DNA of 64,000 nt from an uncultured Verrucomicrobiae bacterium (lineage in GTDB: Bacteria; Verrucomicrobiota; Verrucomicrobiia; Palsa-1439). Below, piece by piece: positions 1-64,000 of the stretch. The stretch lies in assembly GCA_963712025.1 (NCBI GenBank), contig CAVQGJ010000011.1, forward strand, positions 455,929 through 519,928, given 5' to 3'. The notes below the pieces were generated by a model, which worked only from the letters and a program-made list of their open reading frames with translations, was not told where the DNA came from and searched no databases. How positions within the stretch are numbered: position 1 is the first letter of the stretch; each line of letters starts with the position of its first letter. The translations under genes were made by a program, and so were the position numbers.

Positions 1-527
1 ATCGTTTCGAGCTTGGGCACGTCCAGATCGAACATGCGCGCCAGCAACCCCAGCACAAACATGTTCTTGCCCTTGTCCTTCGCGGTGCCGCCAATGGCTT
101 CAACGGTCTGGCCCGTGATCGGCACGCCGACCGACCGATACCGCTTTTGGTTTTCCTCGGGCTTGACGTTATCCGAGTCGTAAATCAGAATCCCGCCGTC
201 GCGGAGGGTGTTGATGTGGTCGTTGTACGAATGCTGGTAGAACGCAACGAGAATGTCCACGTCATCGCCCGCGCTCAGGACTTCTCCCGTGCCGAGGCGC
301 ACCTGATAAATGCTGGGGCCACCCGAAATCGTCGCCGGAATCGTCATGTACGTCATGACGTCCTTGTCGGTGCGGCCAGCCAACCGCGCCAAAAAACCGC
401 CAATGGCCTGAATGCCGTCCTGTGAATTCCCCGCCAGCCGAATTACTGCATCTTGAATTCTTCGTCCACGCTGGGGCTGTTGGCCGCCAGACGGGGCAGA
501 AGTATCTGCAACTTTTTGATCAATCAT
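1..527 (-). CDS. korA: 2-oxoacid:ferredoxin oxidoreductase alpha subunit (KorA-like), N-terminal ~175 codons; gene continues past the window start
   Basis: Own translation of the minus strand from ATG 527-525: MIDQKVADTSAPSGG..IQDAVIRLAGNSQDGIQAIGGFLARLAGR..GGPSIYQVRLGTGEVLSAGDDVDILVAFYQ..GKNMFVLGLLARMFDL. This is a typical KorA/PorA-type N-terminus. It is absent from the ORF track only because it has no stop in the window. Confidence 0.7.
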   Translation of the reverse strand, partial: MIDQKVADTSAPSGGQQPQRGRRIQDAVIRLAGNSQDGIQAIGGFLARLAGRTDKDVMTYMTIPATISGGPSIYQVRLGTGEVLSAGDDVDILVAFYQHSYNDHINTLRDGGILIYDSDNVKPEENQKRYRSVGVPITGQTVEAIGGTAKDKGKNMFVLGLLARMFDLDVPKLET

Positions 528-718
528 TTCCTCGTGTTCCTTCAAAAAGGGTTCCCAACCAGAGGGAGCCACCCGAGAGCTCGTCACTACAAGTGGAATA
601 TATTATCAGAGAGCTTCCCCCTGTCAACCACGAGACCAACCCCCCAATGGGAAAAGCCATTGACCGGATGGCTGTCATGCGATATTTTCCCGGTGGTGGT
701 AACCCTCAGAGACCAGTT

Positions 719-2125
719 ATGGCTGAGAAGAATAACGCCAACATAAATCGGCACGCCAACGACTTCTACCAGAAGGCGATTCAGGCGGTCGAACGCGGTA
801 ATCTCGATTATGCGATCGAGATGTTCATCCAATGCCTGAACCTCGAGCCGGGTTATACCAAGGCCCGCCGCAACCTGCGCGCTACGCAAATGAAGAAGAC
901 CGAGTCCGCAGGTGGCTTCAAGCGCATGTTGGTGGGCACGAAGCTCCAGCCGCTCTTGGCGAAGGCCAAAATGGCTGTCCAGAAGAATCCCGTCGAAGCG
1001 ATGAGCATCGCCGAACAAGCGTTGTCGGAGGATCCCAAGAACGGCCAGGCCCTGATGACTCTCGCCGAAGCTGCCGAGGTTGCCCAGCTTCCGGACACGG
1101 TCGTGCAAACACTCGAAACATACACCCGGCTCAATCCCAAAGACAGCAAGGCGCTGCATTGGCTGGCGCGCGCGTATATCGCGACGGGACAGCATGATCT
1201 GGCCCGCGAAACCTACGATCGCCTGCTCCAGATCAACCCAAACGATTTCGATGCACAACAGGGCGCCAAGGATGCGACAGCCAAAGGCGCGATGTCGGGT
1301 GGCGGTTGGGAAGGAGATGGATCCTTCCGCGACGCGCTCAAGGACAAGGACGAATCCATCGCCTTGGAGCAGGAATCCCGTGTCGTCCGCGCCGAGGACA
1401 TGGTCGCCAACCTCATTCAGGAGAAGCTTGAGGCATTGTCCAAGGACCCGGAGAATCCGGTGATCCAGCGCGAACTCGGCAAGCTCTACGCCCAGAAAGA
1501 AAACTTTGACGAAGCCCTGCGTTACCTCGAAGCACTGTACGCGAAAGAAGGCGGAACGGATCCGTCTCTCGAACGTGAGATCGGCGACACCAAGGTCAAG
1601 CGCCTCGAAACGCAGTTGAACGCCAAGAAGAAACAACTGGAGACAAACCCGGCCAATGCCGCCGCGCTGCAAAACGAGATCACCACGCTCGAGTCCGATT
1701 TGGACAAGCTCAAGCTTTTCGAAGCCGAGCGTCTCGTGGAACGGTACCCCAATGATCTCATGTACCGGTTCGATCTCGGTGCCCTGTACATGAAAGCGGG
1801 CAATATTCAGGGCGCGATCGAGCAATTTCAAAAATCCCGCGGCCAGCCGCAGCGCCGCGTGGCGTCCCTGAATTACCTGGGCCAGTGTTTCCAGCAGATG
1901 GACCTCCACGACCTAGCCATTGACCAATACAATGAGGCCATCGGCGAACTGCCCACGATGGACGGACTGAAGAAGGACTTGTTGTACAATCTGGGTTTGG
2001 CCTACGAACAACTCGGCGATCCGGAAAAGGCTATCGCCGAGTTCAAGAAAATCGCCGCCGTCGATTTCGGCTATCGCGACGTGCGCGAACGGATCATGCG
2101 CAAACCCGCACCGAAAAAGCCCTAA
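719..2125 (+). CDS. tetratricopeptide (TPR) repeat protein
   Basis: ORF 422..2125. The first ~99 codons overlap the divergent korA start region and look non-coding, so the start was moved to ATG 719 (MAEKNNANINRHANDFYQKAIQAVERGNLDYAIEMF..). TPR-like helical repeats run throughout. Confidence 0.7.
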   Translation: MAEKNNANINRHANDFYQKAIQAVERGNLDYAIEMFIQCLNLEPGYTKARRNLRATQMKKTESAGGFKRMLVGTKLQPLLAKAKMAVQKNPVEAMSIAEQALSEDPKNGQALMTLAEAAEVAQLPDTVVQTLETYTRLNPKDSKALHWLARAYIATGQHDLARETYDRLLQINPNDFDAQQGAKDATAKGAMSGGGWEGDGSFRDALKDKDESIALEQESRVVRAEDMVANLIQEKLEALSKDPENPVIQRELGKLYAQKENFDEALRYLEALYAKEGGTDPSLEREIGDTKVKRLETQLNAKKKQLETNPANAAALQNEITTLESDLDKLKLFEAERLVERYPNDLMYRFDLGALYMKAGNIQGAIEQFQKSRGQPQRRVASLNYLGQCFQQMDLHDLAIDQYNEAIGELPTMDGLKKDLLYNLGLAYEQLGDPEKAIAEFKKIAAVDFGYRDVRERIMRKPAPKKP

Positions 2126-2159
2126 AGTCCCACCGTCTCCCCGCGCACCGTCACCGCAG

Positions 2160-2827
2160 TCAGCCTCCAGCCTCGTCGCATTTCGACCAAACGTCCCGCA
2201 GGTTTCGAACTGCGTCCGCGCGTCGCCCTTCCCGGTCCACGAGAATCGCGCTCATCCCCGCCGCCTGCGCGCCGCGCACGTCTTCTTCGGAACTATCCCC
2301 AACATGCACCGCCCATCCCGCGTCAACGCCCGCCGCCCGAAGCGCCGCCCGGAAGATTTCCACAGCCGGTTTCTCGGCCCCGACTTCGCAGGAGATGGTC
2401 AGGGAATCGAAGTGCCGCGCCAATCCCAGCCCGTCCAGCAGCGCCCGCAGTCGTTCATCCCAATTGGAAAGGACGCCGACGTGCAGGCCGCGCGCCCGCG
2501 CCTCGCGCATCGTGTCCTCGACATCCGGAAAAACCCGCCACACGTCGGGCCGGGCAAACGTCTCAAACAACTCCTCGAAGCACGCTTCGTTCTCCTGCCC
2601 GAGCACGCGAAAGACGAGTTCTCGCCACCATTCCTTGCGCGACACGGTTAGCCCGGGTCGCTTCAACGCCGCCCAGCCCGGCGGAACGCGCCCTCCATCT
2701 CGTCGGCGGTTCGGCTGATCCCGTGTCGCCGGGCCACTTCCGCGTACACGGCCCCGACCGACGGATACGGCCCGATCAGCGTCCCGCCCACGTCGAAGAA
2801 AATCGCCCGCCGCCCAGCCCCGCTCAC
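2160..2827 (-). CDS. HAD-superfamily hydrolase (IA-like), reading frame broken once
   Basis: Motif I (GTG 2827; MSGAGRRAIFFDVGGTLIGPYPSVGAVYAEVARRHGI..) is in the frame of ORF 2663..3445. The rest (..WAALKRPGLTVSRKEWWRELVF..GVLSNWDERL..AEKPAVEIF..VHVGDSSEEDV) is in ORF 2160..2873. The span is 668 nt (3n+2). The GTG start overlaps the folC stop (GTGA). Confidence 0.6.
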
Positions 2828-4152
2828 TGCAACACCAGCTCGCGCGGCGTCTTCGCCCTCGTTCCCGCCGCAAACCCGAGCCGATCCAGCGCCTCGCCCA
2901 CCAGGAACAGCGATCCCGCGATGGCGATCGTTTCCGCGTTCTCGACGCGCGCCTGCGCGTACGCGGCGGAAAGGTCCCGCTCGACCGTGATCCGCGCCGC
3001 CGGGTTCGCCGCCTGGCACCACCGCGCCAACTGGTCGGGCTCGCTCGTCCGTTCGCTGTTGACGGGCACGCACAACACGCGCACCGCCAGCGGCGCGAGA
3101 ATCTGGCACATCTGGTCGTAATTCTTGTCCCGCAGCACGCCGAGGATCAACGTCAGCTTCCGTCCCGCGGCATGTTCGCGCAACGTCGCCGCCAATCGCT
3201 CCGCCGCCGCCGCGTTGTGCGCGCCGTCCAGCACCACCGTCGGGTCGTGGTGCACGATCTGGAACCGGCCCGGCCACGCCGTGCACGCCAGGCCTTCCGG
3301 CACCTGTCTCGCATTGACCGTCAATCCCGACGCTTCGAGCGCCGCAACTGCCGTCGCGCAATTGATCGTCTGATGCGCCCCGAGCAACGGAATCGTCAGC
3401 GGCCCGTAATCCCGGCGCGTGCCCGTCAACTCCACCCGCTGGCACCGCTCGTCTTCACTCAACCGCGTCGCGCCAATCTCCCGCCCCACCACCGTCAACG
3501 TGCTGCTCTGCGCCGCCGCGGCGCTCTGGATCACCGCGAGCGCTTCTTCCGTCGCCGCCGCTGTGACCACCGGCACGCCGGCCTTGATGATGCCGCATTT
3601 CTCGCCCGCAATCTGCGCCAGCGTCTCGCCGAGATACTGCGTGTGATCGAACGCGATGTTGGTGATCACCGAAACCAGGGGCACAATCACGTTCGTCGCG
3701 TCGAGCCGGCCGCCCAGCCCCGTCTCCCACACCACCACGTCCACGTTCTGCTCCGCGAAATACCGCAGCGCGATGGCGGTCACCGCCTCGAAAAACGTCG
3801 GTGCGCGAAACTCCGGGTTGGCGCCCACCGCTTCCAGCACCGGCTTGATCTCCTCGACCAGCCGCACCACGTCGCTCTCGGAAATCGGCTGGCCGTTGAT
3901 CTGGAATCGCTCGCAGAACGACACGAGATGCGGCGACGTGTACAGCCCCGTCTTGTAGCCCGCCGTGGACAGCACCGCGCTCAACATCGCCGCCACGCTC
4001 CCCTTCCCGTTCGTGCCAGCGATATGGATGAATCGCAACGACTTCTGCGGATCACCCATCAACCGCAACAAATACTGCATCGTCTCCAGGCCGAGTTTCT
4101 GGCCGAAAAGCCGGATGCCGTACAGGTATTCGATGGTCTCGGGATATGTCAA
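2824..4152 (-). CDS. folC: bifunctional folylpolyglutamate synthase / dihydrofolate synthase
   Basis: 442 aa; MTYPETIEYLYG..FIHIAGTNGKGSVAAML..YTSPHLVSFCERF. Mur-ligase family P-loop; classic accD-folC synteny. Confidence 0.9.
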   Translation of the reverse strand: MTYPETIEYLYGIRLFGQKLGLETMQYLLRLMGDPQKSLRFIHIAGTNGKGSVAAMLSAVLSTAGYKTGLYTSPHLVSFCERFQINGQPISESDVVRLVEEIKPVLEAVGANPEFRAPTFFEAVTAIALRYFAEQNVDVVVWETGLGGRLDATNVIVPLVSVITNIAFDHTQYLGETLAQIAGEKCGIIKAGVPVVTAAATEEALAVIQSAAAAQSSTLTVVGREIGATRLSEDERCQRVELTGTRRDYGPLTIPLLGAHQTINCATAVAALEASGLTVNARQVPEGLACTAWPGRFQIVHHDPTVVLDGAHNAAAAERLAATLREHAAGRKLTLILGVLRDKNYDQMCQILAPLAVRVLCVPVNSERTSEPDQLARWCQAANPAARITVERDLSAAYAQARVENAETIAIAGSLFLVGEALDRLGFAAGTRAKTPRELVLQ

Positions 4153-4208
4153 AGCATTGACCCAAAAGTTGTCGCCGCCCCACCCTGCCCCGCCCGCCGT
4201 TCTCTCCG

Positions 4209-5087
4209 TTACGCCGCCGCCTTGAACTTCCGCCCGCCACGCCCGGAAAAATAACTCAGCAATTGCGCCAGCGTCTGTTTGAGTTGTTTCCGGTGGACGA
4301 TGAGATCGACCAGCCCGCGCTCGCGCAGAAATTCGCTGGTCTGGAATCCCTCGGGTAACTCCTGTTGCGTCGTCTCCTTGATCACGCGCGGGCCCGCGAA
4401 CCCGATCAACGCCTTCGGTTCGGCGATGATCACGTCCCCGAGCGAGGCGAAGCTGGCCATCACTCCCGCCGTGGTCGGGTGAGTCAGCACCGAGATGTAG
4501 GGCAACCCCGCTTTCGCGTGCAAGGCCAGCGCCCCGCTGGTCTTGGCCAGTTGCATCAGGCTGAGAATCCCCTCGTACATCCGCGCCCCGCCCGATGCCG
4601 ACACGATAATCACGGGAATCTTCAGTTCCGTCGCTTTCTCAATCGCCCGCGTGATCTTTTCGCCCACCACCGACCCCATGCTCGCGCCCAGAAAACTGAA
4701 ATCCATCACCGCCAGCGACACGTCGTGGCCTTCGAGTTTGGCCAACCCGATCACCACCGCGTCGTTCAGCCCGGTCTGCCGGTGATACGTCCGCAGCCGC
4801 TCCGAATACGCCGCCACGCCCGTGAACTTGAGGATGTCCACGCTCACCATGTCCGCGTCGCTCTCGCGGAACGTCCCCTCATCGGCCAGCAGCGCCACCC
4901 GTTCGACGGCGGTCATCGTGAAGTGGTAATCGCATTTCGCGCAGACCTTGGCGTTGGTGACGAGTTCCTTGCTGTAGATGATCTCGCCGCATTGCTTGCA
5001 CTTCACCCACAAACCGCTCGGGATCTCGTGCTTCTTGGTTTTCGTCTCGGAAATCTTCGGCTTTTCTTTTTCTTCGAATACCGCCAT
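4209..5087 (-). CDS. accD: acetyl-CoA carboxylase carboxyltransferase beta subunit
   Basis: 292 aa; N-terminal Zn ribbon (WVKCKQCGEIIYSKEL..CAKCDYHF) followed by the carboxyltransferase domain. Confidence 0.9.
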   Translation of the reverse strand: MAVFEEKEKPKISETKTKKHEIPSGLWVKCKQCGEIIYSKELVTNAKVCAKCDYHFTMTAVERVALLADEGTFRESDADMVSVDILKFTGVAAYSERLRTYHRQTGLNDAVVIGLAKLEGHDVSLAVMDFSFLGASMGSVVGEKITRAIEKATELKIPVIIVSASGGARMYEGILSLMQLAKTSGALALHAKAGLPYISVLTHPTTAGVMASFASLGDVIIAEPKALIGFAGPRVIKETTQQELPEGFQTSEFLRERGLVDLIVHRKQLKQTLAQLLSYFSGRGGRKFKAAA

Positions 5088-5465
5088 GGGCCAGACTCCT
5101 TGTGCGACTCCATTACCCTACCACAATCCTCCGCCATCGCGCCAGCCGGAATTATTTTGGCGTTGTCGCGGGGCGTACTTGGATCCGCGGAACCCTTTCG
5201 CGGCTGACCACATTCACGTCGCATCGGCCGGGCGTCTCTCAGCCGCCAGCCTCCGCCCGGAATTCCGCCACTTGTTTTTCCAGTTCGCGCACGCGGCGAG
5301 TCAACTCCGGCAACTGCTGCACCGCGATCATCTGCCGCTTGGCCCACCCGCCCCCGCGACCAGCAAGACCTCAAAAAAAGCCTTGCCTGTTACGCGTGAA
5401 CCTCCTACGCTGCCCGCATTACCCCGTTTGTTCCAACAACAATGGTGAAAGGAGCGCAGTGTCCA

Positions 5466-6245
5466 ATGAAGCGATTTTTTGTTCTTCTGTTTGCGTTGTG
5501 TGCGAGTTCGGCCATGGCTCAGGTGCCCTTTGGTCACTTCAGCTATACGTTCACGAACGCACCCCTGTGGGATGCCACCGGCACCTACGCGACCACCAAT
5601 ACTGCTGACGGTTTTACCGATACTGCCAGTTCGGACATAATCGTCGCAGCCAACGGGGCGCTTTCGGGCGTGCGCACGGACAAGTTCGACGATGGCTCGA
5701 TTACCGCGGATGTCGACGGGACTCTCACCGGAAAAGTCTCTGGCAAGGGTGCGGCGGTCACGGGCAAACTGAAGGATAACGGACCGGCCAGTGGCGTGTA
5801 TGATGGCGTCTCGTTCACGGGAAACGCCAAGGGAAGTGCCGCCGTGACGTTCGATTCAGACGCATTAACCCTGATTACCCGCGGCTCATGGAAAATAAGC
5901 GCCGACCACAAATCCAAGTCCTTTCAGGGGACCGAGACGAACGCCCTGCCGGCAGGTGTGAACGGTGATTGGACGCTGGAGACCGACATTACCAGCACGA
6001 ACGCCGACAAGCTGGCGGGCACCGGTACGGTAACCCTATCCAACGATCGCACCTTCACCTACACGCTCAGCGGCACCTACAAGGCGACAACCGAAACTGC
6101 CAAGCTGAAACTGATCGGTGCCACTAATGAAGTCGGATATGCCGTCGGATCGAGTCTATCGCTGACCACGACAGGCACGAACATGGTTTTGCAGACGCTC
6201 AAAGGCAAAGTCCTGGGCCAGTCACCCGCGTTCACGGCCCCGTAG
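5466..6245 (+). CDS. secreted hypothetical protein (T/G/S-rich)
   Basis: ORF 5442..6245. Signal peptide MKRFFVLLFALCASSAMAQ from ATG 5466. No recognisable domain. Confidence 0.6.
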   Translation: MKRFFVLLFALCASSAMAQVPFGHFSYTFTNAPLWDATGTYATTNTADGFTDTASSDIIVAANGALSGVRTDKFDDGSITADVDGTLTGKVSGKGAAVTGKLKDNGPASGVYDGVSFTGNAKGSAAVTFDSDALTLITRGSWKISADHKSKSFQGTETNALPAGVNGDWTLETDITSTNADKLAGTGTVTLSNDRTFTYTLSGTYKATTETAKLKLIGATNEVGYAVGSSLSLTTTGTNMVLQTLKGKVLGQSPAFTAP

Positions 6246-6275
6246 TCGAATCACTGCGCGAAAGTTAACTGGGAA

Positions 6276-6306
6276 GCGGCGGGCGTTCAGCAACCACGCC
6301 CGCCGC
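6276..6306. terminator. GC-rich hairpin between convergent genes (possible bidirectional terminator)
   Basis: GCGGCGGGCG (6276-6285) pairs with CGCCCGCCGC (6297-6306), with an 11-nt loop. No clear U tract. Confidence 0.3.
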
Positions 6307-6317
6307 GCCCTGCGCCG

Positions 6318-7082
6318 TTACACTCCCCTCGCCACGGCCAGCGCGACGACCTCCCTCGCGCCAGCTCCGCGCAACGTCTTGGCGCAACTGTCCATCGTGG
6401 CGCCGGTCGTAAACACGTCGTCCACCAGCACGAGGCGCTTTCCCGCAAAGCACTTCTCATCGCGCACGGCGAATGCCCCGCGCAGGTTCCGCGCCCGGGC
6501 TTCGGCATCCAGTTTGGTCTGTGTCCCGGTATCCTTGACGCGGCGCACCTTCCCTTTGAGAACAGGAACATCGAAAACCCGGCCCACCCCGGCCGCGAGG
6601 TATTCGGCTTGGTTGAACTCGCGCTGGCGCTGCTTGTGCGGATGCAATGGCACGGGAACGATGCCGTCGATCTCCCGCCAGTCGATCCACCGTTGCGCCG
6701 CTCCCGACAACCAATCCACCAGATGCCGGCCGAAATACATCTCGCGATTGTATTTGAAACGGAGAATGCAGTCGCGGACGACCCCTTGCGCGCGGCAGGC
6801 GCACACGGTTCGGCTGAAATAGAACCGCAGGTCCTGGCAATAACCGCAGACGAACGTTTCGCCCGTGACCGTCCCCGTGAACGGCGAGGCGCATTGCCGG
6901 CAAAACGGCGGCTCGATCAGTTTGGCCGAGCACACGCACGCGGGACAGACAATGCCGGGATCCGTGTCGGCCAGCGGACAACCGCAGAAGGGACAATTCC
7001 GCGGCCAGACCAGGTCTAACGCGCGGCGTGCCCAGAGTTGGAGGGCGCGGGGTTGCGCAGTGGTTTGAATACCGTCTGACAT
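6318..7082 (-). CDS. comF: ComF family protein (phosphoribosyltransferase-like with N-terminal Cys clusters)
   Basis: C-terminal 254 aa of ORF 6318..7736 from ATG 7082: ..CPFCGCPL..CPACV..CRQC..CGYC.. then the PRTase motif RLVLVDDVFTTGAT. Confidence 0.75.
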   Translation of the reverse strand: MSDGIQTTAQPRALQLWARRALDLVWPRNCPFCGCPLADTDPGIVCPACVCSAKLIEPPFCRQCASPFTGTVTGETFVCGYCQDLRFYFSRTVCACRAQGVVRDCILRFKYNREMYFGRHLVDWLSGAAQRWIDWREIDGIVPVPLHPHKQRQREFNQAEYLAAGVGRVFDVPVLKGKVRRVKDTGTQTKLDAEARARNLRGAFAVRDEKCFAGKRLVLVDDVFTTGATMDSCAKTLRGAGAREVVALAVARGV

Positions 7083-7924
7083 AACCACACCATCAGCACG
7101 AGCAGTGCCACGAGCATCGGCCAGGACGCCACGTCCTGTGTGACATCGACAGTGGCCGACCAGCGCATAAACTCGTTGACCAGCACCCAGCCCGCGTGCA
7201 GCCCAATTGGCAGATATAATGCCTTCGTCCGGGCGTAAGCCAATCCCAAAACGCACCCGGCCAGAAACAGCGATACGAACCCAACGAAAACACCCTTCTG
7301 GACCAACGACTGTGTCACGATCCAGACAAGGCACTGCCAGCCGCTGGCCCACGTGACCTGATTGGCCGGGATGTTCACGCCATTCGGCTTCAGGAAATGC
7401 GCCGCCGAATACACCGCGCCGGCCAGGAGAACGGCGACGGTCATGTTCAGGCGACGTTGCAAGGCGCCTTGCAGCGCCCCGCGGAAGAACGTTTCTTCGA
7501 TGACCGCAACCGCCACACCCACAAACAGGAATTTCACCACGGCACCCGCCATTTGTCCCGAGGTTTTGGTGAACACCAGCCGGTGGCCCCCGAAGACGAC
7601 GATCACGGCAACCATGATCGTCAGTGTCGCCACGCCGAGGATGTATCCGCCCAGGGCGTGCCGCCACCATCCGCGCGCCCGCACGTAGCCGATGTCGCTC
7701 CAGAACCGGAACCCGAGCACCCGCAGCAACGGCCACAATCCAGCCAGCGCCACGAGCATGATCGATCGGTCAAAGATCCGATGGAACGGGTACGTGGCAT
7801 ACACGCGCAGGGCGGACACGCGCGGGGCCACCTGTTGCACGGCCCGGAACAGCCACGGCGCCAGCAGCGCGCCGAGCAGGATGACGGCGACGAAATAAAG
7901 GCCGATGGCCCGGGACGCTCTCAA
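7016..7924 (-). CDS. CPBP family intramembrane glutamic endopeptidase
   Basis: 302 aa, multi-TM. Motifs IEETFFRGALQ and AVYSAAHF. TTG start. The 3' end overlaps the comF start by 67 nt. Confidence 0.7.
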   Translation of the reverse strand: MRASRAIGLYFVAVILLGALLAPWLFRAVQQVAPRVSALRVYATYPFHRIFDRSIMLVALAGLWPLLRVLGFRFWSDIGYVRARGWWRHALGGYILGVATLTIMVAVIVVFGGHRLVFTKTSGQMAGAVVKFLFVGVAVAVIEETFFRGALQGALQRRLNMTVAVLLAGAVYSAAHFLKPNGVNIPANQVTWASGWQCLVWIVTQSLVQKGVFVGFVSLFLAGCVLGLAYARTKALYLPIGLHAGWVLVNEFMRWSATVDVTQDVASWPMLVALLVLMVWLCQTVFKPLRNPAPSNSGHAAR

Positions 7925-8263
7925 TTACGTTTCGCTGGGCCGGTGAAGTTCCTGGGGCGTGAACACCTTGTGCCGCTGGACTTCATTGTCGGCCTTTTCC
8001 GACGGCGAGCCGGGGTCGATGATTTCCGTGTACCGAATCGAGCTGTGGGGAATCCAATACACCTTGGTATCCGCCTCGACCGGCCGCTCCAGGAGCGCGG
8101 CCGATTCCAAATCCGGATGCTCTTGGAACCGCCGCCCGCTGACGCGCACCCCGGTTTCATCAACGTCGGTAATGATGCCCCGAACGATTTCCCGGGGTGT
8201 CTGCGGGTGAAACCGCCGCAAGACCACTTTCACCCGCTGGCTGAGTAATCCGTTTGTGTCCAT
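7925..8263 (-). CDS. hypothetical protein (112 aa)
   Basis: ORF directly downstream of gspD and abutting the CPBP gene. No recognised motif. Confidence 0.5.
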   Translation of the reverse strand: MDTNGLLSQRVKVVLRRFHPQTPREIVRGIITDVDETGVRVSGRRFQEHPDLESAALLERPVEADTKVYWIPHSSIRYTEIIDPGSPSEKADNEVQRHKVFTPQELHRPSET

Positions 8264-8289
8264 TCGTTCCTCTGCGGCGCGACCGGCCT

Positions 8290-10972
8290 CTATTGCGTCG
8301 TAATGTCGCCGTCCTGCAATTTCAGCGCCTTGACCTTGTCCGTTTGACGGTCCGACGAGTAATCGGTCGGCGGCTGCGTCGCGTTTGATTGGCTTGGCGC
8401 CGTTGTGTCGGTACTGTCGCTGCGGGGCGGCGGCGCCGCCTGGTTCGGCTGGTTCGGCGCCATCGAACCGATGCTGTCATTCCGTGGCGACTCGGCCTGA
8501 TTCGGTTGGGCTGGCGACATTGAACCGATAAAGTCCTTGGGCGGCAGCGCCGCGTTATTCGTCCCCGAACTACCCTTGGGGAAATACGTTTCTTCCAACT
8601 CTTCGCTCACGCCCAACATGCGCAGGCGGCGTTTGGCCTCGGCGACGGCCACCAGATCGGAGCGCAATACGACAGGGCGGATGAAGATGATCAGTTCGGT
8701 GCGCTGCCGGTTGTTCTGCTGGCTCTTGAATATCTGGCCGAAGAACGGAATGTCGCCCAGGAACGGCGTCTTGGTCGTCGATACCGACTTCGTCTGCTGG
8801 ATCATGCCGCCGAGAACAATGGTGCTTCGATCTTGCACCGCCAACGACGATTTCGCTTCCCTCTTGAGAATCGTGGGAACAATCGTGCCGCCGATGTTCA
8901 CGTTGGCCCCGAGATCGTTCACCTTCTGATTGATGTCCATCCGCACGTAGCCGTCGGGATTGATCCGCGGGGTCACGTCCAATTCGATGGCGACGTCCTG
9001 GTATTGGATACTGGAGGTCACGCCGTTGGCGGTCAACGTGCCCACGCCGCTGATGAGCGACGATGTCTGCGAGGTCGGCACGGGCACCGACTCGCCCACG
9101 ATGATGTCCGCCTCCTGGTTGTCCATCGTCTGGATCACCGGCGTCGAGAGCACTTTGCTGTTGGACGTGGTGGCGAGCGCGTGAAGCACCGCGTCGAGGT
9201 TCAAATTCCTAAACGTGGTAAAGTACGTAAGACCGCCCGCGCCCCCGGCCAAGGCCGCCGCGGTGGGCAAATTGCTGCTAATCGCGCTGAGCGGCGAGAG
9301 TTGAACGGGCGTATTCCCGTCGGTGCTGTTGCCGCCCGTCCCGGAATACTCGCCGGCCCGCGACAGCCGATTGAACAAATCCACGCCCACGTCCAGCTCA
9401 TTGTTGAGCGTCAGTTCGGCGATCACGACCTCGATTTGCACCTGGGCGACGGACGTGTCGATGCTTCTGACCAGTTCCTGGATGCGCGCCATGTCCTCCT
9501 TGGTCGCCATCACCAGCAGGCAATTCGTCCGCGGATCGGGCAGGATGTGGACGCCTTCCGAGTACTGCAGGAAACCCGTGTTCTGGCCGCCTGCTCCCCC
9601 GCCTCCGCCGCTCATGGGCGGTGGCGGTACGGACGGAGCGCGCGCGCCGGAGGTGGTCGTGCCGGTCGACGACGTGGTTCGCCGCGTCGAAGAAGACGAG
9701 GCAGGGGCCGATCCGCCCGTGATCAATGCGTTCAACAACCCGGCCACATCCTCGGCCGCGGCATAATTGAGCAGAATCACTTTCATCACGATATCGGGCT
9801 CGACCTTCGCATCCAACTCGGCAATGAGCCGGTCGAAAAACCCGAAATTACTTACCCGGGTCAATATGAACAGTTTGTTCGTCCGATCATCGGCTGCCAT
9901 GATGACCTTTCCCTCGACGACCGATTCTTCGCCGCCTTCGACCGTCGGACCCGTCTGGGCCGGTTGTCCGGGCCGGCGGATCGGAGATGGCGGTTGACCG
10001 GGCGCGGCGGCGTGGGCTCCTGCTTGCTCGGCTTCCTGGATGATGGACTGGAGCCGCGCCATGGCGTCGGCCGCTTTGGCGTGCTTGAGGACGTACGTCC
10101 GCATTTCCATCCGCAGGGCCGAGGGTTGATCGACGTAGGCGACAATCTCCATCATTTGTTTCAAGTTCGCCGCCGTCTCCGAGATCAGGATGCTGTTGGA
10201 ATCCTGGAGCGCCATCAACTGGCCATACGGGTGGAGGTACGGCTGCAGCACTGGAACAACATCCGATGCCTTGGCGTTCTTCAGCGGGATGATCTGCGTG
10301 CCCAAGGTGTCGGCCACCGTGGCCGCGGGCCCGACCGGCAGGCCTTCCTGCTTGGCCGTATTGATCTGGACGATCTTCAAGAACTTCTCGCCGAGGGGTA
10401 TCGCGGCGATGTTGTTGATCGCCAGCACGCTATCGAGGGCTTGAATCGCCTCGCCCTTGGTCAGCTTGGACTGACTGCGGAAATTGATCTGCGCGTTGAG
10501 GTTTGGCGCGGAGATGATCGAACGGCCCGTCAGCCGCGAATACCAGTCGAGAATCGCGGTAATGGGCGCTCCTTGGAATTCGAAATCGATGGTGGGCTTG
10601 GTCCGACGATGCGGTCGGACGAGCCGGTGCCGAGCGGCCGACCGAGGTGGCGGCGGCGGAGCCGGCGGTGCCGATTGCGCCGGCGTCGTGCCAACGGGGG
10701 CGACAGACCGGGCGTTGCGGAGGTTGCATGGGCGGCGGTGCCGGTGTGTTCGATTGTGGATGCAGGATGTCCAGAAGTTGCTTCGGCAGGCCATTAGTAG
10801 CTGTGGTTGCCTCATCGGTCGCGTCGGTGTCCGTTTCCTGGTCGGTATCGGTCTGGGAAACCGTGTTGGCTCCGTCGGCGGCGTACGCGACGCCACGTGA
10901 CCGGATTCCCGTTAGGATGGCCAGCCATGCCGATATGACTACACTCAATAAACTCAATCTCAGCTTTCTCAC
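8290..10972 (-). CDS. gspD: type II secretion system secretin GspD (frame broken near the 5' end)
   Basis: ORF 8290..10896 has N0/N1-type domains (TIDFEFQGAPITAILDWYSRLTG..) and a secretin domain (VLSTPVIQTMDNQEADIIVGESVPV..TKTPFLGDIPFFGQIFKSQQNNRQRTELIIFIRPVVL). The signal peptide MRKLRLSLLSVVISAWLAILTG is in another frame, starting at GTG 10972 behind a GGGGAGGA Shine-Dalgarno (SD) ribosome-binding site. The frame break lies at about 10640-10740. Confidence 0.85.
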
Positions 10973-11489
10973 TTATCCTCCCCGTCGAAACGGAATACGG
11001 CGAACACCCGGTTGGATGGGCATCGGCGATTGTGGTTGCCCGGGCTGACCCGGGGCCGGCGAGCCGGCGCGCCGCGCCAACTCCCGGTTTGGCCTCCAGC
11101 ATCAATGTGGCGACTTCCAGGTCCTGTTTCAGCACAAGCTTGGTCGGGCCATTCTCCGACTTTTCAATCTTTACCACCTTGACCGCGCCGATGCTTTCCC
11201 CTTCCGCCTTGAAATCAACGTGCTTGGTATCATTCTCCTGGATGATCGCCAGCAGCGGCTGGTCGTCACCCTCGCTGGCAATCCCCACGAACGTGAACCG
11301 TGTCGAAAAACTGGGTTGTTGGGCATCCTCGGGCAACTCGCCCATTTTCCCGAACGGCGCGCGATCCAGAATGATCTGGTACCGGGAAAAATCCCGCGTC
11401 GGCGGCTCCGCCCCGCCCAGCGGAACTCCGCTCAGCGCGACCGTTAGGGCGCAGAGGATCGCCAGATGCGTGCCGGTTCTCCCGCTCAC
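10973..11489 (-). CDS. PilP/GspC-position secretion-system accessory protein (frame broken near the 3' end)
   Basis: GTG 11489 overlaps the pilO stop (GTGA). Signal/anchor HLAILCALTVALSGVPLGGA. The natural-looking end ..PGQPGQPQSPMPIQPGVRRIPFRRGG-TAA (10975-10973), abutting the gspD GTG, is in the +1 frame. The break is at about 11055-11090. Confidence 0.5.
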
Positions 11490-12025
11490 GATTTCGCCCT
11501 GACTGTTTTGGCGGCGAGCGCCCGCACTTGAATATCGCACCGGAGAATACTCTGATTCTCCGTTCGCGGCGTGACCTGCAATTGCTCCACGCTTATGAAA
11601 CCGGCCGCGGTCTGCAGCTCAAACAGAAACCGCACCAGGGAATCCGTGGTCGCTTCGAGGGCCACCTGTTCCGGCAGCACACGATAGACACCCTTGTCCT
11701 CTTCCGCCATGGGACGACTGGAACTGATTTGCACCCCCGAACTCTTGGCGACGTCCAGGATCTTTTTGCCCACGTCTGAACTTTGTTGAAAGCTCTCGGC
11801 GCGCTGTCCCAGACTTTGCTTGAGTTCGTCATATTGTGTCTGCCACTGTTTTTCGTGATCGATCGTCGCCTCCATCACGGCCAGTAGCTGTTGCTGCGTC
11901 CTGAGCCGGTCGCCTGCCGACCGCCAATTCCGCAACAGCGGAACCACGACGAAATAATTCACGCCAAGGATGATCGCCGTAATGGTGATCACCAGCAGAT
12001 TGCGCTCTCGTTTCGTGACAGCCAT
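11486..12025 (-). CDS. pilO: PilO/GspM-like inner-membrane assembly protein
   Basis: 179 aa; N-terminal TM (LLVITITAIILGVNYFVVVPLL), coiled coil and periplasmic domain. Its position follows the PilN-type domain. Confidence 0.6.
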   Translation of the reverse strand: MAVTKRERNLLVITITAIILGVNYFVVVPLLRNWRSAGDRLRTQQQLLAVMEATIDHEKQWQTQYDELKQSLGQRAESFQQSSDVGKKILDVAKSSGVQISSSRPMAEEDKGVYRVLPEQVALEATTDSLVRFLFELQTAAGFISVEQLQVTPRTENQSILRCDIQVRALAAKTVRAKS

Positions 12026-12031
12026 AAAATA

Positions 12032-13454
12032 TCAGGGCGTTGCCCCCGTGGCAGCTTTTGAGAGTACAAGTGAGGCCAAATTTCGTCAAGCCGCCCGCCT
12101 CCGTGGCGGACCGTTCCGCCTCCACCTTCGAGAACAGGTCGCATTTCTCCAGTCGGCTCTGGAAATCGAGCGCCAGGGCCGGTGTCGGCGCCTGGCCCTT
12201 GATGGTGACCGCCAGGTCCTTCTTGTAGACGAACGACGTCAGTTTCACGTTGTCGGGCAGGAGTACCGCGACCTCGCGCAAGACCTCCAGGGCGGAAGAC
12301 TTCATGTCGAGTTGCTTGGACATGGCGAGCAACTCGCTCTGTAATGCCTTCGCCTTGTGAAACTCGGCCTGTCGCTTGTTGATTTCGTTGTCCAGCCGGT
12401 ACAGGCGTGAATTCCTCAACACCAGGAAAGGTCAGAAACACCGCCAACGCCGCCGCATAGACGACTGCCACCGCAATCGCCCCGCGAATCAGACGTTGCC
12501 GGAACGCCGCCGTCTGCCGTTTCTGACGCCATTCGTCCGGCAGCAGGTTCAAGGAGGGCGCTCCGCTGCCCGCGCATTCCAGACACAAGCTCAGCCCGGG
12601 CGACGGCACCGCGCCATTCGTCAGGAACGACGTCGCCGCGTTCAGTCCACTCGCCACCTTCTCGGCGAACAATTTCGACGGTTCATCCTGTGTCAGGAAG
12701 ATGACGTTGCCCCGGGCGCGTTGCGGCTGGCCGGCCTCGGCGGCCACGAACGTCCGTTGCAGTTCTTCCCGGAGAATCGATTCGGAATCCGCGCCCAGCA
12801 CAATGGACCGCACGGCCAGGATCACCTCGCGGGAATAGACGATCACGTCGGCCGTTGTCGGGCCAAGCATCACCAGCACGTTTCGGTTGTCGTCCGTCGC
12901 CAGCAGATTGCGTTTGCCCAACGCGCGAAACATCGCCAGGGCGTCGACCGAGACGATTTCCGCCTGCAGTCCCGCGGCTTCCAGTGCTTCCACGCGCTCA
13001 TTCACCGTCGCTTTCCGGGCGATGGCGACCAGCACGCGCGTCTGGCCGTCCACGATATCCAGCGGCTCGAAACTGTAGACAACCTCCTCCAGCGGCAAGG
13101 GGGTAATGTTGTCGATCTGAAGGTCGAGCATCTGTTTCAATTCCGCAGGGTCGGTCGCCGGCAACCGCAGGATCTGACAGAGCACATCACCGCAATTCAC
13201 CGCGGTCACGATGCGATGTTCGCCCGGATCGAACTGCTGGCGTAGCGATTGGGCGGCGTACTGCCATTGCAACGGCGCATCGGCAGCGGCTTCTGGCGGC
13301 GTCGCGCTGGCCGTTGCCTCCTGAACGACGGTGACCTCCGCGCCTTCCGCGCGCGCGGTGGTCAGTTCGAGACGGAACCTCCAAACGCCACCGCTGCCCA
13401 GCCGCGGGCGTGGCCGATGTGCGCCAGCTTGCGGGGATTGAGGCTCGGCCTCAC
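12032..13454 (-). CDS. pilM: PilM-PilN fusion (GspL-like assembly platform protein), at least 3 frame breaks
   Basis: GTG 13454 overlaps the gspK stop. A PilM-like region (..VLVAIARKATVNERVEALEAAGLQAEIVSVDALAMFRAL..) is followed by the TM helix GAIAVAVVYAAALAVFLTF. A PilN-type part (LVLRNSRLYRLDNEINKRQAEF..KLTSFVYKKDLAVTIKGQA) then continues in another frame. Breaks are at about 13365-13400, about 12423-12430 and in the T/A run 12056-12059. Confidence 0.6.
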
Positions 13455-14476
13455 GATGCCTCCCTCATTTCCTGCCACATCACGATCTCAATGTTGCCGT
13501 TATCACGGTGCACGGTGGCCAGGATCGTGTGCTTTACGCCGCCGACTTCACCCGTCGATCTGATGGTAAAAAACGAGGAGTTCACTGCCACCAGCCCCTG
13601 CACGGCATGGAGGGTCGCCGCATCAAGGTTGCCGACGGTCGCGAAAAACTCTTCAGCGCTGTGAAATGGAATGTCATCGTCCGTGCCCGGGATGCCGTCG
13701 GAGCCGTCCCGCCGGGCCAGCACGGCCTGCACCTGTACGTCATTGAGCCCGAGCCATCGCCTGCAGCACGATGGGCGGACGCCGTGTTCACGTTGACCTG
13801 ACCCGAGCTCATCGTGGTAAACACGTCGCCCAGTCCGGGTTGGGCCGGGTCTTTGTCGGTGGCGGGCGTTCCATGAAACAACTCCGGCGTCACGCCGCGG
13901 ACGAGCAGCAACTCATCCACCCGATCCATCGGCGCGTCTTTGGCACGATAGGGCGGCGACAGGCTCATGTAGTAATCCGACTTCGCGCCGTTCAGACGGG
14001 TGAGATCGCCCGGGCCGATCCAATCGAGAATGGAATCGACAATGATGTCGCCGTCCGACGGATCGACGTTGAGCAACGTCATCAACCGCTCCAATTGCAC
14101 TTGCGGATGCCGTGTTGATCGGCATCTTGGACTCTTCGTCCGTGATCTTCACGTTGAACACTCCGTCGCCCAGTTCATGGTTCACATACAACTCTTCGTT
14201 GGTCGCCCAGTCCTGATTGAGCGCGTCATAGGCGGCATCCGCCGCCGATTGCTGGTGCAGCAGCAATTGCATCTTCGCCACTTCAATTCCCGAACGCGCC
14301 AGCATCTCGGCTTTCAGCTCCTTGCGCGCGTAGGAGGCAAGCTGCGTCTCGACGTGCATGGTGAAGGCAAACCCGCTAATCAGCAAGGACAATACCATGA
14401 TCACCCACAGGACGATGACGATGGCCACTCCCCGCTGATCGTCGAGGCAACGGGTCCTTGCAGCGTCTCGGCTCAT
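13451..14476 (-). CDS. gspK: minor pseudopilin GspK (about 3 frame breaks)
   Basis: ATG 14476 overlaps the gspJ stop (ATGA). MSRDAARTRCLDDQRGVAIVIVLWVIMVLSLL..KMPINTASA | VQLERLMTLLNVDPSDGDIIVDSILDWIGPGD..VNVNTASA | ..VQAVLARRDGSDGIPGTDDDIPFHSAEEF. The pieces are spread over ORFs 13913..14728, 13582..14100 and 13451..13732. Confidence 0.65.
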
Positions 14477-15259
14477 GGCATCGACGAGCGTCCTCCCGTG
14501 ATCGAGCCGAAGGAATGCGGTGGCGGCGGTGGCGCTGCCGAATTGGTCGTGTTTCCTGTCTCCGTCAGACCGGTCTGACCGGGAATGGGAATACCTCCGG
14601 CGGCGACAAACGCGGCGACCGGAATGTCCACCGGGCGTGTGATGACGAGGGGCGGGAACCGACCGCCCCGCTCGCCAAAGACCACAGTGTACTCGACGGC
14701 CGACGGCGGAAACCCCTCCTCTTCCCACTTCTCGGACCAGCTCCCATCCCGCGGGTCACGGTACCGGACGTAGAACCCGCTGACATCCATCGAAATCACG
14801 TGAGCTTGCGGCGGCTCGAGAGACTTGTCGTCGTTCGGGCGCAATGCCGGTTCATTCACCAGGGCCAGATAGGTGCGCTGATACTGGTCCTGCTCCAGGG
14901 AAATGGTCACACGCCGCATGCCGGCCGAAACAGCTTCGCTCGGCGGCAGGAATGCGTCCGAAGCGGTGACGAAACTTATGCTGTCGCCGAGACCGGGGTT
15001 CTGGGTGGCGATGAAGGCGTACAGCGACGACGGATGGCTGAAAGAAGACCGCCGATTGCGTCAGTTCCATCAGCGCATCCATCACGATCCGTTGCCGCTG
15101 AAAGGCTTCGCTGGCATCGCTGCCGCGCTGCCAGGAGTTCAACGCCGCGCTCCACGTGCTGTACACGGCGGTGACAAGCATGCCGAGAATGGCGACGGCC
15201 AGCAAGACTTCCAGCAGCGTGAAGCCGGCCTGTGTTCCCTGTGAATGGCGTGATGGCAT
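14473..15259 (-). CDS. gspJ: minor pseudopilin GspJ (one frame break)
   Basis: ATG 15259: MPSRHSQGTQAGFTLLEVLLAVAILGMLVTAVY (prepilin motif). Continues as YAFIATQNPGLGDSISFVTASD..MRRVTISLEQDQYQRTYLALV in the frame of ORF 14473..14919. The break is at about 15025-15040 (T run). Confidence 0.65.
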
Positions 15260-15261
15260 AC

Positions 15262-15669
15262 TCAGTGTTCTTTGTCGGGCAGATACCGGAACTCGACGAC
15301 CGACTCGCTGACTTCTTTTCCCCGCTCGTACCAATACACAGTGATCGTTTGCTGCCACATGCCGTCGATGCCTGTGCCTTCGAATTTCCGCGACCATGAG
15401 TAGCCGGGGTAGTCATCGAACTTGCCCTCTTGATCGAGAATGTCCGTTGGCTGCTCCACGCGGAACTCGTAACTCTTGTTGGCCAGAAGGATGTCGGACA
15501 CCGTGTAGTTCTGGATGGAGCGCGCCGCGGCCACATCGCGGCCCAGGCATTCGAGAAGCCCAAACACACAGATCGCCAGGATAAACACCGCCAACAACAC
15601 CTCCAGCAGAAGGAAGCCGGCCTCGGTCCGTCCGTGTGTGGCAGGGTGATGTTGACAGAGGGATTTCAT
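15262..15669 (-). CDS. gspI: minor pseudopilin GspI
   Basis: ATG 15669 overlaps the gspH stop (ATGA). MKSLCQHHPATHGRTEAGFLLLEVLLAVFILAI prepilin-type N-terminus. 135 aa. Confidence 0.65.
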   Translation of the reverse strand: MKSLCQHHPATHGRTEAGFLLLEVLLAVFILAICVFGLLECLGRDVAAARSIQNYTVSDILLANKSYEFRVEQPTDILDQEGKFDDYPGYSWSRKFEGTGIDGMWQQTITVYWYERGKEVSESVVEFRYLPDKEH

Positions 15670-16199
15670 AGTTTGACCGGCCACAACATGCCCCGACAGG
15701 TCACGGGATCGACGACCACTTCCAACCCATTGCCTTTTTCGACGCCGCGGAGCGTTACCGCAAAAGCGTCGCACGTGCCGTTCGGGTAGAACGTGGCCTC
15801 AACCTGCCCTCGGCCCTGCGGCATGAGTTCTCCCAACTGGGCGGAGGATAGCCCGATGCGGGTGGGCATCGGGATTGTCTTGAGTACGTCCGCGTCGCTG
15901 GAGGAACCATCGGCGGTGTCGTTCGTGCTGGCGGCTTGCATCAGCCAGATCGTCTGACGGTCCATGTCGATGTAATAGCCCACGTTTCGCTGGTGCAGCA
16001 CGGCATTGAGCTTGGCGAACTCGCAACTCGTCGCGATCGTGCGCCCGGTCGCATTCAGGACCTCGGTGTTATACGAGCGCACGAAACTGGGGACGGTCAC
16101 GGCGATGATGATGGCGATGATGAACACCGCGATGCTCAACTCGATCAGCGTGAAACCGCTCTCGCGACGGCGTGCGTCATTGCCAGTTGCCAATATCAT
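15666..16199 (-). CDS. gspH: minor pseudopilin GspH
   Basis: MILATGNDARRRESGFTLIELSIAVFIIAIIIAV prepilin-type N-terminus. 177 aa. Confidence 0.6.
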   Translation of the reverse strand: MILATGNDARRRESGFTLIELSIAVFIIAIIIAVTVPSFVRSYNTEVLNATGRTIATSCEFAKLNAVLHQRNVGYYIDMDRQTIWLMQAASTNDTADGSSSDADVLKTIPMPTRIGLSSAQLGELMPQGRGQVEATFYPNGTCDAFAVTLRGVEKGNGLEVVVDPVTCRGMLWPVKL

Positions 16200-16620
16200 C
16201 TTCGTTCCCCGCGACGCCATCGGGACCGGGCGAGGACAGGTCGTAGCTGGTCGTATTATGCGTGCCCGGATTCTGGTAGATATAATCATGGTTCCAAGGG
16301 TCCTTGCGGATGACCGGTGGCTTCAGATACGGGCCTTTCCAGTTGCCCGGCACCGGTGTGCTGCTTGGCGCCACGATCAGCGCTTGCAGCCCTTGCTCGG
16401 TGTTCGGCAATATCCCGTTGTCCAATTCATACAAATCGAGCGCCGCCGAAAAGTTGTGGATTTGATCCTGTGCCGCCGTCTTCTTGGATTCCCCGATCTT
16501 GGGCGCCAGATTCACGACGGCCACGCCGACGAGCATGCTGATGATGATCACCACCAGGAGGATTTCCAGGAGCGTGAACCCCGCCTCCGCACTACGATTG
16601 TGTTGGGGTCTGTTATTCAT
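16177..16620 (-). CDS. gspG: major pseudopilin GspG
   Basis: MNNRPQHNRSAEAGFTLLEILLVVIIISMLVGVAVVNL..DPWNHDYIY. GspG-type size and motifs. Confidence 0.8.
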   Translation of the reverse strand: MNNRPQHNRSAEAGFTLLEILLVVIIISMLVGVAVVNLAPKIGESKKTAAQDQIHNFSAALDLYELDNGILPNTEQGLQALIVAPSSTPVPGNWKGPYLKPPVIRKDPWNHDYIYQNPGTHNTTSYDLSSPGPDGVAGNEDDIGNWQ

Positions 16621-16636
16621 TGCCGCCTCCTCGATC

Positions 16637-17854
16637 TCACTTTCCAATTCCCGACGTGATGGAGAATACCGCCATCAATATGCTCATGACGATACCGCCG
16701 ACGACAACCGCCATGATAATGATAATCACGGGCTCAAGCAACGTCGTGAATATCTTCAGCATCCGCGAGAGTTCCTGCTCGTAGGCGTCGGCGATATTCT
16801 TGAGCGCGGGCACGACCGCGCCGCTCTCCTCCCCGACCGCCAGCATGTCGATGAGCAACGGCGGGAACACCTTGCCCTTGCTGAGCGGTTGGCTGATGCT
16901 TGTGCCGTCGGTCACCCGGGTGCGCGCCTCGCGAATCTCGTTCGCGATGACGCGGTTGGTCATGGTGTCCTCGACAATCTGCAGGGCCGTGAGCACGGGC
17001 ACGCCGTTTTCCAACAGCGTCGCCAGGGTCCGCGCGAACTGGGCCAGCGCGTTGGCCATCAGGATGTTCCCGAAGACCGGCAGCCGCAACTTCAGGACGT
17101 CGAGCGCCAACTTCCCCTCCGGGGTTCGGGCGCGAATCCGATAGACCGTCACCCCCGCGACAGCCAGAAGAACCCCGATCCACCAATAGGCCACGAACTT
17201 GTCGCTGATCCAGATGAGGCACCGGGTCGGCAATGGCATGGTGGTGCCCATTTCCTTGAACATGGCCGAGAACCGCGGCACCATGACCAGCATGAAGAAA
17301 ATAATCGTGCAGATGCCGACCGCGACAATAATCAACGGGTAAATCAGGGCGCCAACAACTTTCTCGCGCACCTCGGCCATCTGCTCCTGATGTTTTCCCA
17401 GACGCAGGAGCACGTCGTCCAAAGAGCCACTGGCTTCACCCGCCTTGATCAGGTTCACAAAGAAGCGGGAGAAAACCTTGGGGTGCTTCGACAGCGAATC
17501 CGACAGGCTCTCGCCCTGGACGATGCCATTCCGCAATTCACTCAGGATGGCCCCCAGCGCCCTCTTTTGCGACCGTCGTTCCAGGGTGCCAAGCGCCTGG
17601 CTCAGCGACATACCGGATTTCAGGAGACTGGACAATTGCTGGGTGAACATGAGCACATCACGGGACTTGACCCGGTTGCCCAAGCTGCTGGCCTTGTCCT
17701 GGGCCAGTTGATCCGCCTCGGCCGAATCCACCGCCAGCGGGAAGAACCCCAGTTTGCTCAGCTCCGCCAATGCCGCGCGACGGTCGCCCGCAGCGAGAGA
17801 CCCGTTCACGACTTCGCCAGCGCGCGTCTTGGCTTTGTATTGGAACGTCGGCAT
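16637..17854 (-). CDS. gspF: type II secretion system inner-membrane platform protein GspF
   Basis: 405 aa; duplicated GspF/PilC domain architecture (..LSSLLKSGMSLSQAL.. and ..LATLLENGVPVLTAL..). Confidence 0.9.
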   Translation of the reverse strand: MPTFQYKAKTRAGEVVNGSLAAGDRRAALAELSKLGFFPLAVDSAEADQLAQDKASSLGNRVKSRDVLMFTQQLSSLLKSGMSLSQALGTLERRSQKRALGAILSELRNGIVQGESLSDSLSKHPKVFSRFFVNLIKAGEASGSLDDVLLRLGKHQEQMAEVREKVVGALIYPLIIVAVGICTIIFFMLVMVPRFSAMFKEMGTTMPLPTRCLIWISDKFVAYWWIGVLLAVAGVTVYRIRARTPEGKLALDVLKLRLPVFGNILMANALAQFARTLATLLENGVPVLTALQIVEDTMTNRVIANEIREARTRVTDGTSISQPLSKGKVFPPLLIDMLAVGEESGAVVPALKNIADAYEQELSRMLKIFTTLLEPVIIIIMAVVVGGIVMSILMAVFSITSGIGK

Positions 17855-17956
17855 GTAATGGTCGTTAGTTCGACACCGAACAGGATACTTTGTTCCGCGC
17901 CGTGCTCAATCCCAAAAGAGCGGGTTGCAGCACGTTCCGCCCCTCCGCCAGGCGGC

Positions 17957-19684
17957 TCACGTGCCGGTCAGTTCTTCGTCTTCCTGCGTGACCCGCGCGA
18001 TTTCTTCCACGGTCGTCATGCCCTGGCGGACCTTGTCCCACCCGTCATCGCGGAGGGTCTTCATCCCCTGGCTGATCGCCATTTGCTTGATGGCGCTGGA
18101 CGAGGCGCGTTCGATAATCAAGGGCCGCAACGCCTCGGACATCACGAGGATTTCGTAGATGGCCGAGCGCCCCTTGAATCCGGTAAACCGGCACTCTTCG
18201 CAGCCGCGCCCCCGGTAGAACTTCACCTTGCCAATGTCCTGGGCGGGAAACCCGACCTCGTGGAGAAATTCAGGTCCGGGTTTGTACTCCTCCTTGCACG
18301 CCTTGCAATTCGTCCGGATCAGGCGCTGGGCAATCAACGCCTCGACCGACGAACTCACCAGAAACGGCTCGATGCCCATGTCGATCAACCGCGTGATCGC
18401 GCCGGGCGCGTCGTTCGTGTGGAGCGTCGAGAACACCAGATGGCCCGTCAGCGCCGCGCGAATGGCGATCTCCGCCGTTTCCAGGTCGCGCACTTCACCA
18501 ACCATGATCACGTCGGGGTCCTGCCGCAAAATGTGGCGCAGGCCGCTGGCAAACGTCAGCCCGATTTCCGACTTCACCGAAATCTGGTTGACGCCGGGCA
18601 GTTCGTATTCGACGGGCTCCTCGATGGTGATGATTCGCTGGTCAATCGAGTTGATCGTGCTCAGAAACGCGTACAACGACGTGGATTTGCCCGAACCGGT
18701 TGGCCCCGTGACGAGGATGATCCCGTGCGGCATATCAATCAGTTTGCGGATGATCTTTTCCTCCTCCTTGTTCAGGCCCAAACTCTCGAGCCCGAGAAAG
18801 ATGCTGCTGCGCGTCAGCAACCGCAAACTGACGCTTTCCCCGTAGGCGGTCGGAATGGTCGAGACACGCACGTCGATTTCCGCGCCGCTGCTGCGGACGT
18901 TGATGCGACCGTCCTGCGGGAGGCGGCGTTCGGCGATGTCCATGTTGGACATGACCTTGATGCGTGAGATGATCGCGGCCTGGAACCGTTTCAGGTGCGG
19001 CGGCACGGGCGTCTGGTGCAACACGCCGTCTACGCGATAGCGGATGCGCAGGTCGTTCTCCATCGGTTCCATGTGAATGTCGGTCGCCCGCTCCTTGTAC
19101 GCCTCCCCGATGATCTGGTTCACAAATTTGACGACGCTCGCCTCTTGGTCGCCGCTTTCCAAATCGTCCTTCGTCACTTCGGCGATCTCGTCGATGTCCA
19201 GCACGTTCTTCTGCAACAGCTCGTCCAGTGTCTCCGCGCCAACCCCGTAATAGCGTTTCAGGGCCTTGGCGATGTCGGCCTGGGTGCACAAGGCCAGTTG
19301 GACGCGCGATTTGGTCACGAGCCGGACGGCTTCGAGCATGGTGAGATTGAACGGATCATGGGCGGCCACCAGTAGCGTCCCGTTCTCGGCGCGCATCGGC
19401 ATGACGTTGTGCTGGAACACTACCTTGGTCGGGACCTTCTGGCGCGCGACCGCGTCGATCTCTTTGTCGGTGATCCGCGTGAACGGCAGGTGCAGCGCCT
19501 GGGCCAGAGCTTGGAGCAGCTTCTCTTCGGGCGCGACTCCCGATTTCACCAGCGTAGTGATGAGCGGCTGCGCGGCTGACTGCGGGGCCGACAGCGCCTC
19601 GGAAATCTGCTTTTCCGTGAAAAGTCCCGTCTGCTGAAGCAGTTGCCGCAGATCCACCGGTATTGTGTCGACAGTCGCTACCAT
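17957..19684 (-). CDS. gspE: type II secretion / type IV pilus assembly ATPase GspE
   Basis: Start moved to ATG 19684 (MVATVDTIPVDL..). Walker A VTGPTGSGKSTSLY. Tetracysteine CKACK..CEEC. GspE/PilB N-terminal domain. Confidence 0.9.
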   Translation of the reverse strand: MVATVDTIPVDLRQLLQQTGLFTEKQISEALSAPQSAAQPLITTLVKSGVAPEEKLLQALAQALHLPFTRITDKEIDAVARQKVPTKVVFQHNVMPMRAENGTLLVAAHDPFNLTMLEAVRLVTKSRVQLALCTQADIAKALKRYYGVGAETLDELLQKNVLDIDEIAEVTKDDLESGDQEASVVKFVNQIIGEAYKERATDIHMEPMENDLRIRYRVDGVLHQTPVPPHLKRFQAAIISRIKVMSNMDIAERRLPQDGRINVRSSGAEIDVRVSTIPTAYGESVSLRLLTRSSIFLGLESLGLNKEEEKIIRKLIDMPHGIILVTGPTGSGKSTSLYAFLSTINSIDQRIITIEEPVEYELPGVNQISVKSEIGLTFASGLRHILRQDPDVIMVGEVRDLETAEIAIRAALTGHLVFSTLHTNDAPGAITRLIDMGIEPFLVSSSVEALIAQRLIRTNCKACKEEYKPGPEFLHEVGFPAQDIGKVKFYRGRGCEECRFTGFKGRSAIYEILVMSEALRPLIIERASSSAIKQMAISQGMKTLRDDGWDKVRQGMTTVEEIARVTQEDEELTGT

Positions 19685-19743
19685 CACATTTTCACCTCTA
19701 CGATATGAGACACCACATTCCTTGTCAATGGCACAAGAAATCG

Positions 19744-19763
19744 GGTAGTGTCCTAATTTGAAA
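19744..19763 (+). repeat. left terminal inverted repeat GGTAGTGTCCTAATTTGAAA (flanked by TSD AGAAATCG at 19736-19743)
   Basis: Exact reverse complement of 32020-32039. The tip matches the IS1-family end consensus GGnnnTG. Confidence 0.85.
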
Positions 19764-20165
19764 ACTTCGCATAGCAGGGTCAATCAGGCCCATGGCAAGA
19801 AAAGGCCAACATTCCCCCATCCTGACCCCAGCCTTATTGACTGGAAGCGAATCGACAAGGGCATTCTGCATGAGGTGCGCGTCCTGCGAGCCAACGGCAT
19901 CGAGACGACGGAATCCTGTCAGGGCGGACACGGGCATCCGTTCCCGGAGCCTACGGTGCGATTCTGCGGTGGAGAAGCCGCCGGATGGTTTGCGCTTGGC
20001 ATCGCGATGCAAGAGCGCCTAGCGGTGAACGAGCTTCGGAGAATCTGGCGCATTATTGATGGCGTGCCCACTGGCCCGGAATGGGAAATAACATTCGATC
20101 ATCCCGGTGTCGGGCCATGCCCGGTGGATAGAGGAGACGGGAAAGCCACTTGGCGCTGGCGCTAA
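19758..20165 (+). CDS. hypothetical protein (up to 135 aa; start uncertain)
   Basis: ORF with a TTG start inside the left TIR and no early ATG. ..GIETTESCQGGHGHPFPEPTVRFCGGEAAGWF.. No recognised domain. Confidence 0.4.
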   Translation: MKTSHSRVNQAHGKKRPTFPHPDPSLIDWKRIDKGILHEVRVLRANGIETTESCQGGHGHPFPEPTVRFCGGEAAGWFALGIAMQERLAVNELRRIWRIIDGVPTGPEWEITFDHPGVGPCPVDRGDGKATWRWR

Positions 20166-20169
20166 AGCC

Positions 20170-20394
20170 CTACTTGCCTTTTCGGTCTAGCTCATTGCAA
20201 TCGTCACACAACGGTTTCCCGCCCGTACCCTTCCGTCGATTGTGCGGAGGTATCTCACTGCCCGGTCCGCATTTTGGGTTGTCGTGATGGTGTTTCTCTT
20301 TTACGGAATACCACGTATTTTTCCCGGCGTGCTTGGCGATGGAAAGCCCGCTTCCCAATCCTTTGGAGCGGTTGCCCGCTGGCTTGTTTTTCAT
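20170..20394 (-). CDS. small Cys/His-containing hypothetical protein (74 aa)
   Basis: MKNKPAGN..KHHHDNPKCGPGSEIPPHNRRKGTGGKPLCDDCNELDRKGK. Resembles a widespread family of small GTGGK..C..C proteins. Confidence 0.5.
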   Translation of the reverse strand: MKNKPAGNRSKGLGSGLSIAKHAGKNTWYSVKEKHHHDNPKCGPGSEIPPHNRRKGTGGKPLCDDCNELDRKGK

Positions 20395-20457
20395 GCGGGC
20401 TGTTATCGCGCCATGCGGACGCCTAGACAACCAGAAAAGCGAACACCCCGGCATCCA

Positions 20458-20721
20458 TCATTCCCTCTGGATGTTGACATTCGCTCCGCCATCGGAAGTG
20501 ACCACACAAATCAGCCTTCCGGTCTCCTCGCTCCTGTTGTTCTCCCATTGGACCGGACGTAAGCCTCTCCGGTCGATTTCCCATCCGAAGCCCGACTCGT
20601 GGTTTCCGTGCTCGCTGCGCACAATCCACGCGCCGCATTCGTCTTTACGCGCTTTGGCCGGGTCATGGCTTGCTACCGTATCGCCATTTCTCCACGCTTG
20701 CTCTATCAAATCCTCATCCAC
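20458..20721 (-). CDS. HNH-endonuclease-like small protein, catalytic core apparently deleted
   Basis: ..RKDECGAWIVRSEHGNHESGFGWEIDRRGLRPVQWENNRSEETGRLICVVTS. The family normally reads GWEIDH-about 15 aa-NLRPLQWENN. Confidence 0.55.
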   Translation of the reverse strand: MDEDLIEQAWRNGDTVASHDPAKARKDECGAWIVRSEHGNHESGFGWEIDRRGLRPVQWENNRSEETGRLICVVTSDGGANVNIQRE

Positions 20722-20904
20722 AGTAGCCTCCCGTGTGACACATGATTACTGGGTAGTCGAAACGCGAAGGCCCGGCCATCCAACCTGACCGGAAGCCAAG
20801 TCCGGGGGAAGGACAGCCGAGCCGTCGCAGTCAGAGCCTACGAGCCTTCCGAATTGCTGTCAACACCATCACGCAACTCAGCGGCTTGGGCTGGTAGCCG
20901 GATT

Positions 20905-21132
20905 TCATCGGCGGTTCTTCTTTCGCTTTGGAGCGGAAAAATCCCGAGCAGGCATCCACACCGCATCCATTTTCGGCTTCTTGTCCGGTGCCGACATACC
21001 GATGAGTCTCAGCGACCGGAAGGCAGCCTCCTTGTCGCGGAATGCGGCCAGCGGGCGATACTCGCCATCGTACAGGGCCGAAATCACGTACACTTTCTTC
21101 GTCGGTACGATTGGAATTAGTTGGTTGCTCAT
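20905..21132 (-). CDS. small hypothetical protein (75 aa)
   Basis: ATG 21132 lies 4 nt after the stop of the upstream TPR gene. MSNQLIPIVPTKKVYVISALYDGEYRPLAAFRDKEAAFRSL.. Confidence 0.5.
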   Translation of the reverse strand: MSNQLIPIVPTKKVYVISALYDGEYRPLAAFRDKEAAFRSLRLIGMSAPDKKPKMDAVWMPARDFSAPKRKKNRR

Positions 21133-21135
21133 GCT

Positions 21136-21741
21136 TCATCCTCCTTGGCCTTGGCGATGGTCTGTCGTCAATCCATTGCCAACACTGTCTCGCAACTCAG
21201 CGGCTTGTTGGCATGTCTCTGCTGATTCTCGGATTCGGCCAAGCCGAAACAGAATCTTGCCACGGTGGTTTATCACACGGGCCGCGTCCTTGCGCATTTC
21301 GGGATATGGATTTGCGCTCATCAATTCACGGTAGAGCCGGATGGATTCGTCCACCGTTTTCAATGCCTCATCGAACCGATTCAGTTGAAACAGCGCATCG
21401 GCTTTGGTCGATAACGCATAAGCGATGTCGATTCGGTACTGAGTAGCGCCCGCCTCGACCGCCTTCCGGTAATTGTTAATGGCGGCATCGTTGCTTGCCA
21501 CTGATTCTTCGTACTGCATAAGGCGAAACAGAACTTCGCCAGCATAGTATTGAGTCTGAGCCAAATCGGTTACGGATTCGACCCCACCATCTCGTGCGAG
21601 CCGCTCGAAAATTTCCGACGACTCATGGAATCGCTCAAGCGCCTCTTTGTAAGAATCCCCATCAATACACTTCAAGCCGTCACGGGCCGCCGCAACAGCG
21701 CCATCACGGATAGCTGCGTGGTCTTTGATAGTTTCAGCCAT
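21136..21741 (-). CDS. TPR-like helical repeat protein (201 aa), cassette A
   Basis: Paralog of 22786-23292 (shared ..VASNDAAI..AGxxxYxIxIAYALSTxADALxxLNRFxExL..). C-terminus CQQAAELRD. Confidence 0.6.
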   Translation of the reverse strand: MAETIKDHAAIRDGAVAAARDGLKCIDGDSYKEALERFHESSEIFERLARDGGVESVTDLAQTQYYAGEVLFRLMQYEESVASNDAAINNYRKAVEAGATQYRIDIAYALSTKADALFQLNRFDEALKTVDESIRLYRELMSANPYPEMRKDAARVINHRGKILFRLGRIRESAETCQQAAELRDSVGNGLTTDHRQGQGG

Positions 21742-21760
21742 GTTACATACCTCCTAGCAT

Positions 21761-22264
21761 CTAGCGGACAAAGGTGTGTCCTCCCCATCCGCGCCGGTGG
21801 CGTCGCCCAAATTCCGCCTCGGCCAGTTTGTCGCACCAATCTGTGCGGCCTGATTCAACCAGTGTGCGGATAGCTCGCGCTGCGTCGGAGTACGACTGCT
21901 CGGCGCTAACGCCACACGCCGCATTGGAGCGAGCGTCTATCAAGAATGCGATGGCCGCAGATTCGTCTGTGTCACGAGCGTTGTCCCATGTCTCGCGCCA
22001 TCCACCGTTTTTGACGCGCTCCCGACACGATGGACAAGCCCACACCCCTTCAATGCGATTAGCCTCGCGGATGTCGAGTCGGCCCGGGCAGAATTCACAG
22101 AATCGGAACGGTTGCTGTTCCAGCGCCTTCGCGCCAGCCGTGCCTAGACAGCACAAGCAAATGAATTCACTCCGACCAGCAACGGTCGGGTGTGTCTGCA
22201 TGTGATTCCATTGGCCCCGATAGAGACCGACCTTGCCGCAGAGTTGGCAGACCTGCGAACCCAT
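21761..22264 (-). CDS. Cys-rich (multi zinc-ribbon-like) hypothetical protein (167 aa), first gene of cassette A
   Basis: CQLCG..CLCC..CEFCPG..CPSC motifs. Directly preceded by structured leader copy A. Confidence 0.55.
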   Translation of the reverse strand: MGSQVCQLCGKVGLYRGQWNHMQTHPTVAGRSEFICLCCLGTAGAKALEQQPFRFCEFCPGRLDIREANRIEGVWACPSCRERVKNGGWRETWDNARDTDESAAIAFLIDARSNAACGVSAEQSYSDAARAIRTLVESGRTDWCDKLAEAEFGRRHRRGWGGHTFVR

Positions 22265-22284
22265 CTTGTCCCGTTTCCCTTCCT

Positions 22285-22466
22285 GCGATCAGGACAAACA
22301 GAAACCGCGCTCGGTCAGGAACGCGGTTCAATCTGCGTGGAGTTACTGTTCGGACGGTCATTCGCCGCCCGCACATCGACCGGAGCAACTTACTCTGGTC
22401 AAGCCACCGTGGGACTCCCGCCCCGGTTGGCAGATTCGGCTTTCACCGAATCGTTCCTGATGCTGG
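22285..22466 (-). ncRNA. candidate structured 5' leader RNA, copy A (ends in a terminator-like hairpin 22303-22328 plus a U-rich tract)
   Basis: About 85-90% identical to 24046-24257. Several hand-foldable hairpins. Promoter immediately upstream, RBS and ATG about 20 nt downstream. Confidence 0.55.
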
Positions 22467-22470
22467 CGCG

Positions 22471-22498
22471 ATTATACACCACGCCGTCGCTGAGTCAA
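22471..22498 (-). promoter_or_regulatory. sigma70-like promoter for leader A
   Basis: Minus strand TTGACT (22498-22493), 16-nt spacer, TATAAT (22476-22471). The conserved leader begins 5 nt downstream. Confidence 0.55.
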
Positions 22499-22505
22499 GC
22501 TCGGA

Positions 22506-22760
22506 TTAGAGCATCTCGACTTGATTGCTTCTTACACCATCCGCTTTTGGACTGGCAAACGGGTCTATGCGCGGCGGACAATCGAGGCGTTCAGTCTTGT
22601 TCAACAAGCCCTCGATGGTGAGAATCTGAACACGCGGATAGTCCTTGTCACTCCACAGTTTTGATGTGTAGCAGTTTGCCTCCACTGCTTCCAATTTCAT
22701 CTTCGACGTTGGCGGGTCGAGTGTGATGAGCACGCCCGCCTTGAACCCCTGATTGCCCAT
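22506..22760 (-). pseudogene. C-terminal fragment of a DNA methyltransferase
   Basis: ..KAGVLITLDPPTSKMKLEAVEANCYTSKLW..YPRVQILTIEGLLNKTERLDCPP. This is the typical C-terminus of N6/N4 methylases, and no upstream catalytic part is present. Confidence 0.55.
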
Positions 22761-23292
22761 GTCTGCCTCGCACGACTGACGAAACCTGGCGGATGGATTC
22801 CTCCACGACTGTCAACGATTCCTTGAATCGATTCAAGCGATACAAGGCATCGGCATTGGTGGACAGCGCGTAAGCAATGTGGATTTCGTACTCGCTCTGG
22901 CCTGCGTTGACCAATTCCTGCCACAACCGGATGGCCGCGTCGTTGCTGGCGACACATCCCTCGTACTTGGCGTTGTGGAAGAAGCCTTCGCCCGTGTCAT
23001 AGTGCGCCTCCGCCAAATCGCAGGCGAATTCGGCATGGCCGCGATTGACCAGCCGCTTGAATACTTTCAATCCCCTTCGGAAACACGCGAGCGCCTCTTT
23101 GTGGTGACGGTCATGGAGCAACTTCAACCCTTGCGTCATCACGTCTGCCGCGTCATTTCGCTCTTGTTCTGACACAATCTTGTCGGCCATCTGGTTAGCG
23201 AACGCCTCGAATTCGGCTTTCGTGGCACCGCCGCTAATGAATCCAAGCGGCACCATGTCCGGTGTTTGGATGAATGGGGGGTTAGGATTCAT
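22648..23292 (-). CDS. TPR-like protein, cassette B second gene, truncated and fused into the methylase remnant
   Basis: ATG 23292 (MNPNPPFIQ..). Paralogy to 21136-21741 stops after ..TVVEESIRQ (about 22786). The remaining ORF reads out of frame across the methylase fragment. Confidence 0.5.
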   Translation of the reverse strand: MNPNPPFIQTPDMVPLGFISGGATKAEFEAFANQMADKIVSEQERNDAADVMTQGLKLLHDRHHKEALACFRRGLKVFKRLVNRGHAEFACDLAEAHYDTGEGFFHNAKYEGCVASNDAAIRLWQELVNAGQSEYEIHIAYALSTNADALYRLNRFKESLTVVEESIRQVSSVVRGRHGQSGVQGGRAHHTRPANVEDEIGSSGGKLLHIKTVE

Positions 23293-24025
23293 GGTCGGTT
23301 GCGCCTCCACTCTTGACCTGAGCGTGCAATTCGGCGGCTCGCTGATAGCACGCGCTGGCCTCCGCTGCCCGATGCAGCCCCTTCAACGCATGGCCTTCGC
23401 ATCGCAGCGACCAGATGAGGACATTCTTGAATCGCTTTTCGTCGGTGGGGCCGCTTATCCCGTCCAGAGCTTCAACCGCGCCGTGAGCGCAAGTCACGGC
23501 TTCGTCAAATTGTCCACGGTTGCAAAAGATGATGCTTTTTTCCGCGAGTACCCATGCCGTCTCCTGTAGCGCGTCGGCCCGCAACGTGCCGCCAAGCAAC
23601 CGCTGGTAGACGGCCAGAGCCTCACCGAGTCTAGTCAGTGCATCGTCGAATTTTCCCGCCTTTCGGAGCGACTGGCCAATGGTAAAGAGCGTGATGCCGA
23701 ATTTCAACACCATGGGTTCACTCCATCGGTCAGACCAGTCGAGATACGCCGCGCCCACTTTGGCGAAAACGCCCAGTCCTTCGTCAAATTGGCGTGAGTG
23801 AACAAAATGCAGCGCATAGTCAAGCAGCGCGTCTACTCGTTCCGGCGGCAAATACGTAAGACCCCGATGCGCGGCAGCGCCGCCAATGATTTGGATGCCG
23901 CCGCCAATCATCTGGTCGGTGATGTCCTGAATCTCCACCTTGCTGCCGTCGGTCGTCGCCGGGTCATACTCGCCAAGGTCGGATAATCGCTTCGGTGCTT
24001 CTGACTGATTGCTGGTCCCACACAT
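23282..24025 (-). CDS. TPR-like helical repeat protein (247 aa), first gene of cassette B
   Basis: Helical repeats. The C-terminus CYQRAAELH resembles that of the other cassette proteins. Preceded by leader copy B. Confidence 0.6.
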   Translation of the reverse strand: MCGTSNQSEAPKRLSDLGEYDPATTDGSKVEIQDITDQMIGGGIQIIGGAAAHRGLTYLPPERVDALLDYALHFVHSRQFDEGLGVFAKVGAAYLDWSDRWSEPMVLKFGITLFTIGQSLRKAGKFDDALTRLGEALAVYQRLLGGTLRADALQETAWVLAEKSIIFCNRGQFDEAVTCAHGAVEALDGISGPTDEKRFKNVLIWSLRCEGHALKGLHRAAEASACYQRAAELHAQVKSGGATDHES

Positions 24026-24045
24026 GATGCACCCTGTCCTTTCTC

Positions 24046-24257
24046 GCGATCAGGACAAACAAAAACCGCGTTCGTCAGGAACGCGGTTCAAACTGCGGAG
24101 TATTTTGTTCGGGGATTCCAGTCCAGAGGGCTCTAATTGCCCAAGGAGGGAACCACTCCCGCACATCGACCGGAGCTACTCGCTCCGACCAAGCCACCGT
24201 GCGAACTCCCTCGCCGGTTGGCAGATTCGGCTTTCACCGAATCGTTCCTGATGCTGG
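24046..24257 (-). ncRNA. candidate structured 5' leader RNA, copy B (terminator-like hairpin 24064-24088 plus UUUUUGUUUGU)
   Basis: Same blocks as copy A with a 30-nt longer central hairpin. Compensatory substitutions occur in two stems. Confidence 0.55.
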
Positions 24258-24261
24258 ACAG

Positions 24262-24290
24262 AGAATATCAGGTAACAGATTCGATTGCAA
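24262..24290 (-). promoter_or_regulatory. sigma70-like promoter for leader B
   Basis: Minus strand TTGCAA (24290-24285), 17-nt spacer, TATTCT (24267-24262). Confidence 0.45.
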
Positions 24291-24296
24291 GCGAAT

Positions 24297-26691
24297 TTAG
24301 GCGGGCTGCTTTTCAGATGCTTCCCATCGCGCGCTGGACGCCTTGACCGATTCGTAGTTGGCATCAAGGCTCGGCTGTAAAAGCACAAGCGCAGCAATGC
24401 GACGGGCCATCGCCGTAACTTCTTGGACCTCCTCAACCCGCAACGAGCGGCCAAGCAGCGCATCTTCTCGGTAGCTAAGCCATTTCTTGATGACCTGATA
24501 GCCGCCGATGGTGTAATCCCATATCTGCCAACGCGCCGCGCAATCGCACCGGGAAGTAATAGGCGTCGTCGCGCAACGCATGGTCGTCGCCTAGCAACCG
24601 TGTAAAACAAAATGGCACGCCTTCAGGATTTGCCTTTCCTGTGCATCGTGTAAGCAAGAAACTGTTGCCGGGCCAACATTGCGCCCAAAGCGTAGGACGC
24701 GGTTCGTTCCAAAGCGGTCTGACCCCACTGTAATAGCAGTAGCGGGTATCGAAGGGGCGAACGAAGTATGCTCGCAAATGTGATGGCACGAACTTTTCGA
24801 CGGCAAGAATCTTATTTCTAGTCTTCCTAGCGTCAAATCGTGCCGCGTTCTCGACTAGACCACCTCCTGCTGCCGCAAGCGTTTCCCAAGTCACGTTAGG
24901 GTCACAATATCTTCTCATCCGCTGTTCAAGCGTCGCTTGGTCAGTGTCAATTAGTGTCCCGCCGCGTTTCTCCATCAGACCATTGGGCGGAGCCTGCGCG
25001 CATAATTCAGAAATCTTAGGCCACTTTGCATAGTGGTCGGCAACATTGCCCGGGACGGAACGAGAACCGATTGCTTTTCTTTGGTTCCGCTATGGCGAAT
25101 TTCTCCTCGAATTGCCAAGCACGACCAAAATATCGCCCTCATGTTTCACCTGATTGGCAGCGTCGTACTCCTGTTTCAATTCCGGCATGTTCATTTCCAG
25201 TTGTTGCAGCCGAGCCTTGCCCTCATTAGATGGCGGTTGCCAGCCGGTGAGTGAGTTCGTCAGATAAACACGGACGCGATCAGTCTCGGTGAGCGGGGCT
25301 TTCAGGTTTTGCAACAATAAGCCGATTTGAAGGTGAGAAACCACAAATGGTGCCGGTAAATCTCGAATCCAAACAGACGTTCAAGCGTTGCCTTTTTAAG
25401 CTCGTCTGGAACGGTGGCATCGCCACTATTCTCTTGGAGGGTCGCGTGAATCCTCCTGATGACTTCCAGCAAATAACCCGCCGTTCCACAACAGGGGTCA
25501 AGCACGTGGACGTGCTTGTTGGCGAATCCGTCCTCCAAATCAAGTTCTTCACGCAATATCTTGTCCACTCGCTCAACTTGGTAACGGATAATTTCTCGCG
25601 GGGTCAGCCAGACGCCAAGTTGCTTTCGTAATTCCGGGTCGAAGGCCTTTAGGAATGGCTCATAGAAGTATTGCACGGCCTGATGCTCGTCAAACCGAGC
25701 AAAGAAAGTGGTGCGCTCCACTCGGTTAAGTAGGTTTTCCGTCCACCCTAGGACTTCCGTAAGACCAAGAGGTTTCAATTTGGACGGCGAGGAAACCTGT
25801 TGAAACAACGCTTGGATAACGGGCAGCCTGAGATAATCGACGCACTCCCGCCAGCGAAAGTCATTTTTCCGGGTTGGATTTTCCTTGTGCCATAGAACCC
25901 ACCCGGAGAACACGCCATAGAAAAGCGTTTGCACAAGTGTCGAATGGAAAAAGTGTTGAGCTTCTTCATCCGAGAACTTCATACCCAGTCCTTCTTCCAA
26001 TGCTGTTCGCGTTGAGGCCAATGCTGGCAAATCGGCCTGCTGTTCGACATGGATGCGAGCATCGCGAGCGTAGGACGCGAGAAACCAAGCGACCATTTCT
26101 GGTTCAATTATCGTGGAGGAATTGAGCATCACCCGCTTCAAGTATTCTGCTATCAATTCCCCATGACGCTCTGCCGTCTTGCGAGCATGGTCAGTAGCTC
26201 TCCAAAAATCATCCTCGTTGGTTGCCAAGGAGTAGGTCTCCAGTTCTACTGGCTTTCCATTCGTGTCACGTCCAACCAAGAGAAAGCTCCAGAAATTTGT
26301 CACCAATACTTGACCGTATTTTCCCAAGTACCGTATGACCTGCTCGCCCTTCGCCACATCCCGCAGAGATTCTCCGGCGGGTTTGGCTTCGATTACTCCG
26401 CGGTCGGGGTCCAACTCAGCTAATGGAGGCACGGCTTGGTTTTGTTTGAGCAAAGATGTCGTGAATAATCCGAAGTCGGGAATTCCTTTGCCGTGGTTCT
26501 TCGGATGGTTGATGGAGGTGATCTTAGGTTTGAGTGTGTCGCCAATTGTATTCAGTAGATCGGAGAGAGCCGGGTATCCTGAAGTTTCGTCCGTACCTGC
26601 TCCACGAATTGACTGCACGCGGTTGAGATAGCGTTCTAGCGCCTCGGTAAACTTCGACGTAGTGGTTTTTTCAGGTTTCATCGTCATCATC
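24297..26691 (-). pseudogene. MmeI-like type IIG restriction-modification enzyme remnant (several frame breaks plus an internal deletion of the NPPY region)
   Basis: N-terminal PD..EAK nuclease-like motif (GIPDFGLF..RGVIEAKP). SAM motif I VLDPCCGTAGYL. ..GFEI|LPAPFVVSHLQIGLLLQNL.. ILVVLGN is followed directly by FEEKFAIAEPKKSNRFSFRP. Type-ISP-like C-terminal domain ..WDYTIGGYQVIKKWLSYRE. The pieces lie in ORFs 25302..26879, 25090..25344, 24475..24975 and 24297..24581. Confidence 0.65.
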
Positions 26692-26961
26692 ATCCCACGG
26701 GTCCGGGTAATACCCGGTGTCGTCAGCAATCGCCTTGCTGACACGTTCCGGTATCGAGCCATCCTTGCAAAACTGTCCGGCTTCCTCTGCGGTGACTGGA
26801 ATGGCATCGTTCCATTCACCGACTGTGCCCTTCCAGGGTTTCCACTCGCCGTTGTCGAAAGTGAGTATGCCCCCGCCATCCCTCATCGGCTCTGGGTCGA
26901 TTAACTGGCGAGCGCGGGTTATTGAATATCTGCCATATAGGTCATCGCCCATGCGAGTCAC
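26671..26961 (-). CDS. small hypothetical protein with acidic tail (96 aa)
   Basis: Its start overlaps the upstream gene's stop by 4 nt, and its own stop overlaps the start of the RM remnant. Ends ..YYPDPWDDDDDET. Confidence 0.5.
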   Translation of the reverse strand: MTRMGDDLYGRYSITRARQLIDPEPMRDGGGILTFDNGEWKPWKGTVGEWNDAIPVTAEEAGQFCKDGSIPERVSKAIADDTGYYPDPWDDDDDET

Positions 26962-28067
26962 GAAGCCTGCTTGTCCAACTGTTTCACCCGGTTCTTTAGC
27001 TCGACTTCACGCGCGGCCCATTCCTTGCCGAGCGCCGCGTGCTCCAAGCAGTCAAATAATTCTTCGCTGGTCAAACCACCGTTGCCTAGCAACTTGCCCA
27101 CCGCTTCCCGGTCGCGCTCGACAGCCAACTGCATTTGTTCGAGGTCTTTCACGCCCGCGAACGTCTGCTTGCGGATGGATAGCAGGGTGTCCTTCACCCG
27201 TTCCAACAGGTCGAGATTGCGCAGGAATTTCTCGACGACCAGATTCACCGCGTCCAGCCGGACCGCCAACGTCTTGCCATCTTTCTCGGCTTGCGCTCGT
27301 TCAATGACCATGCGACGCGCCAGCAAGTAGGCGATACGCAGTGGCTCGAAATTGTACCGGGCGCGATCAGTGATGGCCACGAAGCCGCGTTCCTCGAAAT
27401 ACCGTAGTGACCCGACCTCACTTTTGATGGCATCCTTCGCCGTCGCGTCGTCAAGTACGATGATTTGCTCGTCCGACTTTCGGTTGGCCTTCATTTCCAA
27501 CAATTGCGATAACACCGTGTCACCATCCGCGACCACGGCCCGCTTCGCAATCGTACCGAGAGCCATTCCGACTACCAATTTACTTTCGACAGCGATGATT
27601 CGCGGCGACGGCAAGCGAGGGTCGTTGACGGTCACGAGAATATCGCCGGTCTTATTCAGTTCATCCTCAGCCGTCGCGCCGGTAAGCGCCACGGTGTCAG
27701 CTAGTTTTTCGGCTCGAATGATGTCTTTGAGCACGTCGCTGTATTCGACTTCCGCCTCCGCGCCTTTGCGGGTCGTACCGGCCAGAATCTCGCGGTTCTT
27801 ATAGAGCAGTTTGAGGCTTTCGAGTTGCACACCAAGCTCGTCCTCAGTGCGGGCAAGGAACGCGCTTACCCGGTCCTCCATGAGCGCCAGTGACCCGATG
27901 CCGACGGCCTTCCGTACTGCATCGGCGCGGTCGTCGGCCTTGGTGTTGGACAGGTATTCAAACACCAACGGATGCGTGAGCGTGAGGTGGTCAACGACGA
28001 CGGACTTGCTCTCCGCGTCCATCGTGACCTTTTCCTTGTCCGGCACTTTCGCTGGTTGCTTGCTCAT
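26958..28067 (-). CDS. coiled-coil protein with PD-(D/E)xK-like nuclease motif (DUF2130/RmuC-like pattern)
   Basis: 369 aa. ..TRKGAEAEVEYSDVLKDII..TGDILVTVNDPRLPSPRIIAVESKLV.. (D..ExK spacing). Long helical N- and C-terminal regions. Confidence 0.55.
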   Translation of the reverse strand: MSKQPAKVPDKEKVTMDAESKSVVVDHLTLTHPLVFEYLSNTKADDRADAVRKAVGIGSLALMEDRVSAFLARTEDELGVQLESLKLLYKNREILAGTTRKGAEAEVEYSDVLKDIIRAEKLADTVALTGATAEDELNKTGDILVTVNDPRLPSPRIIAVESKLVVGMALGTIAKRAVVADGDTVLSQLLEMKANRKSDEQIIVLDDATAKDAIKSEVGSLRYFEERGFVAITDRARYNFEPLRIAYLLARRMVIERAQAEKDGKTLAVRLDAVNLVVEKFLRNLDLLERVKDTLLSIRKQTFAGVKDLEQMQLAVERDREAVGKLLGNGGLTSEELFDCLEHAALGKEWAAREVELKNRVKQLDKQAS

Positions 28068-28381
28068 TTGCGCCCTTCTTTCTCTTTGATCTCACTGACG
28101 ATGGCCGCTTGTACCGCCTTTTGCGGCGTGTCTATCGGCGGCACTCCCAACACGGCCACGTACTTCGTCTTTTCGTCCTGTGCGCCGTCCAGATGGCTCC
28201 ACGCATAACATCGCTTGGCCTTCGGATGGCCGACCAAATCGAACACTTCCACGATACCGCGCCATGCTGTCTTGCCCTGAAAGACTTCATGCACCGGCAC
28301 GGATTCGATGTGCTTGGAATCGCAGCCGTGCAGCTTGCCGATCACGGCCCGCAGTTCTTCGACGTATTCAGGATTCGCCAC
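28064..28381 (-). CDS. small conserved hypothetical protein (105 aa)
   Basis: MANPEYVEELRAVIGKLHGCDSKHIESVPVHEVFQGKTAWRGIVEVFDLVGHPKAKRCYAWSH.. Its start overlaps the transposase stop by 14 nt. Confidence 0.55.
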   Translation of the reverse strand: MANPEYVEELRAVIGKLHGCDSKHIESVPVHEVFQGKTAWRGIVEVFDLVGHPKAKRCYAWSHLDGAQDEKTKYVAVLGVPPIDTPQKAVQAAIVSEIKEKEGRK

Positions 28382-29198
28382 AGCGTTCTATCAGTTCCGC
28401 AACCGTCCACTGGCTGCTTTCCACGCCTGCCGCTTGTGCGGGAGTCATGCGAATAGCCCCATGCGATTTGCAGAAATTATAGTACGCAAAACTCAGCGCG
28501 ACCGCAGCCTTAAAATTCGGCAGCTTCTTGCTAAAGGCGTTGGTCAACCGGGTGAGGCGTCGGCAGTGCATCCGTAGAGTGTGATTCTGTTTCTCGACAT
28601 GCGAGGTTGTGATTCGGGCAACCAGTGGGTTGCCTTGGATAATTTTCCTTTCGACTTCCACGACCTCTGCCGGGCTGTACCGGCTCGCCGCTTCCTTCGT
28701 GAGATTCGTGACGGAGTAGGTTTTTACAATTTGCCCATAATCGACTTCGCTGCCGAACCCGTAATCGACAGCTTCGGGATAAGTACCAAGAGCGTCTGAC
28801 GAAAGCTGGACGCGATTCGCCAGCCGTCCAGCCAAATCATCCATGAATCGCCGTGCAAAATACCGGTCGCGCTGGCCCACGACAAAGGCAGGAATCAATT
28901 TAGTATCGCAGTCCAAGGCAATCCATGTCCAAACATCGCCATACACGCGCGCCCGTGCCGCGTTCTTTCGCTTGGCTCCAATGAAGCCCCAAATTTCATC
29001 AACTTCGACGTTGCGGCATGGCAGGTTGACCATTTTCGCATCCATGATGGCCTCACAGGCAGTGCCAACGCGGAGGCCTAGCCTCATAATCGTATCCCTG
29101 TGGATGCCCGTCATCCGCTCAATGGAGCGGATGGAATTGCCTTCGGCCAAAGCGCCGATCACCACCGCCTGTTTGTCTGGTTTCAAGTTGTTTGCCAT
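28368..29198 (-). CDS. IS1-family transposase (single-ORF type)
   Basis: 276 aa. N-terminal HTH (EGNSIRSIERMTGIHRDTI). DDE region VEVDEIWGFIGAKRKN..VWTWIALD..LSSDALGTY..TSHVEKQNHTLRMHCRRLTRLTNAFSKK..YYNFCKSH. Confidence 0.8.
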   Translation of the reverse strand: MANNLKPDKQAVVIGALAEGNSIRSIERMTGIHRDTIMRLGLRVGTACEAIMDAKMVNLPCRNVEVDEIWGFIGAKRKNAARARVYGDVWTWIALDCDTKLIPAFVVGQRDRYFARRFMDDLAGRLANRVQLSSDALGTYPEAVDYGFGSEVDYGQIVKTYSVTNLTKEAASRYSPAEVVEVERKIIQGNPLVARITTSHVEKQNHTLRMHCRRLTRLTNAFSKKLPNFKAAVALSFAYYNFCKSHGAIRMTPAQAAGVESSQWTVAELIERCGES

Positions 29199-29226
29199 AT
29201 CGCACCTCTATTCTTTATGGGATTTA

Positions 29227-29272
29227 GTGTACTACAGAAAGTAATGAAGTCAACAACTATTTTGTAGTACAC
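29227..29272. promoter_or_regulatory. operator-like palindrome between the divergent transposase and RHH genes
   Basis: GTGTACTACA (29227-29236) and TGTAGTACAC (29263-29272), a perfect 10-bp inverted repeat with a 26-nt spacer. The core GTAGT resembles the element TIR tip. Confidence 0.45.
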
Positions 29273-29290
29273 AAACTTTTCTTTTGTGCT

Positions 29291-29473
29291 ATGCTTCCTT
29301 CCATGAGCAAACGCATGGGACGGCCCAAGCTGCCCAAGGACGAAGCCCGCAGCATCGTCTTCCAGATTCGTATTTCGCCAAAGGAGCAACGGCGCTTCAA
29401 GGCAGCGGCCCGCAAGGCTGGCAAAGAACCGACCGAATGGGCCAGAAACGCCTTGCTTTCTGTGGCCCTTTAG
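29291..29473 (+). CDS. small ribbon-helix-helix-like DNA-binding protein
   Basis: MLPSMSKRMGRPKLPKDEARSIVFQIRISPKEQRRFKAAARKAGKEPTEWARNALLSVAL. The beta-strand then two-helix pattern is typical of the CopG/Arc type. Confidence 0.5.
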   Translation: MLPSMSKRMGRPKLPKDEARSIVFQIRISPKEQRRFKAAARKAGKEPTEWARNALLSVAL

Positions 29474-29484
29474 CGTATAGAGAT

Positions 29485-29578
29485 TGGCGGAAGCTGAGGG
29501 AGTCGAACCCCCATCGCTGGTCAGAGCGAGACCATTGGGGTGTAAAGTCCAGTTGCGCACCGGCGCGGGTCAGCTTCC
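29485..29578 (-). tRNA. selC-like (tRNA-Sec / allo-tRNA-like) gene with a non-canonical anticodon arm; possibly a pseudo-tRNA
   Basis: GGAAGCUGACCCGCGCCGGUGCGCAACUGGACUUUACACCCCAAUGGUCUCGCUCUGACCAGCGAUGGGGGUUCGACUCCCUCAGCUUCCGCCA. It has an 8-9 bp acceptor stem, a T arm with UUCGACU, a D stem with the 4-nt loop CGGU, a long variable hairpin and an encoded CCA. Confidence 0.5.
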
Positions 29579-29913
29579 AAAAGTGATAGCCTACGCGGGC
29601 CGTGCACAAGATCAGTGGAAGCTGAGTGTGCGCGGCCCGCCCTTTTGTATCCTCGCGCTTGTCCCGGACCGGCCATGCCAGGGGGCGCTCGCGACTAATA
29701 CTTGGTGCATCATGGCGATTTCCTTTCACACGCGCACCATATCGAATCGTGCCTGACCACGTAAGAGACCGGATGGAAAGCGGCCCGTGGCGTTCACGGG
29801 ACACGCTGCCGAGCGGGGGAAGTCTCAGGGGGGACAAGAAGGGGGTGCCTTGGTGTCCCCAAGGGGCTACTGAGGGGGTGCCTTGATGACCCTGCGGGAA
29901 AGCGGACGCGAGA

Positions 29914-30501
29914 CTACTGCGGCGGCCCGCGTTGGAGAAACCTCAGTCCAATCCGATGGCAAAGTTTCTTCGTGCGTCCAATATCACCAACAATGCTCTT
30001 TTGAAGTTTGGAACACAGCCACTCGTGGACTTGTGGAATGCTCCGCAGAGCATTGACCTCGGTTTGGTGTTGCAGGAGTATCTGGTAGATCACCAGAGCC
30101 GTTGTCGCCGCTTTTGGAAGGCGCTCAGGATGCCGGTCATATTTCTGGAAGCATTTAATGCCGTGAAGGAATCCCCGGATGAAGTCCTCGCTTTCTTCCA
30201 GAGTCGAATTCGTGAGCGTGAGCCGTACCGTCGTACCGATAATCACCAGCGTTGACTGGCATTTATCCACCACCAGCTTCGCCTGTTTTGGCGATAGCTT
30301 TTTCATTCCGAGACTGCGACGGTCACGAATGCGGGCGAATTGCGCGAACTGGTATCCCTGCATGGCCCCTTGCCGGAACTTGGTTGATGGTTTTGGGCCG
30401 AGTGGAACGTACATCCGAAAGATGAGATTCGTGACGTTGCCCACCCAAAGCGGCTCCTTGGGGTCCGGCCAAGTGGCGTTCGTTTCGCGTTCCGGTGTCA
30501 A
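29914..30501 (-). CDS. hypothetical protein (up to 195 aa)
   Basis: ORF only. A possible internal start is MKKLSPKQAKL. No recognised domain. Confidence 0.4.
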   Translation of the reverse strand: MTPERETNATWPDPKEPLWVGNVTNLIFRMYVPLGPKPSTKFRQGAMQGYQFAQFARIRDRRSLGMKKLSPKQAKLVVDKCQSTLVIIGTTVRLTLTNSTLEESEDFIRGFLHGIKCFQKYDRHPERLPKAATTALVIYQILLQHQTEVNALRSIPQVHEWLCSKLQKSIVGDIGRTKKLCHRIGLRFLQRGPPQ

Positions 30502-30615
30502 CGCGAGTCACGTTACTACTTCGGTCGCAGGAAAGGCAATTGCACTCTTGCGGTCAGAGTTTGCGCGTGACTACATCACCGGGAGTTGATATAAGCACGA
30601 CGTGGCAGGAATTCC

Positions 30616-31062
30616 ATGAAAGCTGAAATCTTTACCCTTTGCGATGCAGCAACAGCAGATGCGACAACGGGCAAGTTAAACATTCTCGGGAGTTTCGACC
30701 GATTTTGGTTTCCTCAGATGCCCGCAATGACACCGTTCTTTGCCTTGGCAGCCAAAATCCGATTCACGCAGAGCGAGGAAGGAAACAAGAAAATTCGGAT
30801 TCTGTTTATGGATACTGACGGAAAACCGGTAATACCTAAGCTTGAGGTCGTGGCACCAGTTCGTTTTGCACCAAACGATACGACTGCCACTTTGCAGTTT
30901 GCGATGATACTTCCACCGCTAAAACTAGCGAGTTTTGGGGACTACTCGATTGAGTTATCTGTAGACCAGACGGAATTGGCGACGTGCCAGTTGTCTGTGC
31001 GACAATCTCCCCCGTCGCCCCTGTCACCGCAACAATTCCAACCGCCGCCGCCGCCTTCATAA
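30616..31062 (+). CDS. hypothetical protein (148 aa) with Pro-rich tail
   Basis: MKAEIFTLCDAATADATTGKLNILGSFDRFWFP.. ATG preceded by GGAA. Lower GC than the core genome. Confidence 0.5.
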   Translation: MKAEIFTLCDAATADATTGKLNILGSFDRFWFPQMPAMTPFFALAAKIRFTQSEEGNKKIRILFMDTDGKPVIPKLEVVAPVRFAPNDTTATLQFAMILPPLKLASFGDYSIELSVDQTELATCQLSVRQSPPSPLSPQQFQPPPPPS

Positions 31063-31324
31063 GAAAACCCCTCGTGCTATACCAGCCAACGAATCTCCGT
31101 GGATACGGTATAGCCGCGCATGTCTGATTGTCAACCAGTTTGATGCAGACTGGCATTTGAGAAATCTCGTGTACCACCAGAATGGTCGCGCCAATGACCA
31201 GAAGAAGGAGCGGGACCCAAAGCTGTCCGCTTCTGTCAGCGAGCATCATGACCGGAGCCGTTACAGCCGCCCAAGCCAGCGAAAAACGCCAGACGAACCG
31301 ATTATTGCTTTTGAGAATACTCAT
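30836..31324 (-). CDS. putative small membrane protein; 3' end uncertain (the ORF runs antisense into 30616..31062)
   Basis: N-terminal about 85 aa have two hydrophobic helices (FSLAWAAVTAPVMML, LWVPLLLLVIGATILVV). The remainder is probably not translated as such. Confidence 0.3.
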   Translation of the reverse strand: MSILKSNNRFVWRFSLAWAAVTAPVMMLADRSGQLWVPLLLLVIGATILVVHEISQMPVCIKLVDNQTCAAIPYPRRFVGWYSTRGFLMKAAAAVGIVAVTGATGEIVAQTTGTSPIPSGLQITQSSSPQNSLVLAVEVSSQTAKWQSYRLVQNELVPRPQA

Positions 31325-31574
31325 TTTTCAAGTCCCTATATACCTTCAGCACTATTCTAGCCACAATTGCAGTAAATACAAGCGCGTCCGTGATGGCGGA
31401 AATGCTCACCAAATACTCGATTAGCAATATGACGTGTGACGGTTCATCATACCGCATCGCCAGTTTCTCAATGAGAGCAAGACCAACTGCGAACACAAGC
31501 AGGCACAGGCAGAGAATGAATAGTTCAAACGAGTCCCTGATGGTCTGCTTTGTCCCTGCCGAGAGAATCTCCAC
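31302..31574 (-). CDS. small membrane protein (90 aa), AT-rich
   Basis: Hydrophobic helices (LFILCLCLLVFAVGLALI; SISAITDALVFTAIVARIVL). Overlaps the next ORF's start by 23 nt. Confidence 0.4.
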   Translation of the reverse strand: MEILSAGTKQTIRDSFELFILCLCLLVFAVGLALIEKLAMRYDEPSHVILLIEYLVSISAITDALVFTAIVARIVLKVYRDLKNEYSQKQ

Positions 31575-31675
31575 ACGGTTTGTTGTACCGCAAGGTCATC
31601 ATTTACGGAAGCCAAATCAGACGCGGCCCGTTTCCCGTTGACGCGATTCACGCACTGGTGCGATGATGCCGCACC

Positions 31676-31981
31676 ATGAATCCACCGCTCCCGTCCAGAT
31701 TAGGCAAGACATCGCACCGGAAGAACATTCATGGCCACCCGATGGTCTATACTGTGATTGACGAGGATGTATTTATCGCTGCGACAAATCCGAAGAAGGC
31801 GTTTGCGATTCATAAACTGAAATCTACTGATGGCCGAGAGAATTTTCGCATCGGTTACTATATGATTGCTGAACGTCCACGAGTGAAGGGGAAGTGGGCA
31901 TGGGGTCAATTTGCGCCAACAATGTCCAAGGAAGAAATGATAGCTATTTTTGACCGAGCCAAGGCAAAGGGCTGGATTTGA
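31676..31981 (+). CDS. small hypothetical protein (up to 101 aa)
   Basis: ..MVYTVIDEDVFIAATNPKKAFAIHKL..FRIGYYMIAERPRVKGKWAWGQFAP.. Last ORF before the right TIR. Confidence 0.45.
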   Translation: MNPPLPSRLGKTSHRKNIHGHPMVYTVIDEDVFIAATNPKKAFAIHKLKSTDGRENFRIGYYMIAERPRVKGKWAWGQFAPTMSKEEMIAIFDRAKAKGWI

Positions 31982-32019
31982 GGCGAAAGTAGCCCAACCA
32001 CTCACGTCAAGAGCCGGAA

Positions 32020-32039
32020 TTTCAAATTAGGACACTACC
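32020..32039 (-). repeat. right terminal inverted repeat (flanked by TSD AGAAATCG at 32040-32047)
   Basis: TTTCAAATTAGGACACTACC on the plus strand is the reverse complement of 19744-19763. Confidence 0.85.
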
Positions 32040-32110
32040 AGAAATCGGCGGATTTGCGTAATGCACACGGCAACAGCCCTGTAGTGCCGCCAGCAGAGGA
32101 CCATCGGCGC

Positions 32111-34126
32111 TTACCAATGCCCGGCCTGATGGCGAATCGAGAATTCCTGGTAGTGGGTCTTGGGGAGTTCGGCGATGAATCGGGACGGACGCTGGAACCC
32201 GCCCGTGTCGCCGCCGGTCACGCGAAAGACCGGATACGAGAGATACAGTTCGTCCTTTGCCCGCGTCACGGCGACGTAAAACAACCGACGTTCTTCCTCC
32301 TCGCCTTCCAAATTGTCGAGCGACCGCGCGAGCGGGAACATGCCGTCGCAGAGCCCGATCACGAACACGGCGCGCCACTCCTGACCTTTCGCCTGGTGGA
32401 CGGTGCTGAGCCGCACGAACTCCTGTTCGTTCGACGCCCGCAATGACGCGTCCTCGGCTTCCAGGTTCGTCAGCAATGCGAGTTGGCTGAGGAAATCGTC
32501 GATGGTCTCGAACTGCATCGCGAACGCGGCCAGTTGATGCAAATCTTCCTCACGCGACCGCGCATTTGGAAATTTCACCTTCAGATAGCTGGCGTAGAAC
32601 CCCTCGATCACCTGCTCGATCATCTCCGCCGCGCGTCTGGGCTCCACCTGGCGCAATTGATTCAACACCTGCGCCGCCTTCTTCCAGTCATCGACCGCCT
32701 TTTTCGGGATCGCCTCGCTCGTGAGCAGCAACGGTTTGCCCTCGGCCAGGACCGGATGGAACTTCGCCCAGAGTTTCTCGGCGGTTTTCGCGCCGATGCC
32801 GGTCAGCAGTTTCAGGATGCGCTTGAACGCCATCTCATCGTGCGGGTTGACGGCGATTTTCAGGAAGCAACTGACATCCTTGACGTGCGCCTGCTCGAAG
32901 AACCGCAGTCCGCTGGTGATGACGTACGGGATGTTGCGCCGCGTCAGTTCCATCTGCAATTCCATCGCGTGATAATGCGCACGGTACAGCACGGCCACGT
33001 CGTTGAGCGGCACGCCTTCGTCCCGCAACTCCAGAATGCGCTGGGCGACGAAGGCCGACTGCTGGTTGCTGTCGGGGCACGGGATGAGCCACGGTTTGGC
33101 GCCGCCGGAGCGCACGGCCATCAGGTTCTTGGCGAACTGGCGGATGTTGCCCTTGATGGCGTCGTTGGCGAGCGCGAGGATGCCGGGGACGCTGCGGTAG
33201 TTGACCTCGATCTTGAACGTGCGCGCGCTCGGGTACCGCTGCGGGAACCCGAGGATGTTGCGATAGTTCGCCCCGCGCCACGAATAAATCGATTGCGCGT
33301 CGTCGCCGACGACCATCAGGTTGCGATGCACCATCGCGATGGAGTCGATCAACTCCGCCTGGATCTTGTTGGTGTCCTGATACTCGTCGACCAACACGTG
33401 CAAGAACTGTTCGCGATAGTGCGCGGCGACCTCGCCGTACTCCTGAAACAGCCGCAGCGTGTTGACCAGCAGATCGTCGTAGTCCATTGCGTTGGCCTTG
33501 AGCTTGCGTTCGCGGTACACCTCGCGCAACGTCTTGATCGGCCCAGCCAAATGCGAGAAATAGTCGTATTGTTCGGCCAACACCTGTTCGACGGTGCGCT
33601 CCGTGTTCACCGCCAGCGAGTAAATCTCCGCCAACACGTCGCCTTTCGGAAACCGCTCCTGCTTGGTGTCAATCCCCGCTTCCGTCACGCACGCATCGAG
33701 CATGTCCTTCGCGTCCTCGCGGTCGAGGATGGTGAAATCGTTGCCGAAACCGAGCAGCTTCGCGTGTCGGCGCAGGATCCGATTGCCGATGTGATGGAAT
33801 GTCCCGCCCCAAATCGAGGAGATATCCGTCGGAAGCAGATTCTCAACGCGCCGCAACATCTCCTTGGCGGCCTTGTTGGTAAACGTCAAGAGCAGGATCC
33901 GTCCCGGCGGGACCCCGTGCTCGACCAACCACGCCACGCGATACGTAAGCGTGCGCGTCTTGCCGCTGCCCGCGCCCGCAATGACCAGCATCGGCCCGGA
34001 ATTCGCCGTGTCGTCCGCGCCCGTAGCCGTCACCGCGGCATACTGCTGGTCGTTGAGTTCCGCGCGATAGTCGATGTGCAGGTCCCGCGCCCCGTGCGCG
34101 GGCTGCAAAATGTACTCGGGGGCCAT
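32111..34126 (-). CDS. uvrD: ATP-dependent DNA helicase, UvrD/PcrA/Rep family
   Basis: 671 aa. Walker A AGAGSGKTRTL, motif II VLVDEYQDTN, motifs ..VGDDAQSIYSWRGA.., ..LSTVHQAKGQEW.., ..RRLFYVAVTRAK. Confidence 0.85.
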   Translation of the reverse strand: MAPEYILQPAHGARDLHIDYRAELNDQQYAAVTATGADDTANSGPMLVIAGAGSGKTRTLTYRVAWLVEHGVPPGRILLLTFTNKAAKEMLRRVENLLPTDISSIWGGTFHHIGNRILRRHAKLLGFGNDFTILDREDAKDMLDACVTEAGIDTKQERFPKGDVLAEIYSLAVNTERTVEQVLAEQYDYFSHLAGPIKTLREVYRERKLKANAMDYDDLLVNTLRLFQEYGEVAAHYREQFLHVLVDEYQDTNKIQAELIDSIAMVHRNLMVVGDDAQSIYSWRGANYRNILGFPQRYPSARTFKIEVNYRSVPGILALANDAIKGNIRQFAKNLMAVRSGGAKPWLIPCPDSNQQSAFVAQRILELRDEGVPLNDVAVLYRAHYHAMELQMELTRRNIPYVITSGLRFFEQAHVKDVSCFLKIAVNPHDEMAFKRILKLLTGIGAKTAEKLWAKFHPVLAEGKPLLLTSEAIPKKAVDDWKKAAQVLNQLRQVEPRRAAEMIEQVIEGFYASYLKVKFPNARSREEDLHQLAAFAMQFETIDDFLSQLALLTNLEAEDASLRASNEQEFVRLSTVHQAKGQEWRAVFVIGLCDGMFPLARSLDNLEGEEEERRLFYVAVTRAKDELYLSYPVFRVTGGDTGGFQRPSRFIAELPKTHYQEFSIRHQAGHW

Positions 34127-34144
34127 CGTAACAATAGTCAGCCA

Positions 34145-34459
34145 TTACCGCTTCAACGCCCGCGCGAACATCACGGCGGCCATCAGGCTGAGGATCGCGA
34201 GCATCCCCGCCGGCATAAACCGCCGTTTCTTGGCGTAGCGAATGGCGAACAAGACCACCAACAGAAGCGCAATGACTTCGGCGGCTACGAGACTGTCCAG
34301 CGAGCCACGCCATACGCCGAACCCGGTGACCAGCAGCACCAACCCGAAACCAACACCCGAGATCAGCGAAGCTTTGCTGCCCACCCTGGCGAATCCCGCG
34401 ATGCCGCCCAAAATCATGATCACGCCGTACACCCACACCTCAATTGCCGTATTTTCCAT
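34145..34459 (-). CDS. TMEM14/UPF0136-like small membrane protein
   Basis: ATG 34459. Four hydrophobic helices in about 104 aa (GVIMILGGIAGF..SLISGVGFGLVLL..). Confidence 0.6.
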   Translation of the reverse strand: MENTAIEVWVYGVIMILGGIAGFARVGSKASLISGVGFGLVLLVTGFGVWRGSLDSLVAAEVIALLLVVLFAIRYAKKRRFMPAGMLAILSLMAAVMFARALKR

Positions 34460-34607
34460 GGCTACCACCTTAACCGATGGGCACTGACTTTGTCCAGAGT
34501 ACGGGCGAGCCGGTCACGAGCTTCTTTACTTGCGCAGTTGGAAGCCCTTGTGCTACAAATGCGGCACGGAACTTGCACCAGTTAGCCCGGAACCAAGGAG
34601 ACGTTTC

Positions 34608-35579
34608 ATGAGCATGAAAAGAATGCCGAGGTTGTTGTTGTGCGTTTTTGTCGTCACCGTGGGCATGGCTGTTTCTGCACGCCAATCTTTCGCGCAGAAT
34701 CTGGTTGCCCGCAGCCAGTTGCGGCGAACGGTGGATTCTTCCGATCACACACTTTTCGGAAGTGTACTTGTTCAGAAGTTGGCGTCCGGCAAGCAAGAAG
34801 TGTACGTCCAAGTAAGCGGCCTTGGCGAGGTTAACTTCTATGTCGCTCTTGGCCCAATCAGTACGTTTTATAACACAAATTCGCTGGAAAACCTGATCGC
34901 ACCGTTGAACCGGGCCAAGCTCTCGACTGGAGCTTGGAATCGCAGACTGGTGGGCAATGGCTCCGCGCCTTTGGAATTCCAAGAAGTTGACGTGGGCGAT
35001 CTGACCGAACTCGCCGGCCGCTATCTCACTGTCGGCGAGCCGGGCAATGACGAATTGGTCCAGAACACCGCTTTTACCAACGTCGTTAATGGCATCACAA
35101 ACATTATCACCGGGACCTTTATCCCGTTGCCTCCGCCATCGGTCACCAATGGCATTCTCGACATCCTGTGGGCACCCATTCCAACCCTCAGCAGCGACCC
35201 AGGCGCCACCAGCTTCAATCACACCCTGAAGTTGAGCCTTCCGGGCCCTCCGAATCCAAGCCCGAACGCCATTGGAATTCTCAAAACGCGCTTTAACAAC
35301 GCCAGTGGTGAGTCCTTGTTCCAACTCAGAATCAGCCACATGACCAAAGGCCAGACGTACTCCGTCTGGATCGCCAATGACGCAATAGCCCCGACCGCAC
35401 TAGTCAAGGCGGGCGACCTGACCCTAACTGCGGGAGGTTCCTCGGGCACGTTTATTCGCGACACGAGGTTCGGCGATCCCATCCCCCAGAATTACGGGAA
35501 TCCGGGCGAGCTATCGGGACGGGTGATTCAGGTTCGCGATGCCTTTGATGTCATCCATCTGAGCGGCGTGATCCCGTAG
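34608..35579 (+). CDS. secreted hypothetical protein
   Basis: Start moved to MSMKRMPRLLLCVFVVTVGMAVSARQSFAQ (signal peptide). No recognised domain. Confidence 0.6.
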   Translation: MSMKRMPRLLLCVFVVTVGMAVSARQSFAQNLVARSQLRRTVDSSDHTLFGSVLVQKLASGKQEVYVQVSGLGEVNFYVALGPISTFYNTNSLENLIAPLNRAKLSTGAWNRRLVGNGSAPLEFQEVDVGDLTELAGRYLTVGEPGNDELVQNTAFTNVVNGITNIITGTFIPLPPPSVTNGILDILWAPIPTLSSDPGATSFNHTLKLSLPGPPNPSPNAIGILKTRFNNASGESLFQLRISHMTKGQTYSVWIANDAIAPTALVKAGDLTLTAGGSSGTFIRDTRFGDPIPQNYGNPGELSGRVIQVRDAFDVIHLSGVIP

Positions 35580-35741
35580 CCTCCGCTTGCCTCTTCGACA
35601 GATTGCGACGGGCGGCCCGAGTTCCGGGCCGCCCTGTTCGTTTCTTCGAGAAGCGCCCTTCCCTCTCGCCGCAACGAAATATCCTCGACATTCCCGCCGG
35701 GAAAATGGTTTGCTCGGTGTCGAGTGTTCAAGGAAGACATC

Positions 35742-37967
35742 ATGACCAATTTCCGGATTCTGGCGACCATTGTCCTCATCGGGTTTCTCAGTTCCCGCTG
35801 TGACGCCTTCACGAACTTCGTCGCGTGGACCCAACTTTACGGCTTCACCGGCGGCGCCGATGGTGGGCTCCCGGAATCCTGGCTCATTCAGGCCAGCGAC
35901 GGGAATTTCTACGGCACGGCGTCCCAGGGCGGCGCCAACAACTCCGGCACCGTGTTCCGTCTGACCATGGGCGTGACAAACATCGTCGGGACGATAACGA
36001 ACCTTGCGACGGTGACGACCTTGTACAGTTTCACGGGCGGCGATGACGGAGCCACCCCGGTCGCCGGGCTCTTCCAGGGCACCGACAGCAATTTCTACGG
36101 AATGACGACGCGCGGCGGCGTCAACGATACTGGCACGGTGTTTCAGATCACGCCTGACGGGACATTGACCACTTTGCATGGCTTCACCGGCGGCGCCGAC
36201 GGCGGCTATCCGCTGGGTGGGGTCATCCAGGGCAGTGACGGGAATTTCTACGGGACGACGTCCCAAGGCGGCGCGAACAACACCGGCACCGTATTCCAGA
36301 TCACCCCGGCCGGGACATTCACCACCTTGTATTCGTTTTCCGGCGGCACCGATGGCGCCATCCCGGCAGCCGGTCTGGTTCAAGGCACGGACAGCAATTT
36401 CTATGGAACAACTTCGATCGGCGGCTCGAACACCTACGGCACGGTGTTTTCGATTAGTTCCAACGGCGCGTTCACGTCGATCTATCAGTTTAACAAAGCC
36501 GACGGCAGATACCCCGCCGCGGCGCTCATCCAAAGCTCCTCGGACGGATATTTCTACGGGACGACTCCCCTCGGCGGGAACCGTGGCGAAGGGACGGCCT
36601 TCAAGGTCAGCTCGCAAGGGACGTTTACCACACTCTTCGACTTTGGCGGGTCGGACGGCGAACGGCCCGGCTCGTCTCTCCTGCAAGCCAGGGACGGTTT
36701 GTTTTACGGTACGACCTTCCTCGGGGGGTACCGCTACGGCACGCTGTTCCAGATGAACTCGAATGGCGTGTTCAACACCGGAAATGGCGGGGCCAACACC
36801 CTGGGCCGTTTCCTCGGTGACGTCCTGGGGGGCGTTCCGTACGCGGCCCTCGTCCAGGGCGCCGATAACTATTTTTATGGAACGACGGGCTACGGCGGGC
36901 CCGGTCTCCACGGCACGGTGTTCCGATTCACGGCGTTCCCGGGTGGAACCTATACCGGTCTCGCTACGCAAACCAACGACCTCACCGCGGCCAGTTCCGG
37001 CTTTCTCAATCTCAGCCTCCGGTTCACAGGATATTTCACGGCCAGGCTCACGATGGGGAATAAATCGTCGATGTTTAATGGAACGCTTAATCCTTCGGGC
37101 ACTACAACGAACTTCGTCACTCCCAGCGGCCAGAACCCGCTTCAGGTTGTATTCCAACTGAATAACGGCGGCGGCGGAACCAATGAAATCGACGGCACCG
37201 TCTCGAATGGAGTGTTCACGTCCGAGTTTCTGACGGATGCCGCGGGCGTGTTCGTCAACACGAATCCGTGTCCACAGTTCGGCAAATTCACCTTCATCAT
37301 CGCTCCGGCCAACACTAATGACACGAGCGTTCCCCAGGGATTCGGCTACGGAACGCTGACCGTCGCGAGGTTCGGCAAGGTGAACCTGCACGGCGTCCTC
37401 GGTGACGGCACTCCGTTCCGAGCCAACGGCCCCATCTCCAGCATCGGCACCTTCCCAATCTACGACCTCCTCTACAATGGAAAGCTCGGCTCCGTCCTCG
37501 GACGCATCAGCTTCCCCGCCACGAACGCGTTCGGCGCGACCCTGGATTGGTTCAAACCACCCGCCACGTCCAGCAACGGCTTCTACCCACGCGGGTTCAC
37601 GACCAGCCCGACCTTACAGGGCGCCGCTTACATCACGCCGACGAAGACGAACAGCCTGATCGTCGCCGGCCCCGCCCAGGTCACCCTCGCGGGCGGCAAC
37701 CTGTCGAGCAACATCGTCAAGGACGTGCTCATCGACTCCAATGGAGTCGTCACTGTCACCAATCCCGGCCCCGACAACCTGTCTTTCGGCATCGCGCTAT
37801 CCACTGGTCTGTTCAGCGGCGGCTTCACCAACCAGGACATCAACAAGATCGTGTTCTTCACCGGCTACCTGCTTCAGACCAACCAACTTGAGACCAGCCA
37901 AATTGGCGCCGGCCTCTTCTTCGGAACCAATCAAACCGGCTACGTCCTCATCCAACCCGCTCCCTGA
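35742..37967 (+). CDS. secreted GloVer (Gloeo_Verruco) tandem-repeat protein
   Basis: Signal peptide MTNFRILATIVLIGFLSS. At least 8 repeats of the form FTGGxDGxxPxxxLxQxxDGNFYGTTxxGGxNxxGTVFxI. Confidence 0.8.
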   Translation: MTNFRILATIVLIGFLSSRCDAFTNFVAWTQLYGFTGGADGGLPESWLIQASDGNFYGTASQGGANNSGTVFRLTMGVTNIVGTITNLATVTTLYSFTGGDDGATPVAGLFQGTDSNFYGMTTRGGVNDTGTVFQITPDGTLTTLHGFTGGADGGYPLGGVIQGSDGNFYGTTSQGGANNTGTVFQITPAGTFTTLYSFSGGTDGAIPAAGLVQGTDSNFYGTTSIGGSNTYGTVFSISSNGAFTSIYQFNKADGRYPAAALIQSSSDGYFYGTTPLGGNRGEGTAFKVSSQGTFTTLFDFGGSDGERPGSSLLQARDGLFYGTTFLGGYRYGTLFQMNSNGVFNTGNGGANTLGRFLGDVLGGVPYAALVQGADNYFYGTTGYGGPGLHGTVFRFTAFPGGTYTGLATQTNDLTAASSGFLNLSLRFTGYFTARLTMGNKSSMFNGTLNPSGTTTNFVTPSGQNPLQVVFQLNNGGGGTNEIDGTVSNGVFTSEFLTDAAGVFVNTNPCPQFGKFTFIIAPANTNDTSVPQGFGYGTLTVARFGKVNLHGVLGDGTPFRANGPISSIGTFPIYDLLYNGKLGSVLGRISFPATNAFGATLDWFKPPATSSNGFYPRGFTTSPTLQGAAYITPTKTNSLIVAGPAQVTLAGGNLSSNIVKDVLIDSNGVVTVTNPGPDNLSFGIALSTGLFSGGFTNQDINKIVFFTGYLLQTNQLETSQIGAGLFFGTNQTGYVLIQPAP

Positions 37968-38016
37968 GCGAACCGGCCTTTTCGGATTTCCGACGATAGC
38001 CGCTCGCGCCCCGCCC

Positions 38017-38748
38017 CTACCCTTCCAACTGCTTCAAATCAATCCGTCCGTCGTACAGCGCTTTGCCGATGACCACGCCCACGAGGTTGGGAAGGTGTTC
38101 CGCGAGGTGTCGCAGACGGAGAACATCGTCGAGACCCCCAATCCCGCCGCTGGCGATCACGTTGCAGGTGACGGCACCGCAGACCGAGGTAATCGCGCTG
38201 TAATTCGGCCCCGTCAACATCCCGTCCGTTGATACGTCCGTGAAAATGATGTTCTGGACGCCGAGCCGGGTCACCTGCTGGGCAAATTCATTCGCCGTGA
38301 GCTTCGTTTTCTCCGTCCAGCCTTTCACCGCAACAAAACCGTCGCGCGCGTCGATGCCCACGACGATCCGGGTGTGAAAATCCTGGACCAGCGCACTGAC
38401 GAAATCCGTCGAGCCGCACGCCGAGGTGCCCAGCACCACCCGGGTGACGCCCATCTGCAACGCCTCCTCGACTTGCGAGCGGCGACGCAGACCCCCGCCG
38501 AGTTGAATCGGAATCTGCACGGCCCGGAGGATCGCCCGGACTCCGTCCCAATTGCGTGGTTCGCCTTCGAACGCGCCGTCCAGATCGACGACGTGCAGGT
38601 ACCGCGCCCCGTCGTCCTCCCAGCGCTTCGCCACTGCGCCGGGATCCTCGCTGTACACCGTGGCCGCCTCGGCGCGTCCCTGTTGCAAACGCACCACCTT
38701 TCCACCCTTCAGGTCGATGGCGGGAAAAATCAGAAAAGGTCTTTTCAT
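38017..38748 (-). CDS. hisA: HisA, ProFAR isomerase
   Basis: 243 aa. FPAIDLKGGKVVRLQQG..GGGLR..ASGGIG. Confidence 0.85.
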   Translation of the reverse strand: MKRPFLIFPAIDLKGGKVVRLQQGRAEAATVYSEDPGAVAKRWEDDGARYLHVVDLDGAFEGEPRNWDGVRAILRAVQIPIQLGGGLRRRSQVEEALQMGVTRVVLGTSACGSTDFVSALVQDFHTRIVVGIDARDGFVAVKGWTEKTKLTANEFAQQVTRLGVQNIIFTDVSTDGMLTGPNYSAITSVCGAVTCNVIASGGIGGLDDVLRLRHLAEHLPNLVGVVIGKALYDGRIDLKQLEG

Positions 38749-38756
38749 AAGGGATA

Positions 38757-38784
38757 CAGAAGTCAGGAGACAGTAGACAGAATG
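38757..38784. repeat. inverted-repeat arm (3' side of the four-helix-bundle ORF)
   Basis: CAGAAGTCAGGAGACAGTAGACAGAATG. 23 of 28 positions are complementary to 39129-39156, and the terminal 10 are perfect. Confidence 0.7.
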
Positions 38785-39131
38785 GCCGAGGCGTAAGCGT
38801 CTAACAATCGGCTCACCTCATCAAGTTCGGTTTGCAGTTCGTCCGTTTTCCCGTAGCCCAAGTCGGCCGCAAGGATCAAATAGTATCGGCATTCCTCCAA
38901 CGACCCTTGGGCGGTGTTCATAAAACGCGCCTTGTCAGCGCGCCCCTTTTTCTTGAAACCTTCGGCGATGTTGGCTGGGACGGATACCGCTGCACGCCGC
39001 ATCTGTCGAGCCAGACCATATGTTTCGGCGTTGGGAAAATTACCGCTGAATCGATAGAGCGCCAGCACCAATTCATGTGCCTTTTGCCAGACAATCAAAT
39101 CCCGAAAGGACTTGGACGGCGGGCGGTTCAT
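38763..39131 (-). CDS. four-helix-bundle protein (23S rRNA intervening-sequence protein family)
   Basis: 122 aa. MNRPPSKSFRDLIVWQKAHELVLALYRFSGNFPNAETYGLARQMRRAAVSVPANIAEGFKK..SLEECRYYLILAADLGY. The ATG overlaps the hisH stop (ATGA). Confidence 0.85.
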   Translation of the reverse strand: MNRPPSKSFRDLIVWQKAHELVLALYRFSGNFPNAETYGLARQMRRAAVSVPANIAEGFKKKGRADKARFMNTAQGSLEECRYYLILAADLGYGKTDELQTELDEVSRLLDAYASAILSTVS

Positions 39132-39775
39132 TCTGTCTCCTGTCTTCTGTCTCCTGTCTTCTTGCCTAAGCCGACGAAATTTTCCAACATCTTCAATCCA
39201 ACGCCCTGCGATTTCTCGGGGTGAAACTGGGTCGCGTACACGTTGCGCGTCCAGAGCATCGAGCAGAACTCGATCCCGTACTCCGTCGTGCCGCAAACGA
39301 CCGATGCTTCTTTCGGCTTGCAGTAGTAGCTGTGCACGAAATACACGCGGCTGCCGTCAGCCACGCCGTCGAGCAACGGACAGCCCGGCTTTCGGATTTG
39401 GAGTTGGTTCCAGCCCATGTGCGGCACCTTCAGGCCGTTGGCCCCGACTCGGAGTCGGGGCACCGTGCCGGGGAACACCGCCAATCCGCGCACGCCCGCC
39501 GTCTCCTCGCTCGACTCGAACAACGCTTGAAACCCGAGGCAAATCCCGAGGAACGGTCGCTTCGTCCCGATAAAATCGCGGATCGCGCCGGTCAGCCCCG
39601 CCTTCTCCAGGTTCGCCATGCAATCCCCGAACGCGCCGACGCCCGGCAGCACCACGGCGTCCGCCGCCAGCACCGACGGGGCGTCGCTGACGATGTGCAC
39701 GTCGGCCCCGACCCGCGCCAGCGCTTTCTCCACGCTCCGCAGGTTGCCCATTCCGTAATCAACAAGCGCAATCAT
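39128..39775 (-). CDS. hisH: HisH, imidazole glycerol phosphate synthase glutamine amidotransferase subunit
   Basis: 215 aa from ATG 39775. MIALVDYGMGNLRSV..LPGVGAFG..GICLGFQALF..HSYY..FHPEKS. Confidence 0.85.
   Translation of the reverse strand: MIALVDYGMGNLRSVEKALARVGADVHIVSDAPSVLAADAVVLPGVGAFGDCMANLEKAGLTGAIRDFIGTKRPFLGICLGFQALFESSEETAGVRGLAVFPGTVPRLRVGANGLKVPHMGWNQLQIRKPGCPLLDGVADGSRVYFVHSYYCKPKEASVVCGTTEYGIEFCSMLWTRNVYATQFHPEKSQGVGLKMLENFVGLGKKTGDRRQETE
39129..39156. repeat. inverted-repeat arm (5' side; also encodes the hisH C-terminal tail and the SD and ATG of the inserted ORF)
   Basis: CATTCTGTCTCCTGTCTTCTGTCTCCTG. Contains a tandem GACAGGAGACAGAA unit on the minus strand. Confidence 0.7.
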
Positions 39776-39822
39776 CCCGTCCGACACAATAGCGAAAACT
39801 CGCTCAGAGGGGAAGCTCCGCC

Positions 39823-41200
39823 TCACGGCACCGGACGCCGCGGCAGCAGCCGGCTGATCGCCCGGCTCGGCGTTTTCACCAGCAGTTCGCGCAAGAACGC
39901 ATCGGTCGTCATCGCGCGGGCCTCCGAGACACGGCTGCGTAGCGCCACGGCGACCGTCATGCCGACCGCCATCGCCGCGTACAACAGGCTGTACTGGTTC
40001 CATTGCCATCGCGACCACGAACCGCCCCAACCCGCCAGGGCATCGAGCAGGATCCCCCAGAAAATCGGGAAGATGCCCGATATCAAGCTCGTCACCACGG
40101 TGTACAACGCAAAAAAATGACTCCGCCCCATCTGCCGGCACCGACGCCATCACCAGCCGCGTGTTCGCGAGGTTGAACGCCCCCATGCCGATGGCCGATG
40201 TGGTTTGAACCAGGATGATTGCCAGCAGTCCGAACGGCAATACGTGCGCCGCCACCGAACACCAGAGGCTCAGGTGCACCACCAAGGTCGCCGTCGCCAG
40301 TCCCAGCAGCGGACGGCTCCCCACCCGGTCCACCAGACGGCCGAATCCCCACAGGCACGCCGCGCTCACGAAGCTCCACAACACCATCATTCCCAGGATC
40401 AGGGAATCGGTTGCCGCAAACGAGTCGCGCAACAACGGAATCCAGATGACGCCCGCGCCCGCTATGGAAAACAACAGCACCGCGTTGTAGACCATCAACC
40501 TGAAGAACGGCGGATGAAACAGCATCTCTTTGTAGGGCACGTTCTCCGGGCTGGCCGCCGTCGGCGGCACCGGCACGTCCGGAATGCGCCGCAGGAACCA
40601 CAGGCTCAGAAGAATCGCCACAAAACCCCCAGCAAACAGCAGCCCGTACGCGTACTTCGCTTCTGGCGCCTTCAGGTAGATCGTCGAGATGATCATCGTC
40701 CCCAACGTCGCCAGCGCCGCCGACGTTTGATCGCCCGACACGTACCGACCGCGCACTTCCTCGGGAATCCAGTGGGTCATCCACGGCAAATATCCGCACA
40801 GCGAGATGCCGCGCGACGCGTTGAACGCGAACAACAGAAACAGCAACAGCGAGATCCGCGTCATCGGGTCGATTTTCCCCGGCAGCATCGCCACACCCGC
40901 GATCCCGAGTATGAACGCGCTCCGTAGCGTCCACCCCCGCACCACGAACGCCCGATACCCCATCTTCTCCACGAACTGCGCGGCGGGAATCTGGAGGATG
41001 TTCATCAGCGACGGCAGCGCCACGACGATCCCCAACACCGTTGCCGACGCCCCCAGCTTCTTGAAATACAGAAGCATCGGCGTGCTCGTCATCATCGTGA
41101 ATGACGCCGTGTTGAACACTTGGAACAAATACGCATTCCACACTCCCTCGGGCATCCGGGCGGGCGCGTGCAAGGTCCGTTGGGTCTCGACTTCTGTCAC
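39823..41200 (-). CDS. MFS transporter (one frame break)
   Basis: About 12 TM helices. The N-terminal ~355 aa lie in ORF 39128..41200, and the C-terminus (MGRSHFFALYTVVTSLISGIFPIFWGILLDAL..) lies in ORF 39823..40131. The break is at about 40128-40140. Confidence 0.65.
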
Positions 41201-41311
41201 GAGATCAAGTGATGGAGAACTTTGCCGGCCCGGTCAACACAATTGATTTTGACCGGCGCGGTGGGAGCCGCATACGATGCAACAGCGTGGAGTGACCGTG
41301 GCGACGTGCTT

Positions 41312-42592
41312 CTACGCCGCGTCTTTCGATTGCTTCTTGCGGATGAGGGGTTCGCGTTTGCCGTCGACAACGCCGCGGTTGATGGTGACTTCGGCGATGT
41401 CGTCGCGCGACGGGATCTCGTACATCAAATCGAGCATGAGCTTTTCCAGCAGCGATCGCAGCGCGCGCGCGCCCGTCCCCTTCTTCAAGGCCGCCTCGGC
41501 CAACGCCTGCAGCGCGTCCTTGGTGAAATTCAGGTGCACGCCTTCCATCGCGAACAGCTTACTGTACTGCTTGATCATCGCGTTCTTCGTCTCGGTGAGA
41601 ATGGCGATCAACTCGGGCTCGGTCAACTCGCGGAGCACCGATACCACCGGCAGCCGCCCGACAAACTCGGGGATCATCCCGAATTTCAGCAGGTCTTCCG
41701 GCTCGACGCGCTCATTGACGTTGCCGCGCTCCGACACAGACTGGGGCTCGTCCTCTTTCCCAAACCCCAACGCGTGCCCGCCAATGCGGCGCTGGACGAT
41801 CTTGTCCAAACCGATAAACGCGCCGCCGCAGATGAACAAAATGTGCTCGGTATTGACCTGGATGTATTCCTGATGTGGGTGCTTGCGACCGCCCTGCGGC
41901 GGCACATTGCACGTGGTGCCTTCCAGGATTTTGAGCAACGCCTGTTGCACGCCTTCGCCGGAAACGTCGCGGGTGATGCTGGCCGAATCGCTCTTGCGCC
42001 CGATCTTGTCAATCTCATCGATATACACGATGCCCAGCTCGGCGCGTTTCACGTCGTAATCGGCGTTCTGCAGCAATCGCAGGATGATGTTCTCAACGTC
42101 TTCACCGACGTAGCCCGCCTCGGTCAGCGTCGTGGCATCGGCGATGCAAAACGGCACATCGAGCACGCGCGCCAGCGTCCGCGCCAGCAGCGTCTTGCCG
42201 GACCCGGTCGGGCCGATCAGCAGAATGTTGCTCTTCTCGATCTCAACGTCGCGATGCTCGTCCAGCTTGACCGATTTGTCGGAACTCCCGCCGTCCTGCT
42301 GGATGCGCTTGTAGTGGTTGTGAACGGCCACCGCAATGCTCTTCTTGGCGCCCTCCTGCCCGACGACATACTGGTCCAGCTCGCGACGGATCTCGGCCGG
42401 CTTGGGGACACTCAGCTTGAAACCGGACGCGTGCTTGCCTTTCGAATTACCGAGTTCCTTGTCGAGGATGCTCTTGCAGACGGTAATGCAGTTGTCGCAG
42501 ATGTACACGCCCGGACCGGCAATGAGCTTGCGCACTTCCCCGTGGGTCTTCCCACAGAAGCTGCACATCGTCAGGTTGGTCGGTCGAGCCAT
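41312..42592 (-). CDS. clpX: ATP-dependent Clp protease ATP-binding subunit ClpX
   Basis: 426 aa. Zn ribbon CSFCGK..CDNC. Walker [12 protein letters not shown]. Confidence 0.95.
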
Positions 42593-42600
42593 GGACTTTC

Positions 42601-43227
42601 CTAGGCGGCTTTCTCCGGTTTCTTCTCGGGATCGCGCCGAGATTTGACCACGTCATCGACGAGTCCGTAATCACGCGATTCCGCCGCGGACATGAAGAAG
42701 TCGCGGTCCGTATCCTTCGCAATCGTCTCAATCGGTTTGCCGGTGTGCAGCGAGAGGATTTCATTCAGACGGTCGCGCATCCGCAATATCTCTCTTGCCT
42801 GGATGCTGATGTCCGAAGCCTGGCCCTGCACGCCGCCCCAGGGTTGATGGATCATGATGCGCGCGTTGGGCAGCGCGAACCGTTTGCCCTTCGAGCCGGC
42901 CGCCAGCAGCACCGCCGCCATGCTCGCCGCCTGGCCGACGCAATAGGTCGTCACGTCGCACTTCACGAACTGGATGGTGTCGTAGATCGCCAGCCCAGAC
43001 GTGACCGAGCCGCCCGGCGAATTCACGTAGAGATTGATGTCCTTGGCCGGCTCCTCGGACTGGAGGTACAGCATCTGCGCGATGATGACGTTGGCGACAT
43101 TGTCGTCAATGGGGGTCCCGATGAACACGATGCGGTCCTTCAGCAACCGCGAATAGATGTCGTAACCGCGTTCACCACGACCGGTCTGCTCCACCACCAT
43201 CGGCACTAGTATCTGGGCTTTGTCCAT
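42601..43227 (-). CDS. clpP: ATP-dependent Clp protease proteolytic subunit ClpP
   Basis: Start moved to ATG 43227 ([29 protein letters not shown]..). Catalytic-site context GQAASMAA. Confidence 0.9.
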
Positions 43228-43296
43228 TTGCGTTCCTTTAGTGTTGAATAGTAGCACTTCCCTTGCCGTCTGCAACCGGCTTCCGCTCGGGCTACG

Positions 43297-44608
43297 TCAC
43301 GATTCCGTGACGACCTCGACCTTGGCGTTGTCCACCAGGAAATCCAGGGTCTTGCCGACCAGGATCTGTTCCTCGACCTCGCCCAGACCGCCTTTTTCGG
43401 CCAGTTGGGCTTTCAGGCGCGCCGGCGTCGTGCGGGAACGCTGCGCCATTTGCCGGATCCGCTCCTCGACTTCGGCCTCCTCGACCTTGATCTTCTCGGC
43501 GGCGGCAATCGCGTCGAGGATGAACGACGTGCGCAACCGGTCCTTGGCGCTCTTGGCCGCGAACCCGTAGATTTCATTCTTCTTTTCTTCGAGCTGTTCC
43601 TTGGTCGCCCCGCGCAGGCTGTTCTCGCGGACGACATCGTAAATAATGCTGCGGGTCTCCTGCTGGACAAGCGACTCGGGAAGTTCAAACTCGACCTTGG
43701 ACAGCAGGTGCTCGATCACCTGGCGGCGCGCGTCGGACTCCTGTTGCTCCTCCACCTCGCCTTCCAGGCTCTTGCGGACGTTCTCCTTGAGCTTGGCGAG
43801 GCTGTCCATGCCGAGCTTCTTGGCAAACTCGTCCCCGAGTTCCGGCAGCTTCTTCTCCTTCACACGCAACAACATCGACAAAATAGGTCGCTTTCTTGCC
43901 GGCCAGCGGTGCTTGTGGGAAGTCCTTGGGAAAATCGATCAACACCTGGCGCTTCTCGCCGGCATTGGCTCCAACGAGCTGATCGCAAAAGCCCGGCAGG
44001 AACGAATCCGAGGAGATCAGCAGCCAGAAATCCTTGTTCTCCCCCAGCCCTTTGGCGTCCGGTGACAGTTCGCCTATGGGTTTGCCGTCCGCCACGCCGG
44101 TGTAATTGACCACCGCGAAATCGCCGGTCTTGAGGCTGCGGCCTTGCACGTCGACAAAATCCGCCTGCTGATCCCGCAACGTGTCGAGCGACTTGTCAAC
44201 GTCCTCCTCCTTCACCGCGATCGTCTTCTTCTTCACCGAAATCCCCTTGTACTCCGGTAGCGGAAATTCCGGGGCCGTGTCGACCGTGGCGGTGTAGACC
44301 AGCGGGCGACCGGGTTGGTATTCGACACCGTCGATCTTCGGGTAGCCCACGACCTTCAAGTTCTGATCGTGCAGGGCCTCGCGATAGCTCTCGGGAATCA
44401 GCCGTTTGCGCAGTTCCTCGTCGATCTGGCCCGCATAGCGTTTCTCGACCATCGGTTCCGGCGCTTTGCCTGGACGAAACCCGGGAATCGTGGCCACCTT
44501 GCGGAATTCCTGTAAAATCTCGGCGCGGGTGCCCGCGACACGCTCGGCGGCAATCTCGACTCGTAGCGTTTTGCGGCACGGCGCGGCATTCTCGATCGTA
44601 ACAGCCAT
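43297..44608 (-). CDS. tig: trigger factor (one frame break)
   Basis: N-terminal part MAVTIENAAPCRKTLRVEI..FRPGKAP.. in ORF 43685..44608. C-terminal part ..LLRVKEKKLPELGDEFAKKLG.. in ORF 43297..43881. The break is at about 43865-43880. tig-clpP-clpX synteny. Confidence 0.85.
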
Positions 44609-44883
44609 TGGTCTTTAATCTCCCCCCATCGTTAGGTCATCCACCGTATAGAATGGCGATGAAGCGCGCAAGTCGCAAAGTTGCGCCGTGCCGGGCATTG
44701 GTTTGTGGGCAATTTTGAGACTCCGAAAGGGAACGCCGCGTCTTTTTTGTCCGTTTCGGCCAAAATCGGCCCCATCGACCCTGGATTTGGCGCTTTTGGC
44801 ACCGTTGGCACCGACCCTGCTAACCTAACATTCACCCTATACCACACCATACCTCGTCGAAGGCGCTTCTCCACGCCAGTCGA

Positions 44884-44920
44884 CAAAAGAGGCCGAGGCC
44901 CCAAACCTCGGCCTCACCCT
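44884..44920 (-). terminator. intrinsic terminator downstream of mgtA
   Basis: Minus strand GAGGCCGAGG-UUUGGGG-CCUCGGCCUC followed by UUUUGUCG. Confidence 0.65.
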
Positions 44921-45002
44921 TTTGGGGGATCGGCGCCACGGACAATTTACCCGCGTGATCGGTTCCTCGCTGGGATCCGCCCTTGCCGCCAGCACCCGAC
45001 CA

Positions 45003-47750
45003 TTACACCCACGATTTGCGAACCAGCCACATCTTGATTACTTGCGTCAATCCGACGTAGCACAGCAGCGTCAGGAACAACAGTGGCCAAAACAGCAGCG
45101 GCAGCGGCACGAACCCCAGCGGCGCGGCCACCGGTGAGAACGGCAGGTAGGCCCCGACAGCCATGATCAACAGCGACGTCATGGTCAGTTGCCAACTCGC
45201 CCGGGATTGGACGAAGGGGATCAAGTTGGTGCGGATGACGTGGATGATGAGTGTTTGCGTCATCAGCGATTCGACAAACCAACCCGTGTGAAACAAGGAA
45301 GCCGCATACGTCTCATCCGGCGTGGTCGCATGCGCGAACCGTGCCACCAATTCCACTGGCGGCGTGAGGTTGAGCTTGTTGCATTTGAACAGAAACCACA
45401 TCATCGCATAGGTAGTGTAGTCAAAGATCGAACTGATCGGCCCGATGAACAGAATGAATCGCGCGATCTCGCCGATCTGCCAGGGACGCGGCTTGGCAAT
45501 CTGTTGCGGCCCGACATTGTCGGTCGGGATCGGCACCTGCGAGAAATCGTAGAGCAGTGTGTTCGTCAACACCTGGATCGGCGCCATGGGCAAATACGGC
45601 AGCCACGCGCTCGCGCCGATGACGCTGAACATGTTGCCGAAGTTCGAGCTCGCGCCCATGCGAATGTACTTGAGGATATTCACGAAGACCTTGCGGCCTT
45701 CCAACACGCCTTCTTCCAGCACCATCAAACTCTTTTCGAGCAGAATCACGTCGGCGGATTCCTTGGCGATGTCCACGGCGTTGTCCACGGACACGCCCAC
45801 GTCGGCGGCCTTCAGCGCCGGCGCGTCGTTGATGCCGTCGCCCATGAACCCAACAACGTGGCCTTTGCCTTGCAGCGCCTTCACGATGCGCTGCTTGTGC
45901 GCCGGCGACAGCCGGGCGAACACATCGGTTGTCTCCACCGCATCCGTAAGCTGCGGGTCGGTCATGGTCTCGACGTCACGGCCCAGCACGATTTTCTCCG
46001 CGTCGATGCCGACTTCACGGCAGACCTTGCGGGTGACGAGGTCGTTGTCGCCGGTCAGGACCTTGACGGTGATGCCGTGCTGTCGCAACGCGGTGATGGC
46101 TTTGGCGGCGGTGTCCTTCGGCGGATCGAGAAACGCCAGGTAGCCGGTCAGCACCAGGTCACATTCGTCGGCCTTGGAGTACGCATCTCGTTTGTCCAGC
46201 TTCTTGGTCGCGACCGCCAGGACACGGAAACCGTCCGAATTCAGGTCGTTGACTTCCGCCATCAGGTCGTCGGCCAAAATCGGCTCCATCGGGAAAATCT
46301 CGCCCTCATACTCGAAGTGCGTGCACTTGACAAATACCGCCTCGGGCGCGCCCTTGGTCAGCAACTGCCGCGCGCCATCCGATCCCTCGACCGCAACGGA
46401 CATCATGCGCCGTGAGAAATCAAACGGCAACTCGTCCACCTTGGTGTACGCATCGAGCGAGAGTTCGCCGCGGAGTTCCTTGTGTTGCAGCACGGCGCGG
46501 TCGAGGACGTTCTTCAGACCGGATTGAAAATGGCTGATGAGATAGGCGTCGCGCAGCACTTCCTCGTTTTCCTTTTTGAAAACGTCACAATACACTTCGA
46601 GAATGACGTGATCCATCGTGAGCGTGCCCGTTTTGTCGGTGCACAGCACGTCCATCGCCCCGAAATTCTGGATGGAATTGAGCCGCTTGACGATGACCTT
46701 CTTTTTCGACATCGCCAGACCGCCCTTGGAAAGGCACACCGACACGATCATCGGCAGCATTTCGGGCGTCAGCCCGACGGCGACGGTCAATGCAAAGAAG
46801 AACGCCTCCTTCCAGTCGTGTTTGGTGATGCCATTGATCAGGAACACCAGCGGCACCATCACCGCCATGAACCGGATCATCAGCCAGGTGAATTTCTTCA
46901 CGCCTTTGTCGAACGCCGTTTCCACCGGCTGCCCGATGAGGCTGCGCGCCATGGTCCCGAAATAGGTGTGCGCGCCGGTGGCGACAATGGCCGCCGTGGC
47001 CGTGCCGCTCTCGACGCTCGTGCCGAGGAAACAGAGGTTTGTACGTTCGATGGGAGACACTTTGTCGCGCGTGTCGCGTGCGTCGGTCTTCTCCACCGGC
47101 AACGATTCGCCGGTCAACGTGGCCTGGATGAGAAACAGGTCCTTGGCGGAAAGGAGACGGACATCGCCGGGAATCATGTCGCCCGCGGACAGCTTCACCA
47201 CGTCGCCCGGCACGATCTCCCGCAACGGGATTTCCTTCGGCTGCCCGTCGCGGATGACGGTGGCGGTGACCTTGATCATCGCCTTGAGCTTGGCGGCGGC
47301 ATTGTCGGCCTTCGTTTCCTGGATGAATCGTAGCGACAATCCCAACACCACCATGACCAGCATCACCACGCCGCCGATGTAGTCGCTGGAAGATTCCGCC
47401 GTCGCGAAGGTCAGGATGGCGAGAATCGTGAGCAGGATGACGAGCGGATTGATCGCGGCAGTATATAGACGGTCCAGCCAGCCGTGCCGCTTCTCTTGCG
47501 CGATTTCATTGGGACCGTATTGCTCCAGCCGGGCCGCGGCCTCATCTTCAGTCAGGCCGGCGGGCGAAGTGCCGAGCAGTTGCAACACTTCGGCGGCTTC
47601 CTTCGTCGCCGCCTCCCGGACAGTATCCGCAAGCCGGTCCGTTGCGCCGTTTTTCGCGCCGCGCGAAAAAAGCTTCGCGCCCGCTCGCTTGACAACGTCC
47701 TCCGTCTCGACCACGCCCGGCAGTTTGAAATTGGGTCGGAACAAGCTCAT
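45003..47750 (-). CDS. mgtA: magnesium-translocating P-type ATPase
   Basis: Start moved to ATG 47750 (MSLFRPNFKL..). DKTGTLT phosphorylation motif, TGDN, GDGINDAPAL. MgtA-like N- and C-termini. Confidence 0.85.
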   Translation of the reverse strand: MSLFRPNFKLPGVVETEDVVKRAGAKLFSRGAKNGATDRLADTVREAATKEAAEVLQLLGTSPAGLTEDEAAARLEQYGPNEIAQEKRHGWLDRLYTAAINPLVILLTILAILTFATAESSSDYIGGVVMLVMVVLGLSLRFIQETKADNAAAKLKAMIKVTATVIRDGQPKEIPLREIVPGDVVKLSAGDMIPGDVRLLSAKDLFLIQATLTGESLPVEKTDARDTRDKVSPIERTNLCFLGTSVESGTATAAIVATGAHTYFGTMARSLIGQPVETAFDKGVKKFTWLMIRFMAVMVPLVFLINGITKHDWKEAFFFALTVAVGLTPEMLPMIVSVCLSKGGLAMSKKKVIVKRLNSIQNFGAMDVLCTDKTGTLTMDHVILEVYCDVFKKENEEVLRDAYLISHFQSGLKNVLDRAVLQHKELRGELSLDAYTKVDELPFDFSRRMMSVAVEGSDGARQLLTKGAPEAVFVKCTHFEYEGEIFPMEPILADDLMAEVNDLNSDGFRVLAVATKKLDKRDAYSKADECDLVLTGYLAFLDPPKDTAAKAITALRQHGITVKVLTGDNDLVTRKVCREVGIDAEKIVLGRDVETMTDPQLTDAVETTDVFARLSPAHKQRIVKALQGKGHVVGFMGDGINDAPALKAADVGVSVDNAVDIAKESADVILLEKSLMVLEEGVLEGRKVFVNILKYIRMGASSNFGNMFSVIGASAWLPYLPMAPIQVLTNTLLYDFSQVPIPTDNVGPQQIAKPRPWQIGEIARFILFIGPISSIFDYTTYAMMWFLFKCNKLNLTPPVELVARFAHATTPDETYAASLFHTGWFVESLMTQTLIIHVIRTNLIPFVQSRASWQLTMTSLLIMAVGAYLPFSPVAAPLGFVPLPLLFWPLLFLTLLCYVGLTQVIKMWLVRKSWV

Positions 47751-47835
47751 AACGCAAATGCCCGGCTTACATACACGCGTCGATGGAATTTTGCACGGAG
47801 AATTTTCGGAATACGGCCGTATGGACGACGTGGCC

Positions 47836-48777
47836 CTACCCTTGCCGCTGATACCACGCCACGGCTTTCTCGATGCCCTCGCGGAACCCGACACGAGGTT
47901 TCCACCCGAGGAGTTTTTCGGCCTTCGAAACGTCGGCCTGGCTGTGGAGGATATCGCCGGGGCGCGGCGGGTCAAACTTCGGCTGGATGTTCTTGCCGAG
48001 AATCTTGTTCACCGTGTCCACGAGATCCAACAACGAGACCCGGCCGCCGCAGGCGATGTTGAACGCCTGTCCAAGCGCTTCCTTGGGCGCCTGACAGGCG
48101 AGCAGGTTGGCTTCGATGATGTTTTCGACGTGCGAAAAGTCGCGCGTCTGTTTCCCGTCGCCGTAGATCGTCGGCGACTGGTCCTTCAGGATGGCGGTGA
48201 TGAACCGCGGGATGACCGCCGCGTACTGCGATTGCGGGTCCTGCCTCGGGCCAAATACATTGAAATACCGGAGCGAGATCGTCTCCAGCCCGTACAGTTG
48301 CCGGAAGATGGTGCAGTAATACTCGCCGGTGATCTTGTGGACGGCATACGGCGACAACGGCGATGGCGGCATGTCTTCGCGCTTGGGCAACGTCGGCGTG
48401 TCGCCGTACACGCTGGAGGAGGAACTGAACACCACGCGCTGGACACCCGCGTCCCGCGCCGCGATCAACAGGTTCACCGTGCCCAGGATGTTGGCTTCGC
48501 TCGTGGTCCGCGGGTCCTCCACGGAGCGGATCACGCTCGGCATCGCGCCCAGGTGAAGCACGAAACGCACGCCGTTGACCGCCTGCGCCACCGCCTTGGG
48601 ATCGCGCAAATCACCTTCGACAATCTCCGCCTTGTCGGCAAACGCTTGGATGTTCCCCCGTTTGCCGCTGGAAAAATTGTCGAAGACGCGCACACGGCGG
48701 CCCAGCCCCACCAAGTGCTCGGCAATGTTCGAGCCGATGAACCCGGCTCCCCCGGTGACCAAATAGTCCATACTCAT
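47836..48777 (-). CDS. SDR-family NAD-dependent sugar-nucleotide 4-epimerase (WbpP/TviC-like)
   Basis: 313 aa. GGAGFIGSN Rossmann motif. YAVHK catalytic motif. Located downstream of ugd. Confidence 0.75.
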   Translation of the reverse strand: MSMDYLVTGGAGFIGSNIAEHLVGLGRRVRVFDNFSSGKRGNIQAFADKAEIVEGDLRDPKAVAQAVNGVRFVLHLGAMPSVIRSVEDPRTTSEANILGTVNLLIAARDAGVQRVVFSSSSSVYGDTPTLPKREDMPPSPLSPYAVHKITGEYYCTIFRQLYGLETISLRYFNVFGPRQDPQSQYAAVIPRFITAILKDQSPTIYGDGKQTRDFSHVENIIEANLLACQAPKEALGQAFNIACGGRVSLLDLVDTVNKILGKNIQPKFDPPRPGDILHSQADVSKAEKLLGWKPRVGFREGIEKAVAWYQRQG

Positions 48778-48804
48778 TCTCCCCTGCCCACGCTGCGGTG
48801 CATA

Positions 48805-50098
48805 TCACCTGCCGATGCTCTTGTAGACAAACCCCAACTCGGCCATCTTCTGCGGGTCGTAGAGGTTGCGACCGTCCAGCACAATGGGCTGGCCCATGAC
48901 GCCGCGCAGCTTTTCCAGGTCAAGCTGGCGGAATTCGTCCCATTCGGTGCAGATCAGGAGCCCGTCGGCTCCCGTCGCCGCCGCGTACGGACCATCGCAA
49001 AACTCCACGCCCGGCAACAACTCACGCGCCTTGTCCATCGCCTTGGGGTCGTACGCGCGGATTCTGGCGCCTTCCTTCTGCAAGGGACGGATGACATCGA
49101 GCGACGGCGCGAGCCGCATATCATCCGTGTTCGGCTTGAACGCCAGCCCGAGGACACCGATGGTCTTGTCCTTCACGATCCACAAGCTGTCGTGGATCAT
49201 CTTCAGAAAGTACTGAATCTGGTCCGTATTGATCTGCTGCACTTCCTTGAGCAGGCGGAAATCGTAGCCCAGCGCATCGGCGATGTGAATGAATGCGCTT
49301 ATATCCTTCGGGAAACACGACCCGCCATAGCCGAGGCCCGCGTTCAGGAACGCCCGCCCGATGCGCTTGTCCAGCCCCATGCCGTTGACGACATCGGAAA
49401 TGTTGGCGCCGCTGGCTTCGCAAATCACCGCCAGCGCGTTGGCATAGGAAATCTTCAGGGCGAGAAACGAATTGCAGGCGTGCTTGATCAACTCCGCGCT
49501 GTTGATGTCCGTGATGATGATCGGCGCGTGGAACGGCGAATAAATCTCCTTCATCTTGGCGACGGGCCGCGGGCTGCCAACGCCGATGACCACCCGATCC
49601 GGTTGCATGAGGTCTTGCACGGCGCAGCCCTCCCGCAGGAACTCGGGGTTGCTGACGACGTCGAAGTCAACCTTGTGCTTGTTGTAGCGTTTGATGGTCT
49701 CCGCGACCTTCTCCCCCGTTTTGACCGGGACGGTGGATTTGTCCACGATGATCTTGTACTCCGTCATGGTGCCGGCGATCTCGCGCGCCACCCGCTCGAC
49801 AAAACTCATGTCCACCGAGCCGTCGGGATTGGGCGGCGTGGGCACCGCGATGAAGACCACCTCGGAGTTTTTCACCCCGTCGGCAATTTCGCCCGTGAAC
49901 CGCAACCGCCCCGTGCGCGACATTGCGCTTGACGATTTCCTCCAGGCCCGGCTCGTAAATGGGGATGCCGCCGGCCCGCAGCACTTCGACCTTTTTCAGG
50001 TCGTTATCCACGCAGATCACCTCATGGCCGACTTCGGCGAAACAGGCGCCGGTCACCAAACCCACGTATCCCGTTCCGACAATGCTTATCTTCGGCAT
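48805..50098 (-). CDS. ugd: UDP-glucose 6-dehydrogenase (one frame break)
   Basis: N-terminus [39 protein letters not shown] in ORF 49667..50119. The rest ([23 protein letters not shown]..) lies in ORF 48805..49923. The break is at about 49915-49925. Confidence 0.85.
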
Positions 50099-50121
50099 AC
50101 TGTCGCTATTTCCTCTCACAC

Positions 50122-52717
50122 TTAGTTCACCGCGATGACCGCTTCCGGATAGGCCTTCAACGTCAGGCTGAAGAACGCCGTCATTTCATTGGGTGTGCTT
50201 CCCGATGCGTTCCGCTGCTCAAGATACCGGAATCCATAGGTAATGTACCAGTCGTGTGTTTCCTGACGCAAGGTGTACTCTTGCTCCTCCCACGCGCCAT
50301 CCTGAAGGTCCACCCGCTCGTACAGGTGCGCCGTCCAGTGGCGCGTCAGCTTGTACGCCCAGTCCACACTCACCAGGTTGCTGTCCCCCCGCAGGTATCG
50401 CGTGCCCACTCCCAGCGTCCAGCGGTCGGCATCGATCAGGCGCAGGGCCGTGTTGAACTCGCGCATGATCCCGCCATTGATCTGGTATCGCCCAAACGTG
50501 TCCAACGAGCACCACCGATACGGACGAAACTCCATCGTGCCAAAAAAATCGGAAAAATCGGTCTCGCCAGCCGTCTTCTCAACTTCATAATCCGTCCAGC
50601 CCGTCAGATCGATCAGATTCCACGCCTGGTTGTCCCGCCGGGTCTGCACGGTTTGGCGCAGCCCGAAACGGATGGTGTCCTCGCCCGTAATCGAGTCGAT
50701 CGCATTATTCGCCGGAAAGTCCAGCGGCGAATAGCGCGTGACGGACAGGCTGTCGCCCCCCAACAGCGTGACATCGCGCACGGAATCGAATTGAAACAGG
50801 TCGTTGGTCGCGCGGTCGACACGCGGGATCCACTGGTAGTCCGCGAACGGTTGCAGGATGTGCCGCAGCCCGTCGATGTGCAACCAGTCGCTGTGCACGT
50901 CGTCCCACTCCCGCGAGATCTTGAACGATGTCTCCGCGCCCAGATCGTACACGACCCGGGTCACGTTCTGCGTCTCCGGGGCATCTGACGGCGCGCGCGA
51001 ATAGTAATCGCCGCGGATCCCGGCGCGCGGAACCACCGACAACCAACCGCCCACCATCGACGGCACCACAATCTGATGAAACGTGTCCGCCCGGACCGCG
51101 TTGCCCACGAAATCCGGGCTTTCGCCCGTGCCCACAATGTTCGTCGGGCCGGCCACGTCGTGGTATTGCCCGACGCTGCTTTCGCCTTCATAGAAGAACG
51201 GCGTGTTGCCCAGGCGCGTTCGGTCCACCGCCAGTTTCGCTTCTGGGAGACGTTCCACCTCCGTAAAGAACTTGTCGAACTGCGGCCGGACAAGAAACGA
51301 CAGCGTATAGTCCGGTCCGGCCTTCGTGATGTCCGCCACCGAATCGGGCGCGCGGTCGTGGTCGAATTCATGGCGGAAATAATCGTGGATCACCTCGGCG
51401 TCGCTCATCTTGTTGAGATCGACGGTGACCGTCACGTCATTGGTCAAATACTGCTTGTGCTGCCACTCGACGCGGTAGCGGGCCGCGGAGTTGGTGACGA
51501 AGCCGGTCGCGGGCGGGTTGGTCACGCCGCCCGTCACCGTGGTCCCGCCGGGTTCGGACTTGTCCGGCTCCGCGTCGTCAATAAAGTAGCCGGTCAACAA
51601 TCCCTGAGCCGCCGAGCCGAACCGATACTTCACGTCCGCGCCGGTGCCGAAGCCGCGTTCCGTCCGCCCGTCGGCGTGAACGGTCAGGTCCATGTACTTG
51701 TTCACTTTCCAGGTGAAACTGGACAGCACGAACGCTCCCCACAGCGAGTTGTCGCCCACGCTCACCACCATCGGCGGCATGTCTCCCTTCAGCGACCAGA
51801 TCACGAGGGGCGACCACAGCACCGGCACGTTCCCCTGATGCACCGTGGCGTCGTGCAACACCAGTCGGTCACCCGTCCACGTTTCGCCGTGCTTCGCTTG
51901 CAGAGTATAGCCGGGGTGCTCCAGGTCGCTGGTCGTGACCGTGGCACGGGCGAACACATAGTGGTTGGTGCCCACCTGTTCAAGGTCGTGGACCTGCAGG
52001 TAGACGGGATCGACAAACCCGCTCGCTTCGTCCGCCTTCAACCGCCGCGTGGCGAAGTTGTAGTACGCCGCTGGCGCGATCCATTCCTGGGCGCCCTGAT
52101 TGATCCGTACATGGCCCTCGGCCCACGCTTCATTGGTTTGCTTGTTGAACCGTATCCGGTCGGCCACCAACGTGACATCCTTGTCCCGCATCAGGGCATT
52201 GCCCTCGGCGAGAAACGTCTTCGCGACGTTGTCGAATGTCATCTTCTCCGCGTTGATCGTTGGACTCGGAGTTGGGCCGACTTCGGCAGCCGCCGGCTCC
52301 GCCACCATGTTGGTCGGCGGCGGCACGGTCACCGTCATGTTCGTGGCCGGCTCAACAACCACATTTGTGACTGCCTCTGGTGTCGCATTCGTCGATGGCC
52401 CGACCGATGGGGTCGCGGAAGACTCTGGGAGCGTGTTGGTCGCCGGCTCCGTGACGGCGTTGGTGGTGGGCTCAACAACCACATTCGTGGCCAACTCGGT
52501 TGTCGCATTCGTTGCCGGCTCGACGGTCACATTTGTCGCCGCCTCTGGTCGTCGCATTCGTCGATGGCGCGACCGGTGGGGTGACGGAAGACTCCGGGAG
52601 CGTGTTGGTCGACGGCTCGACCGTCACGTTGGTCGCCACCGGCTCGTCGGCGCGCACAGTCATCGCCCAAGCCGCCAGCGCCGCTGCCAACCACAGGAAT
52701 CGCCCCACTCTCCTCAT
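50122..52717 (-). CDS. lptD: LptD/OstA-like outer-membrane LPS-assembly protein with repetitive N-terminal linker (one frame break)
   Basis: OstA-like N-domain (..[31 protein letters not shown]..) and a large beta-barrel region. The signal peptide [23 protein letters not shown] is in ORF 52472..52717. The break is at about 52549-52556. Confidence 0.65.
52258..52651 (-). repeat. coding tandem repeats (about 8-9 aa units, consensus EPATNVTV) in the LptD-like N-terminal linker
   Basis: ATNVTVEP / STNTLPES / ATNATTEL / ATNVVVEP / TTNAVTEP / ATNMTVTV and related units, read directly from the translation. Confidence 0.7.
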
Positions 52718-53373
52718 AAAAGCGGGCGAACGCTAACACATCCCGCGTCGCGCCAGCAAGGCGAAAGCCCCATCACCACCAGGCACAAAAATCGCCTGCC
52801 CATCTCATTCCTGCGAGGCGAACTCGCAAAACTGCGGGCGCAGGCGCGCGGGAACACTTTGTTCATCGGAAATAGCGCCCGTAGTCCCGTGGTTTTCGAA
52901 ATCCTCTGTGATCGTGCACGAAGCCTGCTTTCTCTCCCCGCGTCAGCCAACAAATGGGAAACAATCACATGAAAAGATCAAGAATTCCTCCCACCAATCT
53001 AACCGACTGGATTGAGTTCTGTTGGCTGTACGTTGTCAGCCCGGTCTTCCGGTCCGCGCCAAACAAGCGCAAGGCGTACTTCGAGCACCGCCTCGGCAAG
53101 ATTTACAACATGCCCTGCTTCTGAGTTCCCCCCGCCTCGCGCGTGAATTCTGGCGACCTTTGGCCCTCAATCGGGCAAGGCGTTTACTCCCTGCTCTGGT
53201 TCTGTCAATGAACCGCGGCTGGATCCGCGTCAAAATCTGGCGTTAGGAAAGAGCGGTTGTCGGTAGCGCCCACTCTTGGCGATTGGTTGCGAAGGCATCC
53301 GGCGCGTCAGAATTTGTGCTCGCAATTGCGCGGACAACCGTGGTAGACTTCCTATTCTACGAGGCTTGGACGT

Positions 53374-54282
53374 ATGAAGAGAACGCTGAGAATCACCTCT
53401 CTTGGAGTCTTCCTGCTCCTTGGTTTCTGCTTTGCAGTCCCCCTCGCACATGCTGATACTATCTACGCATCCGCGTATGGTTTCGACGAGATATTGAAAA
53501 TCGACTCGAATGGGTCCGTGTCCACCTTCGCCTCTGTTGGTTCTGGACTGAACAACCCGCTTGGCCTTGCCTTCGACAATAACGGCAATCTCTACGTAGC
53601 TAATTCTGGCGATAACACGATTGAGGAATTCAATTCGAGCGGAACCGGGTCGATCTTCGCCACATCGGGATTGAGCCTTCCCATTGGTCTTGCCTTCGAC
53701 GCCAGCGGCAATCTCTTCGTCGCCAACGCTGCCAACAGTACGATTGAGGAATTTAATCCGAACGGAACCGGCACGGTGTTCGCCACCGCAACCTCGGGCT
53801 TGAACGGCCCCGTTGCGCTCGCGTTTGACGGCAGCGGCAACCTCTTCGTTGCAAACCAGGGTAACAGCAGCATCGAGGAATTCGGCTCAAGCGGAACCGG
53901 GTCGGTCTTCGCCACATCCGCCTCGGGCGTAAGCAATCCATATGGCCTTGCTTTCTACGGCGGCGATCTCTATGTGGCGAACTACAGCGGCAATACGATA
54001 GAGAGATTTAATTCGAACGGACAAGGATCGATCTTCACGTCGACGAACCTGCTAGCGGCTCCTATTGGTCTCGCCTTCGACAGCAGCGGCAATCTCTTCG
54101 TCGCGAACCATTTCACCGCTTCAATTCTGGAATTCAATTCCAGCGGTGTCGGCTCCGTGTTCGCTTCGGGCTTAGGTAACCCTACTGATCTCGCCATCGA
54201 CGTTCCCGAGCCATCGTCGTTTCTGCTGGCCGTGCTCGGAGTCGTATCCCTCGCCGCGCTCCTCAAACGCCACCGCGCATAA
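53374..54282 (+). CDS. NHL-repeat beta-propeller protein with PEP-CTERM sorting signal
   Basis: Signal peptide. Six repeats of the form PxGLAFDxSGNLFVANxxNxTIEEFNxxGTGSVFA. C-terminal VPEPSSFLLAVLGVVSLAALLKRHRA. Confidence 0.85.
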   Translation: MKRTLRITSLGVFLLLGFCFAVPLAHADTIYASAYGFDEILKIDSNGSVSTFASVGSGLNNPLGLAFDNNGNLYVANSGDNTIEEFNSSGTGSIFATSGLSLPIGLAFDASGNLFVANAANSTIEEFNPNGTGTVFATATSGLNGPVALAFDGSGNLFVANQGNSSIEEFGSSGTGSVFATSASGVSNPYGLAFYGGDLYVANYSGNTIERFNSNGQGSIFTSTNLLAAPIGLAFDSSGNLFVANHFTASILEFNSSGVGSVFASGLGNPTDLAIDVPEPSSFLLAVLGVVSLAALLKRHRA

Positions 54283-54319
54283 CGTCAGGATTACAGCGTC
54301 CGTGTTGAGAGCGGTCGCG

Positions 54320-54700
54320 TCAGCGCGCGGCGACCACTTCGATCTCGATCAGCGCGTCCTTGGGCAGTCGGGCGACCTGCACCGTCGAGCGCGCCGGCGG
54401 CTCCTTCGCGAAATACGTCGCGTAGACCCCGTTCATCGCCCCGAAATTGTCCATGTCACTCAAAAACACCGTGGACTTCACCACGTTGCCGAAATCCAGA
54501 CCTTGCGACTTCAACAAGCCGCGGATGTTCTCCAGAACGCGCGTCGCTTGTTCGGTGATCCCGCCCGCCACCATGTTTCCCGTCCCCGGATCGAGCGGGA
54601 TTTGCCCCGCGCAAAACAAATAGTCCCCGGCCCAGACGGCCTGTGAATAGGGCCCGATCGCCTTGGGGGCGGCATCGGTCGCCACGATTTGACGTTTCAT
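54320..54700 (-). CDS. ridA: RidA family reactive-intermediate deaminase
   Basis: 126 aa from ATG 54700. APKAIGPYSQAV..AGQIPLDP..ARSTVQVARLPKDALIEIE. Confidence 0.85.
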   Translation of the reverse strand: MKRQIVATDAAPKAIGPYSQAVWAGDYLFCAGQIPLDPGTGNMVAGGITEQATRVLENIRGLLKSQGLDFGNVVKSTVFLSDMDNFGAMNGVYATYFAKEPPARSTVQVARLPKDALIEIEVVAAR

Positions 54701-55179
54701 TCGTTTGTCTCCGTTGTTGGTACCGTTGAATCCTCCGGACCCCACGCCAGCCACGCGGCCATCGCCAGCAACACGAAATCCTCGGCCAGCGCCGTGACGC
54801 CCACCCGTCGCGCATCGACGGTGCCGAAGCAGCCGCAACGGATGTCATACCCGTGGGCCAGCGCCCAGCCGATGGCCGCCAGGAAGACGACCATCAATCC
54901 GGTGATCACCAACGCGCTCGCGCGTTTCCAGGCGCCGAGAACCAACAGTCCGCCCGCCAGCAGTTCAATCCACGGCAGGGTGATGGCCACGAGGTTGGTC
55001 AACGCCCGCGGCGGGACGTGGTAATTGGCAACGTCCTCGGCGAACTGTGTCAGGTCGGGAACATGCGAGAACTGGATCCCATGCGCGTGGCTCACCTGCA
55101 CGTTCCCGATCTTGATGACGGCCGAGACGATGAACACGCCGCCGATGATCACCCGCAGAATCAGGTTCACAATCTTCAT
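54697..55179 (-). CDS. MauE/DoxX-family membrane protein
   Basis: 160 aa from ATG 55179. Four TM helices. CGCFG motif. Paired with a rhodanese gene. Confidence 0.7.
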   Translation of the reverse strand: MKIVNLILRVIIGGVFIVSAVIKIGNVQVSHAHGIQFSHVPDLTQFAEDVANYHVPPRALTNLVAITLPWIELLAGGLLVLGAWKRASALVITGLMVVFLAAIGWALAHGYDIRCGCFGTVDARRVGVTALAEDFVLLAMAAWLAWGPEDSTVPTTETNE

Positions 55180-55640
55180 GGCTGGTCCCCGGCGTGCGTC
55201 AACAGCCCCGCGGTGTGCCACGTCGTCCAGCCATTGGCAAGCAGGTGCACGTTGTGATACCCGAGCTCGCGCAGTCGGTCCATCAGCCGATGGCTCAGGT
55301 CGCAGTCTGGCCCATCGCAATAGACGACAATCGCGGAATCGGATGTCAACATCGGTTGGATTTGCGGGTAGTGGTCGTCGAATTCCTCGATCGGCAGGCT
55401 CAAGGCGCCGGCGATGTGCCCGGCTTGATAGTCCGCCGTCGCGCGCGCATCGAGAAACAACGCCGTCCCGCTGCCCCACAACGCTTTCGCCTCTTCCAGC
55501 GCCACCGTGTCTTTGGCCTGGGGCGGGGCTTTCGGTGGCGTGAGGAATGGGATCCGCCGCGGCGATAGCGCGTTGGCGGCCAACCCCGCCGCCGCGCCGG
55601 CCATCACGATCACCAGCGCCTGCCGGAGCGTGCGCGCCAT
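55176..55640 (-). CDS. rhodanese-domain protein with N-terminal membrane anchor
   Basis: ..ALFLDARATADYQAGHIAGALSLP..IVVYCDGPDCDLSH.. (active-site Cys loop). The start could instead be 55697. Confidence 0.7.
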   Translation of the reverse strand: MARTLRQALVIVMAGAAAGLAANALSPRRIPFLTPPKAPPQAKDTVALEEAKALWGSGTALFLDARATADYQAGHIAGALSLPIEEFDDHYPQIQPMLTSDSAIVVYCDGPDCDLSHRLMDRLRELGYHNVHLLANGWTTWHTAGLLTHAGDQP

Positions 55641-55700
55641 CCCTCCACCGGCCACTGTCGCAGGACGATGATCGCCGGTATCGTAATCTTCCTTCAAGTG

Positions 55701-56781
55701 CTACGGCAGAGACGGGCGTCCATCGTTGCTCTTCAGCACGATGATCGTCACCGGTATGACAATCTTCGGTTGCGCGGACGCGTTCGAATCAAAGCTGATC
55801 GTGCCCCGCTCTGATTGCTTCGGCGATTCCGTGAGCTTGGCCACCACGTTGTACACCTTCCCCGTCTCGACGGTCACCAGCTCTACCGTCAGGTTCGTCA
55901 AGCTGGTGCTTAAATTCGTGATCTCGAGGGCTTTGTCAGAACGCGTGGAGGACACGGTGATCCGGCGGACCGGCAGCGACTGCGCATCCTGCATGGGTGT
56001 GTGCGACGAATCCGTGATCGGCCAGTAGAGTTGTTCGTGATCCAGGACCAGGTCGCCAAGCAGACGCCCGGCGACACCCACCGTCATGGCGGGCTGGCTG
56101 ATGCCATCGAGGTAAACCTTCACGTTTTCATTGATGGGCCGAGGGGTGCCGTCGGGACGGGCATCGATCACGAGTTTGGCCGATTGGTCGTTCGATCCCT
56201 CAATGGGTTCCACATGCACGGTCAGGAATTTGCTGCTGGGCTCGGTCTTCGCCACCACCAGCTTCTGGCCGTCGACCCGGTGTAATACCACGCTCAGGTT
56301 GGTCGTCGCCCCCGGACGGAGTGCTCCCAGGGAAACTTGTGGCGGCGTGGCATCGAGGATCTGTTTCATTTCGATTTTGATCGACAGGCTCACGCTCGGG
56401 CTCGGCCGGGTCGTTGGAGGGGACGGTGATGTGCTTCTCCAACCGCCCGCGCTGGTTGCCGACACGGACGGTGAAAACCAATTGCCCGCTGTCACCCGGC
56501 TTCAGGACATCGGGCTTCACGCTGGCGACCGTGCAGCCGCAGGATGGCTGGGGCTTGTTGAGCTTCAGTTCGGCGGCGCCGACATTCTGATACGTGAACG
56601 TGCCGGTCACGGAGTCCACCAGCGACGTCGCGCCGAAATCGTACACGGTCTTGTCGAACTGGATTTTGGGCGCGCCCGCAGGAGGCGTCGCCGCTGCCGC
56701 CGGGGTGTTGGTTCCGTCCGCGCGGGCGACGCCAACCGTCGCCAACGCCAGTACTATCGCTGCCAGCAATTGTCGCTTCAT
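55701..56781 (-). CDS. DUF1573-domain secreted protein (one frame break)
   Basis: Signal peptide MKRQLLAAIVLALATVGVARA. DUF1573 core FDKTVYDFG..TFTYQNVGAAELKL..PSCGCTV. Continues in ORF 55701..56495. The break is at about 56395-56425. Confidence 0.7.
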
Positions 56782-56945
56782 GGTTGTTCTTGCAATCTCC
56801 GTTTTCGTTGAACTTGGTGTTGTCCGCATCTTACTAGGCCCCCGACCGTCTGACAAGTGCAACTCTTCAGGTATTTCACCCGCAAAAGAAGTTGCATTTG
56901 ACCAGGGTCCGGTTGAAGATTTCCCGGTGGCCTTTGACAGCGATC

Positions 56946-57887
56946 ATGTATTTTCCACTCAATGTTTTTCTGCAATCCCTCGCGGTGGCGACCACCACCG
57001 CGGGCATGGATAATCTCTCGGAACCCCAGCTTATCGCCCGCTATCCGGCCATTGCCGCCACGACCGCCGTCCTGCTTTCGGCCGGGTTGATTTGCGATCT
57101 CTACCTGCTGTTCCGATTTGCGCGGCCGACCCTGTCCAATTACCCGTCGACCGACAACGGCCCGACGCTCAAGATCGACCCGAAACCATGGAATATGCGC
57201 GATTTGCTGGCTGCCGCCAGTTCGCTCATCCTCGTGCTCGTCGCCGGCGAGTTGGTGGTCACCCTCATCTTCTACCTGGCCCATCGGGATCAAGATGGCG
57301 CCCTGCCCTGGCTTCTGGCCACGGACATGACATTGCGGGTCGTCATTCTCTTTGCCTTCGTGGCTGCCTTCCGGCAACGTGGTATTGATTGGCGTCGGGC
57401 GATCGGCCTTCGCGGTATCTCACCGGCGAAATCCATCGCCTTCGGGGCAATGGCCTTTCTCGCCATCCTTCCCCCGCTGGCAATCGCGTTTGCCGTCTGC
57501 TCACAGGTTTGCCACCTTGTCGGGATCAAGGAAGAGACGCAGCCCATTGCCGACCTCCTGGCCAGTTCCGACTCGATGGCTGTCGTGGTCCTGATTGCGG
57601 GCTTCGCCGTCGCCGTCGCGCCCGTGTTCGAAGAGTTCCTCTTTCGCGGTTTCGCGTATCCCGTGCTCAAGCAACGGTGGGGCGCGTGGAGGGCTTTGCT
57701 GGTCGTATCCGCAGTGTTCGCCGCGATCCATTTTCACCTGCCGTCCCTCGGGCCGCTCTTCGCCTTCGCCATCGGGCTCGGGCTCGCCTACGAAGCCAGC
57801 GGCTCCCTGCTGGCCCCCATTACCATGCATGCGTTGTTCAACACCGCCAACGTCGCGCTGGTCCTGTACGTGCGCGCCCACTCATGA
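56946..57887 (+). CDS. CPBP family intramembrane glutamic endopeptidase
   Basis: Multi-TM. EEFLFRGF and AAIHF..HALFN motifs. Start uncertain (56892-57006). Confidence 0.7.
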   Translation: MYFPLNVFLQSLAVATTTAGMDNLSEPQLIARYPAIAATTAVLLSAGLICDLYLLFRFARPTLSNYPSTDNGPTLKIDPKPWNMRDLLAAASSLILVLVAGELVVTLIFYLAHRDQDGALPWLLATDMTLRVVILFAFVAAFRQRGIDWRRAIGLRGISPAKSIAFGAMAFLAILPPLAIAFAVCSQVCHLVGIKEETQPIADLLASSDSMAVVVLIAGFAVAVAPVFEEFLFRGFAYPVLKQRWGAWRALLVVSAVFAAIHFHLPSLGPLFAFAIGLGLAYEASGSLLAPITMHALFNTANVALVLYVRAHS

Positions 57888-58843
57888 AACACCGGCGCAA
57901 ACAACACCCCACGGTCCGTGACCTCGGCGAATTTGGATTGATCCGCCAACTCCGCGGCATCGTCGGTCCCTCCGGGAATTCGGTCGTGCGGGGGATCGGC
58001 GATGACTGCGCGGTCTTGCGCGGCGACGACCCGCGCAACTACCTGCTCTACACCTGCGACCCCGTGGTCGAAGGCATCCATTATCGACCGACCGACCCCC
58101 CGCGCAAAGTCGGCTGGAAAGCCATGGCCCGCAACCTCAGCGACATCGCCGCCATGGGGGGTGTGCCGCGTTGGGCCGTCGTCAGCATCGGGCTGCGGCG
58201 CGATACCGACGCCCAGTGGGTGAAACAACTCTATGCCGGCCTCCAGGCGGCGGCGAAAGCATTCGGTTGCCAGATTGTCGGGGGCGACACGACACACGTC
58301 CGACACGAACAGTTCGTTGTGGTCGCGGTGGTCGGCGAGGTCGAGCGATCGCGGCTCACCTTGCGTAGCGGCGCGAAGCTCGGGGATTCGATCCTCGTGA
58401 CGGGCACACTCGGCGGCTCGTCGCGCGGGAAACATCTCTCGTTCACCCCGCGGATTCACGAAGCGCGGTGGCTGGTGGCCCGGTTTCCCGTCCATGCCAT
58501 GATCGACCTGAGCGACGGATTGTCCAGCGATCTGCACCGCCTGGCGGAGGCCAGCCCGCGCGGTATCGCCTTCGAGATTCACGCCGCCGAAATCCCGATG
58601 AGTCACGCGGCTCGCGGCAATCTGGCCGCCGCGCTCGGCGACGGCGAGGACTTCGAGCTGCTGTTCACCGTCGATCCGCGGCAGGTGACCGCGCTCCGCC
58701 AGAAATGGGCGCGCCGATTCCGCACCGAACTGACCGAGATCGGCCGAGTCGTGAAGTCCAAACACAAAGTCGCGCTCATCCAACGGGACGGTTCCCGACA
58801 ACTTCTTACTGCCGCGGGCTATGATCATTTCGCAGCCAGTTGA
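57884..58843 (+). CDS. thiL: thiamine-monophosphate kinase
   Basis: ATG 57884 overlaps the upstream stop (ATGA). GEFGLI..GIGDDCAVL..DPVVEGIHY..ARNLSDIAAMGG..GGDTT. Confidence 0.85.
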   Translation: MKHRRKQHPTVRDLGEFGLIRQLRGIVGPSGNSVVRGIGDDCAVLRGDDPRNYLLYTCDPVVEGIHYRPTDPPRKVGWKAMARNLSDIAAMGGVPRWAVVSIGLRRDTDAQWVKQLYAGLQAAAKAFGCQIVGGDTTHVRHEQFVVVAVVGEVERSRLTLRSGAKLGDSILVTGTLGGSSRGKHLSFTPRIHEARWLVARFPVHAMIDLSDGLSSDLHRLAEASPRGIAFEIHAAEIPMSHAARGNLAAALGDGEDFELLFTVDPRQVTALRQKWARRFRTELTEIGRVVKSKHKVALIQRDGSRQLLTAAGYDHFAAS

Positions 58844-59243
58844 CACTCACAGCGTCGAGGAAACGCTGCGCTTCGGGGAACGATTGGGCCGCGAACTCCA
58901 GCGCGGCGACGTCGTCGCCTTGTGTGGCGATCTCGGCGCGGGAAAAACCGCTCTCGTCAAGGGCATCGCGCGCGGGTTGGGCATCACGCAGGAGGTGACG
59001 AGCCCTACGTTTACTCTCGTACACGAATACCCGGGCGGGCGCCTCCCGCTGTTCCACATCGATTTGTATCGGCTCGACAACCCGGAGCAGGCATTGGCGA
59101 TCGGCATTGAAGATTACTTGAGCGGTCCCGGTGTGACGGCGATCGAATGGTCGGAGAAAATCGACTCGCTGCTGCCGGCGACGGCGACGCGCATCCGTAT
59201 CACCGTGATGGACAACGACGCGCGCCGCATCGAGGTCGCATGA
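58821..59243 (+). CDS. tsaE: tRNA t6A37 biosynthesis ATPase TsaE
   Basis: 140 aa. GDLGAGKTALVKG..SPTFTL..HIDLYRL. Confidence 0.85.
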   Translation: MIISQPVDTHSVEETLRFGERLGRELQRGDVVALCGDLGAGKTALVKGIARGLGITQEVTSPTFTLVHEYPGGRLPLFHIDLYRLDNPEQALAIGIEDYLSGPGVTAIEWSEKIDSLLPATATRIRITVMDNDARRIEVA

Positions 59244-59917
59244 TCACACTGGCCATTGACACCTCGACCCCGCGTGGCGCCGTGGCGCTGTTGCGTGACG
59301 ACAACCCGCTGGCCGAGGAAACGTTCGACCGCTCCCGGGCCGGTCAAAACCTTTTCGATGCGGCGGCCAAGCTGCTTTCGGAGAACCATCACGGCGTGGC
59401 GGACATCGGGTTGCTCGCCGTCGGACTGGGACCGGGGTCGTTTACCGGGATTCGAGCCGGTATTGCGGCGGCCAAGGGACTCGCTTTGCCGCGCCGGCTG
59501 CCGATCAAGGGCGCCAGCAGCTACGATGCGCTGGCCTTGACCGCGCTGCCGAAGATGCCGCGCGATTGCCCGCAACTGTGCGTGTTGGGCGACGCCCGGC
59601 GGGACGAGATTTATTTCGCGCTGTACGATCAAGCGGGCCGCCGCGTGAAGGACTGCCGGATCGCCACGCTCGAAGCCGTCGCCGACGAGATTCACCATCC
59701 GATTTGGTTTGTCAGTTCCGAAATCGACCGCTACAAGAGTGCCTTGGCGTCGCTCTTTGGCGGTTTCGCATCGGTTGCGGAAACGCCGATATTTCCCAGC
59801 GCCGCGGCGGTGGGCTGGCTGGCCTTTCACCGCTTTCGAGACGATGGCAATCAAGGTGACGAAAATGCCGAGCCGATTTATTTGCGGGCTCCGCAGTACA
59901 GGAAAATTGGAATATGA
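59240..59917 (+). CDS. tsaB: tRNA t6A37 biosynthesis protein TsaB
   Basis: ATG 59240 overlaps the tsaE stop. MITLAIDTSTPRGAVALL..GLGPGSFTGIRAGIAAAKG. Confidence 0.85.
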   Translation: MITLAIDTSTPRGAVALLRDDNPLAEETFDRSRAGQNLFDAAAKLLSENHHGVADIGLLAVGLGPGSFTGIRAGIAAAKGLALPRRLPIKGASSYDALALTALPKMPRDCPQLCVLGDARRDEIYFALYDQAGRRVKDCRIATLEAVADEIHHPIWFVSSEIDRYKSALASLFGGFASVAETPIFPSAAAVGWLAFHRFRDDGNQGDENAEPIYLRAPQYRKIGI

Positions 59918-61371
59918 CAGAACCCAACGAGAAGCCGGTTCCTCAATGGTCGGCGAACCCCGGTGGCCAGGAGCATATTACCGACACGGGCCAGAAGGCG
60001 TTTCAGATCAATCTCGATGCCAAGAAGTACGGCACATTCGCGGAAATCGGCGCAGGCCAGGAGGTTGCGCGCTGGTTTTTCCGGGTCGGCGGCGCGGCGG
60101 GCACGGTGGCCAAAACCATTTCGGCCTACGACAAAACGGTCAGCGATGCCATCTACGGCACCATCGACCGCTATGTGAGCCGCAAACGGCTCCAACAAAT
60201 GCTCGATTACGAGTACAACCTGCTGATCGAGCGGCTCGACGCGTCCCGCGGCGCGGAAACGTGTTTCTTCGCGTTCGCCAACACGGTTGCGGCGCACAGC
60301 TACACGCGCCGGGATGATTCCAATGGCTGGCTGGGCATCAAGTTCCAGTCTGCGCCCCGCGCCGAACCGTCCCAGATCATGATCCATGTCCGCTTGTTGG
60401 ACGAGGAGAACCTCCGCGAGCAGGAGGCTCTGGGCATCATCGGCGTCAATCTCATCTACGGCGCGCTGGTCCATTTCGAACGGCCGCACTACCTCATCAC
60501 CTCGCTGCTGGATCAATTGAGCAAGAGCCGCGTCGATGTCGACATGATCAAGTTCTCGGGCCAGGCCTTCGCCCAGGTGGACAACCGCCTGATGAGCCTC
60601 CAGTTGGTCGAGCAAGGGCTGACCGAGGCGGTGATGTTCACCGTCGACGGTGACGTCGTGCAGCCCTCGGAAGTTCTCTACAAGAAACCCGTGCTCGTCG
60701 AGCGCGGCACGTTCCGGCCGGTCAACAACCTGCACGTCGACATGTTGGAGTGTGCGCGCCGCCAATTCGCGGCGGCGGCGCCGGAAAACAAGGACGCGGT
60801 TGTGCTCATGGAAATCACGATGCGCAATCTGCTCCAGAACGTAAACATTCAGCCCGCGGATTTTCTGGCCCGTGTCGATACGATTGGCACCATTGGCAAG
60901 ACCGTCCTCGTCACCCGACACGGCGAATTCTTCCGCGTGATTGAGTACTTGCGCCGTTCGACACAGAATTCCATTGGCATGGCCGTGGGCATGCCCACCG
61001 TCCAGGAACTGATGGAGCCACGATACTACGCCGGGCTTCCCGGCGGGATACTCGAAGCCCTCGGCCGACTCTTCGCAGGGCCGGTGCGGCTGTACATCTA
61101 CCCGCGCAAGGACGAGCACGGACACCTCATCACTACCAAAAATATTCCTGTCCCCGATAACGAGAAATTCTTACTGGCCCACTTGCAACAGCAACATCTC
61201 TCCGAGGATCTGGAGGGCGTCAACCTCAAGAATCTCGACATCAAGTACGCTGACTTGCTGAAGAGGATTCGCGCCGGCGACCCCGAGTGGGAAACCATGG
61301 TCCCGGCCGCCGTCCGCGACATTATCAAGTCCCGAAACTACTTCGGCTTCGGCGGCGGCAACGACGAGTGA
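59914..61371 (+). CDS. conserved hypothetical protein (485 aa), translationally coupled to tsaB
   Basis: ATG overlaps the tsaB stop (ATGA). ..KYGTFAEIGAGQEVARWFFRVGGAAGTVAKTISAYDK.. No family name that I can assign with confidence. Confidence 0.65.
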   Translation: MTEPNEKPVPQWSANPGGQEHITDTGQKAFQINLDAKKYGTFAEIGAGQEVARWFFRVGGAAGTVAKTISAYDKTVSDAIYGTIDRYVSRKRLQQMLDYEYNLLIERLDASRGAETCFFAFANTVAAHSYTRRDDSNGWLGIKFQSAPRAEPSQIMIHVRLLDEENLREQEALGIIGVNLIYGALVHFERPHYLITSLLDQLSKSRVDVDMIKFSGQAFAQVDNRLMSLQLVEQGLTEAVMFTVDGDVVQPSEVLYKKPVLVERGTFRPVNNLHVDMLECARRQFAAAAPENKDAVVLMEITMRNLLQNVNIQPADFLARVDTIGTIGKTVLVTRHGEFFRVIEYLRRSTQNSIGMAVGMPTVQELMEPRYYAGLPGGILEALGRLFAGPVRLYIYPRKDEHGHLITTKNIPVPDNEKFLLAHLQQQHLSEDLEGVNLKNLDIKYADLLKRIRAGDPEWETMVPAAVRDIIKSRNYFGFGGGNDE

Positions 61372-61742
61372 GACGGCACGCTCCGATTCCAGCCGCTGTC
61401 TCGGATGCGTGCTTTCAGCCTATTTAGAACTGTTTCAAAGGATTCAATTCCCAAACCTTTCAGGTACTCTCCTGACCCTACCAAGACAAAGAGCATCCCC
61501 CCTGCAGTTGCCCCCACGACTGCCCGGTAATATTTTAGATAAAAAACTGCCCTCGGAGACAATCCAGAATGGAATGCGTCTCTAGCCAGGCACATCGCCC
61601 CGAAGACAAATGCCAAGCACAGACACATGATCAACGAAAACCGCGCCCAGCGTGGCCGCTGGGTCGAGTATACAAGAGATCTTGCCAGCATCCACAGCAC
61701 AAAGATGGTACCACATGAATCAATAATCGTGTGTGTTTCCAA
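61338..61742 (-). CDS. hypothetical membrane protein (134 aa), lower GC
   Basis: Three or four hydrophobic helices. The 3' end overlaps the convergent upstream gene by 34 nt. Confidence 0.4.
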   Translation of the reverse strand: METHTIIDSCGTIFVLWMLARSLVYSTQRPRWARFSLIMCLCLAFVFGAMCLARDAFHSGLSPRAVFYLKYYRAVVGATAGGMLFVLVGSGEYLKGLGIESFETVLNRLKARIRDSGWNRSVPSHSSLPPPKPK

Positions 61743-61850
61743 TCGGGTTATCCCCCAAGCTGGCTTCCATGCCCATCAGTTTACTCGCGTTCCCAGCCAC
61801 GCTCAAGCCGTTTTGCTAGGCGCGAAAGTGTTTCACGACAAAAACATCGC

Positions 61851-62258
61851 TCACGGCACGATCTGAAAACCCATCTGTTTGAAATGGCGGTCGGTGGTCA
61901 GTGCCTGTTTCAGTTTGAGTTGTTGCATGACCACGAAACTGGCGCAGTCGGTGAATGAGAAATCCTTGTCGGCGTACCGAAAGAACACATGCCGCGCCTT
62001 CTCCGCGCGTTCGGGCGTGATCGGTTCCCATTGCAACCGCGCGCTTCCGTCAATCTGCTTCCACCACGCTTCCGCCGCCGACAACCCGAGCCGAAACCGA
62101 ATCAAGGTCAGTGTCTCATCTACGACGTAGTCGGTCGTCACCAACGCACCTTTGCGCTCCAGCCAACGGTCACGCGCCATCGTCGCCCGGTCATGAGCCC
62201 GGTCCGCCGCGTCCGCACAGGCCATCCAGCCCGCCGTATCGACGAACAGGCCTTTCAT
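61851..62258 (-). CDS. vapC: type II toxin VapC (PIN domain ribonuclease)
   Basis: 135 aa. FVDTAGW..TTDYVVDETL..FSFTDCASF..TTDRHF acidic PIN residues. Confidence 0.8.
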   Translation of the reverse strand: MKGLFVDTAGWMACADAADRAHDRATMARDRWLERKGALVTTDYVVDETLTLIRFRLGLSAAEAWWKQIDGSARLQWEPITPERAEKARHVFFRYADKDFSFTDCASFVVMQQLKLKQALTTDRHFKQMGFQIVP

Positions 62259-62503
62259 TTGCCGTAGAGCACCGCATCATGGTCGCGAGCACTCAATCCA
62301 TCCCGCGACCTGCCCAGCGCCGGGGCGCGGTAGAGGGAATCGCTCTCCAGCTCGTCTTGCGGAACTGACGTCGCATCCACGGGGACGATTTCAAATGCGG
62401 GCCGGCTCCGGTACAGCACGGTGAATCGCGTGCCCTTTTTCACGCGACCGACAACATCCGGCAGCCGCCGCCGCAGCTCCTTCACATTAATCAATGTACT
62501 CAT
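62255..62503 (-). CDS. type II antitoxin (Phd/YefM-like)
   Basis: 82 aa. MSTLINVKELRRRLPDVVGRVKKGTRFTVLYRSRPAFEIVPV. 4-nt overlap with vapC. Confidence 0.7.
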   Translation of the reverse strand: MSTLINVKELRRRLPDVVGRVKKGTRFTVLYRSRPAFEIVPVDATSVPQDELESDSLYRAPALGRSRDGLSARDHDAVLYGK

Positions 62504-62728
62504 GCTCGATTTCTCAGGTTCACATTAAGATGAACCTGAATGCCCCGCGTGTCAAGCGTCCGGAATACTCGTCAGAGTCACGCCCTGGATCGGGCATTCC
62601 TGCGTGAACGAGATGATAGCTGGGCAGTCACCCTTTCAAATCGACATCCATGACGAGAACTGGACACTTTCAGTGTTCTCCAGTAACTTCCCACCAGATA
62701 ATGACGGCAACGCGACAGACTCATCGGT

Positions 62729-63241
62729 ATGTTGGCCGTAGTGATTCTGGCTTCCGCAGTCGTTTGGGGGCAACTCGGCACCCCCGCGAATCCGCCTTCT
62801 GCGCCGGTGACGACCCCGGATGTCTCGGCAAACACGAACAGGCCCGTTGCGGCCCCGGTGGCCGTTCCCCAACCCGCCATGACCGTGGAGCCGGTGCCGC
62901 CTCCCATCACCGTGCCCCGTCCCGCCGAGGTAGTAATTCCATCGGCCACAACACCCCCGCCCGCGTCGTCGGCGACAATTCCCCCATCACGCGCCATGCC
63001 GTTACAAATACCGACGACCCAAGAATTGCTCACGAAATCGATCGCGTCGGCCCCGGGAGGATCCCAACAAAAGCTCAACGCCATTGCCTCTTCCCCGCTT
63101 ACGCTGTCCACCACCAACGAGGTGGCGCCGGACGTTGGCGCGGCAACCCTGTTCCCGTCCTCGACAAACCCGCCCGCCGGTCAACCCAACCCGTGGCAGA
63201 AGAACAATCCACTCCTGAAGGGGGTCGATTACCACTGGTAG
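62729..63241 (+). CDS. Pro/Thr-rich hypothetical protein with N-terminal anchor
   Basis: MLAVVILASAVVWGQ.., then low-complexity P/A/T/V sequence. Competing ORFs on both strands make this uncertain. Confidence 0.4.
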   Translation: MLAVVILASAVVWGQLGTPANPPSAPVTTPDVSANTNRPVAAPVAVPQPAMTVEPVPPPITVPRPAEVVIPSATTPPPASSATIPPSRAMPLQIPTTQELLTKSIASAPGGSQQKLNAIASSPLTLSTTNEVAPDVGAATLFPSSTNPPAGQPNPWQKNNPLLKGVDYHW

Positions 63242-63286
63242 ATCAGTCTGTTCTTCGAACCTCGTTGACGCTCGACCGATGGCGAT

Positions 63287-63697
63287 CTAGTTTAACCGGA
63301 TACCACGTTCCACATCCGACTTTGCTTTGCGGATGAGTTCGTCGATTACATTCTCTCCGGTCGCCAACGCAAACTCATCGGCGGTCTGAAATGTCGTCGT
63401 GTAGCAAAAGCGATTCACGCGCAAGTTGTCCTTGAATACTCGCAACTCGACCCGAGTCTCGTTGGCAGTGTGACGAATTTCATATTCTTCCCCATTGGAA
63501 GCCGTAAACGTAATCGATCCATGGTCGGCGTACATTATTTCCTCCTTTCCCTGCCTGAAACGTACATCGTACGGGACCAATTTCAAGGGCAGTGTCCCGG
63601 TTTGCCATCGGATGAAGGGGCAATGCGCGAGTGCACTTTTTTCAGGGTCGTTTGCAAAACAACTGACTTGACTCGTGTGCTTCGCGGTGCTAGTCAT
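63287..63697 (-). CDS. hypothetical protein (up to 136 aa)
   Basis: ORF only; lower GC. A possible internal start is MYADHGSITFTASNGEEYEIRH. Confidence 0.4.
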   Translation of the reverse strand: MTSTAKHTSQVSCFANDPEKSALAHCPFIRWQTGTLPLKLVPYDVRFRQGKEEIMYADHGSITFTASNGEEYEIRHTANETRVELRVFKDNLRVNRFCYTTTFQTADEFALATGENVIDELIRKAKSDVERGIRLN

Positions 63698-63780
63698 GAA
63701 ACGGAGGGACGTTGATTGGTCTCAAGGCGGCGTAAACATTCGAGTTCCAAGTTGCGCTACATGAGGAGGCTACCGCACTT

Positions 63781-64000
63781 ATGGGAGAGAGCATACTCGT
63801 CATTGACGACGATCCGGCAACGCTTGATTTTCTGATGGAACGCCTGAGCCCCGAGGGGTTCAGGATCTCCACGGTTGCGACGGGGCAGGACGGCATCGAC
63901 CAAGCCATCAGTCTTCAGCCCGATTTGATTCTACTCGATCTTCGCATGCCGGCTCGCGACGGCGTGAGTGTTTGCAAGGCGATACGCGCCAACCCGAAGA
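63781..64000 (+). CDS. response regulator receiver domain (partial, runs off the window end)
   Basis: Own translation: MGESILVIDDDPATLDFLMERL..PDLILLDLRMPARDGVSVCKAIRANPK. Confidence 0.8.
   Translation, partial: MGESILVIDDDPATLDFLMERLSPEGFRISTVATGQDGIDQAISLQPDLILLDLRMPARDGVSVCKAIRANPK

Follow-up and report, generated by a model that had tools for sequence, protein, structure and literature searches.

A leader RNA duplicated in a Verrucomicrobiae genome is very probably a sub-threshold SAM-I/IV riboswitch controlling uncharacterised genes

What kind of RNA stands twice in front of uncharacterised genes in an uncultured Verrucomicrobiae bacterium, and what would it make those genes respond to? 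Within the window, by which we mean the whole 64,000-nt (64 kb) stretch of DNA that was analysed, a sequence-only reading had marked out a promoter-to-terminator leader on the minus strand upstream of a Cys-rich gene (copy A) and a second version of it nearby (copy B). The promoter that it had proposed, TTGACT-16-TATAAT, is present at 22498-22471 on the minus strand and matches 11 of 12 consensus positions, with P1 of the RNA starting ~8 nt 3' of the -10 element; two relatives, L125 and L127, carry TTGTAA-17-TATAAT immediately 5' of P1. The hairpins that had been folded by hand were each located on the minus strand (GAUUCGG/CCGAAUC; GCCA(A)CCG.../CGGUGGC with loop GGGAGU; CGGGCGG/CCGUCCG), as was the 9-bp hairpin, whose 3' end is GCUCCGGUC. 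The copy A leader folded at -80 kcal/mol, compared with -61.5 ± 4.4 kcal/mol for dinucleotide shuffles (z = -4.3), and 0 of 200 shuffles were as stable. The fold exceeds chance, as judged from this stability relative to shuffles and from the covariation of its helices among relatives. The promoter and the aptamer parts of copy A are listed below (R1 is a covariance model built from relatives).

22471-22498, minus strand: sigma-70-type promoter, copy A (TTGACT-16 nt-TATAAT)
22339-22463, minus strand: SAM-I/IV-type aptamer, copy A (RF01725 38.5 bits, R1 117.2 bits, covariation)
22463-22459 with 22377-22373, minus strand: P1, copy A
22458-22455, minus strand: J1/2 (AGGA), copy A
22454-22432, minus strand: P2, copy A
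22431-22403, minus strand: P3, copy A
22400-22378, minus strand: P4, copy A, the 9-bp hairpin
22371-22351, minus strand: hairpin 3' of P1, copy A
22418-22414 (GGAGU) with 22343-22339 (ACUCC), minus strand: pseudoknot, copy A

At Rfam gathering thresholds there was no match in the 64 kb window. When Rfam was searched in E-value mode, copies A and B both aligned to the full RF01725 (SAM-I/IV) model, positions 1-99 of 99, with scores of 38.5 bits (E = 5e-4) and 33.1 bits (E = 8e-3), respectively, neither of which attains the gathering score of 41.1 bits; RF01725 was the best-scoring model within the SAM-I clan. The shortfall is chiefly due to P4 and the 3' hairpin, whose extra length in the window copies is scored by Rfam as insertions. 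Among 18 close relatives, three (L004, L055 and L022) exceeded the gathering score with 44.2-45.6 bits, and the group to which the window copies belong is therefore continuous with the curated family. The RF01725 core is present in both copies, including the CAUC...AGA-type J1/2, the GCCAACC/GGUGGC asymmetric P3 bulge and the GAUG closing P1, and the sole deviation in it is an A-to-G change at the second J1/2 position (AGGA versus consensus AAGA), which is also seen in some canonical alphaproteobacterial SAM-I/IV RNAs. The first P2 pair is changed from G-C to A-U, a compensatory replacement. The sequence-only reading had recognised no riboswitch class here, and the novelty that this implied does not hold given two full-length RF01725 matches just under the gathering score; it had also regarded a confident Rfam hit to a known family as contradicting its proposal; what was found is in substance such a hit, spanning all of RF01725, but under the curated cut-off.

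SAM-I/IV ('SAM-I-IV-variant', RF01725) has a plain P2, in which the internal loop or kink-turn seen in SAM-I and SAM-IV is missing (Weinberg et al. 2010, PMC2864571); it also has a P4, and in SAM-IV a PK-2 joins the P3 loop to the 3' tail (PMC6890682). The window RNA is like SAM-I/IV in its P1-P2-P3-P4 junction, SAM-I-type core, hairpin 3' of P1 and 3'-tail pseudoknot, in a P2 that is an uninterrupted 7-8 bp hairpin, and in its P4, which is shorter in canonical alphaproteobacterial members and lies in the same place. It departs from canonical SAM-I/IV in its sub-cut-off score, AGGA J1/2, PVC sub-lineage and non-SAM genes. With SAM-I (RF00162) it shares the ligand-pocket nucleotides and the four-helix junction including P4 (PMC6890682), but it lacks the P2 kink-turn or internal loop and the pseudoknot between the P2 loop and J3/4, and it has the 3'-tail PK-2. 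With SAM-IV (RF00634; cryo-EM, PMC6890682) it shares the core and a PK-2 after the hairpin 3' of P1, whereas SAM-IV has no P4 and a split P2a/P2b with PK-1 and the window RNA has P4 and an undivided P2. On these alignments we take the leader to be a genuine, though sub-threshold, member of SAM-I/IV and not a new riboswitch class.

The proposed duplication was confirmed, with copy B at about 24046-24259 and the similarity of the two copies extending from about the transcription start to just short of the start codon. The copy B aptamer shares its core with copy A; in upper P3 a G-C pair is replaced by C-G, a compensatory swap, and the hairpin 3' of P1 contains an insertion of ~35 nt. Because of this insertion the RF01725 alignment places the 3' tail of copy B wrongly, and the 3' pseudoknot strand ACUCC is at 24101-24097. 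Since the differences between copies A and B are compensatory changes, both copies appear to be under selection.

24097-24254, minus strand: aptamer, copy B (Rfam 33.1 bits, R1 107 bits, alignment to copy A)
24026-24089, minus strand: expression platform, copy B (terminator search, constrained fold, relatives)
24089-24063, minus strand: terminator stem, copy B, 11 pairs, then a U tract
24056-24049, minus strand: second motif GUCCUGAU, copy B

When genomes were scanned with a degenerate core pattern, at least 119 loci matched, and among those listed two groups were distinguished: canonical SAM-I/IV, mostly from Alphaproteobacteria, with a J1/2 of AAGAG, and a second, PVC-type group from Verrucomicrobiota, Lentisphaerota and Planctomycetota, with a J1/2 of AGGA and longer hairpins both between P3 and the P1 3' strand and 3' of P1. 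The same pattern had no match in viral contigs. Covariance model R1, built from 47 PVC-phylum relatives, matched the 64 kb window at copy A (117.2 bits) and copy B (107 bits) and nowhere else. It scored 57 PVC-type RNAs at 58-124 bits and canonical SAM-I/IV at 25-47 bits, thereby separating the two groups. By these scores the PVC-type RNAs can be regarded as a distinct sub-lineage of SAM-I/IV that is common in Verrucomicrobiota, Lentisphaerota and Planctomycetota. In the 57-sequence R1 alignment 92.5% of cells were paired (71% in shuffles), and 28 of the 38 base pairs changed on both sides. The covariation score was 0.56 versus 0.17 for shuffles and 0.05-0.16 when partners were slid by 1-3 columns. 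Covarying pairs were distributed over P2 (8/8), upper P3 (4), P4 (9/9) and the hairpin 3' of P1 (7/7); P1 and the P3 base are invariant partly because the collecting pattern fixed those bases, and the covariation evidence covers the remaining helices. RNAalifold independently recovered the same five helices; its prediction has 36 pairs, of which 26 show compensatory changes.

The P3-loop/3'-tail pseudoknot, GGAGU:ACUCC in copies A and B, consists of 5-8 contiguous Watson-Crick pairs in 52 of the 57 relatives, in which variants such as GGAGA:UCUCC, GGAGCG:CGCUCC, GGAGGG:CCCUCC, CGGGAU:AUCCCG, CAGAGA:UCUCUG and CGAGAG:CUCUCG were observed. Its fifth pair occurs in all four Watson-Crick types (GGAG-A:U, -C:G, -U:A and -G:C; 39/47 paired). 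In a permutation test matched loops and tails formed 5.6 bp and mismatched ones 4.4 bp, a gap that is modest because the GGAG core is common to the sequences. The pseudoknot covaries. One departure from the shared core was noted in L092:2743-2889, the second copy on its contig, which has GCCUACC instead of GCCAACC; the altered A is the bulge position that binds the SAM adenine, and this copy may be degenerate or retuned.

As to the ligand, residues 6-8, 11-12, 44-47, 57-59 and 87 of SAM-I lie within 5 Å of SAM (PMC6890682). The candidate SAM-pocket residues are kept in copies A and B: P1 AUC, J1/2 GA, P3-bulge CAAC and UG, and the P1-3' A. We take the SAM-I residues just numbered to be P1 AUC, J1/2 GA, CAAC, UG(N) and the P1-3' A, on an alignment to the T. 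tengcongensis sequence. Either metH or metK lies behind 8 of the 57 leaders, 4 of these 8 being confirmed by Pfam: AGGA-type sub-lineage members precede the B12-dependent methionine synthase gene metH in L036 and L110 and the SAM synthetase gene metK in L102 (all Pfam-confirmed), and L073 also precedes a SAM synthetase gene (Pfam-confirmed), but with AAGA as its J1/2. Because members of the sub-lineage precede metH and metK, SAM is the most likely ligand. A SAM-I/IV architecture retuned to another ligand (SAH, or another adenosyl or sulfur metabolite) would explain the non-SAM regulon and would fit both the AGGA J1/2 in place of AAGA and the fact that most regulated genes have no SAM connection. 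We nevertheless consider such retuning highly improbable, because AGGA-type members precede metH and metK themselves, AGGA is found in canonical alphaproteobacterial SAM-I/IV too, every position lining the SAM pocket is kept, and AGGA is otherwise explained in that it completes complementarity to a UCCU in the expression platform.

That platform begins, in copy A, with the terminator that had been proposed. It is present and followed by CUGUUUGU, although its stem is longer than first drawn, at 10-11 bp (GAACCGCGUUC/GAGCGCGGUUU, 22329-22302), and ~28 nt, instead of the ~20 nt first given, separate the end of its U-rich tail from the ATG at 22264. In a terminator test both copies gave stems of 11 pairs (22329-22302 and 24089-24063) followed by a T-rich tail, that of copy A (CUGUUUGU) being interrupted. 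Downstream of it lies a putative sequestrator of the start site.

22293-22329, minus strand: intrinsic terminator, copy A (stem 22329-22302 plus U-rich tail)
22262-22297, minus strand: putative translation sequestrator, copy A (constrained fold; same design in relatives)
22297-22292 (UUGUCC) with 22271-22266 (GGACAA), minus strand: sequestrator stem, copy A, ending 1 nt before the AUG
22284-22276, minus strand: Shine-Dalgarno-like AGGAAGGGA in the sequestrator loop, copy A
22264-22262, minus strand: AUG, copy A

The P1 5' strand CAUCAGGA is complementary to one motif in the terminator and to one in the start hairpin. Both complementarities had been pointed out from the sequence, the first being UCAGGAACG with CGUUCCUGA (22323-22315) in the terminator and the second AUCAGGA(A)C with GUCCUGAU (22295-22288) 3' of it, with one A bulged, and both are found in copies A and B. 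The suggestion that such mutually exclusive pairings amount to riboswitch or attenuator logic is likewise borne out, as the competing complementarities are conserved throughout the sub-lineage: at least one downstream complement of P1-5' within 170 nt was present in 53 of the 57 relatives, and two were present in 37. In many relatives with a second motif, that motif supplies the 5' strand of a hairpin whose loop contains an AGGA-rich Shine-Dalgarno-like sequence and whose 3' strand is often CGCAUCA, running into the AUG; the L007 clade has the sequestrator only, without the terminator. Copy B has a GUCCU/AGGAC hairpin over the Shine-Dalgarno sequence. Riboswitches with dual control combine a terminator with start-site sequestration, one aptamer strand having two competing downstream partners. 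The PVC-type leaders differ from these in that the two partners are plain repeats of one 7-8 nt motif, YCCUGRU, and in that the start region often copies P1-5' (GCAUCAUG versus GCAUCAGG), a context that is kept in copy B and of which copy A has its own version.

Three states were compared by folding, and when computed as RNA secondary structure without pseudoknot or ligand they lay within a few kcal/mol of one another: the unconstrained minimum, in which the 5' strand pairs with the second motif, was -98.7 kcal/mol for copy A and -110.5 kcal/mol for copy B, the fold with P1 enforced was -97.0 and -103.9 kcal/mol, and the fold with the anti-terminator enforced was -91.1 and -100.3 kcal/mol, respectively. 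The leader would act as an OFF switch on both transcription and translation, a direction of switching that we infer from this arrangement. With SAM bound, P1, J1/2 and P3, together with the P3-loop/3'-tail pseudoknot, would hold the 5' strand GCAUCAGGAAC in the aptamer, the 10-11 bp terminator would form, and most transcripts would stop at the U tract. In read-through transcripts the second strand containing CCUGAU would close the start hairpin, which stops 1 nt short of the AUG and has the Shine-Dalgarno-like sequence as part of its loop. At low SAM, the freed 5' strand would first pair with CGUUCCUGA in the terminator, forming an anti-terminator, and would next pair with GUCCUGAU, opening the sequestrator hairpin, so that the Cys-rich ORF and TPR gene behind copy A and the TPR gene pair behind copy B would be expressed. 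Copies A and B are, in our assessment, very probably SAM-sensing SAM-I/IV riboswitches (SAM-I clan) with a conserved OFF-switch platform, SAM binding and this direction of switching being presumed.

Transcripts of the Listeria SAM riboswitches SreA and SreB act in trans as small RNAs. The terminated leaders of ~170 nt might do so too, a role compatible with control in cis: each copy is a self-contained promoter-to-terminator unit, and there are two in the window and several per genome in relatives. The conserved complementarities all fall within the leader itself, however, and we regard an additional trans role as unlikely.

The genes behind the two leaders have no recognisable connection with SAM or methionine metabolism.

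21761-22264, minus strand: gene A, a 167-aa Cys-rich (CxxC-rich) ORF downstream of copy A
21136-21741, minus strand: second gene of operon A, a 201-aa TPR protein (cluster c6), starting 20 nt after gene A
23282-24025, minus strand: gene B1, a 247-aa TPR protein (Pfam) with a conserved N-terminal 'IQIIGG' region
22648-23310, minus strand: gene B2, a 220-aa TPR protein, overlapping the end of B1 and syntenic with L053:2449-3342

The 201-aa TPR protein is a paralogue of the product of 22648-23310. Gene A had no homologue among 5.8 billion proteins, and an exact copy of it was found on one short Logan contig. A word-indexed protein search with B1 likewise returned only B1 itself; its homologues came via the RNA and lie behind like riboswitches in L053 (33% identity, 4e-33), L124 (45%, 4e-66) and L130 (same 90% cluster). 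In L053 an intact Type ISP C-terminal domain is followed by the riboswitch, two TPR genes and an AAA_5 gene; in L124 the riboswitch is followed by an HExxH protein and then the TPR protein (45% identity); and in L130 a near-identical TPR gene lies behind a copy-A-type leader (117.6 bits). The association of riboswitch and TPR gene is conserved in several loci, and, since L130 pairs a B1-type TPR gene with a copy-A-type leader, the leader behaves as a module.

Both units lie inside a stretch, from about 20 to 32 kb of the window, with a GC content of 0.51-0.57, compared with about 0.60-0.62 in the flanks. This stretch contains a fragmented Type ISP/IIG enzyme (Pfam: N6_Mtase at 25302-26879 and Type_ISP_C pieces at 24297-24975) and a C-terminal ORF fragment at 22506-22760 that had no Pfam match. 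Positions 20000-32000 of the window look like a decaying, acquired restriction-modification island. The product of 16637-17854 belongs to a cluster that bears the name type II secretion F. By eye, the fragment at 22506-22760 is methyltransferase-like and the ORF at 28368-29198 resembles an IS-type transposase; as read from translations, the GC-poor stretch is flanked by T2SS/T4P-type genes (16637-19783) and a UvrD-like helicase gene (32111-34126).

In such surroundings copy A could be a non-functional relic, a duplicated leader left before a chance ORF, a reading favoured by the missing homologues of gene A, by neighbours that are gene fragments (the Type ISP pieces and the 3'-terminal ORF fragment that is methyltransferase-like by eye) and by the low GC content of the region. 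We judge it very unlikely, because the core, pseudoknot, terminator and near-consensus promoter of copy A are all intact, and because the differences between copies A and B and between copy A and L130 keep pairing. Copy A moreover has its own sequestrator helix, UUGUCC/GGACAA, fitted to the start region of gene A, a TPR paralogue follows 20 nt after gene A, and related leaders in L125 and L127 precede another small Cys-rich protein. That protein is different from gene A, and a BLASTP comparison of the gene A product with the L125 protein gave no significant match (E = 0.027, in a different register), so that no homology is claimed.

Among the products encoded behind related leaders, the most frequent was an uncharacterised protein of 65-100 aa (the HHLW family), which follows 40 of the 57 PVC-type leaders (loci within L003-L120; for example L087:1139-1375 and L092:6674-6898) and carries the motif NPxHHLWNNNGTWWxHYTxHxPDxTKxRxRxSLxTxD..AR..RD. 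The family comprises at least 4,096 clusters, every one of them annotated as hypothetical. Some gave weak Pfam matches to DUF6538 (integrase N-terminal), which are the sole basis of any likeness to an integrase arm or DUF6538. An AlphaFold model (pLDDT 77) has three strands followed by a helix and had no significant match in the PDB (best E = 0.57). Many members end in -AA or -LAA, like a degradation tag. The cargo after the HHLW gene included a MoxR-type AAA_5 gene in 6 cases and a metallophosphoesterase gene in 5, and consisted mostly of proteins without a Pfam domain. In L004, L058, L061 and L087 the order was riboswitch, HHLW, a MoxR-type AAA_5 of ~500 aa (bpMoxR match), then an unknown protein and lastly an HExxH protein whose C-terminal half is VWA-like; some canonical alphaproteobacterial SAM-I/IV RNAs (L040, L084 and L096) are likewise followed by MoxR-like ATPases.

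Two further loci were observed. At L127:1867-8089 a window-type riboswitch is followed by one tight same-strand gene array encoding a 95-aa Cys-rich protein, proteins of 131 aa and 467 aa, MksE (Pfam 1e-30), a 903-aa SMC-like ATPase and a DUF2399-like protein, which resembles an MksBEFG/Wadjet module; PADLOC gave no Jet match for this MksE/SMC-like operon. At L045:1578-4441 (a sequence shared by L126 and L128) what follows a copy-A-like riboswitch is a truncated B1 N-terminus homologue that abuts a tRNA gene, a tyrosine integrase-like ORF (by reading) and a DUF3987 gene, which suggests that an integrative element cut the operon.

A general association of the riboswitches with restriction-modification genes was considered and found no support, as 100 upstream ORFs were heterogeneous by Pfam, with no more than single matches to BrxL, Type ISP and GmrSD. 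PADLOC assigned no defence family to the Cys-rich, TPR, HHLW, MoxR-like, HExxH/VWA-like or metallophosphoesterase proteins, giving only weak generic matches (E 0.0015-0.0095), to a Cas11e model in the case of the 220-aa TPR protein and to AAA-type ATPase models, and nothing relevant emerged from a literature search for SAM riboswitches in connection with PVC bacteria, integrases, phage defence or DUF6538. A defence role for the controlled genes is only a possibility.

The riboswitch and small-gene unit occurs several times per genome in L042/L058/L060 (MAG JBGTBW01), L041/L061 (one MAG) and L092 (two copies), and these repeated units, those of the window included, fit a duplicating leader cassette. 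It is conceivable, though rather improbable, that the PVC SAM-I/IV RNA is a portable 'ON when SAM is low' cassette for accessory island genes, with low SAM as the stress or infection signal that switches on conflict or survival functions. Such a cassette would extend from the transcription start to the start codon, would occur several times per genome and would not drive SAM synthesis. Its cargo would include TPR pairs by a Type ISP gene, small Cys-rich proteins, an MksE/SMC-like (Wadjet-like) operon, MoxR-type AAA and HExxH/VWA-like modules and the DUF6538-like proteins of 65-100 aa, and the signal might be, for example, methionine starvation or the destruction of SAM by phage SAM lyases.

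SAM-I/IV membership is a known quantity, and the unexplained part is the regulon of uncharacterised genes. For annotation, a whole PVC sub-lineage of SAM-I/IV lies just below the Rfam cut-off, mainly owing to its long P4 and 3' hairpin, and a dedicated model scores these RNAs at above 100 bits. Most PVC-type SAM-I/IV riboswitches would control not SAM metabolism but a large family of uncharacterised small proteins. Should SAM prove to be the ligand, this would link dark-matter genes from little-studied phyla to low SAM, a defined physiological signal, and so provide a functional handle on them.

Follow-up and report, generated by a model that had tools for sequence, protein, structure and literature searches.

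Two neighbouring operons in the stretch of DNA analysed here, a 64-kb window from an uncultured Verrucomicrobiae bacterium, begin with unrelated genes and carry the same leader RNA. The locus raises the question which RNA this is, what it might sense, and why it stands in front of these genes. Both copies lie on the minus strand in the same orientation, copy B at 24026-24290 and copy A at about 22265-22500, 1.8 kb apart. We consider copies A and B to be SAM-I/IV riboswitches that sense S-adenosylmethionine (SAM) and, joined to an intrinsic terminator, act as genetic OFF switches, a reading to which we assign a probability of roughly 0.87. The fold of this leader is not new and the RNA itself is ordinary; the unusual part is the genes that it regulates.

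Two copies of one leader RNA

A 21-nt core word of the leader occurs at exactly these two sites of the window (0 of 100 shuffles matched). Searched with filters off, the covariance model R1 returned copies A and B as the only matches in the 64 kb, with 140.5 bits for copy A and 110.2 bits for copy B, the next best reaching 12 bits; in a separate search with R1, copy B scored 121 bits (E = 1e-26). The MFE z-scores are -5.2 for copy B and -4.7 for copy A.

Copy B is preceded by a putative promoter at 24262-24290, composed of a -35 box TTGCAA (24290-24285), a spacer of 17 nt and a -10 box TATTCT (24267-24262). It agrees with the consensus at 8 of 12 positions and was not called by the promoter scan; the transcript is predicted to start 1-3 nt before P1. 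The aptamer occupies 24095-24258, as delimited by the Rfam model RF01725, by R1 and by helix positions read from sequence and alignment. From its 5' end, it consists of P1 (24250-24254 paired with 24163-24167), J1/2 with the letters AGGA (24246-24249), P2 (24223-24245), P3 (24193-24222, with the loop L3, GGGAGU, at 24205-24210), P4 (24168-24190), the long variable hairpin P5 (24110-24161), an A-rich linker (24102-24109) and the 3' strand of the pseudoknot PK-2, ACUCC (24097-24101). The intrinsic terminator at 24052-24089, found by the terminator scan and present in the MFE fold, comprises a stem-loop of 11 pairs (24063-24089) followed by a U tract. Promoter, terminator and the ATG at 24025, which opens a reading frame for a 247-aa TPR protein, are placed as in the first-pass annotation of this DNA. 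P1, P2, PK-2 and the identity of the RNA were absent from the drawing given there.

Copy A has the same SAM-I/IV layout with a short P5 (aptamer at 22337-22467, from RF01725 and R1). Its promoter at 22471-22498 (TTGACT, 16 nt, TATAAT) agrees with the consensus at 11 of 12 positions, and the terminator scan places its terminator stem-loop at 22302-22329.

The similarity between the copies starts 3 nt before P1 and ends just past the terminator, which supports the earlier proposal that the RNA, and not its flanks, is the conserved module of the promoter-leader-terminator-gene unit. On a structure-guided alignment all differences between A and B are pair-compatible, and thus the claim that they preserve the fold holds. 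In P3, described before as an inner hairpin, the distal G-C pair changes to C-G between the copies, a true double change, while the GGGAGU loop is unchanged. The 9-bp hairpin, P4, does show the four changes reported for it, but not merely three of them keep pairing: all four are one-sided and compatible, and one repairs an A.C mismatch of copy A. The central hairpin, P5, is indeed about 30 nt longer in copy B, and the U tract of copy B (UUUUUGUUUGU) is better than the weaker one of copy A (UCUGUUUGU). The terminator stems, in contrast, are not identical as had been thought, since their 3' arms differ, with GAGCGCGGUU (U.G) in copy A against GAACGCGGUU (U-A) in copy B. Compensatory changes between the copies are present, but they come down to a single double change; comparing the sequences of two copies alone is thin evidence, and the strong covariation comes from homologs.

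A genome scan provided about 97 relatives, mostly from Verrucomicrobiota, Lentisphaerae and Planctomycetota. The collection pattern fixed CATCAGGAR, YGCCAACC and GGTGGCT, and the invariance of these letters is therefore due to the search. Each helix drawn for both copies is backed by covariation in 100 homologs, as expected from the conserved fold first suggested for the two copies. Across the 100 aligned sequences, 97.5% of the cells are paired versus 74% in shuffles, none of 500 of which reaches 97.5%, and random substitutions that break the stems were thus not seen. As a control, sliding the partner strand leaves 35-49% paired. Both sides change at 29 of the 38 pairs. All eight pairs covary in P2, a hairpin with one bulged base and without an internal loop, and so do all seven in P5. 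P4 sits between P3 and the P1 3' strand and has 9 bp in each copy; across the homologs, both-sided changes affect 9 of 9 of its pairs, with 94.8% of the cells paired, and this helix is kept in all but a few homologs, gaps occurring in its outer pairs in 11-17 of 98 sequences. PK-2 pairs GGAGU of the P3 loop with ACUCC of the 3' tail in both copies. Among the homologs, at least five bases are complementary to the sequence's own tail in 88%, compared with 23% for the tail of another sequence, and 26 different pairing words are used across the family. Four double compensatory changes separate copy B from its ortholog L034 in another species. When viral contigs were scanned with the core pattern, four matches were obtained, all of them chance matches without P2 or P3 pairing.

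Assignment to the SAM-I/IV class

Both copies align end to end with the Rfam model SAM-I/IV (RF01725), covering 99 of 99 model positions, with scores of 38.5 bits (E = 5e-4) for copy A and 33.1 bits (E = 0.008) for copy B. These lie below the gathering cutoff of 41.1 bits, which is an operational and not a structural feature of the family, and they do so because of the long insertions in P4 and P5. Several relatives exceed the cutoff, namely L091, the nearest to copy A, with 41.6 bits, and seven others with 44.6-68.8 bits. Within the SAM clan, SAM-I/IV is the best Rfam match. Moreover, the order of helices in both copies, i.e., P1, a simple P2, P3, P4 inside the junction, an external P5, and PK-2, is that of 4L81, reportedly the crystal structure of a SAM-I/IV RNA by Trausch et al. 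from 2014, the class belonging to clan CL00012. The sequence of the 4L81 RNA is given in PMC5393176. SAM-I/IV RNAs have been described as having P4, P5, PK-2 and a simple P2 without PK-1 (PMC6890682), and the simple P2 helix is also part of the description in PMC2864571. A new RNA class is ruled out by the end-to-end match and the 4L81 architecture. A cobalamin riboswitch, our first impression from GGUGAAAGCC, was ruled out as well, as Rfam gave no such match.

The neighbouring classes fit less completely. SAM-I (RF00162) shares the ligand pocket positions, the four-way junction with P4 and OFF switching via a terminator, but it has a kink-turn in P2 and PK-1 (P2 loop with J3/4) and lacks P5 and PK-2, whereas the window copies have a plain P2 hairpin and a covarying P5 and PK-2. 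SAM-IV (RF00634) shares the core, a P5 hairpin that follows P1, and a PK-2 that links the P3 loop to the 3' tail; it has no P4, and it contains PK-1 and a split P2a/P2b (PMC6890682), whereas P4 is present and covarying in our copies. With SAM-I/IV they share the entire course from P1, simple P2, P3 and P4 in the junction over the 3' strand of P1, P5 and the A-rich linker to PK-2, as well as the core letters AUC..GA, GCCAACC, GGUGGC and GAUG. They depart from it in three respects: P4, with 23-25 nt, and P5, reaching 52 nt in copy B, are longer than in the model; the lineage comprises soil and freshwater bacteria of the Verrucomicrobiota and other PVC groups; and the cargo consists of TPR and Cys-rich proteins beside restriction-modification genes. 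Metagenomes supplied most of the sequences from which the SAM-I/IV variant was first described (PMC2864571).

The end-to-end match to a curated riboswitch model also bears on the idea of a MITE-like mobile repeat, or of a generic attenuator with a protein or tRNA as its binding partner, instead of a metabolite sensor. Two copies 1.8 kb apart in a mobile-looking island would suit such a repeat. The scatter in either orientation that had been named as a possible objection to a leader RNA was not seen, however: the 64 kb contain just two copies, which point the same way and each precede a gene, and wherever a downstream gene was identified in the relatives, the riboswitch lies upstream of it and is co-oriented with it. 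Terminal inverted repeats or target-site duplications were not noted, although no dedicated search was made, and the similarity spans just the stretch from 3 nt before P1 to past the terminator. Taking into account that relatives stand before metH and metK, we regard a repeat or attenuator of this kind as extremely improbable.

As to the ligand, the SAM-I residues within 5 Å of SAM are 6-8, 11-12, 44-47, 57-59 and 87 (PMC6890682). At these positions copies A and B carry AUC, GA, CAAC, UGG and A. Position 59 is the sole change; it is one half of a flipped G-C pair, and the Rfam consensus has the same flip. We infer that both copies bind SAM. A specificity variant of the SAM-I/IV scaffold with another ligand, e.g., SAH, a SAM derivative or a signalling nucleotide, would explain cargo unrelated to methionine, such as the TPR and Cys-rich proteins here and a small uncharacterised protein in 58 of 99 related loci. 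The scores below the cutoff and J1/2, which reads AGGA where the Rfam consensus has AAGA, could be taken in the same sense. Yet the variable J1/2 position is also non-consensus in the SAM-binding 4L81 RNA, all positions homologous to SAM contacts are kept, and aptamers of this type with an identical J1/2 stand in front of metH and metK in the same lineages. This holds even within the same MAGs, which carry both a met-gene locus and a TPR cassette (L093 with L034, and L087 with L030). A change of ligand therefore appears very improbable to us. In particular, AGGA as a mark of altered specificity was ruled out, as the crystal RNA has ACGA there and the A13-U change is a compensated pair. The copies in the window are followed by a TPR gene and a Cys-rich gene, which have no known link to SAM or methionine; a methionine or SAM gene context is typical of the SAM-I/IV class, not defining for it.

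Expression platform and proposed switching

Between aptamer and terminator, copy B offers the elements of a putative SAM-responsive switch. The word CGUUCCUGA in the 5' arm and loop of the terminator (24075-24083, minus strand) is complementary to UCAGGAACG (24243-24251) at all 9 nt and is proposed to form an anti-terminator with it. UCAGGAACG covers J1/2 together with the adjoining end of the P1 5' strand and the first bases of P2. When the transcript is cut short of the terminator's 3' arm, the anti-terminator helix is part of the MFE fold, which gains about 10 kcal/mol over a fold in which P1 is forced (-83.7 versus -74.0 kcal/mol for B, -69.8 versus -58.6 kcal/mol for A). An equivalent anti-P1 complement is found in 71 of 96 homologous leaders versus 5% of shuffles. 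For the complete leader, the fold with the terminator has the lowest energy whether P1 is forced or not, under an energy model that covers neither PK-2 nor the ligand. Any switching must therefore be kinetic, and we infer a kinetic termination decision; folding energies alone do not show switching.

The direction of the switch would be OFF at high SAM. In this state, the ligand in the junction pocket would lock P1, and PK-2 (GGAGU of L3 with ACUCC) would pack against P5. With UCAGGAACG held within P1, J1/2 and P2, the terminator hairpin could form and RNA polymerase would stop at the U tract. At low SAM, P1 is expected to be weak, with 5 bp including one G.U, and UCAGGAACG would pair with CGUUCCUGA as the 5' arm of the terminator emerges. 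The terminator would then be blocked and transcription would run on into the TPR genes.

A second anti-P1 word, UCCUGAUCGC, follows the U tract at 24046-24055 on the minus strand and is complementary to GCAUCAGGA apart from a single bulge. In the MFE fold of the full-length RNA it is paired to the 5' strand of P1, and it is also able to pair weakly with GCAUCA just before the AUG. A second anti-P1 match after the terminator occurs in 25 of 96 homologs. As a second layer, UCCUGAUCGC may add translational control in read-through transcripts.

Regulated genes and their surroundings

All genes described below for the two operons lie on the minus strand. Operon B begins with the gene of the 247-aa TPR protein (23282-24025, starting MCGTSNQ; Pfam TPR_12, 1.3e-10), for which profile searches returned TPR families only. 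Its identity to the first genes behind the riboswitches of L034 and L091 amounts to 38% and 31%, respectively. The second gene (22648-23310) also encodes a TPR protein; its residues 2-173 share 73% identity with the second gene of L034, beyond which the two diverge, and the 3' end of 22648-23310 has therefore been replaced. Operon A begins with a 167-aa Cys-rich protein with several CxxC motifs (21761-22264). No family could be assigned to it: Pfam, NCBIfam and PADLOC gave no match, and PHROGs gave a single weak one (phrog_8315, E = 0.011). In L076, the operon behind the riboswitch encodes a 303-aa Cys-rich/TPR protein whose N-terminal half matches the 167-aa protein with 37% identity. The second gene, for a 201-aa TPR protein (21136-21741; Pfam TPR), is a paralog of 22648-23310. 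Hence the first-pass statement that the downstream genes are not conserved applies to the first genes, which are unrelated, but not to the second genes, which are paralogs with 48% identity over 124 aa. The regulated proteins are TPR and zinc-ribbon-like ones. A subset of the same libraries was searched with a 75-aa ORF and with the 130-aa and 286-aa proteins of L091 and L076, respectively, and returned only phrog_15709 (PHROGs, weak, E = 0.016) for L091. An 84-aa ORF fragment at 22506-22760, upstream of copy A, had been considered as a possible methyltransferase C-terminus; Pfam, PADLOC and PDB sequence searches gave nothing for it, and we therefore make no such claim.

Upstream of copy B lies the gene of a Type IIG restriction enzyme-methyltransferase (24297-26879, minus strand; PADLOC REase_MTase_IIG at 1.6e-35 plus fragments, Pfam N6_Mtase and Type_ISP_C), which ends 7 nt before the -35 box of copy B. 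It is split over several frames and is either a pseudogene or carries sequencing errors. The surrounding island has a GC content of 0.50-0.58 versus about 0.60 and holds an IS1-like transposase. With frameshifted and truncated genes beside copy B, the locus may be decaying. One could thus regard both leaders as inert relics, i.e., as a riboswitch-gene cassette that was duplicated in a decaying mobile island and lost its regulation; the low GC, the transposase, the multiply frameshifted Type IIG gene, the replaced 3' end of the TPR gene and the weak promoter of copy B would all agree with this. Against this, every helix and the pseudoknot are kept in both aptamers, all differences between A and B are pair-compatible, and the long P5 of copy B is shared with L034, where it stands before intact genes. 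That the flanks diverged beyond recognition while the RNA was kept points to purifying selection on the RNA, and we consider a loss of function very improbable.

Among the relatives of these SAM-I/IV riboswitches, the aptamer type precedes metH in nine loci and metK in three, but most copies in this lineage are not before methionine genes. The family of small uncharacterised proteins found downstream in 58 of 99 related loci measures 65-95 aa. Cassettes contain TPR and Cys-rich proteins, the small NPxHHLWNNNGTWW family, MoxR-type AAA_5 ATPases, metallophosphoesterases and ADP-ribosylglycohydrolases. The NPxHHLWNNNGTWW protein, which may resemble the arm-type DNA-binding domain of lambda integrase, gave nothing in Pfam, NCBIfam and PHROGs, and its PDB sequence matches were at chance level (E at least 0.8). 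The AAA_5 ATPase of L034 and the 493-aa AAA_5/bpMoxR proteins of the small-protein cassettes have 28% identity in the P-loop region only, too little for a convincing link.

A restriction gene lies before the riboswitch at four loci, directly so at three of them: the window and L034 have a Type IIG gene there, L076 a Type III gene. The Type IIG gene of L091 is located about 2 kb upstream. Furthermore, of seven neighbours chosen by eye on the upstream side of related cassettes, two match the PADLOC families HEC-05 and SoFic. Wadjet had been considered for the four genes after the L122 cassette and was not confirmed by PADLOC. These neighbourhoods raise the thought that SAM-I/IV riboswitches in Verrucomicrobiota and the PVC group were recruited outside methionine metabolism and gate small variable cassettes in defence or mobile islands, in the clade of our window directly behind SAM-dependent restriction-modification genes. 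We hold this to be rather doubtful at present. Restriction-linked guard systems such as PrrC with EcoprrI, which is activated by a phage anti-restriction peptide, would be the nearest parallel, and phage SAM lyases defeat SAM-dependent restriction and BREX. Here as in the guard systems, a module adjoins a restriction-modification gene and could in principle come on when the cofactor supply of the restriction system is attacked. The analogy would concern function alone. In the cargo of the window neither a toxin nor an effector can be recognised, and an RNA would serve as the sensor. Both PMC11580459 and PMC11842806 mention SAM lyase. Among the top-ranked results of a literature search on SAM riboswitches and Verrucomicrobia nothing relevant appeared, and the titles and abstracts listed by a search on SAM lyase, riboswitches and anti-phage defence contained no link between SAM riboswitches and defence.

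For genome annotation, the two copies are examples of SAM-I/IV riboswitches that the Rfam gathering threshold misses. The P4 and P5 insertions cost 3-8 bits, and RF01725 therefore probably under-calls the PVC lineage. With a switch that high SAM keeps OFF, a collapse of SAM would bring the cassettes into expression. If the link to defence were true, such a collapse could come from starvation or from a phage SAM lyase that disarms restriction, and the cassette might act either as a back-up defence, with the RNA guarding the SAM pool, or in restriction alleviation that protects unmethylated host DNA. Should the linkage with restriction genes not be functional, the window would simply hold two more copies of a known riboswitch; should it be functional, an RNA sensor would tie the SAM level of the cell to restriction or defence.

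Two copies of one leader RNA

On the minus strand, from 24500 down to 23800, an upstream ORF reaches its stop codon and is followed by a -35 element TTGCAA (24290-24285), with a -10 element TATTCT 17 nt after it (24267-24262). A structured, GC-rich stretch leads to a hairpin with UUUUUGUUUGU behind it (24089-24052) and, at 24025, to the ATG of a 247-aa TPR protein, the first gene after this leader (copy B). Word and repeat comparison places a second leader, copy A, on the same strand at approximately 22265-22500. A terminator scan finds an 11-pair hairpin and then a U tract in both copies. In the pairwise alignment, their similarity extends from three bases before GCAUC to GAUCGC just past the terminator, and promoters and first genes do not align. 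A chance origin of the two copies is excluded, since a 21-nt core word is absent from 100 shuffles, the folding z-scores are -5.2 (B) and -4.7 (A), and our covariance model, run unfiltered over the 64 kb, finds just two sites (140.5 and 110.2 bits; next best 12 bits).

The hairpin comparisons of the first-pass annotation are correct overall and need adjustment in small points. The terminator stems had been described as identical, and their 3' arms differ by one base; promoter B is weak, keeps 8 of 12 consensus positions (promoter A: 11 of 12) and is not called by the scan. Between A and B, a single pair is truly compensated by changes on both sides (G-C to C-G, in the hairpin that the GGGAGU loop caps); a 9-bp hairpin has four one-sided changes, all four compatible with pairing, and one hairpin is swapped for a longer one.

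At gathering thresholds, Rfam gives no match within the window. Against its SAM-I/IV model, copy A scores 38.5 and copy B 33.1 bits; the cutoff of 41.1 is narrowly missed because of long insertions in P4 and P5. On this model, the "inner hairpin" of the first-pass annotation is the distal part of P3 with its loop L3, the 9-bp hairpin is P4, and the "central variable hairpin" is P5. Three elements had escaped it: P1 (GCAUC with GAUGU), P2 (GAUUCGG with CCGAAUC) and PK-2, in which GGAGU of L3 pairs with ACUCC after an A-rich linker 3' of P5. The resulting order, i.e., P1, a plain P2, P3, P4 in the junction, the P1 3' strand, P5, linker and PK-2, is that of the SAM-I/IV crystal RNA 4L81, whose sequence is in print (PMC5393176). 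The copies also fit the description of the class as having P4, P5 and PK-2 without PK-1 and a split P2, and all SAM-I positions listed there as lying within 5 Å of SAM are kept in both (PMC6890682). J1/2, the joint between P1 and P2, reads AGGA against AAGA in the Rfam consensus; the differing letter is non-consensus in 4L81 as well (C), and the G-to-A change beside it is offset by its pairing partner. SAM-I and SAM-IV identities were ruled out by P2, PK-1, P4 and P5. Each structural feature that defines SAM-I/IV was tested and found, and by sequence and predicted fold we assign the RNA to this class. The novelty of the RNA itself is low; a known class gains a member.

Relatives and covariation

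The pattern CATCAGGAR-N(14-40)-YGCCAACC-N(8-38)-GGTGGCT was scanned against a set of 185,579 species-representative genomes and yielded at least 118 loci. Among the matches listed, at least 97 show the full P1-to-P1 arrangement, and the sources are mostly Verrucomicrobiota (Spartobacteria/Chthoniobacterales, Verrucomicrobiia, Opitutales, Akkermansia), Lentisphaerae and Planctomycetota, with a few from other phyla. The SAM-I/IV gathering score is passed by 8 out of 18 loci tested against Rfam, including L091, which among the matches listed is closest to copy A. The family is thus continuous across the cutoff, and the window copies belong to it.

A covariance model built from 11 aligned sequences and a hand-drawn structure recovered 100 instances from 98 sources. 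In this alignment, 97.5% of the cells are paired, versus 74.0% in column shuffles, none of which (0 of 500) reaches the observed value; with the partner strand slid, 35-49% pair. Changes on both sides occur in 29 of 38 pairs, and covariation extends to all pairs of P2, P4 and P5. The invariant pairs are those fixed by the search pattern and are neutral as evidence. PK-2 was tested separately, because the model cannot hold it. In 88% of the distinct sequences, the own 3' tail offers at least five Watson-Crick bases complementary to the P3 loop, compared to 23% for the tail of another sequence, and 26 different pairing words are used. Copy B and its ortholog L034 differ by four double compensatory and three one-sided changes, and no pair is broken.

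The model also finds two riboswitch copies missed by the pattern, L091:1-133 (minus) and L059:2759-2888 (minus), which vary at pattern-fixed letters: ACGA in J1/2, GCCUACC, and ACC..GGU for GCC..GGC, a compensated pair. With its extra copy, L091 resembles the window in having two cassettes, here separated by about 4.7 kb.

Predicted switching mechanism

A 9-nt segment, UCAGGAACG, runs from the final two bases of the P1 5' strand through J1/2 into the start of P2 and is fully complementary to CGUUCCUGA, located in the 5' arm and loop of the terminator. For transcripts ending just before the terminator 3' arm, the helix of both segments is within the MFE structure and is better than the P1-forced fold by about 10 kcal/mol (B: -83.7 versus -74.0; A: -69.8 versus -58.6). 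With the 3' arm included, the terminator fold is the optimum. These competing folds most likely correspond to what is expected of a kinetically controlled OFF switch. From the calculated structures we infer the steps of SAM-driven switching: SAM would lock P1, J1/2 and PK-2, the anti-terminator would be barred, and the terminator would prevail.

The anti-terminator arrangement is conserved across leaders. A downstream complement of at least 7 nt to the 5' segment is present in 71 of 96 distinct leaders (5% of shuffles), typically 15-20 nt upstream of the T run, and 25 of the leaders have a second complement past the terminator. The second word, UCCUGAUCGC in both window copies, is able to pair with ...GCAYCAUG at the start codon in many relatives; this pairing exists in a weak version in copy B and is absent in copy A. 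It suggests that a translational layer may be added.

Regulated genes and their neighbourhood

Operon B, downstream of copy B, encodes the 247-aa TPR protein and a 220-aa TPR protein, the latter 73% identical to the second gene product of L034 up to residue 173 and divergent beyond. Operon A encodes a 167-aa Cys-rich protein, a 201-aa TPR protein paralogous to the 220-aa one, and small ORFs common to L091. A riboswitch also leads into TPR genes in L034, L091 and L121, and the Cys-rich protein is found again in L076. In operon B, the gene for the 220-aa TPR protein (22648-23310, minus) is overlapped by an ORF of 84 aa in a different frame (22506-22760, minus), which stops just before promoter A and has no match in Pfam, PADLOC and PDB sequence searches. 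Together with the divergence from the L034 ortholog after residue 173, this looks like a rearrangement junction joining the copy A cassette.

At L122, the riboswitch precedes a short Cys-rich ORF of another kind. Four genes of 467, 194, 903 and 282 aa (L122:1066-6606, plus) come after the riboswitch and a Cys-rich gene of 95 aa there, the third being an SMC-like ATPase. Their sizes are reminiscent of a Wadjet (JetABCD) system, which PADLOC did not confirm, giving weak P-loop matches only.

Most often, this type of riboswitch is followed by a gene for a 65-95-aa protein with the motif NPxHHLWNNNGTWWxHYTxHxPDxTKxRVRxSLxTxDxxxARxxRD. It is the first gene in 58 of 99 loci among the matches listed (all 58 within L005-L118; e.g., an ORF 120 nt downstream of the riboswitch L049:3550-3679) and is absent from the window. 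Up to four copies occur per MAG, each with its own riboswitch (JBGTBW: L027, L036, L038, L088). The family comprises at least 324 clusters at 90% identity, none with a functional name (any name is "hypothetical protein") or a Pfam domain; searches of the protein in Pfam, NCBIfam and PHROGs gave no match, and those in PDB sequences no meaningful one. The protein may be similar to lambda integrase's arm-type DNA-binding domain. The next genes encode AAA_5/bpMoxR ATPases, metallophosphoesterases, an ADP-ribosylglycohydrolase and many products without assignment; two of seven upstream neighbours, chosen by eye, match PADLOC families (HEC-05, SoFic).

Both window operons lie within 20000-32000, where GC is 0.50-0.58 versus approximately 0.60 in the flanks. 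This stretch carries an IS1-like transposase (28371-29198), is flanked by type II secretion or pilus genes (T2SS/type IV pilus; GspE-like, 17957-19783; GspF-like, 16637-17854) and is probably a horizontally acquired island. At 15195-16586, a 37-nt word occurs three times on the plus strand; its reverse complement, by eye, encodes a GFTLLEVLLAV-like prepilin N-terminal motif, which suggests several putative pseudopilin genes beside the GspE/GspF genes. At 35822-36900 and 52290-54170, protein-coding sequence is repeated in tandem, in units of about 153 nt and about 122-150 nt (families D1-D3, D5, D7, D9); these repeats have no relation to the riboswitch and are probably parts of large, repeat-containing surface proteins.

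In the clade of the window, restriction genes are located upstream of the riboswitch and on the same strand at four loci. In the window, the stop codon of a Type IIG restriction-methyltransferase gene (24297-26879, minus) lies 7 nt before the -35 element of copy B. The gene is broken up into at least four frames (25302-26879, 25090-25344, 24475-24975, 24297-24581), and is either a pseudogene or affected by frameshift errors of the assembly. L034 has an intact Type IIG gene (L034:3-1604, plus; 2.6e-166) at 72 nt from the riboswitch, L076 a Type III restriction enzyme gene (L076:6051-8000, minus; 2.4e-55) at 77 nt, and L091 a Type IIG gene plus a PbeA-like fragment (L091:6929-7999, minus) at about 2 kb. 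In some of the same MAGs, the aptamer also precedes metH (L093 with L034; L087 with L030). A predicted SAM sensor is placed over TPR and Cys-rich proteins directly behind SAM-dependent restriction enzymes. Judging from gene neighbourhood, it is conceivable, if rather unlikely, that the riboswitch-led cassette acts as a guard of the SAM pool or as a restriction-alleviation module, being switched on when SAM falls; among titles and abstracts, we found no literature linking a SAM riboswitch to such a role.

Follow-up and report, generated by a model that had tools for sequence, protein, structure and literature searches.

A probable 12.3-kb IS1-family unit transposon with a conserved mobility core and variable cargo including an Mrr-like nuclease

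Introduction

The question raised by this locus is why a transposase gene heads a chain of closely packed genes (26671-29198, minus strand) and which of these genes move together with it. This chain is the middle of a larger bounded element located at 19744-32039 of the window, by which we mean the whole 64-kb stretch of DNA that was analysed. The element is very probably a 12.3-kb IS1-family unit transposon that is composed of a conserved mobility core and variable cargo including an Mrr-like nuclease. In the transposase orientation, the core consists of a tRNA-like gene, a divergent RHH gene, a gene for a single-ORF DDE transposase and a coupled gene for a protein of about 100 aa, and the cargo directly downstream comprises a 369-aa PD-(D/E)xK nuclease, a small acidic protein, a decayed type IIG gene and TPR genes with SAM leaders.

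Element boundaries and related copies

The whole transposon is 12,296 bp in length (19744-32039), and its transposase reads on the minus strand. The left terminal inverted repeat, which is the end upstream of the transposase, is located at 32020-32039 (minus strand) and fits the family repeat consensus; the right one, an inverted copy of the left end, is located at 19744-19763 (plus strand). Both are perfect 20-bp repeats, with GGTAGTGTCCTAATTTGAAA in inverted orientation at the two ends, and a perfect and direct 8-bp target-site duplication, AGAAATCG, borders them at 19736-19743 and 32040-32047. These two are the only good copies of the terminal repeat in the 64 kb, for which 0.04 are expected by chance, and the window has one copy of the element. 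GC3 is 0.61-0.72 in the element genes and 0.83-0.84 in the flanking host genes, and judged by this value the element genes are foreign in composition. The predicted insertion site, in a Verrucomicrobiia genome, has a gene for a GspE/PilB-like ATPase on one side and a gene for a UvrD-like helicase on the other. The element is bounded and mobile as a single unit, and the proposal of the first-pass annotation that the transposase heads passenger genes is borne out, all of them lying inside a single transposon that has terminal repeats and a target duplication.

The following loci were used for the family comparison: 80 related Verrucomicrobiota genome loci, and one metagenome element (L001). The same terminal repeats with a perfect 8-bp duplication were found in 52 of the 80 genome loci (53 including L001), and every bounded copy has cargo. 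The bounded related elements are 1.9-6.5 kb in size, L001 alone being 13.2 kb. In L001, which has its own duplication, the transposase, 105-aa and 369-aa genes are again present, accompanied by genes for a type IIG enzyme and a TPR protein, and L013 (6.5 kb, also with its own duplication) is a close relative of the window element with a 95% identical transposase. Two copies on one contig, L025 and L026, are 99.96% identical over 2410 bp and have different target duplications; this pair represents a recent transposition in the family. In this large Verrucomicrobiota family, the conserved core is composed of the tRNA-like gene, the divergent RHH gene with its palindromic operator, the transposase gene and the 105-aa gene, and variable cargo flanks this core on both sides. 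The cargo across the family includes PIN, DUF4411/M78, AbiU, AIPR, GmrSD, methyltransferases and type IIG enzymes, and is defence or toxin-like. The element shows how defence-type genes spread in soil Verrucomicrobia.

According to the work cited in PMC13323075, Tn7-like cargo-carrying transposons spread defence systems (Benler et al., 2021, mBio). The present family resembles them in its conserved mobility core and its highly variable cargo, rich in restriction, abortive-infection and toxin genes, but has an IS1-type one-protein DDE transposase and no TnsABC(D/E). Another difference is that no obvious attachment-site specificity is seen, since the target duplications of the related elements compared have no common consensus.

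Transposase and conserved core genes

The 276-aa transposase (28368-29198, minus strand) matched Pfam DDE_Tnp_IS1 with 39.2 bits against a cut-off of 24.1, and more than 8000 relatives were found. D67, D135, E202 and R209 are invariant in the family alignment. The score for the NCBIfam IS1 equivalog model (66.3 bits) is under the cut-off of 100, which indicates a distant IS1 relative. The 20-bp repeats and 8-bp duplication agree with the terminal repeats and short (8-9 bp) duplication of the IS1 family, and the repeats begin with GGTAGTG, similar to the GGTAATG with which classical IS1 ends begin. The classical InsA/InsAB' layout with a programmed -1 frameshift was not found for this transposase; HTH and DDE are in one 276-aa frame, which is consistent with the single-ORF IS1 subgroups. 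The 105-aa ORF is in the +1 frame relative to the transposase and is never fused with it, and the longer database entries are N-terminal miscalls. We take the nearest kind to be the single-ORF and ISMhu11-type members with passenger genes in the ISfinder classification of the IS1 family. IS1-family elements are roughly 0.8-4.6 kb in size, whereas here all bounded copies are loaded with cargo and the size reaches 12-13 kb; the core also differs in the addition of the tRNA-like gene, the divergent RHH gene and the coupled 105-aa gene.

The 105-aa gene (28064-28381, minus strand) starts with GTG and overlaps the TGA of the transposase gene by 14 nt. Across the family, its start overlaps the transposase stop, usually with GTG and most often by 11 nt. 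No match to the protein was found in Pfam or PDB. Although this gene had been taken for a passenger, it is conserved directly after the transposase gene in about 78 of the 80 related loci and is therefore a core partner, predicted to be translationally coupled to the transposase.

The divergent RHH gene (29291-29473, plus strand) encodes a NikA/CopG-like protein of 60 aa with weak Pfam matches to NikA-like and RHH_10, and its homologues are placed divergently upstream of the transposase gene in most of the 80 related loci. The transposase promoter, TTGACT-16-TACACT (29253 to 29226), is inside a palindromic operator (29224-29275), the 10-bp half-sites of which, GTGTACTACA and TGTAGTACAC, are at 29263-29272 and 29227-29236. 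Other family elements have the same operator layout with different half-site sequences. The RHH gene probably encodes a repressor, and the protein would probably bind the palindrome bracketing the -35 and -10 of the transposase promoter. The two had been named as the likely regulators, and this view gains support from an architecture conserved across the family and a palindrome spanning the promoter. Because the chain from transposase to cargo is tightly spaced and lacks a strong terminator until 24089 is reached, it is plausible, as judged from the sequence, that the cargo is expressed from the transposase promoter under RHH control; weak promoter-like sites are also present within the gene chain.

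The 369-aa nuclease and its possible partners

The 369-aa gene (26958-28067, minus strand) overlaps the 105-aa ORF at an ATGA. Its product contains the motifs KGAEAEVE, GDILVTV and IIAVESK, on columns invariant in 88 family members, and E106, G141-D142 and E161-x-K163 are invariant in these sequences down to about 20% identity. The structural model of the protein is confident (pLDDT 84.8) and places the catalytic residues on a helix (98-119) and two strands (143-147 and 156-163). The best fold match in BFVD was an Mrr-domain protein of Cafeteria roenbergensis virus (E=1.3e-5, probability 1.00, 358 columns). The top PDB matches, with restriction enzymes among them, were MspJI, Ecl18kI, PaqCI, MUS81, SwaI, SPARDA and BamHI, all with E>=0.02, and no PDB match at E<=0.001 was obtained. 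Pfam PDDEXK_15 was matched by 11 of the 88 family members (best 28 bits against a cut-off of 27) and a SAP domain was found in 10, whereas the window protein itself had no Pfam match at E<=0.1 and no match to a PADLOC model.

By motif, model and fold search, the protein has a PD-(D/E)xK nuclease fold with a conserved active site, as the first-pass annotation had proposed; the suggested likeness to DUF2130/RmuC was not found, and the nearest are Mrr-like proteins and Pfam PDDEXK_15. It shares with Mrr/type IV and other PD-(D/E)xK enzymes the E...D...ExK residues on an alpha-beta-beta-beta-alpha-beta core, and differs from them in having an additional small beta/helical domain at the N-terminus and about 130 residues of coiled coil at the C-terminus. 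We suppose that it would work by itself as a restriction-like defence enzyme.

HerA-DUF4297 and related ATPase-nuclease defence pairs have been described (PMC11291478; bioRxiv 10.1101/2024.10.24.620088). Distant relatives of the 369-aa protein form a similar two-gene nuclease-ATPase pair with a HerA-type ATPase, but in the order of HerA first and nuclease second, and no 369-aa family member matched DUF4297 or PADLOC nuclease models. Since these distant relatives for the most part rely on HerA, which the window protein lacks as a partner, its stand-alone activity is uncertain. It is conceivable, though unlikely, that the protein is inactive or incomplete after loss of its normal HerA-type ATPase partner: in 40 of 80 metagenome loci a HerA-like gene immediately precedes the distant homologue, in eight of the 80 the homologue adjoins OLD/GajA-like ATPases, and no HerA gene was found in the 64-kb window. 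The clade to which the window protein belongs is, however, HerA-less as a whole; its members (64-94% identity) retain their full length in at least six different contexts, with all catalytic residues kept, and TPR proteins recur nearby. This conservation argues for purifying selection on a protein that works alone or with a different partner.

The small acidic protein downstream was considered as an antitoxin. The gene for this acidic-tailed protein (26671-26961, minus strand) was first called as a 96-aa ORF overlapping the 369-aa ORF by GTGA, but its start is more likely the ATG at 26952, which gives 93 aa as in the source annotation and leaves a 5-nt gap after the 369-aa stop. The coordinates and overlaps of the chain in the first-pass annotation were all confirmed in the sequence, with this correction for the probable start of the last gene. 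Five homologues were found with 62-76% identity, and the gene is real and moves independently. A toxin-antitoxin (addiction) pair of nuclease and acidic protein, stabilising the element, would account for the adjacency and tight spacing of the two genes and for the acidic tail; in L173-175, furthermore, the nuclease gene is cut to its last 37 codons and the small gene after this remnant is intact, as expected if toxin loss is tolerated. We nevertheless regard such a pair as improbable. The nuclease gene occurs without a 96-aa homologue in L001, L002-L007, L008/9, L010 and L012, in L176 the 96-aa gene immediately follows a 105-aa homologue and a nuclease gene is missing, and neither protein matched PADLOC or toxin-antitoxin models. 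Obligate pairing of the two was rejected, because each gene occurs alone in several contexts.

The grouping of the 105-, 369- and 96-aa genes as one module fails for similar reasons, the 369-aa and 96-aa genes occurring apart and the 369-aa gene being found in only three elements. None of the 80 genome loci has it, not even L013 with its nearly identical transposase, and it is true cargo. These absences also make it very improbable that the transposase, 105-aa and 369-aa proteins form one dedicated system, in which a domesticated transposase would serve defence or nuclease-assisted transposition. Such a system could explain why the order of the three genes and the ATGA junction are the same in the window, L001 and L008/L009, and why the nuclease of L008 is 94% conserved as compared with 74% for the transposase; but close 369-aa homologues are found without a transposase, after a TPR gene or other genes, and in the transposase family recent transpositions are seen and the catalytic triad is intact. 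That a small IS merely landed in an ordinary genomic island, the outer repeats being unrelated to the inner transposase, is hardly credible: family members are typically only 1.9-4.4 kb with the right repeat 30-60 bp past the 105-aa gene, but in the window no copy of the repeat occurs close to the end of the 105-aa gene, and the outer repeats, which are perfect and fit the consensus of the family, adjoin a perfect 8-bp duplication; L001 and L013 have the same expanded layout, each with its own duplication.

Remaining cargo and the tRNA-like gene

Within the unit transposon, the acidic-protein gene is followed by a type IIG / type ISP-like restriction-modification gene (24297-26693, minus strand), which had been taken as a member of the chain and proved to be a pseudogene split into four ORFs in different frames. 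The fragments of 525, 84, 166 and 94 aa correspond to profile positions 2-404, 411-481, 733-804 and 1019-1057 of 1096, matching non-contiguous parts of the PADLOC model PDLC03610 and Pfam Type_ISP_C, and about 250 and about 200 profile positions are missing. One uninterrupted reading frame of about 1000-1100 aa, spanning nuclease, methyltransferase and specificity domains, was not found for this gene. Its true start is probably at the MMMTMK methionines (about 26693-26681).

SAM-riboswitch-like leaders were observed ahead of the TPR genes. The first SAM-I/IV-like leader (24063-24259, minus strand), detected by Rfam score, has an aptamer at 24123-24259 and a terminator hairpin at 24063-24089, and is followed by TPR genes at 23282-24025 and 22648-23310. 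The second unit (22302-22498, minus strand) has a promoter at 22471-22498, a SAM-I/IV-like aptamer at 22334-22468 and a terminator at 22302-22329, and is followed by a 167-aa gene (21761-22264) and a TPR gene (21136-21741). The two copies scored 38.5 and 33.1 bits, below the Rfam gathering score of 41.1, and the homologous leader in L001 scored 42.2 bits, above it. Both aptamers in the window are followed by a terminator with an 11-bp stem, and one is preceded by an 11/12 promoter.

The tRNA-like gene (29481-29578, minus strand) has a long variable arm, the loop CUUUACA and a 3' GCCA. It scored 35.5 bits for Rfam tRNA-Sec, below the gathering score of 47, and gave a weak match to the model R1 and no ARAGORN call. 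A tRNA-like gene is at the same position in at least 36 loci and is a conserved core component of the family. Covariation supports the cloverleaf (97.2% of cells paired; changes on both sides in 14 of the 16 pairs), with the anticodon stem missing from the family consensus structure. In 15 loci ARAGORN called the anticodon UUA, and position 37 is C in that register, where a canonical 7-nt anticodon loop with U33 has a purine. Among long-arm relatives, the loop is 6 to 10 nt long and always contains UACA; this variation in size argues against ordinary decoding.

Both allo-tRNAs and tRNA-like genes of irregular form have been linked to genes of toxin-antitoxin systems and transposons (Mukai et al., 2017, PMC5389517). 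The gene found here is similar in its likeness to tRNA-Sec, its long variable arm and its 8-bp acceptor stem, in a loop that reads as a UUA anticodon, in relatives with a G3:U70 pair, and in adjoining mobile-element and toxin-type genes; it differs in its fixed position inside the defined core of an IS1-family transposon in Verrucomicrobiota.

It is a speculative and rather unlikely idea that this RNA is a working part of the transposon life cycle and that, separately, the TPR genes form a SAM-gated back-up response. The RNAs have either G3:U70 or a Ser-type long arm, together with an invariant UUACA loop, and are encoded at a fixed position upstream of the RHH and transposase genes. The RNA may serve as an adaptor, ochre-suppressing or charged with alanine, and in this way change the termination of element genes; UAA is the stop codon of the transposase gene in 60 of 82 copies, and that of the RHH gene in 39 of 52. 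It may otherwise be a processing or regulatory RNA controlling transposase expression. The TPR genes, if gated by their riboswitch-like leaders, may start a back-up response as SAM levels drop; if this is true, an example of the trigger would be a phage SAM lyase disarming the SAM-dependent type IIG enzyme.

Upstream cargo is present from the left repeat to the tRNA-like gene (29914-31981) and consists of a 195-aa gene (29914-30501, minus strand), a DUF6941 gene (30616-31062, plus strand) and small membrane-like ORFs. The 195-aa and DUF6941 genes are common to L013, and the 195-aa gene is also found in L001 and L053.

Boundaries and insertion of the element

The flagged genes belong to a bounded IS1-family transposon of 12,296 bp (19744-32039), which has a conserved core and has moved as a unit. 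Two copies of a related element (L025 and L026) lie in one contig with 99.96% identity over 2410 bp; their ends are inverted copies of GGTAGTCACCTAATTTG, and the 8-bp direct repeats outside the ends differ between the copies. A search of the window with this end sequence gave two good matches, inverted, at 19744 and 32039, while 0.04 are expected by chance. The terminal repeats of the window element have 20 perfect bases, GGTAGTGTCCTAATTTGAAA, at each end, and the same 8 bp, AGAAATCG, are found directly outside both ends. Extent and one-piece insertion are deduced from these end repeats and the identical flanking octamers. On one side of the insertion is a GspE/PilB-like ATPase gene and on the other a UvrD-like helicase gene; GC3 is 0.61-0.72 in the element genes versus 0.83-0.84 in these two neighbours; the GC profile falls across the element. 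The first-pass annotation, which had described a transposase heading a chain of overlapping passenger genes (26671-29198, minus strand), was largely correct: the order and overlaps of the ORFs are confirmed by the sequence, but the real unit of 12.3 kb is larger than what was flagged, and the 105-aa gene and the supposed trio of 105-, 369- and 96-aa genes were misread as a passenger module.

A tRNA or tmRNA gene was also considered as the integration site of an island and was rejected, because the tRNA-like gene described below is internal to the element and not at its border. ARAGORN, and Rfam at gathering thresholds, detected no tRNA or tmRNA in the window.

Transposase and element family

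The 276-aa transposase (28368-29198, minus strand) passes the Pfam IS1 transposase model (39.2 bits, cut-off 24.1) and scores 66 bits against the NCBIfam IS1 equivalog model, under its stricter cut-off of 100. D67, D135 and E202 are invariant in the family, as is R209, seven residues past the glutamate, and the catalytic triad is intact. More than 8000 relatives, nearly all of about 275 aa, are present in the database. The genome scan for this family gave 80 loci (L013-L092), almost all from Verrucomicrobiota MAGs. When end repeats were surveyed in 82 loci (these 80, a metagenome element, L001, and a locus of a 369-aa homologue, L008), end repeats together with a perfect 8-bp duplication were found in 53. 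Sizes among genomes range from 1.9 to 6.5 kb, and the metagenome element, with its own perfect duplication AAACTCGA, reaches 13.2 kb and has the same transposase, 105-aa and 369-aa genes, plus one HD-domain and one TPR gene and a type IIG gene that is intact.

Insertion sequences are usually seen as bare transposase genes, and surveys score them only as gene disruptors. Insertion sequences with passenger genes, and the IS1 family itself, are already known; what is new in this lineage is its core of four parts, a cargo that is always present and often of defence type, and element lengths of up to 12-13 kb. We found no description of the family in the literature on IS1 passenger genes and defence cargo, tRNA genes in insertion sequences, or defence-tied SAM riboswitches. 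Here a one-protein IS1-type machine routinely carries 1-10 kb of cargo in Verrucomicrobiota, including toxins, restriction enzymes, abortive-infection genes and a nuclease family that is uncharacterised. In this phylum, where genetic tools are scarce, it is a concrete and bounded carrier by which defence genes can spread. Since the ends, target duplication and core genes are precisely defined, the family is a candidate starting point for a Verrucomicrobiota transposon tool. It also supplies for testing a near-universally coupled partner of about 100 aa and a conserved tRNA-like RNA; the HerA-associated nuclease family described below, which is not in current defence catalogues, is a further test subject.

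Core partner of the transposase

The 105-aa ORF (28064-28381, minus strand) has a GTG start and a 14-nt overlap with the transposase TGA. It had been taken for a passenger; because about 78 of the 80 genome loci have a homologue directly after the transposase, it is a core partner of the transposase. Its homologues usually start with GTG or TTG overlapping the transposase stop, the commonest overlap being 11 nt. Another candidate, a frameshifted or fused C-terminal transposase domain, was rejected, since the longer database entries (367-405 aa) are over-extended at the N-terminus, and every one of them ends in ...CGE. Pfam gave no match for 39 homologues of the protein, and a profile search of the family against PDB sequences gave only chance coiled-coil or insignificant matches.

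tRNA-like gene

The transposon core includes, as a fixed component, a tRNA-like gene (29481-29578, minus strand). It is a long-arm variant resembling tRNA-Sec and allo-tRNAs, scores below detection thresholds, and has a fixed position just past the 3' end of the divergent ribbon-helix-helix (RHH) gene, on the transposase strand. Other copies are found in genome loci of the transposase (L015, 5650-5725; L021 and L023, 5663-5737; L025, 5652-5726), in the metagenome element (L001, 8483-8578), and in more loci; ARAGORN reports "tRNA-Stop (tta)" with anticodon UUA in 15. A covariance model of the gene gave 36 matches above 60 bits, with 97% of cells paired and compensatory changes in 14 of 16 pairs. 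Of 43 distinct sequences, 37 have G3:U70; the UACA loop motif is invariant. Mukai et al. (PMC5389517) reported allo-tRNAs that have G3:U70 and a UUA anticodon and are located close to toxin and transposon genes, but the present IS1-family transposon is not among what they describe. The long-arm copies differ in loop length, which makes ordinary decoding by this RNA doubtful.

In the genomes of about 60% GC (L013-L092), TAA stops are unusually frequent, ending 60 of 82 copies of the transposase gene and 39 of 52 of the RHH gene; the stops of the window copy are TGA and TAG only, with no UAA. Part of the excess may be imposed by the 105-aa frame that overlaps. Extensions gained by read-through past the transposase stop are 3 to 67 aa long and show no conservation, and read-through by a suppressor tRNA would be speculation.

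Promoter and transcription

The RHH gene (29291-29473, plus strand) is divergent and upstream of the transposase in most of the 80 loci. The arms of a 10-bp palindrome in the window (29263-29272 and 29227-29236) flank a sigma-70-like promoter (TTGACT-16-TACACT, 29253 to 29226). Other elements have the same layout of palindrome and promoter with different half-site sequences, as would be expected if a repressor and its operator co-evolve. The RHH protein would repress the transposase promoter that the palindrome brackets. A transcript from this promoter is predicted to span the transposase, 105-aa and 369-aa genes, the 96-aa gene and the dead type IIG gene, and would end at a terminator at 24089-24063; no strong terminator was found between the promoter and that site.

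Cargo genes

Cargo is found between the left end (the transposase-upstream end, 32039 in the window) and the RHH gene in all bounded elements, and also between the 105-aa gene and the right end (19744) in many. The 133 cargo ORFs surveyed include PIN, DUF4411 with Peptidase_M78, P63C, AbiU, AIPR, GmrSD, HNH, DNA methyltransferases and type IIG, and this cargo is of predicted defence, abortive-infection or toxin type. The upstream cargo of the window includes a DUF6941 protein (30616-31062, plus strand; E=3e-30), which is shared at 87% identity with the closest relative, L013.

The 369-aa ORF (26958-28067, minus strand) has an ATGA junction with the 105-aa ORF. The gene is cargo and not core, because it is missing from all 80 genome loci, including L013, whose transposase is 95% identical and whose similarity to the window ends where the 105-aa gene ends. 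Only ten close relatives were found among 5.8 billion proteins, while a profile search of 1.84 billion cluster representatives gave 387 family members. E106, G141, D142, E161 and K163 are invariant in 88 full-length members with identities as low as about 20%; Pfam PDDEXK_15 is passed by 11 of these 88, and 10 have a SAP DNA-binding domain. An earlier structure model from 11 sequences (pLDDT 71) was too weak and was rebuilt with the 88-sequence alignment (pLDDT 84.8). In this model, the invariant residues map to a helix-strand-strand-strand-helix-strand core, after which come long C-terminal helices. Its top structural match is a giant-virus Mrr-domain protein (E=1.3e-5, 358 columns), and this match, with the invariant catalytic residues, bears out the nuclease fold proposed in the first-pass annotation. 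The top PDB folds (MspJI, Ecl18kI, PaqCI, MUS81, SwaI, SPARDA and BamHI) are individually not significant. The suggested likeness to DUF2130/RmuC was dropped, as no Pfam, NCBIfam or PADLOC match supports it; PADLOC models matched no family member, and a profile search against PDB sequences gave only chance coiled-coil or insignificant matches. The protein may be a restriction-like defence enzyme, which would be good for the host and thereby for the element.

Elsewhere, close homologues follow a TPR gene (L002-L007) or other genes. Loci of distant homologues (30-39% identity) were searched with the 11-sequence alignment, since the 88-sequence alignment has no usable conserved stretch. Of 80 metagenome loci, 40 have a HerA-type ATPase gene immediately upstream of the homologue, and 8 have an adjoining OLD/GajA-like ATPase gene. 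The HerA-type ATPase of about 600 aa and the nuclease form a conserved two-gene pair (among L094-L172; for example, 4998-6779 and 6998-8023 in L099); no HerA gene was found in the 64-kb window. In another locus, L011 (871-1053, plus strand, and 460-2607), a 31%-identical homologue is immediately preceded by an Avd-like gene, an RT-7 RNA match that stays below the gathering score (74.7 bits) and a reverse transcriptase gene.

The 96-aa ORF (26671-26961, minus strand; start ATG at 26952 in the source annotation) is next after the 369-aa ORF and is a real gene, with five homologues at 62-76% identity. In three loci (L173-L175), its homologue comes after a remnant of the 369-aa gene, namely its final 37 codons (97% identical), and is followed by a different, intact type IIG/ISP gene; in a decayed element of the same family (L176), it is directly after a 105-aa homologue. 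The 105/369, 369/96 and 105/96 pairs thus each recur and the trio does not, and the three genes assort independently, which counts against both a 369/96 toxin-antitoxin pair and the three-gene passenger module that had been proposed. Breaks in homology are concentrated at the 3' end of the 369-aa gene (27005-27071): similarity to L008 ends at 27012, and the remnant in L173 begins at 27071. This suggests a recombination junction within its last 20-40 codons.

The long ORF with an N6-methyltransferase signature after the 96-aa gene had been read as a type IIG restriction-modification gene. The gene is broken and is a pseudogene: PADLOC PDLC03610 is matched by four separate ORFs (525, 84, 166 and 94 aa) in different frames, covering positions 2-404, 411-481, 733-804 and 1019-1057 of 1096. 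Another ORF of 84 aa (22506-22760, minus strand) reads like the C-terminal end of a DNA methyltransferase; it has no Pfam match and may be a further decayed restriction-modification fragment.

SAM-riboswitch-like leaders

Two SAM-I/IV-like leaders on the minus strand, 22302-22498 (aptamer 22334-22468; 38.5 bits) and 24063-24259 (aptamer 24123-24259; 33.1 bits), score under the gathering score of 41.1. A terminator with an 11-bp stem follows each aptamer, and one aptamer is preceded by a near-consensus (11/12) promoter. Downstream of the leaders in the cargo are TPR genes and a Zn-ribbon-like gene. No such leaders were found beside other 369-aa homologues (L002-L012), and a homologous leader in the metagenome element (L001, 3470-3604, minus strand) passes the Rfam gathering score with 42.2 bits. 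The leaders adjoin SAM-dependent type IIG genes.

Follow-up and report, generated by a model that had tools for sequence, protein, structure and literature searches.

Results

Organization of the locus

We analysed a 64-kb stretch of a Verrucomicrobiia chromosome (hereafter the window), which carries on its minus strand a 94-nt tRNA-like RNA gene (the element). A structured leader and an open reading frame of 195 codons (ORF195) lie upstream of the element on the same strand, and on its other side are a convergent gene for a ribbon-helix-helix (RHH) protein, a transposase-like gene and a further reading frame, ORF2. The features, including the arms of the RNA, are as follows.

28064-28381, minus strand: ORF2, 105 aa; its start overlaps the stop codon of the transposase gene
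28368-29198, minus strand: IS1-family DDE transposase-like gene, 276 aa (PF03400, E=1e-9)
29224-29275, no strand assigned: twin palindromes flanking the sigma-70-like promoter TTGACT-16-TACACT, in the interval that separates the divergent RHH and transposase genes
29303-29473, plus strand: NikA-like RHH protein gene, 56 aa, convergent with the element
29485-29578, minus strand: tRNA-like RNA gene, 94 nt, GGAAGCUGACCCGCGCCGGUGCGCAACUGGACUUUACACCCCAAUGGUCUCGCUCUGACCAGCGAUGGGGGUUCGACUCCCUCAGCUUCCGCCA
29485-29488, minus strand: GCCA tail
29498-29510, minus strand: T arm, GGG-UUCGACU-CCC
29514-29529, minus strand: variable arm, UCGCU-CUGACC-AGCGA
29536-29551, minus strand: anticodon-arm remnant, stem UGG/CCA with the 10-nt loop ACUUUACACC
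29541-29545, minus strand: invariant UUACA within the anticodon-arm loop
29555-29566, minus strand: D arm, GCGC-CGGU-GCGC
29570-29578, minus strand: acceptor 5' strand GGAAGCUGA, pairing with 29489-29497, UCAGCUUCC
29579-29729, minus strand: structured leader, 150 nt, abutting the 5' end of the element and conserved across five loci
29595-29640, minus strand: leader hairpin B
29655-29688, minus strand: leader hairpin A
29914-30501, minus strand: ORF195, 195 aa, upstream of the element

The element as originally predicted, a 94-nt minus-strand RNA, was confirmed in its extent, as were its acceptor stem GGAAGCUG/CAGCUUCC with an extension to 9 bp through A9-U, the presence of G73 and an encoded CCA, the T arm GGG(G)-UUCGACU-CCC(U), and the D stem GCGC/GCGC with the loop CGGU.

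The RHH protein matches PF21983 (E=9.7e-5, below the curated cut-off), and the stop codon of its gene is 11 nt from the 3' end of the element. The transposase gene lies 287 nt downstream of the element; its product scores 66 bits with the NCBIfam model transpos_IS1 (cut-off 100) and has at least 7998 homologues at E<=1e-20. In all related loci, ORF2 is conserved behind the transposase gene. The promoter listed above is the only sigma-70-like one in its interval, and the twin palindromes around it are probably an operator. The RHH gene adjoins the transposase gene in most related loci, including those that lack the element: L124, L126 and L129 have this pair but not the element, L194 and L196 have the RHH gene alone, again without the element, and L191 contains the transposase gene but neither the element nor the RHH gene. 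The loci of the RHH homologues P0124 and P0126 likewise lack the element, and the transposase-ORF2 pair was also seen without it in other loci. Since the RHH-transposase pair occurs without it, the element is not required by this module.

The element had been placed inside a transposon, a placement that the analysis does not support. An IS1-family transposase gene is indeed close by, but we found no convincing terminal inverted repeats around the block (a 23-nt candidate is absent from the other loci) and no target duplications or second copies in the window.

Detection of the element and of its homologues

The Rfam model of tRNA-Sec (RF01852) aligns to the element over its full length with 35.5 bits (E=1.2e-5 in the 296 nt searched), below the gathering threshold of 47 bits, at which this model has no match anywhere in the window. 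ARAGORN predicted no tRNA genes in the window or in five related loci, and the element was called by no tRNA finder. A covariance model built in this analysis, R1, gives 98 bits at the element, its sole match in the window, and separates five copies of the element (89-112 bits) from ordinary class II tRNAs (<=40 bits).

These copies were found in related loci gathered through protein homologues. Four metagenome loci from different samples (L121, L128, L131 and L193) have a homologue at the same position and, together with the window, constitute the set of five close copies, to which we added a distant relative, L149. RF01852 scores 37.5 bits in L131, 32.4 in L128 and 31.5 in L121; in L193 there is no match at E<=0.1. 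A genome-collection search with the pattern GGAAG..YGGTG..GGTTCGANTCC..CTTCC was too loose: the matches listed were genuine tRNA-Sec genes with a UCA anticodon, which we kept as a comparison set. A tighter pattern applied to metagenomes retrieved mostly ordinary tRNA-Ser and tRNA-Leu genes, plus the L121 contig and L149. Two scans of viral contigs gave no match, the plasmid collection contained no DNA match, and a literature search for its sequence returned no relevant paper.

Given the full-length alignment to RF01852, the homologues at the same position and the compensatory changes described below, the element is more than a chance resemblance to a tRNA.

Conservation of the tRNA body

In the acceptor, D, variable and T helices, 99.2% of the cells of an alignment that was fitted to the model, and that holds only the five close copies and one distant relative, are paired, and 9 of the 20 pairs have changed on both sides. 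These values were not attained in any of 500 shuffles, and slid controls paired 41-55% of cells. Among the five close copies, compensatory events affect acceptor pairs 4 and 7, D pair 3, V pair 5, T pair 1 and the outer pair of the anticodon stem. The G-U pairs of the element exist on the minus strand only. With the helices almost completely paired and nearly half of the pairs compensated, selection on structure is favoured over neutral decay; as judged from the comparison of copies, this pattern shows the acceptor, D, long variable and T arms to be under purifying selection. Overall identity between copies is 0.68-0.91 in the element and 0.64-0.87 in its flanks, so the element is not better conserved than its surroundings. 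Folded singly, each copy has a minimum free energy structure that is more stable than the cloverleaf by 5-6 kcal/mol, and RNAalifold favours another pairing for the centre of the molecule, G8..C11 with G33..C36.

Each arm has its own mode of variation. The acceptor and T branch comprises 12 positions in all copies and can be read as 9/3 or 8/4: acceptor pair 9 alternates with the fourth T-stem pair, one or the other being formed in each case, the window copy fitting both arrangements, L121 the 9/3, and L131, L128 and L149 the 8/4, while L193 has a mismatch but still 12 positions. This switching, along with the compensatory substitutions that keep the structure, bears out the suggestion of an 8/4 or 9/3 allo-tRNA architecture. 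The D stem has 4 bp, with pair 3 being G-C in the window and L131 and A-U in L121, L128 and L193; its loop, with an invariant GG, has 4 nt in the window and L131 and 5 nt in the other three close copies. In L149 the D arm consists of 6 bp and a tetraloop. The variable arm is present in all copies with a covarying stem of 5-6 bp (UCGCCG/CGGCGA in L131); formation of the originally proposed hairpin UGGUC/GACCA is limited to the window and L131, and the conserved pairing is UCGCU/AGCGA. In the T arm, pair 1 is G-C, except for A-U in L131, and the loop is invariant save for one base in L193. Of the five close copies, all but L193 have G73. L193 carries A73 instead and also a G-A mismatch in its acceptor stem, and CCA is no longer encoded in L131.

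The anticodon arm

In the anticodon arm, the stem is reduced to 3 bp (4 with a G-U pair in L193) and the loop has 8-10 nt among copies. In L193, a compensatory change has turned the stem into CGG/CCG. This region had been read as CUGGA-CUUUACA-CCCCA, where, as claimed, two of the five stem pairs form, giving an apparent UUA anticodon. The base preceding the invariant UUACA is U, A, U, G, U or C across the copies, so that the "U33" of the UUA register varies, and UUA is therefore one possible register, in which position 37 is C. In the UAC register, U33, UAC and A37 are all invariant, and to judge from the sequence a UAC anticodon with U33 and A37 would fit the loop better. The UUA anticodon thus exists as a register in the window, but it depends on the choice of register and comes with a variable U33 and a C at position 37. 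With a 3-bp stem, a loop of 8-10 nt and a "U33" position that is not conserved, a suppressor-type tRNA for UAA is unlikely. UCA occurs in none of the five copies. Because the anticodon arm appears unusable, the RNA is probably a non-decoding tRNA look-alike of the allo-tRNA kind. A search by eye for complements to the UUACA loop in nearby leaders or the operator yielded nothing beyond 5-6 nt.

The leader RNA and ORF195

Alignment of the leader from five loci and folding with RNAalifold gave 41 predicted pairs, 8 of them changed on both sides; the leader matches no Rfam family. Its 5' GAAAGGA can pair with AUCACUUUU, which directly abuts G1. The leader also repeats, imperfectly, 18 nt from the 3' end of the element, and this repeat is poorly conserved in the other loci. 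In four of the five loci, a -10-like TATGGT immediately precedes the leader, suggestive of a separate transcript; the search for a promoter of the element itself gave no convincing candidate. Two other candidate features of the leader were discarded, namely a T-box-like "GUA specifier", which rests on a 3-nt complementarity, and a small ORF of 33 codons in the window that is not conserved in L121.

ORF195, the true start of which is probably internal, lies upstream of the element in the four loci in which the upstream sequence could be checked, with amino acid identities of 85% in L121, 49% in L128 and 39% in L131. The roughly 170 nt between its stop codon and the leader are conserved only in L121. 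The protein has no match in Pfam, NCBIfam or PADLOC; its AlphaFold2 model is all-helical (pLDDT 72), and a Foldseek search of the PDB with this model found no match. A profile search collected 144 cluster representatives, and no informative Pfam domain was present in any of the 10 that were scanned.

Discussion

Alternative explanations

We consider it probable, with moderate confidence, that the element is a functional, non-decoding tRNA-like RNA of the allo-tRNA type, from the tRNA-Ser/tRNA-Sec lineage; it is most likely neither a dead selC nor a stop-codon suppressor. Of the identities offered originally, a tRNA-like element distinct from ordinary tRNAs is supported, a decayed selC and an integration element are not, and a suppressor is unlikely. 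A neutral pseudogene, that is, a dead selC or allo-tRNA copy common to related genomes by descent, would be in line with the sub-threshold Rfam score and the missing ARAGORN call, the disrupted anticodon stem, a between-copy identity no higher than that of the flanks, and the small defects in L193 and L131; moreover, an allo-tRNA pseudogene overlapping a transposon-related ORF is on record (PMC5389517). We nevertheless regard this explanation as unlikely: the helix substitutions are overwhelmingly compensated, including one change even in the 3-bp anticodon stem, the 12-position branch is preserved by switching between 9/3 and 8/4, and UUACA and the bases of the T and D loops are invariant, bar the one T-loop base in L193, while the stems vary. 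Against a decayed selC in particular stand the maintained helices, the branch of 12 rather than 13 bp, the low Rfam score and the absence of UCA from all five copies. An active decoding tRNA carried as mobile cargo, be it an ochre suppressor that inserts serine (UUA) or a missense tRNA that places Ser at Val codons (UAC), appears very improbable to us. The anticodon stem has 3 bp under the loop where 5-6 would be expected, the loop length changes from copy to copy (8, 9 or 10 nt), the UUA register combines a variable U33 with a pyrimidine at 37, the element is accepted by no tRNA finder, and six allo-tRNA(UAU) species, members of a group whose stems are destabilized, gave no suppression when tested as CUA variants (PMC5389517). 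These points outweigh the invariance of U33, UAC and A37 in one register, the CCA, G73 and variable arm consistent with serine identity, and the reported existence of allo-tRNAs with a UUA anticodon and of one with a Val anticodon, several allo-tRNAs being efficient in translation in E. coli.

The element could also act in cis, its tRNA shape recruiting RNase P or RNase Z and thereby setting the 3' end of the ORF195-leader transcript, and possibly stopping or driving transcription antisense into the convergent RHH gene. Its position downstream of ORF195 on the same strand at every locus with upstream sequence, the conserved structured leader abutting G1, the short distance to the RHH stop codon with only a weak terminator-like hairpin, located inside the RHH gene, and the failure to find a convincing promoter for the element are compatible with such a role. 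However, a processing signal would need neither an invariant UUACA loop nor a maintained variable arm, the segment between ORF195 and the leader is unconserved outside L121, and the TATGGT motif suggests a separate start of transcription, all of which makes this reading doubtful. Finally, tRNA genes and selC are frequent sites of genomic islands, and the element might be the site at which a mobile element attaches or inserts, or might lie inside a transposon. Between about 20 and 32 kb the G+C content is lower, and this region contains the transposase-like gene, fragments of restriction-modification genes and variable cargo; L149 has a 17-nt repeat of the D/anticodon region 260 nt upstream, and the 18-nt repeat in the leader could be viewed in the same light. 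But the ORFs scanned in the neighbourhood of the element include no integrase, the rest of the 64 kb contains no fragment of the element of >=13 nt, terminal inverted repeats were not found, the 18-nt repeat is poorly conserved, and in L121 synteny extends to either side of the element. Consequently, we give little credence to an attachment site, the least probable of these alternatives.

A proposed role for the tRNA-like RNA

If the element is a functional, non-decoding RNA, it would be co-transcribed with the 150-nt leader and cleaved by RNase P at G1, with the encoded CCA as its 3' end. The preserved D-loop GG and T-loop UUCGA suggest that the RNA folds into an L-shape. Seryl-tRNA synthetase probably recognizes it through G1-C72, G2-C71, A3-U70, G73 and the long variable arm, and the open anticodon arm would keep it off the ribosome. 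The conserved, exposed loop may be the site read by a partner, for which the ORF195 protein is the best candidate by virtue of its position; this proposal rests on position because the protein is without a recognizable fold or domain. We infer that the RNA might serve as a tRNA mimic, sensor or regulator for the block of ORF195, RHH and IS1-type transposase genes, rather than as a translation adaptor. A bolder version, which we consider a rather long shot, is that the leader and the tRNA-like domain form one RNA of ~245 nt, or a leader with a released mimic, and together with ORF195 a new RNA-protein module. Such a module could, for example, be a charge-sensing or tRNA-mimicking switch that couples translational state to the RHH-controlled transposase block, or a tRNA decoy, either giving protection from a tRNA-directed toxin or arming it, with UUACA as the recognition site.

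To our knowledge, no natural tRNAs other than allo-tRNAs have 8/4 or 9/3 acceptor branches. Allo-tRNAs serve as chassis in genetic-code expansion, and we know of no established native role for them, notably for the abundant ones that are inactive in translation and lie close to transposons and toxin-antitoxin genes. In the locus described here, comparative evidence indicates selection on the tRNA body, together with an anticodon arm that stays open and has a conserved loop. Together with its fixed neighbours, the structured leader, ORF195 and the RHH-controlled transposase, the element offers a concrete system in which the role of non-decoding allo-tRNA-like RNAs can be addressed.

Comparison with known tRNAs and tRNA-like RNAs

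The element shares with bacterial tRNA-Sec the GGAAG start, the CUUCCGCCA end, the CGGU D loop, the UUCGACU T loop, a long variable arm and CUGGACUU leading into the anticodon loop, and its identity to genuine tRNA-Sec genes reaches 67% among the matches listed. It differs in the absence of UCA and of a 6-bp anticodon stem, in a D stem of 4 rather than 6 bp and in a branch that is not 8/5. The acceptor/T branch of selC has 13 bp (8/5). In the element, 12 nt separate the T loop from G73, although a minor type of genuine tRNA-Sec gene, with a UCA anticodon, likewise has 12 nt 3' of the T loop. Neither selA, selB or selD nor UGA-containing selenoprotein genes were seen among the ORFs scanned, which cover part of the 64 kb. 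With tRNA-Ser, the element has in common G1-C72, G2-C71, A3-U70, G73 and the long variable arm, and its positions 60-94 match phage tRNA-Ser genes with 91-93% identity over about 30 nt; it departs from tRNA-Ser in its 8/9-bp acceptor with a 4/3-bp T stem, its tetraloop D arm and its lack of a serine anticodon and of a canonical anticodon arm. The element does not display the feature set of a canonical elongator tRNA (a call by a tRNA finder, a 7/5 branch, a 5-bp stem, a 7-nt loop, U33 and R37). [quoted passage not shown] 2005, cited in PMC5389517), resembles the element in being tRNA-shaped, possibly aminoacylated and not a normal adaptor, but differs in having no sequence relationship to it and in its genomic context.

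The closest parallel is provided by the allo-tRNAs, which have been listed from Clostridia, Proteobacteria and Acidobacteria (Mukai et al. 2017, NAR 45:2776, PMC5389517). Some carry stem-destabilizing changes and are translation-inactive, and they are tied to transposon-related genes and toxin-antitoxin loci; the allo-tRNA(UAU) group departs from the standard cloverleaf (PMC5389517). Judged against this published description, the element and the allo-tRNAs are alike in the 12-bp branch, read as 9/3 or 8/4, the long variable arm and G73 (within the G73/U73 serine set), the stem-destabilizing changes, a sub-threshold tRNA-Sec match, and neighbours that are transposon-related or small antitoxin-like genes. 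[quoted passage not shown] In contrast to allo-tRNAs, which have a lengthened anticodon stem with a 7-nt loop, the element has a 3-bp anticodon stem and an 8-10-nt loop; its loop motif is UUACA, not UAU, and it is accompanied by the 150-nt structured leader and ORF195. Its host belongs to the Verrucomicrobiia, of a phylum absent from the list in that paper (PMC5389517). The locus thus represents a small allo-tRNA-like family in a phylum outside that list and extends the described class, without introducing a new principle.

Identification and conservation of the element

The 94-nt minus-strand element (29578..29485; GGAAGCUGACCCGCGCCGGUGCGCAACUGGACUUUACACCCCAAUGGUCUCGCUCUGACCAGCGAUGGGGGUUCGACUCCCUCAGCUUCCGCCA) displays the acceptor stem (8 bp, extendable to 9 bp), G73, encoded CCA, T arm GGG(G)-UUCGACU-CCC(U) and D arm GCGC-CGGU-GCGC originally ascribed to it. 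Across the entire 64-kb window, ARAGORN called no tRNA, and an Rfam scan reported no family at gathering score. The tRNA-Sec model RF01852 aligned with the element end to end at 35.5 bits (E=1.2e-5 in a search of a 296-nt slice), below its gathering score of 47, so that, taken alone, the sequence is tRNA-Sec-like but sub-threshold. The single-sequence minimum free energy (MFE) fold (-37.4 kcal/mol; z = -2.3) retains the acceptor and D stems, with the T arm displaced by CCCCA/UGGGG pairing; the cloverleaf lies 5-6 kcal/mol above the MFE in each copy.

Related loci were obtained as contigs fetched for several homologues of the neighboring transposase, of which at least 7998 were found in metagenomes at E<=1e-20. 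Four loci, from different JGI, ENA and Logan samples, carry a homologue of the element at the same position: L121 (also L122, L123 and L153; transposase 95% identical), L128 (87%), L131 (94%) and L193 (the contig of P0034; truncated transposase call, 94%). No copy was found in loci with equally similar transposases, namely, L124/L126 (87%), L191 (89%) and L129 (78%). A covariance model built on the five close copies (these four and the window) scored them at 89-112 bits, against 40.7 bits for a distant metagenomic relative in L149 and no more than 40 bits for ordinary class II tRNAs, and had a single match in the window. RF01852 gave 31.5-37.5 bits for the relatives and 48.2 bits, slightly over threshold, for L149; ARAGORN called none of them, L149 included, as a tRNA. 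The element is a conserved RNA gene whose product is structured and tRNA-shaped, combining an allo-tRNA-type branch with an open anticodon arm; it occurs once in the window, in a gene neighborhood that is also conserved.

The L149 sequence (730-817, minus) is a distant 8/4 tRNA-Sec-like RNA with a CCUUACACA loop, followed by a Rep/DnaD-like HTH ORF. About 260 nt upstream of this RNA (~1046-1063), there is a 17-nt repeat of the D/anticodon segment (CATGCCACAGCCTTACA).

Selection on structure

Pairing statistics were derived for the acceptor, D, V and T helices of six sequences (the five close copies and L149) in a model-fitted alignment. Standard pairs occupy 99.2% of the helix cells, and in 9 of the 20 pairs both partners change. 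The observed pairing and compensation values were matched in none of 500 column shuffles, and sliding the 3' partners by 1-3 columns reduced pairing to 41-55% and compensatory pairs to 0-1. Between-copy identity of the element (0.68-0.91) is no higher than that of the flanks (0.64-0.87). Individual events were read from a hand-made structural alignment of the five close copies.

Compensatory changes among the five close copies
Acceptor pair 4: A-U replaced by G-C in L193
Acceptor pair 7: U-A replaced by C-G in L121
D pair 3: A-U in three copies, G-C in two
V pair 5: U-A replaced by C-G in L131, with one more G-C added
T pair 1: G-C replaced by A-U in L131

The ninth acceptor pair alternates with the fourth T-stem pair: the former is made in L121 and L193 (9/3), the latter in L131, L128 and L149 (8/4), and the window can form either, so that the 12-position acceptor/T branch is kept throughout, with an internal G-A mismatch in L193 alone. 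L193 has A73, and the CCA of L131 is missing its last A. Within the limits of six sequences in an alignment fitted to the structure, the element's structure is under selection; these defects, the between-copy identity and the cloverleaf energies above the MFE temper that conclusion.

Variable and anticodon arms

The variable arm kept across copies is UCGCU-CUGACC-AGCGA; the hairpin initially proposed, UGGUC-UCGCUCU-GACCA, cannot form in L121, L128 or L193. The anticodon stem, previously described as able to form 2 of 5 pairs, is more than the rest of a decayed stem: a 3-bp stem is present in all copies, as UGG/CCA, as CGG/CCG in L193 (a compensated change) and as CAG/CUG in L149, closing a loop of 8, 9 or 10 nt depending on the copy.

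This loop contains an invariant UUACA, preceded by a base that varies (U, A, U, G, U or C). In the register of the original prediction, C-U-UUA-C-A, 'U33' is therefore unconserved, and a pyrimidine stands at position 37; reading N-U-UAC-A-Y instead places U33, A37 and the valine triplet UAC all on invariant bases. Because this invariance is confined to the UAC register, the proposed UUA (ochre) anticodon is one possible reading but the less likely one. Neither register has a canonical stem beneath. RNAalifold favors another central arrangement, G8..C11 with G33..C36, which involves invariant bases and has one pair broken in L193; UUACA stays unpaired in this alternative too.

Genomic neighborhood

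The window is chromosomal, with genes for UvrD/PcrA, HisA/F, ClpX and type II secretion proteins E and F, and its PcrA falls in a cluster, at 90% identity or above, with proteins named from Verrucomicrobiia MAGs.

Features around the element
30501..29914, minus: ORF195, a 195-aa ORF with no known domain
about 170 nt, minus: spacer between ORF195 and the leader
29729..29579, minus: leader of about 150 nt directly 5' of G1, conserved in all five loci
29303-29473, plus: NikA-like ribbon-helix-helix (RHH) gene, 56 aa, convergent, stop codon 11 nt past the element
29224-29275: twin palindromes TTTGTGTACTACAAAA and TTCTGTAGTACACTAA, bracketing TTGACT-16-TACACT, the sole sigma-70-like promoter
29198..28368, minus: IS1-family DDE transposase-like gene (PF03400, E=1e-9; below the NCBIfam cut-off)
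28381..28064, minus: ORF2, a 105-aa ORF overlapping the transposase stop codon

ORF195 lies upstream in every locus that has upstream sequence (L121, 85%; L128, 49%; L131, 39% amino acid identity). It has only three close database homologues; a profile search yielded 144 cluster representatives, of which 10 were scanned, none with an informative Pfam domain. The predicted model is all-helical and gave no match in a structural search. The RHH-transposase-ORF2 trio is present without the element in L124, L126 and L129, which links the element more tightly with ORF195 and the leader than with the transposase.

The leader, which matched no Rfam family, folds into two hairpins (29655-29688 and 29595-29640), both carrying compensatory substitutions in L121. 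Pairing is possible between its 5' GAAAGGA and AUCACUUUU, which abuts the 5' end of the tRNA-like RNA, and the leader contains an unpaired conserved block, CCAUG..CAC..GUA(G/U)UAG. An 18-nt imperfect direct repeat (15/18; 29481-29498 and 29609-29626) places the 3' acceptor strand and trailer of the element again in the loop of leader hairpin B, so that in the window this loop is 9/9 complementary to the 5' acceptor strand; the match is weaker in other loci. The spacer after the ORF195 stop codon holds a 20-nt direct repeat (90% identical; 29840-29859 and 29873-29892).

In the window and related loci, an overlapping ORF of 100-111 aa always follows the transposase-like gene. The twin palindromes and promoter sit between the divergent RHH and transposase genes, and the palindromes look like an RHH operator. 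No terminal inverted repeats enclosing the ORF195-to-ORF2 genes were found, and the window holds no second copy of any of these genes and no other stretch of 13 nt or longer from the element. The location 'inside the transposon' is thus undemonstrated, and, given the absence of such repeats, the transposase-like gene may not be a conventional insertion sequence.

Between ORF2 and ORF3, the window (26958-28067) and L193 (94% amino acid identity) have a 369-aa ORF without a family match. A 364-aa ORF was called downstream of ORF2 in L192; in L128 and L131, ORF2 is followed by an ORF3 homologue with no ORF of this type between them, and L121 has different genes after ORF2. This position resembles a slot for variable cargo. 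At 24475-26879, a type IIG/ISP restriction-modification gene is apparently divided between a 525-aa N-terminal part and a separate Type_ISP_C fragment. In L194/L195 (~1-3171), an RHH 85% identical to that of the window adjoins a truncated transposase N-terminus and lies beside TnsA/TnsB genes of a Tn7-like element; the tRNA-like RNA is absent there.

Possible function and alternatives

Most likely, the element encodes a tRNA-like RNA that takes no part in decoding. By established tRNA biology, RNase P would cleave at G1, the mature RNA would bear a CCA 3' end, and the conserved D-loop GG and T-loop UUCGA would support an L-shaped fold; SerRS would probably recognize G1-C72, G2-C71, A3-U70, G73 and the long variable arm. 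The missing loop-proximal anticodon-stem pairs and the variable loop length would keep the RNA out of decoding. More speculatively, a partner might read the invariant loop, ORF195 being the best candidate by position, and the RNA might serve as a tRNA mimic or regulator for the neighboring block.

Among the alternatives, a neutral pseudogene is unlikely, since covariation argues against it, and we likewise regard as doubtful that the element acts in cis, in processing or as an antisense element. The same missing pairs and variable loop indicate that the UAA suppressor originally envisaged is probably not what the element encodes, and a true suppressor, whether missense or ochre, is very improbable. 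An attachment site appears the least probable of all.

Comparison with tRNA-Ser, tRNA-Sec and allo-tRNAs

Over about 30 nt, the 3' third of the element matches phage tRNA-Ser genes at 91-93% identity, which fits an ancestry with a serine-type acceptor and T arm. A decayed selC is disfavored: the element lacks all the defining selC features tested, namely, a score at the RF01852 gathering level, a UCA anticodon, a 6-bp anticodon stem and the 8/5 branch. A scan of a genome collection (L001-L120) produced more than 100 genuine UCA tRNA-Sec genes among the matches listed, with which the element shares at most 67% identity (median 62%). These listed genes, from Halieaceae/Cellvibrionales, Spirochaetes, Zixibacteria and other MAGs, have merely 12 nt from T loop to discriminator.

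The original prediction was largely right in its observation and partly right in its interpretation; the allo-tRNA architecture it suggested is upheld by the 9/3 or 8/4 branch. With allo-tRNAs (Mukai et al. 2017, PMC5389517), the element shares this 12-bp branch, a long variable arm, a D arm with a short loop, G73 and sub-threshold detection by the tRNA-Sec model. A large allo-tRNA group has stem-destabilizing changes and possible five-stem junctions, showed no suppression in E. coli and sits beside transposon-related or toxin-antitoxin genes; one allo-tRNA pseudogene overlaps a transposon-related ORF (PMC5389517). The element family differs from allo-tRNAs in its host phylum (here Verrucomicrobiota), in an anticodon stem of 3 bp whose loop varies in length but has an invariant UUACA, in a D stem of 4 bp and in its fixed partners.
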